Part shown: in pieces, positions 1-43,606 of the stretch
How positions within the stretch are numbered: the first letter of the stretch is position 1
Layout of the letters: each line of letters opens with the position of its first letter
From: Anaerolinea sp.
Lineage (GTDB): Bacteria; Chloroflexota; Anaerolineae; Anaerolineales; UBA4823
DNA: 43,606 nt
Direction: 5' to 3'
NCBI GenBank assembly: GCA_020722415.1
Contig: DYKV01000002.1
Span: forward strand, 15,718 to 59,323
Made by a program: the position numbers and the translations under genes
The notes under the pieces: generated by a model
What the model was told of the DNA's origin: nothing
What the model saw: only the letters and a program-made list of their open reading frames with translations
Databases searched by the model: none

Positions 1-115
1 TGAACTCTTGGCAAAAGGGGGTGGCAATTTACGTGTCACCCGCCAATATGCTGAACTCTTGGCAAAAGGGGGTGGCAATTTACGTGTCACCCGCCAATAT
101 GCTGAAGTCTTGGCA
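1..115 (+). repeat. 51-bp tandem repeat (2 exact copies plus a partial third), in frame, encoding ELLAKGGGNLRVTRQYA
   Basis: TGAACTCTTGGCAAAAGGGGGTGGCAATTTACGTGTCACCCGCCAATATGC at 1-51 and 52-102, then TGAAGTCTTGGCA. Confidence 0.95.
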
Positions 116-1432
116 CCTATTAGCGCTATATATGAGGAGAATGTAAATGAATCGCTCACGTTCAATGATGTAGTTGGTGGAGTATCATATGATGAATTAG
201 TAAATGATACACTTACATTTGATGAATGGGTTAGTGGGCCCTTTTTTGTAAGTGTTAGTGACTCTCTTAGTTTTACGGAGACTTTAATCCGTGTGCATAC
301 TGCCGAGGCATCGGATAGCCTTGCATTTGGTGAAAATGTTTTGACATTTCTTATTGTTGGCGATTTTATTCCTATTGCAGAGTCGCTGACTATCACCGAT
401 GCAGTGTATGTTGAAACTGGTAACTGGCGGTATACCAGCACAACATTGAGCATAAGTGATTCTGCTGATTGGCGTGGTCCTCGTTATGCGTCGGCATCCT
501 CGGCTTTTTCAATTTATGACCATGTTCCAACTCCATTTTATTTGGATTTGGAAAATGAACTTGATTTTGATGATTTTGCTGGCAGAGGGATTTGTATTGT
601 TACAACTAGTGAACTTAATTTTTATGATGAGCTATCCAGATTATGTTATTATACTACAACAACTTTTCAGATCGACCAATATGTAAACGCAGCCAAATCA
701 GGTGGCGCAATTGTTACTACAATAGAGGTCGATGGCGCGATTCAGTTACTTGCAGATTATGTTCGCTCTCTAACGACTGATACTGGGCTTGGTCATTCAT
801 TAACATATTTCATTGCTTCACCATGTAGCGACAAAGAGTATGGGTTATTCATTGGCGAGTCTACACTTAGTACCTCACCAGGATTACCCGGGGAGGCATT
901 ACCGCTGGCCCAAGGTTTACCAGTTGGCACAAGATTTATGCTTGCCTATCCTGGTCGAGGTGGGGCTACTGATACCGTTACATTGAGGGCACCAAATTTT
1001 GGTAATTTGGATAGATTCTCAATGGATCGTATCAATCGTGAAACTCGTGGTGGTAATATAATAATCTATGCTGATCCAAACTGGCCTAAAGTTCAAGTTG
1101 TTAGTGTCTCTTTGTCTGGTTTGACTAAAACTGAGGTAAATGATTTACAACGCTTCCTATCCGAACATCTTGGTGAAGAAGTTCATGTGACTGATTGGGA
1201 GGGGCGCGAGTGGCTGGCAGTAATTACAACACCAAACGATCCAGCAACAAACGATGGTCAGGATAATTGGAGCATGGGTTTTGAGTTTGAAGGCACCTTA
1301 TTCGATGGTTATCAGCCAGGTGAGGCTGCAACGATTCAGGATACAGTCTTATTTATGCTTCACAGACAACGAGAGGCTTCGGAATCACTTGAAATTATCC
1401 ATAGTGTAACTTACTTGCATATCCCAGCATAA
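1..1432 (+). CDS. Putative tail/virion protein, 5'-truncated by window edge; N-terminal repeats plus C-terminal Dit-like domain
   Basis: Open frame from the window start; acidic, S/T/V-rich ~17-20 aa repeats (VNESLTFND, VNDTLTFDE, VSDSLSFTE, ASDSLAFGE, IAESLTITD); C-terminal region resembles the next ORF; first of three tightly packed tail-like genes. Confidence 0.6.
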   Translation, partial: ELLAKGGGNLRVTRQYAELLAKGGGNLRVTRQYAEVLAPISAIYEENVNESLTFNDVVGGVSYDELVNDTLTFDEWVSGPFFVSVSDSLSFTETLIRVHTAEASDSLAFGENVLTFLIVGDFIPIAESLTITDAVYVETGNWRYTSTTLSISDSADWRGPRYASASSAFSIYDHVPTPFYLDLENELDFDDFAGRGICIVTTSELNFYDELSRLCYYTTTTFQIDQYVNAAKSGGAIVTTIEVDGAIQLLADYVRSLTTDTGLGHSLTYFIASPCSDKEYGLFIGESTLSTSPGLPGEALPLAQGLPVGTRFMLAYPGRGGATDTVTLRAPNFGNLDRFSMDRINRETRGGNIIIYADPNWPKVQVVSVSLSGLTKTEVNDLQRFLSEHLGEEVHVTDWEGREWLAVITTPNDPATNDGQDNWSMGFEFEGTLFDGYQPGEAATIQDTVLFMLHRQREASESLEIIHSVTYLHIPA

Positions 1433-1434
1433 TT

Positions 1435-1818
1435 ATGTTTCGAATTGAAGCACCATACCCGGCTCCGTCTACAACGGCTATTTTACCCAGCCCACAGTGG
1501 GGTGACTCGCGTGAGCTTGTGTCTGCTATTAGCACAATGCACACGATGAATGGCACTCTATACACATATATCAAACGGAAGAAAGCCCGAAAGAAATTGG
1601 TATGGGATTTTGAGATTGCACGTAACAAAGCCTTGGAGCTTCGTGCGTTTTTCAATATTTATTATCGAACTAAAGTGCGTATTATTGACCATGACAATGT
1701 GACATGGATTGGTTACTTGATAAATAATCCTTTTGAGTTCACTGGTAAAGCCAGAGCACTTGGTTTTCCTGGTAATGAAACAATGAATGTGACAATTGAA
1801 TTTGAAGAGGCCGACTAA
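1435..1818 (+). CDS. Putative distal-tail (Dit-like) protein
   Basis: 127 aa ending in VTIEFEE, directly upstream of and overlapping a large hub-like gene, the usual Dit-Tal order. Confidence 0.5.
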   Translation: MFRIEAPYPAPSTTAILPSPQWGDSRELVSAISTMHTMNGTLYTYIKRKKARKKLVWDFEIARNKALELRAFFNIYYRTKVRIIDHDNVTWIGYLINNPFEFTGKARALGFPGNETMNVTIEFEEAD

Positions 1819-4760
1819 TGCGTACAATATCATCAGCCGCACAGGCACACATGCAGAAACAACATGGCTGTGAACCAATGTTTATTGTTGGTGTGCGGTG
1901 GTCTGCTGCCAGTCAAGAAATCTTGTATGCTGATCAAGAAGTGCCTGAAAGTGAAGGGTTACAAGTTCGTCCACAAGTTGTTGAGATTAGTGAATTTGAT
2001 GCTGCATTAAAGATTAGCGGATCAAGTGACTCTCAATCAATTAGCATTGTGCTGGATGATGTTGATGGGGCTTTGAAGTTAATTTTGGATACTGTAGATA
2101 TTCATAATGCGACATGTAATATCTATCAGCATTTCAAAGGGCTGTCACTAGCTCATAAGTTTCTTTTATTTCAAGGCAAGATTGTTACACCAGTGGAATG
2201 GGATGAAGGTGCTAGAACATTACGCTTTGATGTAATGACTCAATTAGATGAGATTGAAGTCGGTTTTTCAATGGAAGAAGGACACTTTCCGCATATACCA
2301 GAAGATGCATTAGGTAAAGTGTGGCCTCTTGTTTTTGGTTCAGTTTGTAATATGCAAGCAGTTCAGGTTCGTTCTCCTAGGCGTGGGACGCTATTACAAG
2401 GCGAGGGGATTGTTGATTTTACTTTACCGCACAGGATTTGTCAAGCACAATACATTCAGTGCCCTAGTGTGCCTGCTGGGGAAAAACAAACACTTACGCC
2501 TAATGGAAATGGTGGATATACTTTTGTAACCGCACAATCTTATGCACCTGATCGAACATGTGTTGAGAGTCGGTTTAATACTTTCTGTGAATTGACAGAC
2601 TTACTTGCACAGCAACAAGCATATGAGCATACATATCTTTTGGTTCGTGGTGGTGAGAATTTTCCACAAGGCGAAACTATTGTATTGAATGTAAATAATG
2701 CGAAATTTTGGGGTTATTTTACAAATGAAACATTTCATATTACAAGTCGTATGCATCCTGAATATGAAGAGATATGGCCTACAATAGTTGCTCATCCATG
2801 TAAAGCTATTGATGATTTTGCATATGGACCAGCACGATGGCATTATCATAGTGGATGGACTTTGAATAGTGCTGGTACAACGTGGTATGTTGATCCAGCT
2901 ACATTTCCATATGAAGATTGTAATGATGAGGGCCTAGTAAGTCAAACCAGTGATGGTGGTGCATCGGCATCACAAAAATATTTTGATGAGATGCCAACTT
3001 CCAGTTTCGTTTGGCTACCAGCAGGCACCGAAGTCTTTTTGGAAGATGAGGCTGAGATTCTGTATATTGTTAGCTTGATTCCAGGGACCGTGAATAATGT
3101 AGCAGCATACAAAACACAACCATCGGGACGCGCGTTATTGACTACGGTGCCTACTGATTACTATACTATTTATGAGACTGATTATGCTGGTTATCAAGTA
3201 GTTGAGATCGGTCTTAAGAAACCTTTGAGCCTGTATGATGCTAATTGGCACGATGATCTGTATGTGTCATTTACATCAGATGTTGGGCCTAATCCTGTGG
3301 ATATAATCATTTGGTTGCTGAATAAATATACTAATTTGTCATATGATACAACAACCTTTAATGCTGTTCGCACAAGCCTTACAAACTACCCAGCGAATTT
3401 TTGGGTGAAAGAACGGTTGAATGTTTGGCAGTTGATCCAGGATATTGCTTATCAAGCTCGTTGTGCTGTGTATGTGCGAGCAGATAAAGTGTATATTGTT
3501 TATTTGCCTTCTGAACCAACTTCTATTCGTACTTTAACTGAGAATGATATTATTGCAAAATCATTAAAAGTTGTGTTGACGCCTACTGAGGAAATTGCAA
3601 CAAAACATGTCATCACTTGGCAGGCAGGCGAAGCAGGTATTGAAGACACTGACCCCATTCAGCACAAGATTGTATTAAAGCATAACATTCAAAAGTATGG
3701 TATTCATTCAAAAGAAGTGACCTACTACACGCAAAATACATATGATACTATTTTAAAGTCGGCTACCTTTTGGATGATTCGAGACTCTAATGTTTGGAAA
3801 AAAGTAGAGTTTGAAACACCACTTTTACATCTTGATTTAGATTTATTCGACTGTGTAACAATTGATTTATCTGTATTTGGTGGCCCGATTAAGGGTATAA
3901 TTACCAATGCACAGTATCGAAGTAGCTCGAACACAATACACTTTGAATGTATGACTCCAATTAAATCAGGCGAAACAGCCGCGTATCCTTTCTTTTGGCC
4001 AGCGGCTGTTAATCCGCGATTGATGTTTCCATTGGAGACTGAGGAACAGTATTCAGGTGCAGGCTATGATTTTGAAGTGTCACCACCAGCTAACCATATC
4101 TTAGCAGGTGGTGATGTAACTGACATTGCTGATAGAATTGTGATTATGACCAGCGGTGATCCATTTCCATCTGATCTAGATGATACGTACCCTTCAATAT
4201 TGTGTCTTGATTCGAGTGCCCAGGAAATTAAAGAACCTGATCCTGTATTTGAAGCATTTAGGCGGGCAGCTAACAATAGTTATCAAGCTGCTGATGCTCT
4301 TACAAATTCAGGCGTAGGAAATGGTGGGACATCACAGAATAAAAAGAAACGGCGCACGGCGTGCGGTAGTCCAGTATATGGTGCTGGCTGTATCTATGAA
4401 GTAAACGTTATATATGTAACTCCTGATCTTGTAGCAAACCCCTGTCATTATATTGGTTGTCGTCATGGTACCGGGAACCCATGTACTGGTACAGTGGTTG
4501 GTATGTGTCATTCATTTAGAGCATTATTTGCTGCATCAATGTTTTATTACCAGAAACGAGCAGAAATTGATGCTTTGAAATCTGGCTGTGGTCATTATCA
4601 AACCGGAGTAACTGCTCCATACTCTCTTGGTTTTGCCCCTATATGGATTGTGGATGATCCAACTGATTCCCAAAGGTGCGAAAGTCTTCCAGATTTTCCG
4701 GGTGATCCCAATGCTCCGGGTGCAAATGAAGGTGAAACTTTTGAACCACATACTTTTTAA
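1818..4760 (+). CDS. Putative baseplate hub / tail tip protein
   Basis: 980 aa; N-terminal 'MRTISSAAQA' and 'SISIVLDDVDG', 'GKVWPLVFG', 'NPVDIIIWLL', 'LDLFDCVTID' patterns typical of phage hub/tail-tip proteins; Cys/Gly-rich C-terminal extension. Confidence 0.6.
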   Translation: MRTISSAAQAHMQKQHGCEPMFIVGVRWSAASQEILYADQEVPESEGLQVRPQVVEISEFDAALKISGSSDSQSISIVLDDVDGALKLILDTVDIHNATCNIYQHFKGLSLAHKFLLFQGKIVTPVEWDEGARTLRFDVMTQLDEIEVGFSMEEGHFPHIPEDALGKVWPLVFGSVCNMQAVQVRSPRRGTLLQGEGIVDFTLPHRICQAQYIQCPSVPAGEKQTLTPNGNGGYTFVTAQSYAPDRTCVESRFNTFCELTDLLAQQQAYEHTYLLVRGGENFPQGETIVLNVNNAKFWGYFTNETFHITSRMHPEYEEIWPTIVAHPCKAIDDFAYGPARWHYHSGWTLNSAGTTWYVDPATFPYEDCNDEGLVSQTSDGGASASQKYFDEMPTSSFVWLPAGTEVFLEDEAEILYIVSLIPGTVNNVAAYKTQPSGRALLTTVPTDYYTIYETDYAGYQVVEIGLKKPLSLYDANWHDDLYVSFTSDVGPNPVDIIIWLLNKYTNLSYDTTTFNAVRTSLTNYPANFWVKERLNVWQLIQDIAYQARCAVYVRADKVYIVYLPSEPTSIRTLTENDIIAKSLKVVLTPTEEIATKHVITWQAGEAGIEDTDPIQHKIVLKHNIQKYGIHSKEVTYYTQNTYDTILKSATFWMIRDSNVWKKVEFETPLLHLDLDLFDCVTIDLSVFGGPIKGIITNAQYRSSSNTIHFECMTPIKSGETAAYPFFWPAAVNPRLMFPLETEEQYSGAGYDFEVSPPANHILAGGDVTDIADRIVIMTSGDPFPSDLDDTYPSILCLDSSAQEIKEPDPVFEAFRRAANNSYQAADALTNSGVGNGGTSQNKKKRRTACGSPVYGAGCIYEVNVIYVTPDLVANPCHYIGCRHGTGNPCTGTVVGMCHSFRALFAASMFYYQKRAEIDALKSGCGHYQTGVTAPYSLGFAPIWIVDDPTDSQRCESLPDFPGDPNAPGANEGETFEPHTF

Positions 4761-4768
4761 GGTTAAAC

Positions 4769-5155
4769 ATGAAAGAACATTTGTGTGAATATCAAGACTC
4801 TCTTTTAGTTACTGGCGCTGAATCATATGTTTTGTCAAGATGTGTCAATTCACAATGCCCGATGAAGTATAGCCCCATTAATAAAGCTATTTGTATGGAG
4901 TGTTCATTCCGGGTGCCTCCAACACAGGCGGCTCAAGATGATCGTCAAAGTAGATTACCAGCGGTTCCAAATCTTGATTTAGTCAAAAAACGTGATGATG
5001 GAGAAGTTTTGGAGCTTATGACAAAGTATTGTTATCGGTGTAAATTTTATAATCGACAATTGCATATTTGTACAGCATGTGATTGTCTTGCATTTGAATC
5101 AATTAATGATAAAGCTGTGGATGCAACATTTCATTGCCCGTTAAAGGTATGGTAA
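4769..5155 (+). CDS. Cys-rich putative metal-binding protein
   Basis: Ends CYRC..CTACDC...K....HCPLKVW, a CxxC/CxxCxC/CPxxxW pattern recurrent in phage proteins. Confidence 0.6.
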   Translation: MKEHLCEYQDSLLVTGAESYVLSRCVNSQCPMKYSPINKAICMECSFRVPPTQAAQDDRQSRLPAVPNLDLVKKRDDGEVLELMTKYCYRCKFYNRQLHICTACDCLAFESINDKAVDATFHCPLKVW

Positions 5156-5156
5156 T

Positions 5157-5879
5157 ATGCAACTTCCTTGTGAAAAACGACGACGTATACTTCGACGCAA
5201 TCATGATGGCACTGAGCGAGAATTATTTAGATGTGCACATGGTATGGCGGATACTTATGGTAAGGAAGTGTCTGATGATATTTGTCAAGCATGTGTTCTT
5301 AGGATTGCAGGCTTAACTAAGTTACAATCATTATGCAACCAAGCCGCCCCATCTGCTCCAAGCTATGAGCAGCCAGTATTTGGACCTAATTTGGAAATCA
5401 TTTACAAGAAACAGGTAGGGGTTGATCCTCCTCCTTGTCCAGAAGGGTATCATCCTAGTCCAACAAATAATTGGGAGTTTATTTCTGACTGGATTGCATG
5501 TCCAAAACGGATATTCAATAACATACTTGATAAGTCAGGAGCTATTATAGTACAGGCGACATGCAGTTTGACAAATCAGCCTGTAAGTTGCTCAGATTGC
5601 TCTATGTGTAGTGCTTCATTACCACCAGACTACCCAGGTTTCCAGACACAATTAAACAATTACTGGGAGGCTATTAAGCGGTGGGTGTCGGCAGGCAGGC
5701 CAGAACGGTCTGCGGAAGAAGTCAAATTGATTCATGAAAAGCATTGCGTGAAATGTAGCTGGTATGATGCCGAGGCACAACGCTGCCGTGGCTGTGGGTG
5801 TAAAGTGCGGGCTGAAGGGATTGCAATTTTTAACAAAATCAAAATGGCTACGGAGCATTGCCCGCAACATTTATGGTAA
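5157..5879 (+). CDS. Multi-domain Cys-rich putative metal-binding protein
   Basis: Three Cys clusters; C-terminal CVKC..CRGCGC...KIKMATEHCPQHLW, same family as the preceding ORF. Confidence 0.65.
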   Translation: MQLPCEKRRRILRRNHDGTERELFRCAHGMADTYGKEVSDDICQACVLRIAGLTKLQSLCNQAAPSAPSYEQPVFGPNLEIIYKKQVGVDPPPCPEGYHPSPTNNWEFISDWIACPKRIFNNILDKSGAIIVQATCSLTNQPVSCSDCSMCSASLPPDYPGFQTQLNNYWEAIKRWVSAGRPERSAEEVKLIHEKHCVKCSWYDAEAQRCRGCGCKVRAEGIAIFNKIKMATEHCPQHLW

Positions 5880-5888
5880 GCAGCAAGA

Positions 5889-6461
5889 ATGGTTGCTCGT
5901 ATGGATTTTTCTTGGCTCTCAGATATATTCAACGGGATACTTAAATTTATTCCGCGACCGGTTATTGTTCGAGCAACACATGGCGGTATTAAATGGGTAT
6001 TTGGAAAAAGAGTACGTGAATTAAAACCTGGATGGCATTTTGTATGGCCGTTAACAACTGACTGGGAAATCATTGTTACCGCACGCCAGACGAATAATCT
6101 TCCTAATCAAGCACTTGTGACAAGCGACAAGCATCAAGTTGTTGTTGGAGCCTTAATCGTATTCTCAGTGAAAGATATTATTCAGGCTATTGGCGAACGT
6201 AACTGGGACGTTGGAACAACTGTAAACGATATTGCACAGGCAGCAATCGTCAGCGTAGTGACAAAATGGCCATTAGATGATCTACTTATAAATTTGACCA
6301 GCAAGGTCGAAGAGGAATTAACTGAGGCATGTAGAAAGCAGCTTCGACAATTTGGTGTATCTGTACACCGATGCTGTTTTACTGACTTTGCTCCGTGTCG
6401 TATTTACAAACTAATGGGAGCGGAGAAGCCACCAGCTTTCAACAGTGCCGAGGGATACTAA
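5889..6461 (+). CDS. SPFH/Band 7 (stomatin/prohibitin-like) domain protein
   Basis: GIKWVFGK..LKPGWHFVWP, QTNNLPNQALVTSD, L..FGVSV....TD motifs. Confidence 0.85.
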   Translation: MVARMDFSWLSDIFNGILKFIPRPVIVRATHGGIKWVFGKRVRELKPGWHFVWPLTTDWEIIVTARQTNNLPNQALVTSDKHQVVVGALIVFSVKDIIQAIGERNWDVGTTVNDIAQAAIVSVVTKWPLDDLLINLTSKVEEELTEACRKQLRQFGVSVHRCCFTDFAPCRIYKLMGAEKPPAFNSAEGY

Positions 6462-6510
6462 GCGTATTGGGCTTAGACATTGCGGTGCTTTATTGGTGGC
6501 TTCCCGCTCA

Positions 6511-7137
6511 TTAAAATAATGGGATGCGTAGTAGATTTTGATACACCTTCGCTGTGGCAAGTGCATCGTGCAATGCGTCATGGGCCTTCTCCAATGTAAT
6601 GCCAAAGTACTTGCACATGCCGGTGAGTGAAAGTGTTTTAAATGGTAGATCATCCCCTCTGATATATGCTCTATCATTGGCTGCAAGAGCCATGAGCATT
6701 GTATCCCGCGGGTGTGGGTGCCAATAATGATCGAATCCTTCTAGTCCCAACCATGCTCGCAAGAATCCTGCTTCAAATACCCAATTATGAGCCAATGGTA
6801 CAAGACATTTTCGGTAGGGTAGCCGAAGTCGTTGAACCCATTCGTCAAATAAATCTGCAACTCGCCAAGCATCAAGTGATTCACGCGCGATTGTAGCAAC
6901 ATCAAGATGGTTTCTGTTAATCGCCAGTTTCTCAACTCTATCAAGGTGCTGAGGGGCAATATTCATGTAGAACGGCAGTATATTATCCAAAGGCTCAATA
7001 TTTGAGTCGAGTGGTACAATTGCAATCTGAATGATTTCGTGATACCCTGGCATACGCCCAGTGGTTTCCAAGTCAACTGCACAAAGCAAGTTTCCATTGA
7101 AATGCCTGAAACTGCTATAAATAATGTCTGTTTGCAT
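6511..7137 (-). CDS. DEDDh 3'-5' exonuclease (DnaQ/RNase T-like)
   Basis: ExoI VDLETTG..HEIIQIA, ExoII AHNWVFE, ExoIII AHDALHDA. Confidence 0.9.
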   Translation of the reverse strand: MQTDIIYSSFRHFNGNLLCAVDLETTGRMPGYHEIIQIAIVPLDSNIEPLDNILPFYMNIAPQHLDRVEKLAINRNHLDVATIARESLDAWRVADLFDEWVQRLRLPYRKCLVPLAHNWVFEAGFLRAWLGLEGFDHYWHPHPRDTMLMALAANDRAYIRGDDLPFKTLSLTGMCKYFGITLEKAHDALHDALATAKVYQNLLRIPLF

Positions 7138-7139
7138 AA

Positions 7140-7622
7140 TTAACCTTTGCGCTTTTGCTTCTTTGCCTTTTTTGTTTTTGGTGCTAGTTTATATGCTAAT
7201 CCTTCACTAGGATTTGTTGGGTCAACACAAAGTGGGTTATCACTAATTTCCAGTGGGTTCCACGGAAGGTCATTCAATTCTGGAGGTAGCAATCCTTCCT
7301 CGATTCTTATACGAGTTTCAATAAGTCCAAGAAAATTCCAGCAAGCCATTGCATCGTGTGGCTCATCACGGTCGCCCCTCAAATACTTCATAGCGTGCCG
7401 CAGCCCACTATCAAGATAACGGCTGAGAGGAATCCCTTTTTCCCAATTTCTGGCAGCATATTTCTTTGCACCGCTTTCATATACTTTTGCGACTTCAAAT
7501 AAGGCTCGCACGGGTAGCAAATCCATTCGACCCTTTCCCTCTTGTAAGTCTCTTTGAGCTCCAGTTCCAAATTTAGAACGCTGTCCTGAATCTTTGAAGC
7601 TCCAACTTGGTTTCTTAGGCAT
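7140..7622 (-). CDS. dATP/dGTP diphosphohydrolase-like protein (DUF5664 family)
   Basis: FGTGAQRD..GKGRMDLLP, GAKKYAARNWEKGIP, DSGLRH, DEPH...CWN; start at ATG 7622 with GGAG 9 nt upstream. Confidence 0.85.
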   Translation of the reverse strand: MPKKPSWSFKDSGQRSKFGTGAQRDLQEGKGRMDLLPVRALFEVAKVYESGAKKYAARNWEKGIPLSRYLDSGLRHAMKYLRGDRDEPHDAMACWNFLGLIETRIRIEEGLLPPELNDLPWNPLEISDNPLCVDPTNPSEGLAYKLAPKTKKAKKQKRKG

Positions 7623-7641
7623 TTGTTGTAACTCCACGATG

Positions 7642-7842
7642 CTAATACAAGGAATTAAGGTCGCCATTGTCCTCTTCAAATTCTTCAATCGACAAGATTA
7701 CAATATAGTCGCCTCCATGCTGTTTCGCAAAGTTTTTATTATTTAATGGTAGCGGACCATTCATTCGTAACTCACATACTAGGTAAGCGTGATCAGGATA
7801 CTTGTCTGATTTCTTGAATACTTGTACAATATAATCATTCAT
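7642..7842 (-). CDS. Hypothetical protein
   Basis: 66 aa; start overlaps the primase stop (ATGA) and fills the gap in the minus-strand operon. Confidence 0.55.
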   Translation of the reverse strand: MNDYIVQVFKKSDKYPDHAYLVCELRMNGPLPLNNKNFAKQHGGDYIVILSIEEFEEDNGDLNSLY

Positions 7843-10556
7843 TTTGGCACCAATTGATTTTTAATGGCAATCAACTCGGTAGTTGAGTGATTGATGATTT
7901 CGGGGTTGTTAATAAAACGAATATTTCCGATACATTTTTTACCCATGTAAATGCCAACAGGTAGGTTATGTGGTAATTTATTAATTACAATTTGTTTTGG
8001 CCATTTTTCTCGTTCAAGTGTCGGGAAATTTTCATAAAAGCGATTAAGAAACTCGTCTAGTGTTACATAGCTTCCAGGTGCTTTTACACATTGCTCATCA
8101 ATGAAAATATCTAATGCGGATTTAGCGCTATCTTCCATTTGTGTCTTGCTGCTTGTAGTAACAGCAGGCAATCTTAATCTGTGCTCTACATCAGGGAGCG
8201 AGGTATTCATTAGGGTCCACATGAAATAAGGTGCCTCTTCCTGAAGGCGATCTAGCATGATTTTTTGTGGTACTTCGTGAGCCAGATGATCGACATAGAT
8301 CATGGTCACACGAGTATCACCGGGAAATATGGGCACATGGTCACGTGCGTTTGCGCATTGAATCCAGTGCGTTGTATTGGGCTGCAAATATACTTGCTTG
8401 TGTTTTGCATGAATAGGAATCACAAGTGATGTAACTAAATCTTTTAGCTTATTGTAGACTGAGGCAGCTTGGGCGCTAATGTTTTTCTCTTCAACGACAC
8501 ATAATACTGCACCCGCTAATTCCCCATTAAAATCATTTGGATTCGTCAGGGCTGAGTCCGCTCGCATCATGCCCCCTTGCATGAGAAGTGATATGGCTTC
8601 ATGCAACATGGATTTACCACTGCATTGCGGACCCCAGAGGTACAGATATGGCAGTGGTTCAAAAGGCTCTCGGATCATTAAGGCAATCCATTTAAGCAGA
8701 TAGTCATAGCCTGTATGGATGCCATTACGTTGTGCCCAGCTTAAATCACGTAAATATGGATTAAGGTCTGTGCCAACATGATTTAAAATCATGTCCCAGT
8801 GTGGGTGTGGGGAATCATTATCTTCCTCATAGGCTAGCGGAATGTATTTCAGCTTAGGGGCTTTTAAATTCCATTGACGGTTTCCAGGAAACTCGTCTTG
8901 AAAAGGTAAATGAACAATGGTCCACCCGCTAGATAGCAGGGTACCAAACACTTTGTCAATGTCGGGTATGTCGAGTGAGGCAAGTTTTGATCGGGCATCA
9001 TCTTTATTGGTAAATATCCAAAAACCATTATTGTGTAAAATTCCCCAGCCGTATGTAGCTTTGTCACTTGAAATCAGGGAGCGAACGTGCTGGTCGATTA
9101 GATCATAATCAATATTATCATCATTTTTCAGCAACTTAATGTTGAACACTTTTGTCCATTTGCCTTTTTTATGCAGCCACCCTTCAAGTTGCTGAGGGTC
9201 ATGGGCATCATGCGCAATTTCAAGTTGTACACCTAACTTGCCTTTTATGACGGATACTTGCCGATTGCGCAATTCGGTAGGAATGTCAATGCGTTGACCC
9301 ATTGATCTAAAGGCTGAAACAACTGCATCTCCATTAAGAAATGAATAGCCACTGCCTTTGAGGTCAATGGGTTGACCTTCAAAAGCAGCGGCTGCGTCCT
9401 CCAATGAAAAAGGTCGGTTATAGTAGCAGTAAGTTTTTCCAGTACGCGATGTGCGCCAAGATGGATGTTCTGATGTATTCTGCCCGAAGCGATAAACAAT
9501 CCAGCCATCATTTTCAGTAGGAATACAATAACTGTTTGGTTTTCTAGGATCACGACCTTCGGATACTGTATCAAAATTACCCTTTAGCGGGTCGCCGGTT
9601 GCAGCCCGATCTTCAAAATATTGTTTGAGCAGCCGCGTGTGAGTTTGAAGCAGATGGTGGTCATCAAGCCATTGCGTAGTGTAGTTCGTGTACCCTTTCA
9701 AATCGTTAATTATTCGACGATGTTCCGTGCTCAATGGAACTCGCCGCTGGCTTGCTGCGTGCTGGATTACAGCATCTTCTTCATCGGCAGGTATACCGCT
9801 AATTCGGACTTTTGAACGTTTTCTAGCCGCAACATCAACATACAGGTGCCAATTGTCAGGTACTTGCATATAGGCACGTGACCCATCTGGCAGCACATTG
9901 TCTTTAATAAGTGTTAGTCCACCGTTATCTTTAGTCATCTTTCGATGCCATACCCACATGTTACCACCGCCTACATCCATATTTGCTTGAAAATCAAATC
10001 CAATCCGGCGTGAGATTTCTTTCAAGCAGGCAATCATCAATGCTGCATGTTCAGTGTGGTTGACCGTAGTAGGTAGATTGTCAGGATCAAATTCAAGATA
10101 CAAGTGCAGACCGCCACCACCCGTGCTTTTGAGAACTAGCAATTCTGGTACTTCAAGTGCTCGTCTCTGAATCTCAGCAAGTTGATCGTCGGATACACCC
10201 ACTCCTTTAGCGTGCCCGGTGATGGCATCAAAATCAAATCCGCCGCGAATAGATTTCTGTTGGACGAAGTTCCAACCAGTCATGCCAATTGCTTCGGCGT
10301 GACGATCTAATGGCCAGTTTAATTCATGGTCGTTGTTGATTGGTTCCGAGTTGGCATTCTTTGGAATACGGAAATTGTACCACTTGTACAAAAGATTGTT
10401 ATGGGTGTATACACCTGTTCGCCCGTTGACAGCTTCCCCATTATCCTGAGCGACGAGCACTTGAACCTCCATTTCAGGATTATACCAACGGGCGACCCGG
10501 TCATAATTGTGTGGAAACACCTCAAAGAATTTAACGATCTGTTCGCTTGCTCGCAT
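7839..10556 (-). CDS. Primase-helicase (N-terminal prim-pol-like domain; C-terminal SF3/DUF5906-type helicase)
   Basis: FDFD and KSTGGGGLHLY (AEP-like motifs); Walker A WGPQCSGKS, FNGELAGA...VVEE, motif C IQCAN, GDTRVT; GAGG RBS upstream. Confidence 0.85.
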   Translation of the reverse strand: MRASEQIVKFFEVFPHNYDRVARWYNPEMEVQVLVAQDNGEAVNGRTGVYTHNNLLYKWYNFRIPKNANSEPINNDHELNWPLDRHAEAIGMTGWNFVQQKSIRGGFDFDAITGHAKGVGVSDDQLAEIQRRALEVPELLVLKSTGGGGLHLYLEFDPDNLPTTVNHTEHAALMIACLKEISRRIGFDFQANMDVGGGNMWVWHRKMTKDNGGLTLIKDNVLPDGSRAYMQVPDNWHLYVDVAARKRSKVRISGIPADEEDAVIQHAASQRRVPLSTEHRRIINDLKGYTNYTTQWLDDHHLLQTHTRLLKQYFEDRAATGDPLKGNFDTVSEGRDPRKPNSYCIPTENDGWIVYRFGQNTSEHPSWRTSRTGKTYCYYNRPFSLEDAAAAFEGQPIDLKGSGYSFLNGDAVVSAFRSMGQRIDIPTELRNRQVSVIKGKLGVQLEIAHDAHDPQQLEGWLHKKGKWTKVFNIKLLKNDDNIDYDLIDQHVRSLISSDKATYGWGILHNNGFWIFTNKDDARSKLASLDIPDIDKVFGTLLSSGWTIVHLPFQDEFPGNRQWNLKAPKLKYIPLAYEEDNDSPHPHWDMILNHVGTDLNPYLRDLSWAQRNGIHTGYDYLLKWIALMIREPFEPLPYLYLWGPQCSGKSMLHEAISLLMQGGMMRADSALTNPNDFNGELAGAVLCVVEEKNISAQAASVYNKLKDLVTSLVIPIHAKHKQVYLQPNTTHWIQCANARDHVPIFPGDTRVTMIYVDHLAHEVPQKIMLDRLQEEAPYFMWTLMNTSLPDVEHRLRLPAVTTSSKTQMEDSAKSALDIFIDEQCVKAPGSYVTLDEFLNRFYENFPTLEREKWPKQIVINKLPHNLPVGIYMGKKCIGNIRFINNPEIINHSTTELIAIKNQLVPK

Positions 10557-10590
10557 ATTTACCTCAAAGATAACACTTTTAGTCTAGCTA

Positions 10591-10684
10591 TTTAATATAA
10601 ACGCCAAAATCACCTTTAATGTTCGTGTAAAATCAATTTTTTCAATGAACATTTAGGCTGGATTTGGCGTTTATATATATTAAA
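10591..10684. repeat. Long imperfect inverted repeat between divergent operons
   Basis: ATATAAACGCCAAA (10595-10608) / TTTGGCGTTTATAT (10663-10676) perfect 14-bp arms; inner AATGTTC (10618-10624) / GAACATT (10647-10653); outer TTTAAT/ATTAAA. Confidence 0.85.
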
Positions 10685-10695
10685 GGGTTTTTATT

Positions 10696-10974
10696 ATGCA
10701 TATGATACCAAGGCTGCTTCCAGATGGAGTACTGGTTTACCCTAAAAAGGGTACACCACCACCGGTCCCCGAGGGTTATCGCCGGAAGTCTGATAACTTG
10801 ACAAGCCCAGATGCTTGGATTATGCTTCCATTGTGGCGAGATTGCCCATTTCGAATTTGTGAAACAAGCAGGCGAGAGGATTGCCGCTGTATCACCTATG
10901 TTTATTTTTGTGGCCATCCTCATTATAATCGTCCTCGATTAACCATTTCCATGTGCAAATCTTGTACCCTATGA
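10696..10974 (+). CDS. Small Cys-rich protein, paralogous to the middle domain of 5157..5879
   Basis: YPKKGTPPPVPEGY..W....W..CPFR...C...CKSC; stop overlaps the ParB start. Confidence 0.65.
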   Translation: MHMIPRLLPDGVLVYPKKGTPPPVPEGYRRKSDNLTSPDAWIMLPLWRDCPFRICETSRREDCRCITYVYFCGHPHYNRPRLTISMCKSCTL

Positions 10975-11942
10975 CACACCAGCGCTCATATAAACTTATA
11001 CCGATTCAGTTAATCAATTTTCCGCCTGCGCTGCTTCGATTGATTAACCGGCGTACATTAGAATACATAGAGTTACGAGATTCCATAAAATCGGTCGGAT
11101 TGTTAAATTCGATATGTGTTCGCCCAATATCAAACCAATATCGAAGTAACTATTATGATATAATTGATGGTGTGCATAGGTACGTAATTTGCAAGGATTT
11201 AGGTTGGACAGAGATGCCGTGTATTGTGCTTGAAGGTGTTACAAATGAGGAATTACCGTGGCTTCAAATGCAAGCAAATGCTCATAGACGAACGACTTCT
11301 CCCGCTGAGTATGCGGCACTAATTCGCAAGCTACTTATAGAAAAACCTGATATGAGCATTGATGAATTGTGTGCCCGGTTGAATAAAAAACCCACCTGGG
11401 TTAAGCAAGTTCTATCTTTGTTGCAATTATGCGATGAAGCAAAGAAAGCTGTTGCATTAGAGCAACTTCCCCTATTATCGGCTTATGCATTAGCGAAGTT
11501 ACCTAAGAAAATACAAGAATGCTTGTTGCCTTGGGCTTTAGTAATGGCATCCTCTAAGTTTGTAGAGGTATGTGGTAGCATTATTCGTGGGTATCGTGAG
11601 GCAAAATCTCGTGCGAATTTAGAGGCTTTTCTCACAGAATCATTCGACACTCCAAAGTTCCTGCGATCTTTCAAGCAGATTTGCTTGGAGCATTCAGTTG
11701 GTACAGTAGGGGCGGTATTGATTCAGCAGTATGCTTTGGAACGTCCAATTGATGCATGGCGAATGGCTTTGGCATGGGTTTTGCATATTGATCCAATATC
11801 TACTAAGATATTTAAGACTAAACTTGAACGGAAGCAGCGGGCCTTGAATGAATTAGCAATGACTAAGAAGATGGATAAAAAACGTGAAATTCAAGCTATG
11901 AAAATGAAAATTGAAGGGGATTCGCGAGAAATTTTAACTTGA
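10971..11942 (+). CDS. ParB/Spo0J-like protein (ParB N-terminal domain + HTH)
   Basis: ELRDSIKSVGLLNSICVRP, YDIIDGVHRY, MQANAHR, HTH SIDELCARLNKKPTWVKQVL. Confidence 0.85.
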   Translation: MTHQRSYKLIPIQLINFPPALLRLINRRTLEYIELRDSIKSVGLLNSICVRPISNQYRSNYYDIIDGVHRYVICKDLGWTEMPCIVLEGVTNEELPWLQMQANAHRRTTSPAEYAALIRKLLIEKPDMSIDELCARLNKKPTWVKQVLSLLQLCDEAKKAVALEQLPLLSAYALAKLPKKIQECLLPWALVMASSKFVEVCGSIIRGYREAKSRANLEAFLTESFDTPKFLRSFKQICLEHSVGTVGAVLIQQYALERPIDAWRMALAWVLHIDPISTKIFKTKLERKQRALNELAMTKKMDKKREIQAMKMKIEGDSREILT

Positions 11943-11987
11943 TTGGCGTTTGGTTTATGGCTTCTTTAACCCTTTGGAGTTCTGTTT

Positions 11988-12737
11988 ATGTCAAATGAAT
12001 TGGTTTCCGTTGATTTGTCTGATATGTTGCCTTCGGTTGCTGGTGGATTGAGTATCGCAAGTACTGTGTTCAATGATCTTGCGAAGGGTAGTGAGTTTAT
12101 TGGCCGTATTCAACTTTATACAAAGGGCCAATATGTTGATCGTGGTCTGATTCGTCCTGGCAGATATGGTGTTCCCAAGAGTGATGATCAGATTGAAGAC
12201 CTTGGTGAAGAGATTGATATCATTCCGTTGTGTTGTCGAGCTAAGGCTTTAGACCTTCGGGATCATGATGCAATCATCACGTCCTATGAGCCTGAGACGG
12301 ATACATTTCAGACAATCAAAGCCTTAGCTGGGGAATCGAATTCGGGTTGTATGTATGGCCCAACGTTCCTGGTGTTTGAGCGAAGTACTGGCACATTGTA
12401 TGAGTTGTTTTGTGGCACGAAGTCAATGCGAAATGAAGCCGGTAAGATTGGACAGTTTTTGCCGTTGTCTAAGAATGAGGCAGAAGCATTGGAAGCTCGT
12501 ACTGGCAAGCCGGTAGCTCCACATGGTCCACTGGCTTGCACTCTCAAGGTAAAGTATGTCAAGAAAGGCAACTGGGGTTGGCATGTTCCAGTGGCGGTGC
12601 CTTGTTCAACACCGTTTACCAATCTTCCTTCAATTGACACCTTAAAAGCTGAAGTGGCCCGTTTCATGGAAGCCAAGAGTTCAACGGTGGAGAAGGTTGA
12701 GGAAGGTGTAGCTGCAACAAAACGGCGTACCAGATAA
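11988..12737 (+). CDS. Phage replication protein, possibly ssDNA-binding
   Basis: 249 aa with GGAG RBS and strong terminator; beta-rich with K.VKKG..GW..P C-terminal pattern reminiscent of phage SSBs; function inferred from context. Confidence 0.45.
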   Translation: MSNELVSVDLSDMLPSVAGGLSIASTVFNDLAKGSEFIGRIQLYTKGQYVDRGLIRPGRYGVPKSDDQIEDLGEEIDIIPLCCRAKALDLRDHDAIITSYEPETDTFQTIKALAGESNSGCMYGPTFLVFERSTGTLYELFCGTKSMRNEAGKIGQFLPLSKNEAEALEARTGKPVAPHGPLACTLKVKYVKKGNWGWHVPVAVPCSTPFTNLPSIDTLKAEVARFMEAKSSTVEKVEEGVAATKRRTR

Positions 12738-12743
12738 GGGAAC

Positions 12744-12780
12744 AAGTCTAGGGTAGTCAGGTACTACCCTAGACTTTTAT
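12744..12780 (+). terminator. Rho-independent terminator
   Basis: 14-bp stem AAGTCTAGGGTAGT / ACTACCCTAGACTT, loop CAGGT, T-rich tail. Confidence 0.85.
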
Positions 12781-12804
12781 ATTTTTAACAACGAAAGGTA
12801 TTTT

Positions 12805-12960
12805 ATGGACAATTTGTTAACGTATGCTGGAATTGTTTATGTTACGGTGGTTGTAGTCAAGGTTGTCAATGCAGGGACAGTTACGAAGGAAACCGTTGTA
12901 GCCGCTTTAAAGTGGCCTTACGATTTGGTCATGGCTATTGTCAATAAGGTTCGAGAGTAA
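12805..12960 (+). CDS. Small membrane protein (51 aa, not in ORF track)
   Basis: MDNLLTYAGIVYVTVVVVKVVNAGTVTKETVVAALKWPYDLVMAIVNKVRE; AAAGG RBS upstream. Confidence 0.7.
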   Translation: MDNLLTYAGIVYVTVVVVKVVNAGTVTKETVVAALKWPYDLVMAIVNKVRE

Positions 12961-12965
12961 TATCA

Positions 12966-13148
12966 ATGCAAAAGACGCTCGAAGCTGTGACAGTTTTCGC
13001 ACTTGGATTTTATTCAGGTGGGCTAACATTTTTGATGACTGTGTGCCATGCAAGGACTGGTGCAATTACCATAAATGATCTCGGGACAATGGTTCTTTGG
13101 CCACTTGAAGTGGTTGACTATTGGCTCAAAGTAGTGCTTGGTAGTTAA
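12966..13148 (+). CDS. Small membrane protein (60 aa), likely paralog of the preceding ORF
   Basis: Hydrophobic N-terminus, G.IT and LWPLEVV motifs. Confidence 0.65.
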   Translation: MQKTLEAVTVFALGFYSGGLTFLMTVCHARTGAITINDLGTMVLWPLEVVDYWLKVVLGS

Positions 13149-13163
13149 CCCGCATTGGTTCGG

Positions 13164-13198
13164 CGGGAGCCGATGCTAGCTCGGCTCCCGTAGTTTTT
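13164..13198 (+). terminator. Rho-independent terminator
   Basis: CGGGAGCCGA / TCGGCTCCCG 10-bp stem followed by TAGTTTTT. Confidence 0.8.
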
Positions 13199-13228
13199 AG
13201 TGCATCGATTTTCGGAGGTTTAGGAACA

Positions 13229-13729
13229 GTGGATCAAAAATGGTTACGGGACGGTATGCGTTTAGCCTACCAAATTGCAGAACAGTTAAGCCCAGACCCC
13301 AGCACTCGCGTCGGTGCTTTGCTGTTTCATCCTGAACGTCAAAATGTTTTATTTGGTGTAAATCATCTTCTGACCGGTTATCCAAAAACACCTGCCGATT
13401 TAACCGATCGTACCCGTAAGTACAAGTTGATTGAGCACGCGGAACGTGATGTGATTTACAAGGCTGCACGTATGGGTTATCCAACGGAAGGTGCTATCTT
13501 AGTTTGTCCGTGGGCAGCTTGTACAGATTGTGCACGAGCAATCTGTCTATCTGGAATTATTCGTGTTATATCTCACGCTAATGCACTTGAACAGACACCT
13601 AAACGCTGGCAAGAGGATTTGCAGATTGCAAAAGAATTGTTTGAGTCAGCGGGTGTGGATTATGTCTTCTGGCGCGGCGAGGTTGGTGAGTGTCAAAATC
13701 TGTTTAATGGAAGGTATTGGAAACCGTGA
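13229..13729 (+). CDS. dCMP deaminase family protein
   Basis: SPDPSTRVGA, KYKLIEHAERDVIY, CPWAACTDCARAI. Confidence 0.9.
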   Translation: MDQKWLRDGMRLAYQIAEQLSPDPSTRVGALLFHPERQNVLFGVNHLLTGYPKTPADLTDRTRKYKLIEHAERDVIYKAARMGYPTEGAILVCPWAACTDCARAICLSGIIRVISHANALEQTPKRWQEDLQIAKELFESAGVDYVFWRGEVGECQNLFNGRYWKP

Positions 13730-14244
13730 CTCCGAGTGCTGCTATCATTACTGCGCCGCATCTAAATCAAAACATATTTCTGCCAGTTTGCCAGAATATG
13801 TTAGGATATTCTCCTGCGCGGGCCGCAGATGCCGCCAATTTGACCGGGGTACCGCATTTAATGTCTATTTTGGCAGCATTCAAGAATAAGAATACTCCTG
13901 CTACAATAAAAGCGGCACGCGATATTTATGATTTAATTCATTTCAATTGCTTAATTGCTGCCGATGATTATGATATGATTTCTATATTGGAAGTTTTATC
14001 CGGTATGCCATTTGTAGCAACTGAAACATTAGTGCGTGGTGTTCAAGCGGTTGTTGTTGGTGGGACCTTGCATGAATGGCGTGATGCTATTTATCGAGGA
14101 TGCCGTTTGGATCAAACAACACAAGTGCGTGCATGTTTTGATAAGTTATATTTACAATTTGTGCAACTCGGTTTGACGGATATTTTTGGTCGAACCAAGC
14201 ATCAGGCAGCCGATCAAACTTTTTATTTGGAGGAAAACCGATAA
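13726..14244 (+). CDS. Degenerate ThyX-like protein
   Basis: VVVGGTLHEWR...QVRACF resembles the ThyX C-terminus, but no RHR/SxRY catalytic motifs. Confidence 0.4.
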   Translation: MTPSAAIITAPHLNQNIFLPVCQNMLGYSPARAADAANLTGVPHLMSILAAFKNKNTPATIKAARDIYDLIHFNCLIAADDYDMISILEVLSGMPFVATETLVRGVQAVVVGGTLHEWRDAIYRGCRLDQTTQVRACFDKLYLQFVQLGLTDIFGRTKHQAADQTFYLEENR

Positions 14245-14257
14245 CAGGATTTAATTC

Positions 14258-16201
14258 ATGGCAATTCCGCTAAATACACCTTTTGACATTAAGCTGGTAA
14301 CTGAAACAAAATCTGGTGGGCGAATTAAAGTCCCTTCTCGACTTTGTGTTACTAATACCCGTATCGAGTTCTTGAAATCACCCTTTGCATTGAAGGATGA
14401 AATTAAAGTGATGCGTGGTGCCAAGTGGCACGGTTTCGATGATCCGCCTAAGAAAATCTGGTCGGTAGATAATTGCTTTCGTAACTGGTTTCAGTTGCGT
14501 TATCTAATGGGTGAGAATCCTTATGAATGGTTTGATCGACCATTGCAACATTTTACTTATGACCGTCCACTTATGTCCCATCAGCGTGATCTGTCGGATG
14601 CTGGTTTAACTTACCATTATCAGATTTGGGCAGCTCAACCAGGGGTTGGAAAGAGTCTTTCAGCTATTGAAGTGATGGAGCACTCTGGTAAACGTAAGTG
14701 GTGGTGGATTGGCCCCAAATCTGGCTTGTATGCAGTGGAGCGCGAATTCAAGAAATGGGAAATTAGTCCAGAGCTATATATTGAGATAATGACCTACGAG
14801 GGTCTAGTTAAACGTATGTCTAATTGGAAGTCTGGTGATAAGGCACCAATGGGTGTTGTTTTGGATGAATCTAGTCGATTGAAAACTGCTAATGCTCAAA
14901 GAACACAAGCAGCACAGGCATTGGCTGATGGCATCCGTAATGATTGGGGGATGGAAGGCTATGTTATTCTAATGTCAGGCACGCCATCACCTAAGTCACC
15001 GGTTGACTGGTGGTCACAAGCAGAAATAGCATGGCCGGGCTTTCTTCGTGAAGGGTCTGTTGACGCTTTTAAGTTTAGGCTTGGTATTCATCGTAAAGAA
15101 GAAGGCACTCTTGGCAATGCGTTTTTCCAGTTAGTTAGCTGGCGTGATGATGAGCGCAAGTGTGAGGTTTGCGGAGAATATGAGAATGAAGGCAAACATA
15201 AGCATCTCCCCGGCGTCTTGGATGATCCAGACCTCCATGATTTTAAGCCATGCAAGAATGAAGTTGCGCTTCTGTATGAGCGCCTGAAGGGTCTTGTGGT
15301 CGTTAAGCACAAGAAAGATTGCTTAGATTTGCCGGATAAGCGGTATCGTGTAATTAAATGTCAGCCTTCGCCTGCAACCTTGCGTGTGGCATCAACATTA
15401 CTGAAGACAGCGCCTAATACAATCACTGGTTTGACGTGGCTGCGTGAATTGAGCGATGGCTTTCAATACAGGGACAAGGTTGTCGGCAAAGAAACCTGTC
15501 CAGTATGTAATGGAAAATGTACGTGCAAGTATTGGGTTGACCCTAATGATCAAGAGCGAGCGTTCACAATGGTTGATATGCTCGACTCTGAGTATGTTGC
15601 AACCTTGAAGCAGATGGACCTGACTTGTGCTACTTGTAATGGTACTGGTGAAGTTAACAAGTATGAGCGGATTGTTAAGGAAGTTCCTTGCCCGAAGGAC
15701 GAAGCTCTGTTGGATTTGCTTGATGAAAATGAAGAGTGTGGGCGAATGGTGGTGTTCACAGGCTTCACGGGCTCAGTTGATCGTGTGACTCGAATTTGTT
15801 TGAAGCATAAATGGGATGTTGTGCGTGTTGACGGTCGTGGCTGGTTAGTTTATCGGTGTGATGGGCAGCCGACAAACGAAAAGCCATTGGACTATTGGGC
15901 TGATTTTAACAATCCGCGAGTATGTTTTGTAGCGCACCCAAAATCAGGCGGTATGTCACTGACATTGACGGAAGCCAGAACGGCGGTCTTTTTCTCAAAT
16001 GATTTTACACCTGAATCCAGGTCACAGGCTGAAGATCGTATTCATCGTCTTGGCACGGATATGAATAAAGGTGCAACCATTGTTGATTTGATCCATTTAC
16101 CTACTGATGACCATGTCCTTAGCGTCTTGCGGGATAATCGTCGCTTAGAGCTAATGACGCTTGGAGATTTTGAAAATGATTATGTTGGGGTGCCAGAATG
16201 A
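14258..16201 (+). CDS. SNF2-family helicase with Zn-finger insertions
   Basis: QPGVGKS, VLDESSRLK, MSGTP, SGGMSLTLT, QAEDRIHRLG; CPVCNG and CATCNGTG inserts. Confidence 0.9.
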   Translation: MAIPLNTPFDIKLVTETKSGGRIKVPSRLCVTNTRIEFLKSPFALKDEIKVMRGAKWHGFDDPPKKIWSVDNCFRNWFQLRYLMGENPYEWFDRPLQHFTYDRPLMSHQRDLSDAGLTYHYQIWAAQPGVGKSLSAIEVMEHSGKRKWWWIGPKSGLYAVEREFKKWEISPELYIEIMTYEGLVKRMSNWKSGDKAPMGVVLDESSRLKTANAQRTQAAQALADGIRNDWGMEGYVILMSGTPSPKSPVDWWSQAEIAWPGFLREGSVDAFKFRLGIHRKEEGTLGNAFFQLVSWRDDERKCEVCGEYENEGKHKHLPGVLDDPDLHDFKPCKNEVALLYERLKGLVVVKHKKDCLDLPDKRYRVIKCQPSPATLRVASTLLKTAPNTITGLTWLRELSDGFQYRDKVVGKETCPVCNGKCTCKYWVDPNDQERAFTMVDMLDSEYVATLKQMDLTCATCNGTGEVNKYERIVKEVPCPKDEALLDLLDENEECGRMVVFTGFTGSVDRVTRICLKHKWDVVRVDGRGWLVYRCDGQPTNEKPLDYWADFNNPRVCFVAHPKSGGMSLTLTEARTAVFFSNDFTPESRSQAEDRIHRLGTDMNKGATIVDLIHLPTDDHVLSVLRDNRRLELMTLGDFENDYVGVPE

Positions 16202-17370
16202 CACGGTGTATTGTCTGTGGTCATAAACATTTTTATCCTGTGTTTAATCCTGGTCCACAACCACTTGCTGCATTGAATCTACCTAATACTCAGGAAGAGG
16301 CAAAAGATGCTTTGCGTTTTCCGATGAAGTTCGTTGCATGTGCGTTCTGTGGGCATGTGTTTAATACAGATTTTGATTACACGATTGTTCCGTATGGTAA
16401 GGATTCTAACCGCATGTACAATAGTGGATGCGTGTGGTGCAACCACTTGCAATATGTTATTGATAAGTTGCTAAAATACCGTAGTCGATGGGAGTCTGGT
16501 ATCGCAATTGACATTGGGTGTGGTGATGGTCAATTCTTTAGTCGCTTGAAAAGCCAGATGCCACAAGCAACATATATCGGTTATGAACCCGGAGTCGAAG
16601 CGGAACGGATTCGGGATTTTACTGTAATAAGGGATTATTTTATTCCTGAGCGTGATCTGAAGCGTTTTCGACCATCGTTGTTAGTATGCCGGCATGTTTT
16701 GGAACATTTAGAGCAACCACGAGACTTTGTAGCAGAAATTGCTTATTGGTCCAGCATGTATGATCTGAAACCTCTGGTATTATTTGAAGTGCCCTGTATT
16801 GATAAAGCAATGCGGCTCGGTCGCATGTCTGATTTTTTATACGAACATGTTTCAAACTTTACGGCTCGTAGTTTTGGTTATCTGTTCGAGACGGCTGGTT
16901 TCACTTCGCTTGATACTGAAGTGTGTTATGACGACGAAGTGTTGGTAGGCTTGTTTGAATGTAATACAGTGCAACTCAATGTAATTCGGGATATAGCCAA
17001 ATTATTTCGGCAACAAGCCAAAAACTCTTTGAAGATGGTAAGCCAGCAGCTAGCTTGTATGCCAGCACCAATTTATTTTTGGGGTGGCACCGGCAAGTCC
17101 GCCGCATTTTTGAATACCTTTGGTGTGGATTCAGATCGTTTTCCGTATGTTGTTGATTCGGACCCAAGTAAGGTTGGTCGTTTTGTTCCTGGAACTAGTC
17201 AAAAGATCAGGTCGGTTGATTGGTTATTGGAACATGAGCCGGGTATAATTGTAATCACAACCCCTTGGCGAGCACGTGATATTTTCAAAGAAATACAACA
17301 ACGTGGTGTCCGATACAAGCAAGTAGTTGTTTTGTGGAAAGGCATGTTGCAACAATATGACAATGTTTAA
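16198..17370 (+). CDS. NDP-sugar C-methyltransferase-like class I SAM-dependent methyltransferase
   Basis: N-terminal Zn site CIVCG...CAFCGHV, DIGCGDG, CRHVLEHL, FEVP, YEHVSNFT, C-terminal WGGTGKS...VVDSDPSKVGRFVPGT. Confidence 0.85.
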   Translation: MTRCIVCGHKHFYPVFNPGPQPLAALNLPNTQEEAKDALRFPMKFVACAFCGHVFNTDFDYTIVPYGKDSNRMYNSGCVWCNHLQYVIDKLLKYRSRWESGIAIDIGCGDGQFFSRLKSQMPQATYIGYEPGVEAERIRDFTVIRDYFIPERDLKRFRPSLLVCRHVLEHLEQPRDFVAEIAYWSSMYDLKPLVLFEVPCIDKAMRLGRMSDFLYEHVSNFTARSFGYLFETAGFTSLDTEVCYDDEVLVGLFECNTVQLNVIRDIAKLFRQQAKNSLKMVSQQLACMPAPIYFWGGTGKSAAFLNTFGVDSDRFPYVVDSDPSKVGRFVPGTSQKIRSVDWLLEHEPGIIVITTPWRARDIFKEIQQRGVRYKQVVVLWKGMLQQYDNV

Positions 17371-19117
17371 TTTTGATCCAAAGGTAGCTTTGCAGCATTA
17401 CATGCAGAAACGATTTGACAAAGTAAGTCAAATGTTTATCGATGTGTTTTTGCATTTTGACAAGGTGTGGTATGGTGGGTTTAGTCGCAGTGATTTGTTG
17501 AAGCTAGAAGAATTTGTTGCTACATTTCTATATATCTGGACGCGGCCTGATTTTAAGCTACCTTCACAATATAATACTGTGTTCTCGAATATCGGGCATC
17601 TTATTGCCAATGTTGTTGCCATGTCAAGTTATGGCTCAACTGACGGTGCATTAGGTCATATTTTGGCCCAAGATCATAATTATTATCGGATGCTACCACT
17701 GTTAACGGTTTACAATACAATCCAAATCTCAGCGGAACAAATTGTTAATGTTGACCCTATACATGGCACTTTGTGGTGGCTTGCCTATCAGACGGCTTCA
17801 CCGGGGTCATTGACACAAGAGGTCCATGACAGGATGGTACGCCAGTATTTTGATATACCAAAAGACCTTAAGCTCCGCGATTGTCGTGTAGCTCCCTTAT
17901 ATTTTCAGGTGTCTTATTTTGCACCTGAGCGGGCTCGTGCTGTTAAGACAGTGTTAAATGATCAGATTGCCTCTCAGATTAAAGTGTCTGTTTGCAATAA
18001 ACCCAACGTGAAGAGTATTGCAATTGTGTCTGGTCGCTGGCAGCCAACAACAGCGGTTTACAAGAGCATGGCTCCGCAGGTTCATGCCTTGGCGTCTAAG
18101 TATGATTTAACTCTTGTTCAATTTGGCGAGAATGAATCATTAGTTGATAGGTCGCACTTCAAGTCAGTTGTTCAAGTGAAAATGTTTAAAGATTTTACAG
18201 GGTGCGATATTTCTGCTATCAAAAATAATGATTTTCAGCTTGCATTTTTCCCTGATGTTGGAATGAATTTTGAGTCAACTTGGTTGTCAAATTTGCGGAT
18301 TGCCCCTATCATGGTAACCGGCTATGGACACCCTGTTAGCACTTTTAGCCGACAGATGGATTATTTCATTGGCGGGCAGGAAGTTGAGAGAGCCGATTTG
18401 GCATCGGAAAATTATGATGAACGTTTGGTGTTGATCCCTGGTTTAGGTTGCTATCCTATTGACCCAAAGTATACACGAAAGGGGCGAGTCGATTCCAAAG
18501 AGATTTGGGTAAATTGTTGTTGGACAACACATAAGATTAACTACCCAATGCTCTGTGTATTGCGTACAATTCAACAACTAGCACCTCGCCCAGTGAAATT
18601 TCATTTCTACCCGTCTTGGACACTTGGAAAATACAACAATCTTATTTACTTTGTCAAAACACTCAATCAATTCTTTGGGTATGGCAACTGGCGATATGAC
18701 ACCAACCTTAAGTATCATGATTACCTGGCGTCAATGGAACAAGCAGCGTTTACCATTGACTCCTATCCATTTGGAGGTTATAATACAATCATTGATTCAT
18801 TGTTTGTGGGCTGTCCGGTTGTGGCTATTGAAGGCACACAATTTGCAAATCGTGCATCTTCGGCGTTATTGCGACGTGTTGGGCTAGATGATCTGATTGT
18901 ATCTAATCTAGAAGAATGTGCAGCAAAAGCCTTGGAATTGGCATCAAATCCTGATTACTTGGAGTCAGCACGGAGTAAACTTGCTGATGTTGATAATTTG
19001 CAACAATTGTTGCTTCATGCCGAGGAACCAGGATATTTTGTGAAAGCTATTGATTATTTGATTGCTAATCATGAGCAATTGCAAGCTAGCCCTAAAACCT
19101 GCTTGACTATTGGGTAA
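17357..19117 (+). CDS. HMW1C-like / GT41 protein glycosyltransferase
   Basis: FFPDVGM...LSNLRIAPIMVTGYGHPVST...DYF, WTTHKIN, DSYPFGGYNTIIDSL..GCPVV..G....R; all-helical N-terminal domain without TPR array. Confidence 0.8.
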   Translation: MTMFNFDPKVALQHYMQKRFDKVSQMFIDVFLHFDKVWYGGFSRSDLLKLEEFVATFLYIWTRPDFKLPSQYNTVFSNIGHLIANVVAMSSYGSTDGALGHILAQDHNYYRMLPLLTVYNTIQISAEQIVNVDPIHGTLWWLAYQTASPGSLTQEVHDRMVRQYFDIPKDLKLRDCRVAPLYFQVSYFAPERARAVKTVLNDQIASQIKVSVCNKPNVKSIAIVSGRWQPTTAVYKSMAPQVHALASKYDLTLVQFGENESLVDRSHFKSVVQVKMFKDFTGCDISAIKNNDFQLAFFPDVGMNFESTWLSNLRIAPIMVTGYGHPVSTFSRQMDYFIGGQEVERADLASENYDERLVLIPGLGCYPIDPKYTRKGRVDSKEIWVNCCWTTHKINYPMLCVLRTIQQLAPRPVKFHFYPSWTLGKYNNLIYFVKTLNQFFGYGNWRYDTNLKYHDYLASMEQAAFTIDSYPFGGYNTIIDSLFVGCPVVAIEGTQFANRASSALLRRVGLDDLIVSNLEECAAKALELASNPDYLESARSKLADVDNLQQLLLHAEEPGYFVKAIDYLIANHEQLQASPKTCLTIG

Positions 19118-19130
19118 ATTGTGCTAAAAT
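19103..19130 (+). promoter_or_regulatory. Sigma70-type promoter upstream of RNA ligase
   Basis: TTGACT-16 nt-TAAAAT with extended -10 TG. Confidence 0.55.
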
Positions 19131-19156
19131 TAAGTAGGCTTCTTTATGAGGGCAAT

Positions 19157-20212
19157 ATGAGCACATTGAAAATTGAAACAGTAATGATTGAGTCAGTTGA
19201 TCCGCATCCCAATGCAGACAGGCTTGACGTTATAACTATTGGTGGTTACAAGATTTGCGACAGAAAAGGCAAGTACGCGGCTGGTGATATTGTGGCTTAT
19301 TTTCCACCAGACATTTTAATTCCATCTGATATTGCCACCCAGTTGGGGGTTGCTCAGTACCTCAAAGCAGCTATTTACCCTGGTGAATCCAAGAAATCAA
19401 ATTGCCGTGTTGGTGCTATTCGTTTGCGTGGTGTTCCGTCGTTTGGTTTCATTTTGAAAGTAAATGAGCCTGTTGGTAAAGACTTAACAGAACGATTTCA
19501 TGGCGCAAAGTTTGAACCGCCTGAGCCAATGGGGAATATTACTGGTCTGCGTGCTAAGGATGATATTCGGTTCCATACTTATACAAACATTGAGAATTGG
19601 CGTAAGTATAAAAACGCCATGCCGAATGGTCTACCAGTACGCATCACTGAAAAGATTCATGGCACTAATTCGCGCGTCGGATTGATTGCTGGTGAATATA
19701 TGTGTGGTTCACACAAGACGGCATTGAAACCAGAAGATAATACTGGTCGCCCGTCTATGTATTGGATGCCTCTTACTTCTGATATGAAATCAATGCTTTC
19801 ATGTATCAGTGAGGGACGATATAATGTCATTGTCTTTGGGGAAATTTTTGGCTCGAAGATTCAATTTATGGACTATGGTATCACAGGTTGTGGTGGATAC
19901 CGTGTATTTGATATTTCGGTGGGTGGAGAATATCTGCCGTGGGAGCAGGTAGTATATTATTGTAATCGTTTTTGTATTCCGCTTGTACCTTTGGTATATA
20001 AGGGGGCTTATTCACCTGATATCGTCGAACAGCTTGTCGATGGTCCAACTATGGTTGCTCCACTCGATCAGATTCGTTGCGACTTCAAGGGGCGCGAAGG
20101 TGTAGTCATAACACCTTTGAAAGAAACTTATTCACTAGAATTAAATGGACGACTCATTCTAAAAGCTGTCAGTGTTGATTATTTGGCATCACGGCGGAGT
20201 GATAGTCATTAA
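19157..20212 (+). CDS. RNA ligase, DRB0094/Rnl5 family, with N-terminal OB (tRNA-binding-like) domain
   Basis: HPNADRLD, RLRGVPSFG, motif I TEKIHGTN, FGEIFG, VFDI, REGVVI, LKAVSVDYL. Confidence 0.9.
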   Translation: MSTLKIETVMIESVDPHPNADRLDVITIGGYKICDRKGKYAAGDIVAYFPPDILIPSDIATQLGVAQYLKAAIYPGESKKSNCRVGAIRLRGVPSFGFILKVNEPVGKDLTERFHGAKFEPPEPMGNITGLRAKDDIRFHTYTNIENWRKYKNAMPNGLPVRITEKIHGTNSRVGLIAGEYMCGSHKTALKPEDNTGRPSMYWMPLTSDMKSMLSCISEGRYNVIVFGEIFGSKIQFMDYGITGCGGYRVFDISVGGEYLPWEQVVYYCNRFCIPLVPLVYKGAYSPDIVEQLVDGPTMVAPLDQIRCDFKGREGVVITPLKETYSLELNGRLILKAVSVDYLASRRSDSH

Positions 20213-20253
20213 AAAATATTCTTCATGCAACTATATACAGAGGTTTAGAAACG

Positions 20254-21546
20254 GTGAAACTGACCACAGAAAATGTCCGATGTATCAAGAAATTATTAAA
20301 TAAGGGACTTTCGCAGCCAAAGATTGCTAAGCGTTTTGGTGTGAGCCGATCATTGATTTCGGATATTGCGACTGGGCGCGCGTGGACAAAAGTCTCAGGC
20401 AAGCGATCAATTAAGCGCCCTGGTGGGCAGCCAAAGGCAATGGATTATGATCCAACTGATGAGCGTATTTTGACTCTTGAAGCAGAAATTGCTATGCTGC
20501 AAGATGAACGTGCAGCAATGAAGCGGCAGCTTAAAGCCATGACAAAAACACATGGCTTATTTAGGGCAATGGTTGATGAAATGGAAGCGATTGTGACACC
20601 AATGAAGGCGTTACCCAGGGTGATTCCTGTTGAGCCTGTAAAAAATGCCAAGTGTATTGAAGAACATTTGGTAATGCATCTGAGTGATGGACATCATGAT
20701 CAAATTGTTCACCCCTCCGAGTGTGGTGGGCTTGAGTGCCATAATTTCTTGATTAGTATGCGACGGGCCGAACAGTATGTTGACACTGTCTTGAAATGGA
20801 CACAACAGACTCTTGCACCGCAATTCAAGTTTCCTGAGTTGACAGTACTTGCATATGGTGACCATACAAGTGGCGAAATTCACGGGCATACTGAACGGTC
20901 ATATTTTAGGAATCAGTTTAAGAATTGTTTTGCAATCGGTCAGCTCCATGCTTTGATGTATCGTGATTTAGCTCCGTACTTTGAAACTGTGAATATTGTA
21001 TATGTTCCAGGTAATCATGGACGGCGCAGCATCAAGAAAAATTATTATGGTGCTCATGATAACTGGGACTATTTGATTGCTGAAACGGCCCGGCTTCATT
21101 GTCGAGATATAAAAAATATCAATTTCGTGATTCCAGATTCATTCTCCATTAACTTAGACATTAATGGTGTTGGATTCTGCATCTTTCATGGTGACGATAT
21201 TCGCTCAAATATGGGTATTCCGTTCTATGGTCTTGAGCGACGTCAACGTCGAATCATGGCATTGAATCAGGCATTTGGTACACATATCCGGTACTATTGC
21301 TGTGGGCACTTTCATCGACCTAGTTCATTAACTGATCTTGATGGCGAGATTATTGTCAATGGTACTTGGGTCGCTACGGATGCGTTTGCATATAATGCGT
21401 TTGGTGGTTACACTGTACCTTCTCAATTATTACATGGTGTGAATCCTAAGTATGGTATCACTTGGAGGCTTCCAGTGAATCTGCGAACCGATGATGAGGC
21501 TCGTGGTCCTCAACGTTACAAAATTGATATTAGGAACGACAAATGA
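20254..21546 (+). CDS. HTH-coiled coil-calcineurin-like metallophosphoesterase
   Basis: N-terminal HTH (SQPKIAKRFGVSRSLIS), coiled coil, SDGHH, GD..SG.IH, PGNHGR, FHGD, GHFH. Confidence 0.8.
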   Translation: MKLTTENVRCIKKLLNKGLSQPKIAKRFGVSRSLISDIATGRAWTKVSGKRSIKRPGGQPKAMDYDPTDERILTLEAEIAMLQDERAAMKRQLKAMTKTHGLFRAMVDEMEAIVTPMKALPRVIPVEPVKNAKCIEEHLVMHLSDGHHDQIVHPSECGGLECHNFLISMRRAEQYVDTVLKWTQQTLAPQFKFPELTVLAYGDHTSGEIHGHTERSYFRNQFKNCFAIGQLHALMYRDLAPYFETVNIVYVPGNHGRRSIKKNYYGAHDNWDYLIAETARLHCRDIKNINFVIPDSFSINLDINGVGFCIFHGDDIRSNMGIPFYGLERRQRRIMALNQAFGTHIRYYCCGHFHRPSSLTDLDGEIIVNGTWVATDAFAYNAFGGYTVPSQLLHGVNPKYGITWRLPVNLRTDDEARGPQRYKIDIRNDK

Positions 21547-22103
21547 AAACATTCTTTACTGCTGACTTGCATTTTGATGGCCCGAAATTTTACGGAAATC
21601 CTCGGTGTACTCGCCCGTTCACTGGCGAGAAATGGAATGCCTTGATGATTGATACGATCAACCGTCTGGTTGACTATGAAGATCGTCTTGTTATTCTTGG
21701 CGACTTTGCTAGCTATAGACCTGGCTACTGGCGTTTGCAGATTCGATGCAAGAATGTAATTTTGATTTTAGGCAACCACGACAATGAAGTTAAATGTCGA
21801 AATGTTTTTGGTGGCAACCTTCGAGTAACTTGTAACATGAAGATATTAGGTCATGTACATGTTTTCTTGTCACACTATCCACACGCATTTTGGAATGGAA
21901 GTCACAAAGGATGGTTGCATTTATATGGGCACTGTCACAACCAACGTGAGGCCGTGCTCGATGCCCTGTGGCCTGAGCGTCGAGCAATGGATGTTTCACC
22001 AGATACAGCGTATGCAAAGTTTGGTGAATGGCGCCCATTTTCCGATACCGAAGTTTTTGAGTTAATTGGAAAACGAGCCGGGCATGATTTGGTTGAATTT
22101 TAG
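21543..22103 (+). CDS. Calcineurin-like metallophosphoesterase
   Basis: ADLHF, LGDF, GNHD, SHYP, HLYGHCH. Confidence 0.9.
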   Translation: MKTFFTADLHFDGPKFYGNPRCTRPFTGEKWNALMIDTINRLVDYEDRLVILGDFASYRPGYWRLQIRCKNVILILGNHDNEVKCRNVFGGNLRVTCNMKILGHVHVFLSHYPHAFWNGSHKGWLHLYGHCHNQREAVLDALWPERRAMDVSPDTAYAKFGEWRPFSDTEVFELIGKRAGHDLVEF

Positions 22104-22144
22104 CATGGTTATCAAAACGTTTTACTAACACCAGTGGAGACATT

Positions 22145-22840
22145 ATGCCAATTCGTCATAGTAAACGTGCTAAGCAACGTGAAGCAGAACATGAAAAACA
22201 GTCACAAGTTTCATTCGAATTTCTGACAGAAAGGCAGAAAACAGCATGGGAAGAATACAAGCAACATGATGTACTCTTCCTATCTGGTCCAGCTGGCACA
22301 GGTAAAACATTTTTGGCAATGGCTTTTGCTATTTATGATATTCTTACTAAGCAACGTAAGCGTATCATTTTAACTCGTCCGATTGTTGAAGCTGGTGAGT
22401 CTCTAGGTTATCTCCCTGGGGATTTCACCATGAAAGTTAATCCCTACATGATCCCCTTGTATGATTGTTATCATACGATTTGTCCTGGTCAGACTATGAA
22501 GAATAAGATCATTGATAATGCTTTTGAAGTTGCACCGATTGCTTATATGCGAGGTCGTACCTTCCATGAGTCAGTATGTATTTTTGATGAAGCTCAAAAT
22601 GCTACGCTTTCACAATTGAAGTTATTTCTTTCGCGATTTGGACAAAACTCAAAAATCATTGTTACTGGCGACCCGAATCAATCAGACTTGCGGGACAAGA
22701 GCGGTTTGAATACCGTGCTTGACCGTTTGCATGGTTTGTCGGGTGTCAGCATTGTTCGATTTACCAAAGACGATATTGTTCGTCATCCGCTAGTAGGGGA
22801 AATTTTAGCACGGTTAGAAAGATGTATGCCAATGGCATGA
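22145..22840 (+). CDS. phoH: PhoH-like protein
   Basis: GPAGTGKTFLA, LTRPIVEAGESLGYLPG, YMRGRTF, DEAQN, GDPNQSDL, DIVRHPLV. Confidence 0.95.
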   Translation: MPIRHSKRAKQREAEHEKQSQVSFEFLTERQKTAWEEYKQHDVLFLSGPAGTGKTFLAMAFAIYDILTKQRKRIILTRPIVEAGESLGYLPGDFTMKVNPYMIPLYDCYHTICPGQTMKNKIIDNAFEVAPIAYMRGRTFHESVCIFDEAQNATLSQLKLFLSRFGQNSKIIVTGDPNQSDLRDKSGLNTVLDRLHGLSGVSIVRFTKDDIVRHPLVGEILARLERCMPMA

Positions 22841-22874
22841 AATTTGCAATTATTTCAAGGTATGTATAAAACTG

Positions 22875-22947
22875 GCTGCCGTAGCTCAATTGGTAGAGCG
22901 GCTGACCTGTAATCAGCAGGTTGAGGGTTCAAGCCCTTCCGGCAGCT
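22875..22947 (+). tRNA. tRNA-Thr(UGU), atypical C33; no encoded CCA
   Basis: GCTGCCG/CGGCAGC acceptor, GCTC/GAGC D stem, GCTGA-CCTGTAA-TCAGC anticodon arm, GAGGG-TTCAAGC-CCTTC T arm. Confidence 0.85.
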
Positions 22948-22961
22948 TTATAATAAAAATG

Positions 22962-23034
22962 GCTGATGTAGCTCAACTGGTGGAGCAGCTGATGTGTAAT
23001 CAGCAGGTTGAGAGTTCAAGTCTCTCCATCAGCC
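22962..23034 (+). tRNA. tRNA-Thr(UGU), atypical G33; no encoded CCA
   Basis: GCTGATG/CATCAGC acceptor, GCTC/GAGC D stem, GCTGA-TGTGTAA-TCAGC anticodon arm, GAGAG-TTCAAGT-CTCTC T arm. Confidence 0.8.
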
Positions 23035-23074
23035 TTACAGTATTTTGTTTTAACATGAAAGAGATTTGAAAAGA

Positions 23075-23947
23075 ATGGTACCGAAGATCACTGATTTTTT
23101 GCTATCACGTGCTGAACAGGTTGCTGAAGACGCAGTGAAAATGCAACTCGATGTTAAGGTTTATCAGGAAATCCGAGCACATCTTCCACGTTTATTTCCG
23201 GCTCCTGATAAAATCATTCTGTGGCCAACAGACGCCTGCGAGGTGCTGTTTGTTTACATGATTAAACCCAAAGAGCAAGCTGAAGCCTTACGAATGGCAA
23301 TTAGTTTAGCGTTTGCAATTAGCAAGGATGGTTGGTATGGTGAATTACAAAAGGAAGACAATACATTTTCTGTCTTTAGTGCCTGCACGATTAATAATCA
23401 CTGTGTATTAATAAAGTTGATCGGGGCAAATTTTGAGGATTATGAATTCAATGTGGAGCAAGATACAGGCACGCGACTTATTGGTCCTGTGCAATGTTCT
23501 AAGTTTGTACCATTCGATATTATCCGGCCTGATGCTTCGGACGATATTCTTATTGAGCATAGTAAGAAAGTTGATTTGACAGCATATTACGCTAAGTATA
23601 AGGCGAAGATTCTTAGTCTTGTTGGTCATAGAATACCGGCTCAGACGCCAGTTCCTGATGATGTTGTTGTAGGAATTGGTACGACGTTTGATTTGGACTT
23701 AGTGTATAATGAGGATAAGAATGGAAGCCTTCGAAAAAGGCTTGATAAGCATCTCGGCTGTCAGGATGGTTGGACATTGCTTGTGCATAAAGCAACTTTT
23801 ACCCAGACTTTGTATAAGATTATTGATGTGGCGTGTGACTCTTGGACTATTAAAGTGCGGGTATCAATTTTGAAGCCGTATCTTGAGGTTGAAAATTTAT
23901 CACTCACCAGTGACAAGCAAGATTATTTATTGTATCAATATAAATGA
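23075..23947 (+). CDS. Hypothetical protein with an internal domain duplication
   Basis: PAPDKIIL..EVLFVY..LR..KDGW versus PVPDDVVV..DLDLVY..LR..QDGW. Confidence 0.65.
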   Translation: MVPKITDFLLSRAEQVAEDAVKMQLDVKVYQEIRAHLPRLFPAPDKIILWPTDACEVLFVYMIKPKEQAEALRMAISLAFAISKDGWYGELQKEDNTFSVFSACTINNHCVLIKLIGANFEDYEFNVEQDTGTRLIGPVQCSKFVPFDIIRPDASDDILIEHSKKVDLTAYYAKYKAKILSLVGHRIPAQTPVPDDVVVGIGTTFDLDLVYNEDKNGSLRKRLDKHLGCQDGWTLLVHKATFTQTLYKIIDVACDSWTIKVRVSILKPYLEVENLSLTSDKQDYLLYQYK

Positions 23948-24720
23948 TCATGACGCAACAAACATTTGACCATATAAAATTTGATCCTAATGTGCCTGTA
24001 GAAAAAATCTACGCAGACCCAGCGTTTAATTGCCGTGGACTATTGGATGCTACGCGATTGATGGAATTGGCTGACAGTATTTCTCTACATGGGTTACAGT
24101 TGCCAATTATGATTCAGCCGTTGGACTTACCTGATCCATTTAAATATCGCATCATCTCTGGGCATCGTCGCTTTTCTGCTTGTACAAAGTTTTTGCATTG
24201 GGTAACAATACCGGCATTGATCAACTTACAACCAATGTCAGACAATGATGCAAAATTTCTCAATCTTGTTGAGAATATCAACCGGCAAGATTTAACGCAG
24301 CTTGAGGCTGCTTATATACTTCAGAATTTTATACAATCAGGTTACTCGGTTCATGAATTGGCAAGCAAAATCAATAAGTCTGTTGGATGGATACAATCAC
24401 AGCTTTCCATTTTATCCTTGTCTCCTGTTATTCAGACTACAGTTATTAAAAAGAGACTTTCAGTAGATGACATTGACTATTTAGCTTCATTGCCAGAATC
24501 TAGTCAGGAACAAGGCTTACAATTTTTGCTTTCGCGCAAACGCAAATATCAGAAAAAGTCAAAAAAGTTACAACAGCGCCCTAAGCTCGCTGATTTACGA
24601 CATATGATGCACTTCTTAATGGATTGTAATTGTGATATTGCTGCCAGGACACTTGCATGGGCACTAGGACTAGTCCCTACAGATGTGTTCAAAAACGAGG
24701 CACGTGCTGCAACCAAATAA
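23944..24720 (+). CDS. Second ParB/Spo0J-like protein
   Basis: FNCR, ELADSISLHGLQLPI, YRIISGHRRF, NLVENINRQDL, HTH SVHELASKINKSVGWI. Confidence 0.9.
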   Translation: MIMTQQTFDHIKFDPNVPVEKIYADPAFNCRGLLDATRLMELADSISLHGLQLPIMIQPLDLPDPFKYRIISGHRRFSACTKFLHWVTIPALINLQPMSDNDAKFLNLVENINRQDLTQLEAAYILQNFIQSGYSVHELASKINKSVGWIQSQLSILSLSPVIQTTVIKKRLSVDDIDYLASLPESSQEQGLQFLLSRKRKYQKKSKKLQQRPKLADLRHMMHFLMDCNCDIAARTLAWALGLVPTDVFKNEARAATK

Positions 24721-24746
24721 AAAGACGTATACTTGGATTAAGTTTA

Positions 24747-27125
24747 ATGCCGGATTCTAAACAGGTATTTCTTGATACTGAAACAGTTGGCCTACATGGT
24801 TTGCCTGTCCTTTTGCAATATGCAATAGAAGATGGCCCTATTATTTTGTATGAGATTTGGAAGCAACCAATAAATGAAACATTACGATTGATTGAGTATC
24901 TTTGTGGCCAACAAATTATTGGTTTCAACTTGGTGTTTGATTGGTGGCATCTTGCAAAGGTTTATACAATCTGGCGGCTCTGTCCAGGTGATTGGATTCC
25001 AGAGCAACATATTAACGAGATTGCCTGTAAAGAACATGAAGGATGCGATGGCCCTTGTATCAAGCCGGTTGCAGCCTGCGACTTGCTTCTACACTCGCGA
25101 CGCGGTCCTTATCAATCTCTTATGGATCGTGAAGATATTCGTATTAAACGAGTTCCTACTGCATTAGCGTATGCGCTTGCACAAGAGTTAGAAAAGCAAA
25201 TCGAGCTAGATGGTATCTACTTTGCTAGGCGAGCAGATAAGGAAGCACCGCGATGGAAGGTTATGGATATTATATCCAAAACTGGTAAAGTTAATCAAGA
25301 CTTCAAGGATGTTGTGTTAAAGTTCAATCCCGCTGGCGGTCTGAAGTTCTTGGCAGAGTATGCATTGAAAATGAAGCCAAAACATTACTTTGGCGATATT
25401 GATTTAGATGATTCATGGAAACCTTATGAATTAGGCTATGCCCCATATTGCACTGCAATTGCACAACCTCCCTCGTGGGAGTGCTATGATGATAGTGGAA
25501 AGATCATTGGTAAGGCGTGGCCAGCATTGATTAGTGAACATATTCGACATTGGCATGAAAATGAAGCAGCGCGCGAATATGCTCGTGATGATGTGATCTA
25601 TACGCGACTTTTGTATAAGCATTTTGGCAGCCCTGTTCCTGGTGATGATGATTCTGAGCTAGCATGTATGGTTGCTGTAGTGCGGTGGCATGGTTTCGAA
25701 ATCAACCGCGATGGTATCGAAAAATTGTTGCAGAAAGCAACAGCTAAGGTTGCACAAGCCCCAATCAATGTAAATCAGCCTCGCGCGGTGCGTCGATACC
25801 TGACGGATGTGATGGATGATTTGGAAGCTATCATTATTGAGGAAAGTACACGTAAACAGAATCTTGAACAAATTGCTCGATGGGTAATTGAAAAGGAAGA
25901 GGTTTGTAGTAAGTGTGGCGGTGATGGATGTTCGCGTTGTAATGGCACCGGCAAGCTACAACCCGGTGTACACCCTGCGGCGATCCGTGCAAAACAGATT
26001 CTTGACATTAAGATTGCTGGCAAGGAGATTGAACTCTATACAAAATTGCTCCGCGCAGGTCGCTTGCACGCTAGCTTCAAAGTCATTGGCACACTATCTT
26101 CTCGTATGTCAGGCAGCGATGGCTTAAATGCCCAGGGCATTAAACATACTAAGGATGTACGCAAGATGTTCCCATTGACATGGGACGATTACGTGTTGTG
26201 TGGTGGCGACTTCGATTCATTCGAAGTTGTTCTTGCAGATGCAGTATTCAATGATCCTGCACTGCGACAAACATTGATGGAAGGTAAGAAAATTCACGCT
26301 TTATTGGGTGTCGAATTATTCCCAGGAAAAAACTATCAGGATATAATTGATTCAGATGGCAAAGAGATTGATTATTATATAAAAGCAAAACAAAGCATGT
26401 TCGGCTTTTTGTATGGTGGTGACTTTAATACTTGGAACCAGAAGTTAGGGATTGATCTCGATCAAGCTAAGAAAGCATTCGATAAGTGGTGTGCAAAGTA
26501 TCCTGGCATTGGTGAAGCACGTATGCGAATTCACGATGCCTTCTGCTCGATGCGTCAGCCAGGTGGCATTGGAACAAAAGTCATATGGCATGAACCAGAT
26601 GACTATGTTGAAACCTTTCTTGGCTTCCGCCGATACTTTACCTTGGAAAACAAAATCTGCAAAGCTCTTTTCAATCTTGCCAATAAACCACCGTCTGCAT
26701 GGCGACAATGTCCAATTAAAGTAGTCAGGCGGGATCGGGTACAGACAGCTGGCGGAGCTGTGGCTTCTGCGTTATACAGTTGTGCATTTCAGATTCAGGC
26801 TGCCAATATGCGGGCTGCCAATAATCACTTAATCCAGTCAGCAGGTGCTCAAATCACAAAGATTGTGCAGAGGAAAATTTGGGATGCACAACCGGCTGGG
26901 ATTCATCCTTGGCATGTGGCTCCAATGAATATCCATGATGAAATTATCTGCGTTACAAGACCGGATATGGTTGACGTAATTGCACAGATAGTGTCTGACA
27001 CAGTTGAATCTTTCCGGGCACAAGTACCCTTGATTGGTATGAAATGGAATCTGGAAATGGAAAATTGGGCAGAAAAGAAAAGTGGAAGCAAACAAATTCA
27101 TATTACTTGGAGAAAATCAACATGA
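24747..27125 (+). CDS. Family A DNA polymerase with 3'-5' exonuclease domain and Zn-finger insert
   Basis: ExoI LDTETVG, ExoII GFNLVFD, ExoIII YARDD; motif A DFDSFE, motif B KQSMFGFLYG, LIQSAGA, motif C IHDE. Confidence 0.9.
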   Translation: MPDSKQVFLDTETVGLHGLPVLLQYAIEDGPIILYEIWKQPINETLRLIEYLCGQQIIGFNLVFDWWHLAKVYTIWRLCPGDWIPEQHINEIACKEHEGCDGPCIKPVAACDLLLHSRRGPYQSLMDREDIRIKRVPTALAYALAQELEKQIELDGIYFARRADKEAPRWKVMDIISKTGKVNQDFKDVVLKFNPAGGLKFLAEYALKMKPKHYFGDIDLDDSWKPYELGYAPYCTAIAQPPSWECYDDSGKIIGKAWPALISEHIRHWHENEAAREYARDDVIYTRLLYKHFGSPVPGDDDSELACMVAVVRWHGFEINRDGIEKLLQKATAKVAQAPINVNQPRAVRRYLTDVMDDLEAIIIEESTRKQNLEQIARWVIEKEEVCSKCGGDGCSRCNGTGKLQPGVHPAAIRAKQILDIKIAGKEIELYTKLLRAGRLHASFKVIGTLSSRMSGSDGLNAQGIKHTKDVRKMFPLTWDDYVLCGGDFDSFEVVLADAVFNDPALRQTLMEGKKIHALLGVELFPGKNYQDIIDSDGKEIDYYIKAKQSMFGFLYGGDFNTWNQKLGIDLDQAKKAFDKWCAKYPGIGEARMRIHDAFCSMRQPGGIGTKVIWHEPDDYVETFLGFRRYFTLENKICKALFNLANKPPSAWRQCPIKVVRRDRVQTAGGAVASALYSCAFQIQAANMRAANNHLIQSAGAQITKIVQRKIWDAQPAGIHPWHVAPMNIHDEIICVTRPDMVDVIAQIVSDTVESFRAQVPLIGMKWNLEMENWAEKKSGSKQIHITWRKST

Positions 27126-27376
27126 AGAATCGAGCCGGAGGCATCACACTACTCAATGCACGTTATACGGCACTCCCACCAACAATCCGAATTGAGTGGG
27201 GGCAACACAAGGATTCAATATATCTTGGCTTAATGTATATAAAAACTCCAGAGCAGCCGCTTTCGGTAATGGGTGGCACAGCCAAGTTTGTACTTCGTAT
27301 GATTGCATTTTCATTTCTCTGGTGGTTTATTTCATTGAATTGGACAACTTATCGTTATTCGGAGAAGACTCGATGA
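27122..27376 (+). CDS. Hypothetical protein
   Basis: ATGA overlap with the polymerase stop, GGAG RBS; hydrophobic C-terminus. Confidence 0.5.
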   Translation: MKNRAGGITLLNARYTALPPTIRIEWGQHKDSIYLGLMYIKTPEQPLSVMGGTAKFVLRMIAFSFLWWFISLNWTTYRYSEKTR

Positions 27377-27726
27377 TTAACGACACAGCAAAAATCCTGA
27401 CAAAGTTAGCAGCAAATCAAAAGCTGCTCCAACTGATTACATTGATGTACATATCCCAGGAAGATGGCATCGAATTTCCCCTTGACAAATTGGTTGGTGA
27501 TTGGGATAATGCAAAAGCAGGTATGCGGGTCAAAGTGACTTTCACAGACCCGTATAAAGTTGAAGATGGCATCTTGATGGTGTTGCCGGGTTTAGCAGAT
27601 GATCTACTAAAATGGGGTATTGTGTATGTCCCTGATAGTAACCTATACGAAGGGAATCAAACTTGGTATTGCTTGAAATACTTAGCATGTTTATGTGATA
27701 CAATTGAATTGGAGACACTATGGTGA
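27373..27726 (+). CDS. Hypothetical protein
   Basis: ATGA coupling, GGAG RBS. Confidence 0.55.
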   Translation: MINDTAKILTKLAANQKLLQLITLMYISQEDGIEFPLDKLVGDWDNAKAGMRVKVTFTDPYKVEDGILMVLPGLADDLLKWGIVYVPDSNLYEGNQTWYCLKYLACLCDTIELETLW

Positions 27727-27944
27727 ACATTGAAAATGAAATTACAAAGCTCACTACTCAACAAGTGCGTGCGCTAGCCAGCCAATACAAGCTGGCCGAC
27801 TGGCGCACCGCTGATATTGGCACCATTCGACGCAAATTGATTGTACTTGCAGAAACAACCCCGATTCTTGAAGGTCAGCGGACGTATGAATCTACCAACC
27901 TAGATTTTTGGAGGTTTAGGGACGGTGAACAAACCAAGGATTAG
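27720..27944 (+). CDS. Hypothetical protein
   Basis: GGAG RBS; tiles the operon. Confidence 0.5.
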   Translation: MVNIENEITKLTTQQVRALASQYKLADWRTADIGTIRRKLIVLAETTPILEGQRTYESTNLDFWRFRDGEQTKD

Positions 27945-28329
27945 AAAAGCTCACGGCCCTGAGTATGGAATTCAGCGAGAGGTAATCCGTTTTCTCCGTA
28001 CTCGCGGCTGGCATGTAGAGCGGTTGGTTGGTTTCGCCTGGCAATATGGGCTTCCAGACCTATTGGCAGTGCATCCAAAGTTTGGTTTACGATTCATTGA
28101 AGTCAAGAATCCAGATGAATATACATTTACTCGTGCTCAAAGAATTAAATTCCCAATTCTTGATTCCTTTGGTATGGGTATTTGGATTATCACAGGGGCA
28201 ACCGATGAAGAATATGACAAGTTGTTTGGTTCCCCCAATTGGCGTGATTACTGGAAACCACAATGGGGAGCCATTAATGTAGACGAGTTGTTAAAACAGA
28301 TTGAAACGGAGGATAATGATGCCGTTTAA
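27925..28329 (+). CDS. VRR-NUC domain nuclease
   Basis: E..IQ...I.FLR.RGW, GLPDLLA, FIEVK, TRAQ. Confidence 0.85.
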   Translation: MNKPRIRKAHGPEYGIQREVIRFLRTRGWHVERLVGFAWQYGLPDLLAVHPKFGLRFIEVKNPDEYTFTRAQRIKFPILDSFGMGIWIITGATDEEYDKLFGSPNWRDYWKPQWGAINVDELLKQIETEDNDAV

Positions 28330-28450
28330 GAGTAAAGCTCAACGCAGGTGGATGTACGCTAACAAGCCGGAAATGGCTAAGAAATGGGAGAAACATACAC
28401 CTAAGAGCAAAAAGCTCCCTGAAAAAGTTTCAAAGAAAGGGAAGAAATGA
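28319..28450 (+). CDS. Small basic phage protein (43 aa, not in ORF track)
   Basis: MPFKSKAQRRWMYANKPEMAKKWEKHTPKSKKLPEKVSKKGKK; GGAGG RBS; MPFKS.AQRR....N.PE.A..W is a recurrent phage motif. Confidence 0.8.
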   Translation: MPFKSKAQRRWMYANKPEMAKKWEKHTPKSKKLPEKVSKKGKK

Positions 28451-28902
28451 ATCCTTGGTCTTGTATGGGAGTCTCATTTTCTCGTGCCATTGGCATCGAA
28501 TTTGCAGACTTTGTTAAATGTGTCGGGCATAGTGGAGCTGGGGAAGCTAATCATAATGGCTTTCATCCACAGGAATGTATCGACGTTGCTTTACACTATG
28601 GTTTTAGTTGCACGCCTATTCAGCTTTTTGCAGGTATGATCTATGGGCCAGGACAACCCCCAGTTGTGTTATGGTCCAAGGAGGAAGCAACTCGACGGTT
28701 TGAAAAGTATGTCAATAGCACAAAACGAGGCGTTTTCGAAGGTATCCGGCTAAAGGAAGGCAACAAAGGCATTGGTCACGCGGTAGCATTGATTGACGGC
28801 ATGATTTATGATAATGAAACAAAGTACCCGGTAGCCGAGTGTACTGCACACAACTTCCATCCGCAAACATTATGGATTATTAAAAATGAGCAAGTTTTAT
28901 GA
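28447..28902 (+). CDS. Putative papain-like (C39-like) cysteine peptidase
   Basis: N-terminal WSCMGVSFSRAIG and C-terminal GHAVALIDGMIYD give a Cys-His-Asp arrangement. Confidence 0.5.
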   Translation: MNPWSCMGVSFSRAIGIEFADFVKCVGHSGAGEANHNGFHPQECIDVALHYGFSCTPIQLFAGMIYGPGQPPVVLWSKEEATRRFEKYVNSTKRGVFEGIRLKEGNKGIGHAVALIDGMIYDNETKYPVAECTAHNFHPQTLWIIKNEQVL

Positions 28903-29513
28903 TCAGACCGGTAAAATATATTTTCACGTATGATAAACAAAAATTTGCTAATGCCCTGAAAACATCCCTGGATCAAGGATTACCGACAGAGGATTTGTAT
29001 ACACAAGTGCTTGGAATCGGTCAAGAAGTGATTGGGAGATTGTTGCAAGAGAACCCATTGTACGCGAATTATATTGATGATCTTATCAGCGACTTGGATG
29101 AACGCTGTGTTGAACTTGTTCAGCATCTTATGACAAAGCCAAAAAAGTATCCTGTGGCATATATCCGTCGTGCCATTTGGAATAGATTTTTGGATGTTGT
29201 TAACAACACGAAAAGTGTACGAGAGACCCGACAAACAAAAGTTCGGCTAACAAAAAAAAATAAACCAACACTCCAACAAACCCCCTTAAAAAGTGACACC
29301 CGAAGTCATATGCCGGAATATTTGAAAGAAACATGGGAGATACTATGCAAAATAGCAAAAACAGATTTTGAAATTAAAGTTATGAGGTTACGGGCGCAAG
29401 GATATACTAAAATTGAGATTAGTAAGCAGCTTGGTGTACATAGACTAAAAGTATTACGCACGTTGAAGGCGCTTTTAATTCGTTACAAAGACTACATGGA
29501 GAACAAAAAATGA
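28899..29513 (+). CDS. Sigma-70/ECF-like sigma factor or HTH regulator
   Basis: Region-2-like DDLIS...AYIRRAIWNRFLD; region-4 HTH LRAQGYTKIEISKQLGVHRLKV. Confidence 0.7.
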   Translation: MIRPVKYIFTYDKQKFANALKTSLDQGLPTEDLYTQVLGIGQEVIGRLLQENPLYANYIDDLISDLDERCVELVQHLMTKPKKYPVAYIRRAIWNRFLDVVNNTKSVRETRQTKVRLTKKNKPTLQQTPLKSDTRSHMPEYLKETWEILCKIAKTDFEIKVMRLRAQGYTKIEISKQLGVHRLKVLRTLKALLIRYKDYMENKK

Positions 29514-29995
29514 GAACAGTAATTTGGTCCGTTGTAGCAGCCTTGACACTATGCATTGTTGTAGTTGATCATTATTCCATCAATATGGCTTTAACAGAAT
29601 TTGAATCAGCCAGAGACTATAATACTGCTGAAATGACTCAAGCCTTTCAGATGCAAGATTCTGTTCGCTTTGCAGCAGTATCACAAGAGGTTGTTCGGAT
29701 GCAGGCACAGCGAATCATTAAACTGGAAAATGCCCTTGAGGAAGCTGGTAAAATTGTACAAGCAACTATAGCAGAGAAAAAACGTGTAGAGCAGGTGCTT
29801 GAAGAGACTGCTAAAACTGTGGCTGAGCTAAATAAAGAAAATGCCGAGCTACAAGCGGAAGTTGACACCCTCGCCCCGGTGTTTGAGGAAAAGGTGCAAG
29901 AGGCAAAGGAGTTACAGAAACAGCTTGCAACAATTCAAAAGACACTTGACAAGTTGACTTCTAGGGTTATTGAAAAATTGGAGAATACTGACTGA
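29510..29995 (+). CDS. N-terminally membrane-anchored coiled-coil protein
   Basis: Hydrophobic N-terminus then long heptad E/K/Q-rich helix. Confidence 0.65.
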   Translation: MRTVIWSVVAALTLCIVVVDHYSINMALTEFESARDYNTAEMTQAFQMQDSVRFAAVSQEVVRMQAQRIIKLENALEEAGKIVQATIAEKKRVEQVLEETAKTVAELNKENAELQAEVDTLAPVFEEKVQEAKELQKQLATIQKTLDKLTSRVIEKLENTD

Positions 29996-30297
29996 TGAAG
30001 ACTGCCATTATTGCTTTACTAGCTTTCGGGTTGATTGGTCTTGGCACTTGTTTTATTACTTACAAGCGACAAGCCGAGAATACAATTGACCACTATCAGC
30101 AACGAGCACTCAAAATTCGCTTCGAGAAAAATGAGGCACAGCGAAAGATTAACATTCTCATTCAGACGCTCAATGACGTGACAGCTGAGAATGCTTTAAT
30201 TATTCGTCAATTACAGGCCGAGATACAACGACTTCGTCGTGCGGCCCCACCTATATCAAAGCCAAATGGAGTAACCGATGCCCGGTGTCGATATTGA
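29995..30297 (+). CDS. N-terminally membrane-anchored coiled-coil protein
   Basis: MKTAIIALLAFGLIGLG then coiled coil. Confidence 0.6.
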   Translation: MKTAIIALLAFGLIGLGTCFITYKRQAENTIDHYQQRALKIRFEKNEAQRKINILIQTLNDVTAENALIIRQLQAEIQRLRRAAPPISKPNGVTDARCRY

Positions 30298-30520
30298 AGT
30301 TATCCGTCATGTCTCTGGCAATAAGACGAAACGCATCAAGCTGACAGCCGCACATGTTTTAGAGTATCTAAGGTCCAAACGTGTGCGTCTGCCAGATTCT
30401 TTGCCAGAAGTCTATATTCGTGTTCCACAAGACGGTGAGTATAGTACAGGTGAAAAGATAACTATCGGCGGAAATACATGTATTGAAGTGGTATTTTATG
30501 AGCAAAAGCGAGGCCTCTAA
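30278..30520 (+). CDS. Hypothetical protein
   Basis: GGAG RBS; coupled to next gene. Confidence 0.55.
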   Translation: MPGVDIEVIRHVSGNKTKRIKLTAAHVLEYLRSKRVRLPDSLPEVYIRVPQDGEYSTGEKITIGGNTCIEVVFYEQKRGL

Positions 30521-31515
30521 TGCGACAACCAGCCTATTTGAGTCCATCTCAATTAGCACTATGGGGCACTAACCGGGAAGAATACTATTTGAGGCATTTG
30601 GCTGAGCTTCCTGCTCCTAGAATTCCCCAAGCAAATTTCATGGCGATTGGGTCAAGTTTCGATGCATATGTGAAATCAGCACTTTATGAAGCCATCAATG
30701 GCAAAGGGGCAGACCCTAAATATGAATTTGATTCAATCTTTTGTGATCAAGTTGAGCCGCAAAATCGTGACTGGGCACGTGAACATGGCTTGTATGTTTT
30801 TAACTGCTATAAGGCAACAGGTGCCTATGACGAGTTACTTGAAATCCTACGTGGGAGCGCGTATGCTTCACAATTTGAATTCAAGATTACTGGCACCATT
30901 GAAGGCGTTCCGCTTCTCGGTAAGCCTGACTTGCGATTTATTCACAAAACAGGCGCGCACGTAATTTTGGACTGGAAGGTGTCAGGATATTGTAGCAAGA
31001 AAGGAACAAGCCCATGCAAAAACTACAAGCTAATACGCGATGGTTGGAACAAATCTGTTGCACCACCTTCGCGGGGTGCTAACCAAGCCCACAAAAATTA
31101 TAAGCCAATGGATTGGAAAGGTGTTGAAATTCATAATGGTTGGCTCGAAGATGCCAATCGTGATTGGGCAGATCAACTTGCCATTTATTCATGGCTGCTT
31201 GGTGAATCGGTTGGTAGCGAAAATGTAATTGTATGCATTGACCAAATTGTTGCGACACCGACATATGGGCTGCCACTTTTACGTGTAGTAAACCATCGAG
31301 CGAGAATCTCTGCTATTCATCAACGAAATCTTTTGTCACGATTGCAATCTTGCTGGAAGGCTATTACCAGTGGCTATATCTTCACGGATATGTCGCGTGA
31401 GGATAGTGACGCTAGGTGTGAAATGTTGGAACGACAAGCAATAATGGCAAACATTGATACACCGGAATTACGGTTTCTCAATGAAGTTGCCCGTGAACAA
31501 AGGTTTCATAAATGA
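30520..31515 (+). CDS. PD-(D/E)XK (RecB/Cas4-like) exonuclease
   Basis: YLSPSQL, IGSSFD, LGKPDL...ILDWKVSG, QLAIY. Confidence 0.8.
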   Translation: MRQPAYLSPSQLALWGTNREEYYLRHLAELPAPRIPQANFMAIGSSFDAYVKSALYEAINGKGADPKYEFDSIFCDQVEPQNRDWAREHGLYVFNCYKATGAYDELLEILRGSAYASQFEFKITGTIEGVPLLGKPDLRFIHKTGAHVILDWKVSGYCSKKGTSPCKNYKLIRDGWNKSVAPPSRGANQAHKNYKPMDWKGVEIHNGWLEDANRDWADQLAIYSWLLGESVGSENVIVCIDQIVATPTYGLPLLRVVNHRARISAIHQRNLLSRLQSCWKAITSGYIFTDMSREDSDARCEMLERQAIMANIDTPELRFLNEVAREQRFHK

Positions 31516-31534
31516 CTAAAACTACAGGTGAAAC

Positions 31535-31783
31535 ATGCTTTCTGACACAGTATTAAAACGTTTGCTTGGAGCAGATTTGACAGGCGACAAACTGACGGGA
31601 TTGTTTACTGACATGGCTAATATGATGATTTTATCCGATGCAGCGCAAGCCTCGCTGGTTTTAGGCTATGTCGATGATCTTCGTGAATTACAACCTGGAG
31701 ACTTCATTCCTACAATCACAATGTCCCTTACACGTTATACCGAGGTCAAGGATATTGCGACAAATGCTTCAGACCATCATTGA
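31535..31783 (+). CDS. Hypothetical protein
   Basis: AGGTG RBS; 82 aa. Confidence 0.55.
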   Translation: MLSDTVLKRLLGADLTGDKLTGLFTDMANMMILSDAAQASLVLGYVDDLRELQPGDFIPTITMSLTRYTEVKDIATNASDHH

Positions 31784-33050
31784 TTTTATTAGTTCACAGT
31801 TAGCAAATAATCAATTCCTCAGTGGCGGTGCTGTGCTTGCCGCTGGTGGCATCTTGTTGGCATATTTGCGCAGTGTGCCATCGTGGATTTATAATTGGCT
31901 GAAACGCCAAATAATGACTGAAATTGATGTACCTGATCGTGATGAGTCCTTTAAGTGGTTATGTGTTTGGTTATCCCAGCATCCATATCGCAAGCGTTGC
32001 CGTCGGTGGACGATTCAAACTCGTCGCAATCGTAATAGTGAATATGAAAATGATAGGCATGACTACAAGAAACCACAAATCATTTTATCACCTGCACCAG
32101 GAGTTCATTTTCTATGGTACAAAAATCGGTTAATGATTTTGCAACGTGACCGCAAGGATGGTGGTCAAGATAAAAATGTTGCTTCAGTATTGGGATATCG
32201 TGAAACCTTCAACATTCGATTGTTCAGCCGCAATACTCAATTGATTATTGATTTGATTGAAGAAGCTAGAAGAACAGCAAATCCAGTAGGAGAAGAACGT
32301 ATTAGAATCTTATGTCCGGGTTACAATAATTGGTATGAGGCTACACGACGTATGATTCGTCCATTGGATTCTGTGATTCTAGATGGCAATTTATCTAACC
32401 TGTTATTGACAGATGTTAAGCAATTTCTTGACTCCGAAAAATGGTATAATAAACATGGTATCCCATATCGACGTGGATATTTATTACATGGTCCACCTGG
32501 TAATGGAAAGTCTTCTATTGTCACGGCTATTGCTTCCCATTTAAAACTCGATATTTGTGTATTAAATCTCAATGCATTTGGACTATCAGATGAAAAACTC
32601 ATGGAGCTAATGACATCAGTTCCTTTGAATAGTATCATCCTCATTGAGGATATTGATTGTGTTTTTTGTGACCGAAAGAGGGTTGATGAGAACGAAAATA
32701 TTACTTTTTCAGGACTACTTAATGCTATAGATGGAGTTATATCGAGTGAGGGTCGAATCCTATTTATGACAACCAATCACAAAGAAACTCTTGACCCTGC
32801 TCTAATTCGTCCTGGCAGAATTGATTTAGATTTATTCATTGGTAATGCCTCAAAGGATCAAGCACGTCGTTTATTCTTGCAATTCTTTCCTCAGGCAGAA
32901 ACCTTAGCAGACAACTTTGCTCAAAAAGTTGCCTCTAGAAATCTTAGCATGGCTCAATTGCAAGGTCATTTACTTAAATTTCGAGATAACCCAGTTGATG
33001 CTTCTACTCAACCGGTGCAAGAACTTGTCAACCAGGAGATTCCATGCTAG
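31764..33050 (+). CDS. BCS1-like AAA+ ATPase (N-terminal TM + BCS1_N-like domain)
   Basis: NQFLSGGAVLAAGG TM, PAPGVHFLWY, RPLDSVIL, WY...GIPYRRGYLLHGPPGNGKSS, IEDID, TFSGLLNAIDG, MTTNH, LDPALIRPGRID, SMAQLQG. Confidence 0.9.
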   Translation: MLQTIIDFISSQLANNQFLSGGAVLAAGGILLAYLRSVPSWIYNWLKRQIMTEIDVPDRDESFKWLCVWLSQHPYRKRCRRWTIQTRRNRNSEYENDRHDYKKPQIILSPAPGVHFLWYKNRLMILQRDRKDGGQDKNVASVLGYRETFNIRLFSRNTQLIIDLIEEARRTANPVGEERIRILCPGYNNWYEATRRMIRPLDSVILDGNLSNLLLTDVKQFLDSEKWYNKHGIPYRRGYLLHGPPGNGKSSIVTAIASHLKLDICVLNLNAFGLSDEKLMELMTSVPLNSIILIEDIDCVFCDRKRVDENENITFSGLLNAIDGVISSEGRILFMTTNHKETLDPALIRPGRIDLDLFIGNASKDQARRLFLQFFPQAETLADNFAQKVASRNLSMAQLQGHLLKFRDNPVDASTQPVQELVNQEIPC

Positions 33051-33103
33051 ATTTGTTTAGTGGAACAGGGACAACGCTTCGAGTATTTGGAGTCACAAAA
33101 TGA
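33017..33103 (+). pseudogene. Relic of an N4/N6 DNA methyltransferase (SAM-binding motif I only)
   Basis: Alternative frame reads ARTCQPGDSMLDLFSGTGTTLRVFGVTK*, matching PGDxVLDPFxGSGTT. Confidence 0.6.
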
Positions 33104-33357
33104 GTCTCGCCCCGGTTGATTTTACTGGCCGCACAATTGAAATCGGCCACATTATTGCCTACCCCGTTAGACGGGGTTCTGAAATGTGGCTTCGCCGGTT
33201 GACAGTTGAAGCTATTGAAATTATTCAATCAACACCGCCAACATTTAAACTACATGGACACAATGACAATGGCCGGCCTGCTATAATTGAAACGCCAAAC
33301 CGATGTGTTATTATTAACTACCAATCTCAACAAAGGGTGCTCCATGAAAACATTTGA
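33100..33357 (+). CDS. Hypothetical phage protein
   Basis: DFTGRTIEIGHIIAYP (D..G..I..GD.V-like motif); GGAG RBS. Confidence 0.6.
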   Translation: MSLAPVDFTGRTIEIGHIIAYPVRRGSEMWLRRLTVEAIEIIQSTPPTFKLHGHNDNGRPAIIETPNRCVIINYQSQQRVLHENI

Positions 33358-33595
33358 TTATACATGTTCAAAGTGTGGATTCACATTCACCTATTTGCAA
33401 CATGGTGATGTGCCCCCGCCATATTGCCCTAAGTGTAGGGGGCATGTTACTAGGATTATTAGCGCCCCGCGTGCAGTCAATTATAATGGTCCCTGGTCGG
33501 CTCGATTCCGCAGAGGATTGAGCGGACAAAAGCCTACTCCCAACTACCCTATCTTTTGTGACACAGATTTCAATGCACCCAAAACAAGCGTTTGA
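33344..33595 (+). CDS. FmdB-like zinc ribbon protein
   Basis: FDYTCSKCG..F...CPKC....RIISAP. Confidence 0.75.
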   Translation: MKTFDYTCSKCGFTFTYLQHGDVPPPYCPKCRGHVTRIISAPRAVNYNGPWSARFRRGLSGQKPTPNYPIFCDTDFNAPKTSV

Positions 33596-34022
33596 AGAAT
33601 ACTTTAAGTTTCGGCGTACAACCTGCTTCAATAAAGAGAAGCAGCCTGCAAAGGAACGTAAAGACTGGTTGTCGCATGATAAACGTTATCGCATTACATG
33701 GCGTCGTGTTGTTTTGGGCGTTCATGTTCCAGCACGATACTATGCACTAAAAAAGCTATGGGTCAGTCACCCGGACGGCGGGTGGCCTATATGGGATTTT
33801 GTAAAAGATCGACGCCCTTACAGGACACTGTATGCGGCAGTTAAAGCCTGTATGCAATCTGAAAAGATAGAGATTGAAGCGCAGCTTGCGCCAAAACGCA
33901 GACAGCGTAAAAAAACTGAGTCTACTAAAACACGTACCCCCTTGCCTGTCGAGCAGCCAAAGAAACGTGGGCGTCCCAAGGGGTCAAAGAATAAAAAACC
34001 TCGTGTGGACAAGGGACGATGA
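33573..34022 (+). CDS. Basic protein with C-terminal AT-hook-like motif
   Basis: KKRGRPKGSKNKKPR. Confidence 0.6.
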   Translation: MHPKQAFEEYFKFRRTTCFNKEKQPAKERKDWLSHDKRYRITWRRVVLGVHVPARYYALKKLWVSHPDGGWPIWDFVKDRRPYRTLYAAVKACMQSEKIEIEAQLAPKRRQRKKTESTKTRTPLPVEQPKKRGRPKGSKNKKPRVDKGR

Positions 34023-34576
34023 ATAGATTAGCTCATAGCCGTGTCTATCTTGTAGGTCCAATGGATCGTGCACCAGATGCCGGTATCGGGTGGAGGCAAC
34101 GGATTCAACATGATCTAGCCGATCTTCATTTAGTTTGGCTGGACCCGACACAAAAACCCATTGATATTGGAATAGAAAATCCAGAAAGCCGTGCACGGCG
34201 GGTTGCCGCCAAGCTAGCCGGTGATTATGATACAGTCGCAAAAGAAATGAAAATCATACGGCACGTTGATTTGCGTATGACAGATGTTGCCGACTTCATT
34301 ATTGCACATATTGATACAAGCATTTATTCATTTGGCACAATTGAAGAATTGGTAACAGCCAATCGAATGAAAAAACCAATCATTGTTCATGTTGAGCAAG
34401 GCAAGAAAAACACGCCTGATTGGCTGTTCGCAATGATACCACATCAAATGATTTTCTCAACTTGGGACGAAGTATATGGATATTTGAGACATATTGCATC
34501 TACTGAAAATGTAGAATCTTCAGGTCGCTGGTTGTTCTTTGATTGGCAAGGTGAAGTAATTGGGAGGCCTTTTTAG
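34019..34576 (+). CDS. Nucleoside 2-deoxyribosyltransferase / dNMP N-glycosidase family
   Basis: VYLVGPM...WR, DPT, DL.....DFIIA, SFGTIEEL, KPII. Confidence 0.85.
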   Translation: MNRLAHSRVYLVGPMDRAPDAGIGWRQRIQHDLADLHLVWLDPTQKPIDIGIENPESRARRVAAKLAGDYDTVAKEMKIIRHVDLRMTDVADFIIAHIDTSIYSFGTIEELVTANRMKKPIIVHVEQGKKNTPDWLFAMIPHQMIFSTWDEVYGYLRHIASTENVESSGRWLFFDWQGEVIGRPF

Positions 34577-34992
34577 TGAAAATAACCTATGCACAAATTA
34601 CTTCAATGATTTGTGAACTTGCCACAAAAGTTCGACCATTTATGAATGGTTATACGAACATTGTTGGCATTGCAAATGGTGGTTTGCATGTCAGTCGGCC
34701 ATTAGCCGCTATGCTAGGGTGCTCGCATAGCAGCGTGCGAATTAGCCACTATGATGGTTCAGTAAGACGCGCGATTCCTATTGTTGAAGGACATTTGCCA
34801 CAATCAACAGGCAACTTGATTGTGGATGATCTGATTGATAATGGATGGACAATGCAAACTTTTGCCGATCATTTTGGTCTTGAAGGCAACATGACGGCTG
34901 TATTATTTTGGAAGCCAGGTAGTTTTAAGCCAGATTTTTATGTTGCCGAGAAGCCAGAAGGATGGGTTCACTTTTTGTGGGAGGTTGAATGA
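34576..34992 (+). CDS. Purine phosphoribosyltransferase (type I PRTase)
   Basis: IVGIANGGL, PRPP loop LIVDDLIDNGWT, PDFY...WVHFLWE as in xanthine-guanine PRTases. Confidence 0.85.
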   Translation: MKITYAQITSMICELATKVRPFMNGYTNIVGIANGGLHVSRPLAAMLGCSHSSVRISHYDGSVRRAIPIVEGHLPQSTGNLIVDDLIDNGWTMQTFADHFGLEGNMTAVLFWKPGSFKPDFYVAEKPEGWVHFLWEVE

Positions 34993-35993
34993 TGTTTATT
35001 GAAGAAGGTATTAAGCTGGATTTTTGTGACGTATTGATCCGGCCAAAGCGTTCCAATGCACCGAGCCGCAAGGCGATTGAGCTAGTACGAACTTTCAAGA
35101 TGCCACATACTGGTAATATGTTTGAGTGCTTGCCGTTGGTTGCTGCAAATCTCGATACAGTCGGCACTATGCCAATGGCAAAATCTTTGGCAAACTTCAA
35201 GGCCTGTACGGCTCTACATAAGTTTCATTCACTTGATGACTTGGAAAGATTCTTTTTGCAGAGCCATTCATCTTTTAGTTTTTATACGATGGGTATCCGA
35301 GATGAAGACCTGACAAAACTGACAACATTGACGGCTCGTATTGGCAACTTGCCATTGATCTGCATTGATGCCGCTAATGGCTACACCAAGTATTTTATCA
35401 ATCGAGTACGCACTATTCGAAAGTTATATCCCGATTCTATTATCATGGCAGGTAACATTGCGACACCTGAAATGGTACAAGAATTGATTCTGGAAGGTGC
35501 TGACATTGTGAAGGCAGGTGTAGGGGGAGGTTCGTTCTGTACCACTCGCTTGATGACAGGCGTTGGTTATCCGCAACTTTCAGCAATTATTGAATGTGCC
35601 GATGCCGCACACGGGTTAGGGGGTCTTATCTGTGCTGACGGGGGTTGTCGGACACCAGCTGACGTAGTCAAAGCATTTGGTGGTGGGGCTGATTTTGTAA
35701 TGCTCGGCGGGATGCTAGCTGGTACTGACGAATGCGAAGGCGAATGGACTGATGGCGGTCTTAAAGTCTACGGTATGAGCAGCCGCGAGGCACAAGAGCG
35801 ATATTATGGCGGTGTCAAACAATACTGTGCCCCAGAAGGTCGTATGTCGATTGTGCCCGCCAAAGGCCCAGTACATAACATTATTCTTGAAATCTGTGGA
35901 GGTCTGAGAAGCGCGTGTGCATATGTGGGTGCTGAGCGGTTGAAAGATTTGTCAAAGTGTACTACCTTTGTTAGGGTGAACCGTATTCAATAA
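34989..35993 (+). CDS. guaC: GMP reductase
   Basis: KLDFCDVLIRPKRS, AANLDTVGT, CIDAANGY, GSFCTTR..TGVGYPQLSAI, ADGG, YGMSS, GGLRSACAYVGA, TTFVRV. Confidence 0.92.
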   Translation: MMFIEEGIKLDFCDVLIRPKRSNAPSRKAIELVRTFKMPHTGNMFECLPLVAANLDTVGTMPMAKSLANFKACTALHKFHSLDDLERFFLQSHSSFSFYTMGIRDEDLTKLTTLTARIGNLPLICIDAANGYTKYFINRVRTIRKLYPDSIIMAGNIATPEMVQELILEGADIVKAGVGGGSFCTTRLMTGVGYPQLSAIIECADAAHGLGGLICADGGCRTPADVVKAFGGGADFVMLGGMLAGTDECEGEWTDGGLKVYGMSSREAQERYYGGVKQYCAPEGRMSIVPAKGPVHNIILEICGGLRSACAYVGAERLKDLSKCTTFVRVNRIQ

Positions 35994-36004
35994 AACATTG
36001 TAAC

Positions 36005-36033
36005 TTGACAACCGACGTTTTATATGATAAGAT
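36005..36033 (+). promoter_or_regulatory. Sigma70-type promoter
   Basis: TTGACA-17 nt-TAAGAT with extended -10 TG. Confidence 0.75.
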
Positions 36034-36072
36034 TTTGATAAGAGGGCCGCACTTTAATCGGAGATACATTTA

Positions 36073-36726
36073 ATGTTGCCTGCGTCAACTCGTACTGTTA
36101 CAATGTACGGTGAATCTGTTACTTGCTACTCGCATCCATGCAGTAGACTTGATGAATGGGTCATTGAGCAAACTCACGGGATGCACGATGGGTTTTTTGT
36201 TGAGGTAGGGGCTTTCGATGGTTTTCGATACAGTGATACCCTTACCCTTGAACGTCATTATGGATGGCATGGAATTTTAGTCGAGCCTGATCCTGATATG
36301 TTTCGGGAACTCCGCATGAATCGGCGAAAGTGTATTTTGTGCAATCAGGCTCTTGCCCCTTATGAAATAGAGAATGATAAGTTTTATCGTAGGGGCCCGT
36401 TGGCAGGACTTGCAGCCTACATGAAGGAGCCTCACTACCGTACAAATGATCTAATAACGGTATCTACAATCCGATTAGACACTTTGCTTAAAGCTGCACC
36501 TGATTCTGTAGACTATCTCTGTTTAAATGTTAAAGGCGCTGAATATGATATTCTTTCGGATTATTTCACTTGCCACATGAATCGACATATTCGCTTGTTG
36601 ACTGTTGAATTCAACAATGATTACAACAAACTACGTAAATTGCAACAGCTTTTAGAGCCACATGGTTTCGAGTTGCATTTTATTCGTGGTTGGGATGCTT
36701 GCTTTCGTAACTTGCTTATGTTATAA
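36073..36726 (+). CDS. FkbM-family methyltransferase
   Basis: GFFVEVGAFDG...SDT..LE...GWHGILVEP; VDYLCLNVKGAEYDIL (usual DxEG appears as NVKG). Confidence 0.85.
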   Translation: MLPASTRTVTMYGESVTCYSHPCSRLDEWVIEQTHGMHDGFFVEVGAFDGFRYSDTLTLERHYGWHGILVEPDPDMFRELRMNRRKCILCNQALAPYEIENDKFYRRGPLAGLAAYMKEPHYRTNDLITVSTIRLDTLLKAAPDSVDYLCLNVKGAEYDILSDYFTCHMNRHIRLLTVEFNNDYNKLRKLQQLLEPHGFELHFIRGWDACFRNLLML

Positions 36727-36741
36727 TTGGGACGGTGAACA

Positions 36742-37134
36742 ATGCCATTAAATGTCAAAATGTTAGCTGAATTTGTCGCTGATTTGCAAGGAATTGTCCC
36801 TGAACCTTCTCGCACTTTGATTTGCCGCCGACTTAGTGCATTAATCGCTACAACTTTGAAAAAAGATGACCCGGATAAGTACCGGCGTTGGCTAGAACAC
36901 GATAGGCTTGTATTTGCCCGCGAATGTGAATTAACATGCGAAGACCGTTGGGTACCAGATGATTTGCATGTTGAAGCTACTGAATTGGCACGCTTCTGTG
37001 ATAAGTGGATGAGTGTTGAAGCCTTTCGCCTGAAAAATGATCCGAACGCCGACTGGCAACCAATCTCACCTGAACAAAATGCTCTACGGGTGACAATGAT
37101 TAACGAATTGAAAGCTCTTGCAAAACGACAGTAA
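36742..37134 (+). CDS. Hypothetical protein
   Basis: 130 aa, GGTG RBS. Confidence 0.6.
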   Translation: MPLNVKMLAEFVADLQGIVPEPSRTLICRRLSALIATTLKKDDPDKYRRWLEHDRLVFARECELTCEDRWVPDDLHVEATELARFCDKWMSVEAFRLKNDPNADWQPISPEQNALRVTMINELKALAKRQ

Positions 37135-37177
37135 ATGGCACGAAATTTGCTCTTATAACCTTGGATATGGTATTAAA

Positions 37178-37315
37178 ATGGGACGTACCTATAGAACCAA
37201 TGAAACATTTGCGGATAGAAAATACCAGCGAGAACTACAAAAAGCTCAAAAGAGGCAGGAGAAAATGTTGCGTAAGCGGCTAAAACGCCAACAAAATGCA
37301 CCCATAGTAAAATAA
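37178..37315 (+). CDS. Small basic protein
   Basis: MGRTYRTNE...; K/R-rich 45 aa. Confidence 0.45.
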   Translation: MGRTYRTNETFADRKYQRELQKAQKRQEKMLRKRLKRQQNAPIVK

Positions 37316-37334
37316 CAAATAGGAGTTCCATTTG

Positions 37335-37682
37335 ATGAGCTCAAATGAACCGTGGATTGGAGTAGACTTTGATGGCACACTTGCCTTATATGACACCTGG
37401 AAAGGTGCAGAACATGCAGGGATGCCAATTAAATTGATGGTGAGCCGGGTAAAAAATTGGCTTGCACTTGGCAAGAAAGTCAAAATTTTCACAGCGCGAG
37501 CTGATGAAAATCTTCCTGATTATGCAACCAATATCAAAACTATACAGGAATGGTGCTTTCAAGTATTTGGTCAAGTGTTGGAAATTACCAACAAAAAAGA
37601 TATGGCGATGACTCAATTATGGGATAGTCATGCAATTCAACTTATTGAAAATACAGGTGCTCGTGTAGACGGGAAAGTGTAA
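37335..37682 (+). CDS. HAD-superfamily phosphatase (PNKP phosphatase-like)
   Basis: WIGVDFDGTLA, KIFTAR, ITNKKD; motif IV reads WDSHA instead of the usual WDD. Confidence 0.75.
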   Translation: MSSNEPWIGVDFDGTLALYDTWKGAEHAGMPIKLMVSRVKNWLALGKKVKIFTARADENLPDYATNIKTIQEWCFQVFGQVLEITNKKDMAMTQLWDSHAIQLIENTGARVDGKV

Positions 37683-38393
37683 ATGCTAATTACTGTCATA
37701 GAGCCGGGTTTTGAGTTACTAACCCCACTCGGCCCTGAAACATTAATGTTATTAGAATTAGCTGGACGGACTTGCTACAAAAGTGAAGATCGTATCACTG
37801 AGGGGTCGGCTGAACGATTTGTTAGAGCAATAAGAAAAAGTGGCCATGAAAGCGTTCTTGAACACACTGTGGCAACTGTGCGAATTATTGGTTCTCGCTC
37901 TATGTCCCATCAGCTTGTTCGGCATCGAATTGCAGCCTACAGTCAAGAAAGCCAGCGATACTGCAACTATGGTAAAAAAGGGTTTCAAGTAATCTGTCCA
38001 CCTACGATCGGGTTGCATCCCGGGGCTTACTATTTTAGAAAAAAATATCCCACAGTTTTCTACACTGATCCCGAATTTGTTAATTTATGGCTCGACCACA
38101 CAGAGTTTAATTTTCGATGGCTTTGTGGGAGAACTGCGGAATGTATCGAGTACCTTGATTATATTAACAATGGTATCCCGCCAGAGGATGCCCGTGAATG
38201 TTTACCAAATGCAATGAAAACCGAAGTCGTTGCAACATATAATCTGCGTCAGTGGCGGCATGTATTCTGTGAAAGAGCATTGAATAAGCACGCTCAATGG
38301 CAAATTCGAGGCATCATGTTGTCGATTCTTAATGAGTTTGCACGCCGCTTGCCTGCGGTGTTTGAGGATTTACTTGAGAAGGAAAATAGATGA
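37683..38393 (+). CDS. thyX: Flavin-dependent thymidylate synthase
   Basis: GHESVLEH, SHQLVRHR..YSQESQRY, EDARECLP, NLRQWRH...R....AQWQIR. Confidence 0.95.
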   Translation: MLITVIEPGFELLTPLGPETLMLLELAGRTCYKSEDRITEGSAERFVRAIRKSGHESVLEHTVATVRIIGSRSMSHQLVRHRIAAYSQESQRYCNYGKKGFQVICPPTIGLHPGAYYFRKKYPTVFYTDPEFVNLWLDHTEFNFRWLCGRTAECIEYLDYINNGIPPEDARECLPNAMKTEVVATYNLRQWRHVFCERALNKHAQWQIRGIMLSILNEFARRLPAVFEDLLEKENR

Positions 38394-40978
38394 ATTATAC
38401 ACGACAATTTGCTACAACTGATCCCTTTGCAATTGACTGGAAAGAATGTACTGCCGAGATACGACACGGGGATACTATTGTCTTTCGGCAAGAAAAGGTA
38501 CGAGTCCCTAGTACATGGAGTCAGCTTGCTACAAACATTGTTGCTAGTAAGTATTTTTATGGAGCTTTGGGCACACCTGAGCGTGAAACAGGTGTAGATC
38601 AGCTAGTTGCCAGAATTGTAGATACAATTTCAGATTGGGGGTTGCAGGACGGTTATTTTACAAACAAGTCGGATCGTGATGAATTTCATGATGACTTAGC
38701 ATTTTTGCTTTTGAATCAATATGCTGCATTTAATTCTCCGGTGTGGTTTAACGTCGGTCTATATGCAAAGTATGGTGTGACTACCAACCCATGTAACTGG
38801 TATTGGGATAAGCAAACCAATCGCGTCAAACAACCAACAAACCCATATGAATATCCACAAGTATCCGCTTGTTTCATTCAGCATGTTGATGACTCAATGC
38901 ATAGCATCATGGACCTTGCGAGGTCTGAAGCTATGCTCTTTAAGTTTGGGTCAGGTTCAGGATCAAACCTTTCAACTTTGCGGGCATCATGCGAAGGGTT
39001 AAGCGGAGGTGGCAAGCCGTCTGGTCCAATTAGCTTCATGCGCATCTATGATCAAGTTGCTGAAGTTGTGACTAGTGGCGGTCGGACACGTCGCGCCGCT
39101 CTCTTAAAGTGTCTTGATATTGGGCACCCGGATATTGCTCAATTTATTACATGCAAAGCTGAAGAAGAATCTCATGCACACATGCTAATCAGTCATGGCG
39201 TGTCACCTGACCGGGCCGCGAAGTCTGTCATGTATCAGAACATGAATATTAGTGTACGTGTAACAGATGCCTTCATGCAAGCGGTCGAAGCTGATGAGAT
39301 GTGGACAACACACTGGGTTACGGACCCAAATCGAGAAGGCCCTACATTCAAGGCACGCGAATTATGGCACAAGATTGCAGAGTGTGCTTGGGCATGTGGT
39401 GATCCAGGGTTACAGTATGATACGACCATTAACAATTGGAATACTATTCCAAAGACAGGGCGTATCCGTGCAAGTAATCCTTGCAGCGAGTTTATGAGCA
39501 TTGATGATTCTGCGTGTAATTTGGCATCCATCAATTTAATGCGCTTCTATCATCCGGTTAATGGCTTTGATTATGAAAAATTTCGGCGTGCGGTTAAAAT
39601 ACTGATTATTGCACAAGATATTCTTGTTGATCGAGCAAGTTACCCAACAAAAGAAATTACTCGCACAGCACACCGATGCCGTCAGCTTGGTTTGGGTTAT
39701 ACAAACTTTGGTGCTTTGTGTATGGCACATGGCTTCCCGTATGATTCTGATGAAGCACGTCATTTATGTAGCTGTGTGACAGCAGTAATGACTGCTCAAG
39801 CCTACATCACTAGTGCCGATTTGGCGTCTGAATTAGGCCCATTTGATGAATGGGATACTAATGCAGAAAGTATGTTGCAGGTACTTAATCAACATGCTAA
39901 TGCCGCCAAAAAGCTCAGCAATCAATATGCACAAGAGCTATGGGAAATGGCTTTAGCTGCTGGACGACAAAGTGGCTATCGTAACTCGCAGGTTAGTTTA
40001 GCACAACCCGCGGGCACTGTCAGTTTTATGATGGATTGTGATACCACAGGCATAGAACCAGATATTGCATTAGTCAAAACAAAGCAACTCGTTGGCGGTG
40101 GTGTTCTTCAACTAGTGAATACAGCCGTTGATGTAGCGCTAGATCGGCTCGGGCTTAGTGCTGAAGCTCATAAAACAGCAATGCAGTATCTGCACACTAA
40201 GGGAACTTTGTTTGGTTGCGAGGTTCTTACCGAAAATGAACAGCGTATCTTTGCCACTTCATTAGGTCAAAATGCAATTCCGTGGGAGGCCCATATCAAG
40301 ATGATGGCGGCAGCACAGCCGTTCTTATCAGGGGCTATTTCTAAAACTATCAATATGCCAAGCAACGCGACTGTCGAGGATGTTGCTACAGCCTACATGC
40401 TTGGATGGAAATTAGGGTTGAAATCACTAGCACTGTATCGAGATAAGAGCAAGGGGTCACAACCTATTAATGTCAACACAGAAGAAAAAACATCTCCTTC
40501 TGTGCTTCAACATAATAAGGGCACACGTGTATGTTTACCTGATACCAGACAATCAATCACACATCGGTTTGAGATTAATGGGCATACTGGCTATTTTACT
40601 GTCGGCTTGTATCCTGATGGAAAACCCGGCGAATTATTTATCTCAATGTCGAAAGAAGGTAGCACACTGGGAGGGTTGCTTGATTGCTTTGGTATTGCAG
40701 TGTCCATCGGACTACAATATGGTGTCCCCTTGTCAACGTTTATTGACAAATTTGCATATACACGATTTGAGCCAAATGGCTGGACAAAGAATTCTAACAT
40801 TCGTATAGCAAAATCTATTGTAGATTATATCTTTCGTTGGCTGCAAGTCACATTTCCTGATAATGAGTCAACTGTTTCCGCAGACGCCGCTATTTGCGAT
40901 CAATGTGGGTCTTTAATGATTCGAGTTGGAACATGTTATTTATGTTCTGTCTGCGGTTCTAGTGGAGGTTGCAGCTAA
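38390..40978 (+). CDS. nrdJ: Class II (B12-dependent) ribonucleotide reductase with C-terminal TSCPD/Zn domain
   Basis: FNSPVWFN, PQVSACFI, SGGRTRRAA, NPCSEF, ACNLAS, QPAGTVS..MDCDTTGIEP, SGAISKTIN, YRD. Confidence 0.95.
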   Translation: MNYTRQFATTDPFAIDWKECTAEIRHGDTIVFRQEKVRVPSTWSQLATNIVASKYFYGALGTPERETGVDQLVARIVDTISDWGLQDGYFTNKSDRDEFHDDLAFLLLNQYAAFNSPVWFNVGLYAKYGVTTNPCNWYWDKQTNRVKQPTNPYEYPQVSACFIQHVDDSMHSIMDLARSEAMLFKFGSGSGSNLSTLRASCEGLSGGGKPSGPISFMRIYDQVAEVVTSGGRTRRAALLKCLDIGHPDIAQFITCKAEEESHAHMLISHGVSPDRAAKSVMYQNMNISVRVTDAFMQAVEADEMWTTHWVTDPNREGPTFKARELWHKIAECAWACGDPGLQYDTTINNWNTIPKTGRIRASNPCSEFMSIDDSACNLASINLMRFYHPVNGFDYEKFRRAVKILIIAQDILVDRASYPTKEITRTAHRCRQLGLGYTNFGALCMAHGFPYDSDEARHLCSCVTAVMTAQAYITSADLASELGPFDEWDTNAESMLQVLNQHANAAKKLSNQYAQELWEMALAAGRQSGYRNSQVSLAQPAGTVSFMMDCDTTGIEPDIALVKTKQLVGGGVLQLVNTAVDVALDRLGLSAEAHKTAMQYLHTKGTLFGCEVLTENEQRIFATSLGQNAIPWEAHIKMMAAAQPFLSGAISKTINMPSNATVEDVATAYMLGWKLGLKSLALYRDKSKGSQPINVNTEEKTSPSVLQHNKGTRVCLPDTRQSITHRFEINGHTGYFTVGLYPDGKPGELFISMSKEGSTLGGLLDCFGIAVSIGLQYGVPLSTFIDKFAYTRFEPNGWTKNSNIRIAKSIVDYIFRWLQVTFPDNESTVSADAAICDQCGSLMIRVGTCYLCSVCGSSGGCS

Positions 40979-41418
40979 TGAAAGCGGTTCCAGACTATGA
41001 TATTATCGGGGTCGTTGGGAATTTAACACCAACTCAGAGTGGCCTGATTGAAGCCGGGAAAGTGTTTCCAGGTGCCCATGTCTGTGAGTCTGAGATTCAT
41101 TCCATCTTGATGGAAATGGCAACCCGTCATGCTTTGTATCAGGCAACTAAAAATACCCAAGGACACCAATTTTTTCAACAACGTGTTGAAGAATTGTATC
41201 ACACAATGGGGCAGTATGCCTATGCAGAAATTTGCGCAGAGTCGTGGAAATGGCAAGAGCATGATACCATGTTAGCCCTTGGAGAAGAAATGTTCAAATG
41301 CTGGAAACAATCACCAGGGCATTGGTCTGTCGCTTGCAAGAAACATAAGTTCTTTGGTGCTGATATGGCTAAAGGAAGTAAAGGTATATGGTACAGTTGC
41401 ATCATCGTTGCCGATTGA
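40978..41418 (+). CDS. CAP/SCP-like domain protein
   Basis: L...A..HA..QA, GH..F..R, EICAE, WKQSPGH, G......G.WY. Confidence 0.7.
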   Translation: MKAVPDYDIIGVVGNLTPTQSGLIEAGKVFPGAHVCESEIHSILMEMATRHALYQATKNTQGHQFFQQRVEELYHTMGQYAYAEICAESWKWQEHDTMLALGEEMFKCWKQSPGHWSVACKKHKFFGADMAKGSKGIWYSCIIVAD

Positions 41419-41436
41419 GACCCAATGAAATTTTAT

Positions 41437-41465
41437 TTGACAACTGACCCAAAACATGCTAGAAT
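41437..41465 (+). promoter_or_regulatory. Sigma70-type promoter
   Basis: TTGACA-17 nt-TAGAAT with extended -10 TG. Confidence 0.8.
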
Positions 41466-41494
41466 TGATATAGAAAATGATGGAGAGATAACCT

Positions 41495-41746
41495 ATGAAA
41501 CCTAATTGGCCAACACCAAGATTGCTACTGGAAGTTCGTGAAAATGGTGTATGGGTACCTGTGAAGATTTACGTACAGTATAAATCCGTGCATACTCTGC
41601 TTAGTCAGCTACCAGCCATTTCACAAACCTTTGGTGGTATTGAAAATGTTAGAGTAAAAAATCTTCGAGAAGATGCCGAGATTGCTGCTGCAAAGCTAGA
41701 AATTTATAAGCGAGAGGATAAAAAACGACGACGACGTAAGCACTAA
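41495..41746 (+). CDS. Hypothetical protein
   Basis: GGAG RBS downstream of promoter; basic tail. Confidence 0.6.
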   Translation: MKPNWPTPRLLLEVRENGVWVPVKIYVQYKSVHTLLSQLPAISQTFGGIENVRVKNLREDAEIAAAKLEIYKREDKKRRRRKH

Positions 41747-41763
41747 CATAGGAGACTACGAAA

Positions 41764-41985
41764 ATGAGCAGCCCGCTTGTTGGCCGATATACAATGGCTA
41801 AAGATTTGCGTGAATTACTAGACAGAGTGCCTGACTCTACCCCTGTCATTATAAAGGATCACCGTATCTTAAGGGAGCCTTCAATTCGCATTGGGGAGGC
41901 AACACACATGCAGGGGGTGTATTGGGACGAAGAAACCAAGGATGAAGACCCAAAGTGCATTTACAAAGTGGTATTTCTTGAATGA
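41764..41985 (+). CDS. Hypothetical protein
   Basis: AGGAG RBS; T.KDLRELL...PD..PV pattern common in small phage proteins. Confidence 0.6.
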   Translation: MSSPLVGRYTMAKDLRELLDRVPDSTPVIIKDHRILREPSIRIGEATHMQGVYWDEETKDEDPKCIYKVVFLE

Positions 41986-42275
41986 GCCTATCAGCTGAAA
42001 CAATTCTTGATAAGCTGACTAATAGATTAAAAGAAGTAGGCTATCATAGATTCCAAATTATAGTCCATCCGCTGTGGGGTGCTGAACTAGTTGTCTTTGA
42101 AGACATTCGGGTGGGCAGAGACCCTGCTGCATGGGTAATCATAGAAAAATTAGGTATCCTTGATGGATGTGGTTCAGCAAAGTGGGAGGATAATAAATAT
42201 ATATGCTACCATCAACTTGACATGCGGGCATTTTTGTGGTATACTTTAAATGTTGACTTTGGAGAACAAAAATGA
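41982..42275 (+). CDS. Hypothetical protein
   Basis: ATGA-coupled to both neighbours. Confidence 0.55.
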   Translation: MSLSAETILDKLTNRLKEVGYHRFQIIVHPLWGAELVVFEDIRVGRDPAAWVIIEKLGILDGCGSAKWEDNKYICYHQLDMRAFLWYTLNVDFGEQK

Positions 42276-42631
42276 TCGACATTGGAATGGTCTCATACGC
42301 CTTAACTGAAGGTAAAAATAATATCGAGATCGCAAAGAGATGGTTGCGTAGCACCATTCGGACCCTTGAGGAAGCAGGAGCAACTGAGGCGGCAGGCGAG
42401 TTTAACATTATCTTACAGGACCTCAATAATCTCGCCCCCTTTGATGGGCCGCTTACTTCCTTGAAAAATGTTTATGCAAAACATAAGGAATCGCTTGAAA
42501 CAGCTAGCCGCACGATTCGCGCCCGTAAGATTGTTGCAAGTCTTACAAACTTGCCAATTGATGAAACCAACCGAACAATTACAGAAGAAAATATTGTCAG
42601 GGTTCTTTCTGAGCTTGACAAGCAACATTAA
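42272..42631 (+). CDS. Hypothetical helical protein
   Basis: GGAG RBS, coupled to both neighbours. Confidence 0.6.
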   Translation: MIDIGMVSYALTEGKNNIEIAKRWLRSTIRTLEEAGATEAAGEFNIILQDLNNLAPFDGPLTSLKNVYAKHKESLETASRTIRARKIVASLTNLPIDETNRTITEENIVRVLSELDKQH

Positions 42632-42984
42632 TGGCACACATAGACAAATATTTCCGATTAGCACGGCAAATTGCCTTGCATGGTGATACGAAGGAAGCAA
42701 CCCGACAGTATCGTCTAGGAGCAGTCGGGGTGCGCACGGACGGGGCTATTGTCACCGCAAGCAATGTGCCACAGCGAACACCTGAACCTAATGCCCATGC
42801 CGAAGCACGACTAGCAAAGAAACTTGACTGGGGGTCTGTTGTTTATGTTGTTCGAATATATAGCAATGGTAAACTTGCAATTGCTCGCCCTTGTAAAAAA
42901 TGTCAAATTGCTCTACGTTTGCGTGGGGTAACGCGTGTTTATTACTCTATTAGTGAAACCGAATATGGAGTTCTGTGCCTATGA
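42631..42984 (+). CDS. Cytidine/dCMP deaminase-fold protein
   Basis: RLGAV, HAEARL, RPCKKC, G..RVYYS. Confidence 0.85.
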   Translation: MAHIDKYFRLARQIALHGDTKEATRQYRLGAVGVRTDGAIVTASNVPQRTPEPNAHAEARLAKKLDWGSVVYVVRIYSNGKLAIARPCKKCQIALRLRGVTRVYYSISETEYGVLCL

Positions 42985-43247
42985 AACTGTTACGCTGGAT
43001 TACCAAGCCTAGTGACGTATATGTTCTTGTCTGTGATAAAGATGAAGAATTTCGTGCCTATTATTACCTCTTTACACGCATGAATGACGCCGGATATTAT
43101 GACAACTCTCTTGAAGGTGAACAAAGTAAGTGGTACGCAGCTGCCATGCAAGGCGACCGTGGCGCAGCACGAAAATTGTTGCGTTATCGTAGTAACCACG
43201 GTTATGAGAATGAAACTGTTTACCTTGAAAATGTAGTCATTCCATAA
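42981..43247 (+). CDS. Hypothetical protein
   Basis: ATGA overlap with the deaminase stop. Confidence 0.55.
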   Translation: MKLLRWITKPSDVYVLVCDKDEEFRAYYYLFTRMNDAGYYDNSLEGEQSKWYAAAMQGDRGAARKLLRYRSNHGYENETVYLENVVIP

Positions 43248-43269
43248 ACAAAGTACTGTGGATTGTCAA

Positions 43270-43605
43270 ATGAGAGGACGAATAGTTGATTGCTACGATC
43301 AGGAAGTGCGGATTGGCGACCGCATATTTGTTTGCGACATTCGCTATTACTACCTTCCTGGCGACCCAGGGGTACGATATTACCCCGATGGAACTGGCTG
43401 CCCACCCACGGGACCAGAGATTTACATTCACAAGGTTACAGTGAATGCAATCTATTTACTCGACACCACGTATGTCGATCGTGAATGGTTGGAAACCAGT
43501 GGGTGGGCAGCTTGGGCAGATAATACTGCTTGGGATAAAATTGATAATAATGACGACATATACTATATCCTTTGTGAAAATGCAGAAGCTGATTATGATT
43601 CATAG
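43270..43605 (+). CDS. Hypothetical phage protein
   Basis: DCYDQEVRIGDRI (D..G.E...GD-like motif). Confidence 0.5.
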   Translation: MRGRIVDCYDQEVRIGDRIFVCDIRYYYLPGDPGVRYYPDGTGCPPTGPEIYIHKVTVNAIYLLDTTYVDREWLETSGWAAWADNTAWDKIDNNDDIYYILCENAEADYDS

Positions 43606-43606
43606 T

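Follow-up and report, generated by a model that had tools for sequence, protein, structure and literature searches.

Our data support a pair of overlapping genes, encoding a SAM-dependent sugar C-methyltransferase-like protein (MT) and an HMW1C-like glycosyltransferase of family GT41, as a real and conserved functional unit in phages. The phage that carries them in our window (the whole 43,606-nucleotide stretch of DNA that was analysed) is uncultivated, tailed and siphovirus-like. We lean towards the view that the two genes constitute a cytoplasmic protein-glycosylation cassette that would use a methyl-modified NDP-sugar, in one clade of siphovirus-like phages. Enzymes of the cytoplasmic HMW1C type are highly valued for producing glycoproteins in bacteria but are restricted to N-x-S/T and glucose. 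The phage enzymes would represent a large and diverse phage-borne sister family of HMW1C, whose acceptor pocket differs, whose nucleotide-sugar probably does too, and which comes with its own dedicated sugar methyltransferase. If true, this would widen the HMW1C toolbox for making glycoproteins in bacteria and extend phage-encoded protein glycosylation beyond mycobacteriophages, and it would point to uncharacterised flagellin glycosylation enzymes of the Planctomycetota and their gene flow with phages.

The gene pair and its distribution among viral loci

The first-pass annotation of this DNA had described an MT gene overlapping a gene for a GT41 enzyme of about 586 aa, behind an SNF2 helicase gene. 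Both open reading frames and both overlaps are present, and the GT41 motifs quoted there (PDVGM, NLRIAPI..GHPVST and PFGGYNTIID) were all found in the translation. The features are the following:

16198..16201, + strand: ATGA shared by the stop of the SNF2 helicase gene and the start of MT (read from the sequence)
16198..17370, + strand: SAM-dependent sugar C-methyltransferase-like gene (MT), 390 aa (ORF; Pfam PF13489 and PF08484; PDB and profile matches)
16207..16371, + strand: N-terminal Zn-ribbon of MT, CxxC...CxxC (C4, C7, C48, C51) (PF08421 at aa 4-58, below cut-off; cysteine conservation)
16450..16905, + strand: Rossmann SAM-binding domain of MT, DIGCGDG, then E216-H217 (PF13489 at aa 85-236)
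17020..17295, + strand: C-methyltransferase C-terminal domain of MT (PF08484 at aa 275-366)
17357..17370, + strand: 14 nt shared by the 3' end of MT and the start of GT41 (read from the sequence)
17357..19117, + strand: HMW1C-like, TPR-less GT41 glycosyltransferase gene, 586 aa (ORF; PDB and family-profile matches)
17357..17896, + strand: N-terminal region of GT41, predicted counterpart of the all-alpha (AAD) acceptor-binding domain of HMW1C enzymes (profile alignment to AaNGT)
17897..19006, + strand: GT-B catalytic region of GT41 with motifs GHP, WTTHK and PFGGYNTIID (phmmer match of aa 191-560 in the 596-aa form to AaNGT 216-595)

The MT stop codon occupies 17368-17370, and the GT41 ATG at 17357 yields the 586-aa protein, which is also the form held in the protein database; the reading frame itself opens at a TTG at 17327 and would give 596 aa. 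Residue numbers of GT41 below refer to the 586-aa form. Both genes are small and soluble-looking. The same annotation had added an FkbM methyltransferase to the module. Such a gene exists at 36073-36726 (PF05050, 52.7 bits), but it occurs in only one of five complete relatives and is not a conserved partner.

The pairing of MT with GT41 is far beyond chance, as judged from homologues with E-values down to 0 and from the viral loci recovered through the GT41 family, where in 37 of 39 MT is the gene immediately upstream, on the same strand. The overlapping-gene architecture is retained in these loci, with alignment gaps between the two genes of -37 to 350 nt. For a second sample we took 70 related viral loci anchored on the neighbouring exonuclease and examined +/-7-8 kb around it. 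This check of co-occurrence across viral genomes, suggested in the first-pass annotation, found both genes in 32 loci, neither in 38, and one alone in none. On the exonuclease tree, two changes are enough to account for this pattern, and a set of 34 rows with support of 100 contains all 33 carriers; the MT and GT41 trees recover the same viral clades. The pair is neither the sporadic host-derived insert against which the annotation had warned nor part of the phage core, 33 of the 34 members of one supported clade having it. Where relatives lack the pair, the SNF2 and exonuclease genes directly adjoin each other, which makes the site a variable slot and not a functional operon with replication.

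Relatives and active sites of the two enzymes

MT had been described as a three-domain Zn/SAM C-methyltransferase, and it proved to be related over its full length to solved NDP-sugar 3-C-methyltransferases. Pfam detects PF13489 (52.2 bits, cut-off 27, aa 85-236) and PF08484 (45.6 bits, cut-off 23.5, aa 275-366), while the Zn-binding domain PF08421 (aa 4-58) scores 23.9 bits, under its cut-off of 31.3. The four cysteines C4, C7, C48 and C51, the SAM-motif glycines G107 and G109, and the pair E216-H217 are invariant in 46 of 46 homologues. The MT sequence by itself matches MtmC in the PDB (4rv9, 7.1e-9), and with the family profile the E-values are 2.9e-30 for MtmC and 2.6e-23 for TcaB9 across positions ~2-354 of 395, with E216-H217 aligned to the EH of both enzymes. 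All solved relatives at E<1e-20 are NDP-sugar 3-C-methyltransferases. We take the EH pair to have a catalytic role in TylC3/TcaB9/MtmC-type enzymes, and the C-terminal domain of the family is presumably the one that holds the nucleotide. MT thus shares with MtmC, TcaB9 and the 5t64 enzyme (TylC3 family) the Zn ribbon, Rossmann and C-terminal build, the four Zn cysteines, the SAM motif and the Glu-His pair, although identity is only about 20-25%, as estimated by eye from the alignments, and the Zn ribbon scores under the Pfam cut-off. Those enzymes belong to antibiotic biosynthesis, whereas MT is found in a phage, in a setting of protein glycosylation, and lacks adjoining deoxysugar pathway genes. 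We infer that MT is a Zn-ribbon/Rossmann/C-domain SAM methyltransferase of the MtmC/TcaB9 fold, and predict that it would C-methylate an NDP-4-keto sugar.

GT41 falls into CAZy family GT41 by its match to PF13844 (36.9 bits, cut-off 25), which in Pfam is confined to aa 482-554, and PF13844 is listed in precomputed annotation for most of its homologues. No TPR family was detected in it by Pfam at E<=0.01. As a single sequence it matches AaNGT (1e-20), ApNGT (6.4e-20) and OGT (about 1e-8) in the PDB. The family profile aligns with AaNGT at 5e-56 (profile positions 61-557, chain residues 70-598) and with ApNGT at 5.1e-54, near full length, whereas SPINDLY (3.7e-17) and OGT (7e-16) are matched in the C-terminal part only. 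The proposed comparison of HMW1C with OGT and SPINDLY hence places GT41 much nearer the HMW1C type, whose build, an all-alpha domain and a GT-B domain without TPRs, it has at the level of sequence profiles. The length is also that of HMW1C, ApNGT and AaNGT (PDB 3q3e, 8p0o, 8j30), about 590-620 aa. These differ from the phage enzyme in their partner gene, an adhesin or a second glucosyltransferase in place of a C-methyltransferase, and GT41 here is phage-borne. PHROGs has no family for MT or for GT41, and none of 50,697 deposited phages encodes GT41.

The donor site of GT41 is conserved in part. Over 128 homologues, K393 and G324 are kept in all, H325 in 126, Y456 in 125 and N476 in 120. The pyrophosphate and ribose contacts of AaNGT (T437, K440, N520 and D524, among them the catalytic Lys and an Asn and an Asp) are all present, as T390, K393, N476 and D480, and G369-H370 is retained as G324-H325 in the GHP motif. 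The uracil contacts H494, S495 and Y500 correspond to N450, L451 and Y456, the Tyr alone being retained, and the sugar contacts H276 and S277 are both replaced, by T and A. Loss of UDP-binding residues, raised at the outset as a possible objection, is accordingly seen at two uracil contacts and not at the pyrophosphate and ribose contacts.

In AaNGT, R177, H214 and D215 read the N-x-S/T sequon; R177 and D215 are conserved across NGTs and critical, and the variants R177A and D215A are inactive, according to the portion of the article available (PMC10507012). H214-D215 align to A179-P180 of GT41, adjoining a conserved LYFQ block, and R177 to A147 or S148, in a column less certain than the other two. 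All three are replaced, and the NCBIfam NGT equivalog NF049992 gives GT41 89.7 bits against a cut-off of 1000. The earlier expectation of Asn glycosylation at N-x-S/T is not borne out, and these differences, together with the two replaced uracil contacts, mark GT41, as far as its sequence tells, as HMW1C-like in build but non-canonical as an N-glycosyltransferase.

Flagellar loci of the Planctomycetota and the phage gene context

The closest cellular homologues of MT and GT41 lie side by side in flagellar loci of Planctomycetota. MT is also present in eight of 80 bacterial GT41 loci, seven of the eight being Planctomycetota among the ten closest, and flagellin, FliD or FliS is found within 8 kb in nine of these ten. 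The adjoining flagellins measure 900-1065 aa, FliD and FliS adjoin as well, and identity to the window proteins is 38-42% for GT41 and 37-53% for MT. The closest bacterial loci thus resemble flagellin glycosylation islands; in the viral loci, by contrast, flagellin, FliD or FliS was matched in 0 of 39. No enrichment of N-x-S/T was seen in the flagellins adjoining the Planctomycetota pairs (z from -1.6 to 0). At the acceptor-site columns the window GT41 reads A-S-R-A-P ... T-A-K, and the Pirellulales flagellar-locus enzymes are similar (A-R/Q-R-A-P ... S-A-R/K), whereas another bacterial clade is dissimilar and NGT-like (Y-R...H-H...S-R). The Planctomycetota pairs combine the same two adjoining families with the same acceptor-site signature as the phage. 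Enterobacterial flagellin glycosylation islands often have GT41 enzymes fused to AdoMet methyltransferase domains, of a generic type in the available part of the source (PMC4875605), whereas the phage MT is a separate gene. We found no biochemical characterisation of these bacterial flagellin-island GT41 enzymes in the literature. In one bacterial locus (L074) the pair occurs together with sulfotransferases and a radical-SAM enzyme.

In both protein trees the Planctomycetota flagellin-glycosylation pairs nest among phage clades, so that they may have been exchanged with such phages, or even acquired from them.

Within the phage genome the cassette sits among replication genes and not structural genes, its neighbours encoding a dCMP deaminase, the SNF2 helicase, an RNA ligase, a Mre11-like exonuclease, DNA polymerase A, ThyX and RNR. 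Next to the pair there is no gene for a 4,6-dehydratase, a nucleotidyltransferase or a ketoreductase. A nucleotidyltransferase (NTP_transferase) is encoded by none of five complete relatives, and no dedicated 4-ketoreductase gene was found in the window or in the annotated loci of relatives, so that the phage would have to rely on its host for the donor pathway. Two of the five encode an SDR dehydratase/epimerase far from the pair, and one of these two SDR genes adjoins a UDP-glucose 6-dehydrogenase gene.

Candidate functions and known glycosylation systems

In the protein-glycosylation reading that we favour, MT would use SAM to C-methylate a host-supplied NDP-4-keto-deoxysugar, as its family membership suggests, and so provide a methyl-branched sugar nucleotide. 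GT41, with its HMW1C-like all-alpha and GT-B domains and no TPRs, would then, in the infected cell, move the sugar onto a protein that is folded or still nascent. Weighing against this reading are the lack of flagellin-like genes in the 39 viral loci, the setting among replication genes, the missing nucleotidyltransferase, the presence of distant SDR genes in just two of five relatives, and the replaced sugar and uracil contacts. The acceptor may be a virion surface protein of the phage, a tentative assignment, or, with somewhat less confidence, a protein of the host, whether from a filament or not, with flagellin as an example; the rest of the probability lies with something else. The fuller proposal, that a phage clade vertically keeps a minimal machine putting a C-methyl-branched deoxysugar on proteins (phage tail/capsid surface or host flagellar filament) by means of HMW1C-like GT41 enzymes that form a new class of acceptor specificity, is one that we put forward as speculative. 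Of the first-pass idea of a methyl-branched sugar on phage or host proteins, the conserved pair, the HMW1C-like GT41 and the family of MT are upheld, while the linkage to Asn in N-x-S/T is not supported.

It is unlikely that GT41 transfers an ordinary hexose or HexNAc and that MT afterwards methylates this sugar once it is on the protein, or some other substrate, without any C-methyl-branched sugar nucleotide. The lack of sugar-nucleotide genes beside the pair, including NTP_transferase (0/5), agrees with this order of events, on-site modification would suit the enterobacterial GT41s with fused AdoMet-MT domains described in the accessible text of PMC4875605, and strict co-occurrence fits equally well. 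It fits poorly with the solved relatives of MT, all NDP-sugar 3-C-methyltransferases matched across three domains, with its invariant EH pair and Zn site, and with the replaced uracil contacts of GT41, as expected for a donor other than plain UDP-hexose. We consider it improbable that the cassette modifies nucleic acid, either as a glycosylated base in phage DNA (anti-restriction) or in RNA. The replication and repair neighbours would suit this, and the T-even phage DNA glucosyltransferases are likewise GT-B enzymes, phage-encoded among DNA-metabolism genes; these require hydroxymethylcytosine. GT41, however, has no sequence similarity to them, with no match in the 50,697 phage records, and is homologous over its full length to a protein glycosyltransferase, acceptor domain included. 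No companion enzyme making hydroxymethyl-pyrimidine was detected either: ThyA-type hydroxymethylase (PF00303) occurs in 0/5 complete relatives, with only ThyX seen in the window, and TET/JBP (PF12851) in 0/5, a weak result as control genomes are equally silent. The variable slot and the flagellar, not DNA-modification, setting of the closest cellular pairs argue in the same direction.

Natural-product and O-antigen pathways are the best-known sources of C-methyl sugars, and a small molecule, lipid or host-envelope polysaccharide could in principle be the acceptor, in cell-surface remodelling. The bacterial pair beside sulfotransferases and a radical-SAM enzyme would agree with this, but the characterised GT41 members matched here are all protein-acting, judging by their molecule names, and the annotated phage loci have no membrane or export genes alongside the pair, so that we regard such an acceptor as quite improbable. 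Least probable is a passenger from a bacterial flagellar locus with no role in the phage life cycle. Absence from 38 of the 70 related loci and residence in a variable slot would suit a passenger, whereas retention by 33 of 34 clade members, intact reading frames with the overlapping architecture kept, and catalytic residues invariant down to about 30% GT41 identity to the window all speak against it.

Mycobacteriophage glycosylation enzymes reportedly belong to families other than GT41. In the portions of the papers available, mycobacteriophage-encoded enzymes glycosylate virion structural proteins (Freeman 2023, cited in PMC12582341 and PMC12894461), and a methyltransferase is mentioned alongside the glycosyltransferases (PMC12894461). 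This qualifies the earlier view that no phage system of this kind had been characterised: phage-encoded glycosyltransferases with a methyltransferase alongside would be common to both, with actinobacterial hosts on the mycobacteriophage side.

The methyltransferase and glycosyltransferase genes

The cassette consists of two overlapping genes, the first of which also overlaps the end of the SNF2 helicase gene:

16198..17370, SAM-dependent sugar C-methyltransferase-like protein (MT), 390 aa; its start shares an ATGA overlap with the SNF2 stop
17357..19117, HMW1C-like GT41 glycosyltransferase (GT41), 586 aa in its database form; the ORF opens with TTG at 17327, and the first ATG (17357) precedes the MT stop by 14 nt

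The first-pass annotation had described such a pair, and the ORFs, the Pfam domains and profile matches to AaNGT (an HMW1C-type N-glycosyltransferase of solved structure) and to the sugar 3-C-methyltransferases MtmC and TcaB9 confirm it. In the MT, the Rossmann methyltransferase and C-methyltransferase C-terminal domains score above the Pfam cut-off and the Zn-binding N-terminal domain below it; a profile built from 31 members of the family aligns with MtmC (2.9e-30) and TcaB9 (2.6e-23) across all three domains. Across 46 MT homologues, the four Zn cysteines, a GxG motif and an EH pair do not vary, and this EH pair, presumably catalytic, aligns with the EH of MtmC and TcaB9.

Pfam matches GT41 only near the C-terminus of the second protein. 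In a single-sequence search it matched AaNGT at 1e-20 and ApNGT, another enzyme of this type, at 6e-20, against 1e-8 for human OGT. With the family profile, the AaNGT match reached 5e-56 and spanned positions 61-557, which takes in the all-alpha domain that stands in place of the TPRs in HMW1C enzymes. Longer forms of the family are limited to three proteins of 1237-1736 aa, which contain the GT41 family alone, without an MT domain, and which we read from their length as tandem GT41 copies.

The AaNGT structure paper names the residues that contact nucleotide, sugar and sequon (PMC10507012), and we mapped them by HMMER alignment and a 128-sequence alignment, both of sequence only. In the latter, AaNGT K440 is kept as K393 (128/128) and N520 as N476 (120/128); D524 (as D480), T437 (T390), G369-H370 (G324-H325) and Y500 (Y456) are also kept. 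The uracil contacts H494 and S495 are replaced by N and L, and the sugar/peptide contacts H276 and S277 by T and A. H214-D215 corresponds to A-P, directly N-terminal to a conserved LYFQ block, and R177 aligns to A or S in a less certain column; none of the three sequon-reading residues of AaNGT (R177, H214, D215) is kept in the alignment. GT41 also scores 89.7 bits against the NCBIfam NGT equivalog, whose cut-off is 1000. From these comparisons GT41 looks catalytically competent and HMW1C-like in build, its donor nucleotide may be other than UDP, and, as judged by its residues, it lacks the acceptor features that define NGTs. With the sequon readers replaced and the equivalog score so low, the earlier proposal of Asn glycosylation at N-x-S/T is wrong or unproven.

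Neither protein fell into a PHROGs family or matched PADLOC. Among 50,697 records of deposited GenBank phages, GT41 had no match and the MT five weak ones (20-24% identity), and blastn of window 14000-20500 against GenBank phages returned none. Literature searches, judged by titles and abstract starts, turned up no functional study of a phage HMW1C or GT41 (glycosyltransferase family 41) enzyme. The cassette represents a variant of two known kinds of system, one being cytoplasmic protein glycosylation by GT41 enzymes and the other protein glycosylation by phage-encoded enzymes.

Distribution in phages and bacteria

A scan of IMG/VR for the GT41 family returned 39 loci, several of them near-duplicates (e.g., L029/L039, L026/L027, L033/L034 and L013/L021). 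The MT lies directly 5' of GT41 on the same strand in 37 of these 39 viral loci, the two without it being 24-25% matches, and eight loci carry a second GT41 paralogue. For an uncharacterised 535-aa protein found 5' of the MT in relatives, the ESM Atlas gave no usable match.

Because this sample is biased by its query, the survey was redone with the neighbouring Mre11-like exonuclease as the phage marker, which yielded 128 relatives. Of the 80 retained, the 70 loci whose upstream sequence reached at least 6 kb were counted. Within +/-7 kb, a range short of whole genomes, both genes are present in 32 loci, neither in 38, and one alone in none. SNF2 directly adjoins the exonuclease in the non-carriers examined (L236, L238, L249), and the cassette therefore sits in a variable slot. 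In the exonuclease tree, a single set of 34 rows, supported at 100*, comprises all 33 carriers and one non-carrier, and two changes account for the whole pattern; across the wider lineage the cassette is thus an accessory, but one clade inherits it stably. In this clade, the cassette proteins fall to ~30% identity to those of the window and the exonuclease is at 56-81%. The MT and GT41 trees recover the same viral clades.

Searching 185,579 species genomes with GT41 gave 178 cellular relatives, of which 80 were kept. The ten closest of these are all Planctomycetota (Pirellulales, Thermoguttaceae, Planctomycetaceae; 37-42% identity). An MT at 37-53% identity is also present in 8 of the 80 kept loci, seven of them among the ten closest. 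Flagellar genes lie within 8 kb of GT41 in nine of these ten, and Pfam identified flagellins of 931-1065 aa, FliD and FliS in four annotated Planctomycetota loci. The Planctomycetota pairs nest among the viral clades in both the MT and GT41 trees, which are midpoint-rooted quick searches, and transfer could have run in either direction. This kinship of a phage gene pair with flagellar loci is unexpected. In enterobacterial flagellin glycosylation islands, according to a published survey, GT41 enzymes are common, in most cases as fusions with AdoMet methyltransferase domains, and so are FkbM methyltransferases (PMC4875605).

The remaining bacterial GT41 clade (69 rows) includes cyanobacteria, other Planctomycetota, Verrucomicrobiota and others. 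No conserved neighbourhood was found across six annotated loci of this clade, one locus of which has an FkbM methyltransferase after GT41. Its acceptor columns are NGT-like (Y-R...H-H...S-R), whereas the window GT41 and the Planctomycetota flagellar-locus enzymes have a different acceptor signature in common.

Two further observations concern cellular loci. In an uncultured-bacterium locus (L074:2661-12328), the MT is accompanied by a radical-SAM enzyme, a tandem pair of GT41 genes and three sulfotransferases; the locus may be a more elaborate glycan-modification cluster. Very similar GT41 genes (end branches 0.01-0.06) occur on short contigs of MAGs assigned to different phyla, Planctomycetota and Actinomycetota (L069, L075, L079, L084, L087, L092-L097, L102, L104, L107, L109 and others), which could stem from misbinning or from a source that is mobile or highly abundant.

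A candidate protein-glycosylation cassette

Read most simply, the two genes would form a cytoplasmic protein-glycosylation cassette that works in two steps: the MT would convert a host NDP-4-keto sugar into a methyl-branched NDP-sugar, whose sugar GT41 would then attach to a protein. Alternatively, the MT may act after sugar transfer, or on another substrate. The rest of the donor pathway would depend on the host. A nucleotidyltransferase was found in none of the five relatives rated complete, and an SDR dehydratase/epimerase in two of the five, its best NCBIfam match being dTDP-glucose 4,6-dehydratase, below cut-off. One of these two SDR genes adjoins a UDP-glucose 6-dehydrogenase (L209:6382-8653, genome G003) and the other lies at L210:7261-8217 (genome G001); NADAR, Nudix and RlaP-like genes are nearby.

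Glycosylation of DNA rather than protein by the cassette is disfavoured: neither a ThyA-type hydroxymethylase nor TET/JBP was found in any of the five complete relatives, the latter a weak result since control genomes were silent too, and both the variable slot and the flagellar setting of the cellular kin argue against it. For the protein-glycosylation cassette, virion proteins are plausible acceptors by analogy, because virion glycosylation by phage-encoded enzymes has been published for mycobacteriophages (Freeman 2023, as cited in PMC12582341 and PMC12894461). A host filament protein is also plausible because of the flagellar kinship of the pair; three flagellins were matched in the source bin (G000), which itself lacks a GT41 of this family. 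A 242-aa tail-tube-like protein (C307:8001-8729) contains seven N-x-S/T sequons against 2.4 expected (z 3.4), two of them kept in 7 of 8 orthologues inside blocks that are conserved anyway, and we dropped this noise-level excess as evidence for an acceptor.

The first-pass outline of a phage protein-glycosylation module with a sugar C-methyltransferase holds, but, like its Asn chemistry, its inclusion of the FkbM gene (window 36073-36726) is wrong or unproven. As a third member FkbM is ruled out, being present in one of five relatives and no conserved partner.

The phage contig and its other genes

The window belongs to a 63.5-kb contig (G000:C307) with terminase, portal, scaffold, major capsid and tape-measure genes upstream. 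Tail proteins are encoded at window 2-4760. Within the window is an extended block of genes for replication and nucleotide metabolism (primase, two ParB-like proteins, dCMP deaminase, SNF2 helicase, RNA ligase, Mre11-like exonuclease, PhoH, DNA polymerase A, ThyX and class II RNR). C307 is therefore a siphovirus-like phage or phage-like element binned with the MAG, whose rpoB is ~83% identical to Anaerolineales genomes. The link to the MAG as host is weak: GC is 42.8% against 45.3 +/- 2.1% for the bin, and the contig's tetranucleotide profile correlates with that of the remaining bin at 0.82, where the median is 0.966. Contigs C469, C290, C289 and C294 of the bin are also atypical in tetranucleotide make-up (correlation 0.61-0.82); they were considered as the remainder of the phage and set aside, and C469 (49 kb) may be another mobile element. 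Among sequencing runs, one DNA dataset, probably the source, contained the sequence, and no RNA dataset was listed.

Judged by capsid similarity, no cultured phage appears close, the nearest match being to Streptomyces phages (at most 37% identity over ~60% of the length). The 484-aa major capsid protein (L006:5196-6650) aligns to them in two pieces over that ~60%, which suggests an inserted domain.

The ParB-like genes (window 10953-11942 and 23944-24720; ParB_N and HTH_ParB) are both kept in many relatives. An SPFH/Band 7 domain protein (5889-6461) is encoded directly 3' of the tail genes, and a BCS1-like AAA ATPase (31668-33050; BCS1_N 122.5 bits, AAA, BCS1 lid) matches phrog_7485, whose function is uncharacterised. 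A purine-related cluster (34019-36726) comprises a nucleoside 2-deoxyribosyltransferase-like gene (weak match), a xanthine/hypoxanthine PRTase-like gene, a GMP reductase (NF003470, 454.9 bits; cut-off 397) and the FkbM methyltransferase. Apart from this cluster, 7140-7688 (minus strand) encodes a protein whose N-terminal domain is of the dATP/dGTP diphosphohydrolase type, and no PurZ-like gene was found among the window ORFs scanned. At the right end of C307 (L007:1411-4238 = C307:60610-63437), a glutamine amidotransferase-like gene is followed by two amidoligase-family genes.

In several relatives (L002:3818-6634, L014, L023, L031, L032, L035, L037), SNF2 is matched in two pieces 0.5-1 kb apart, and in L002 it is a single ORF of 938 aa against 647 aa in the window, which points to an in-frame insertion, for instance an intein or a homing element. 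The RNA ligase ORF at L003:11317-13428 (703 aa against 363 aa in the window) is likewise matched in two pieces, ~1 kb apart, and probably contains another in-frame insertion; in L005 the ligase is divided over two ORFs.
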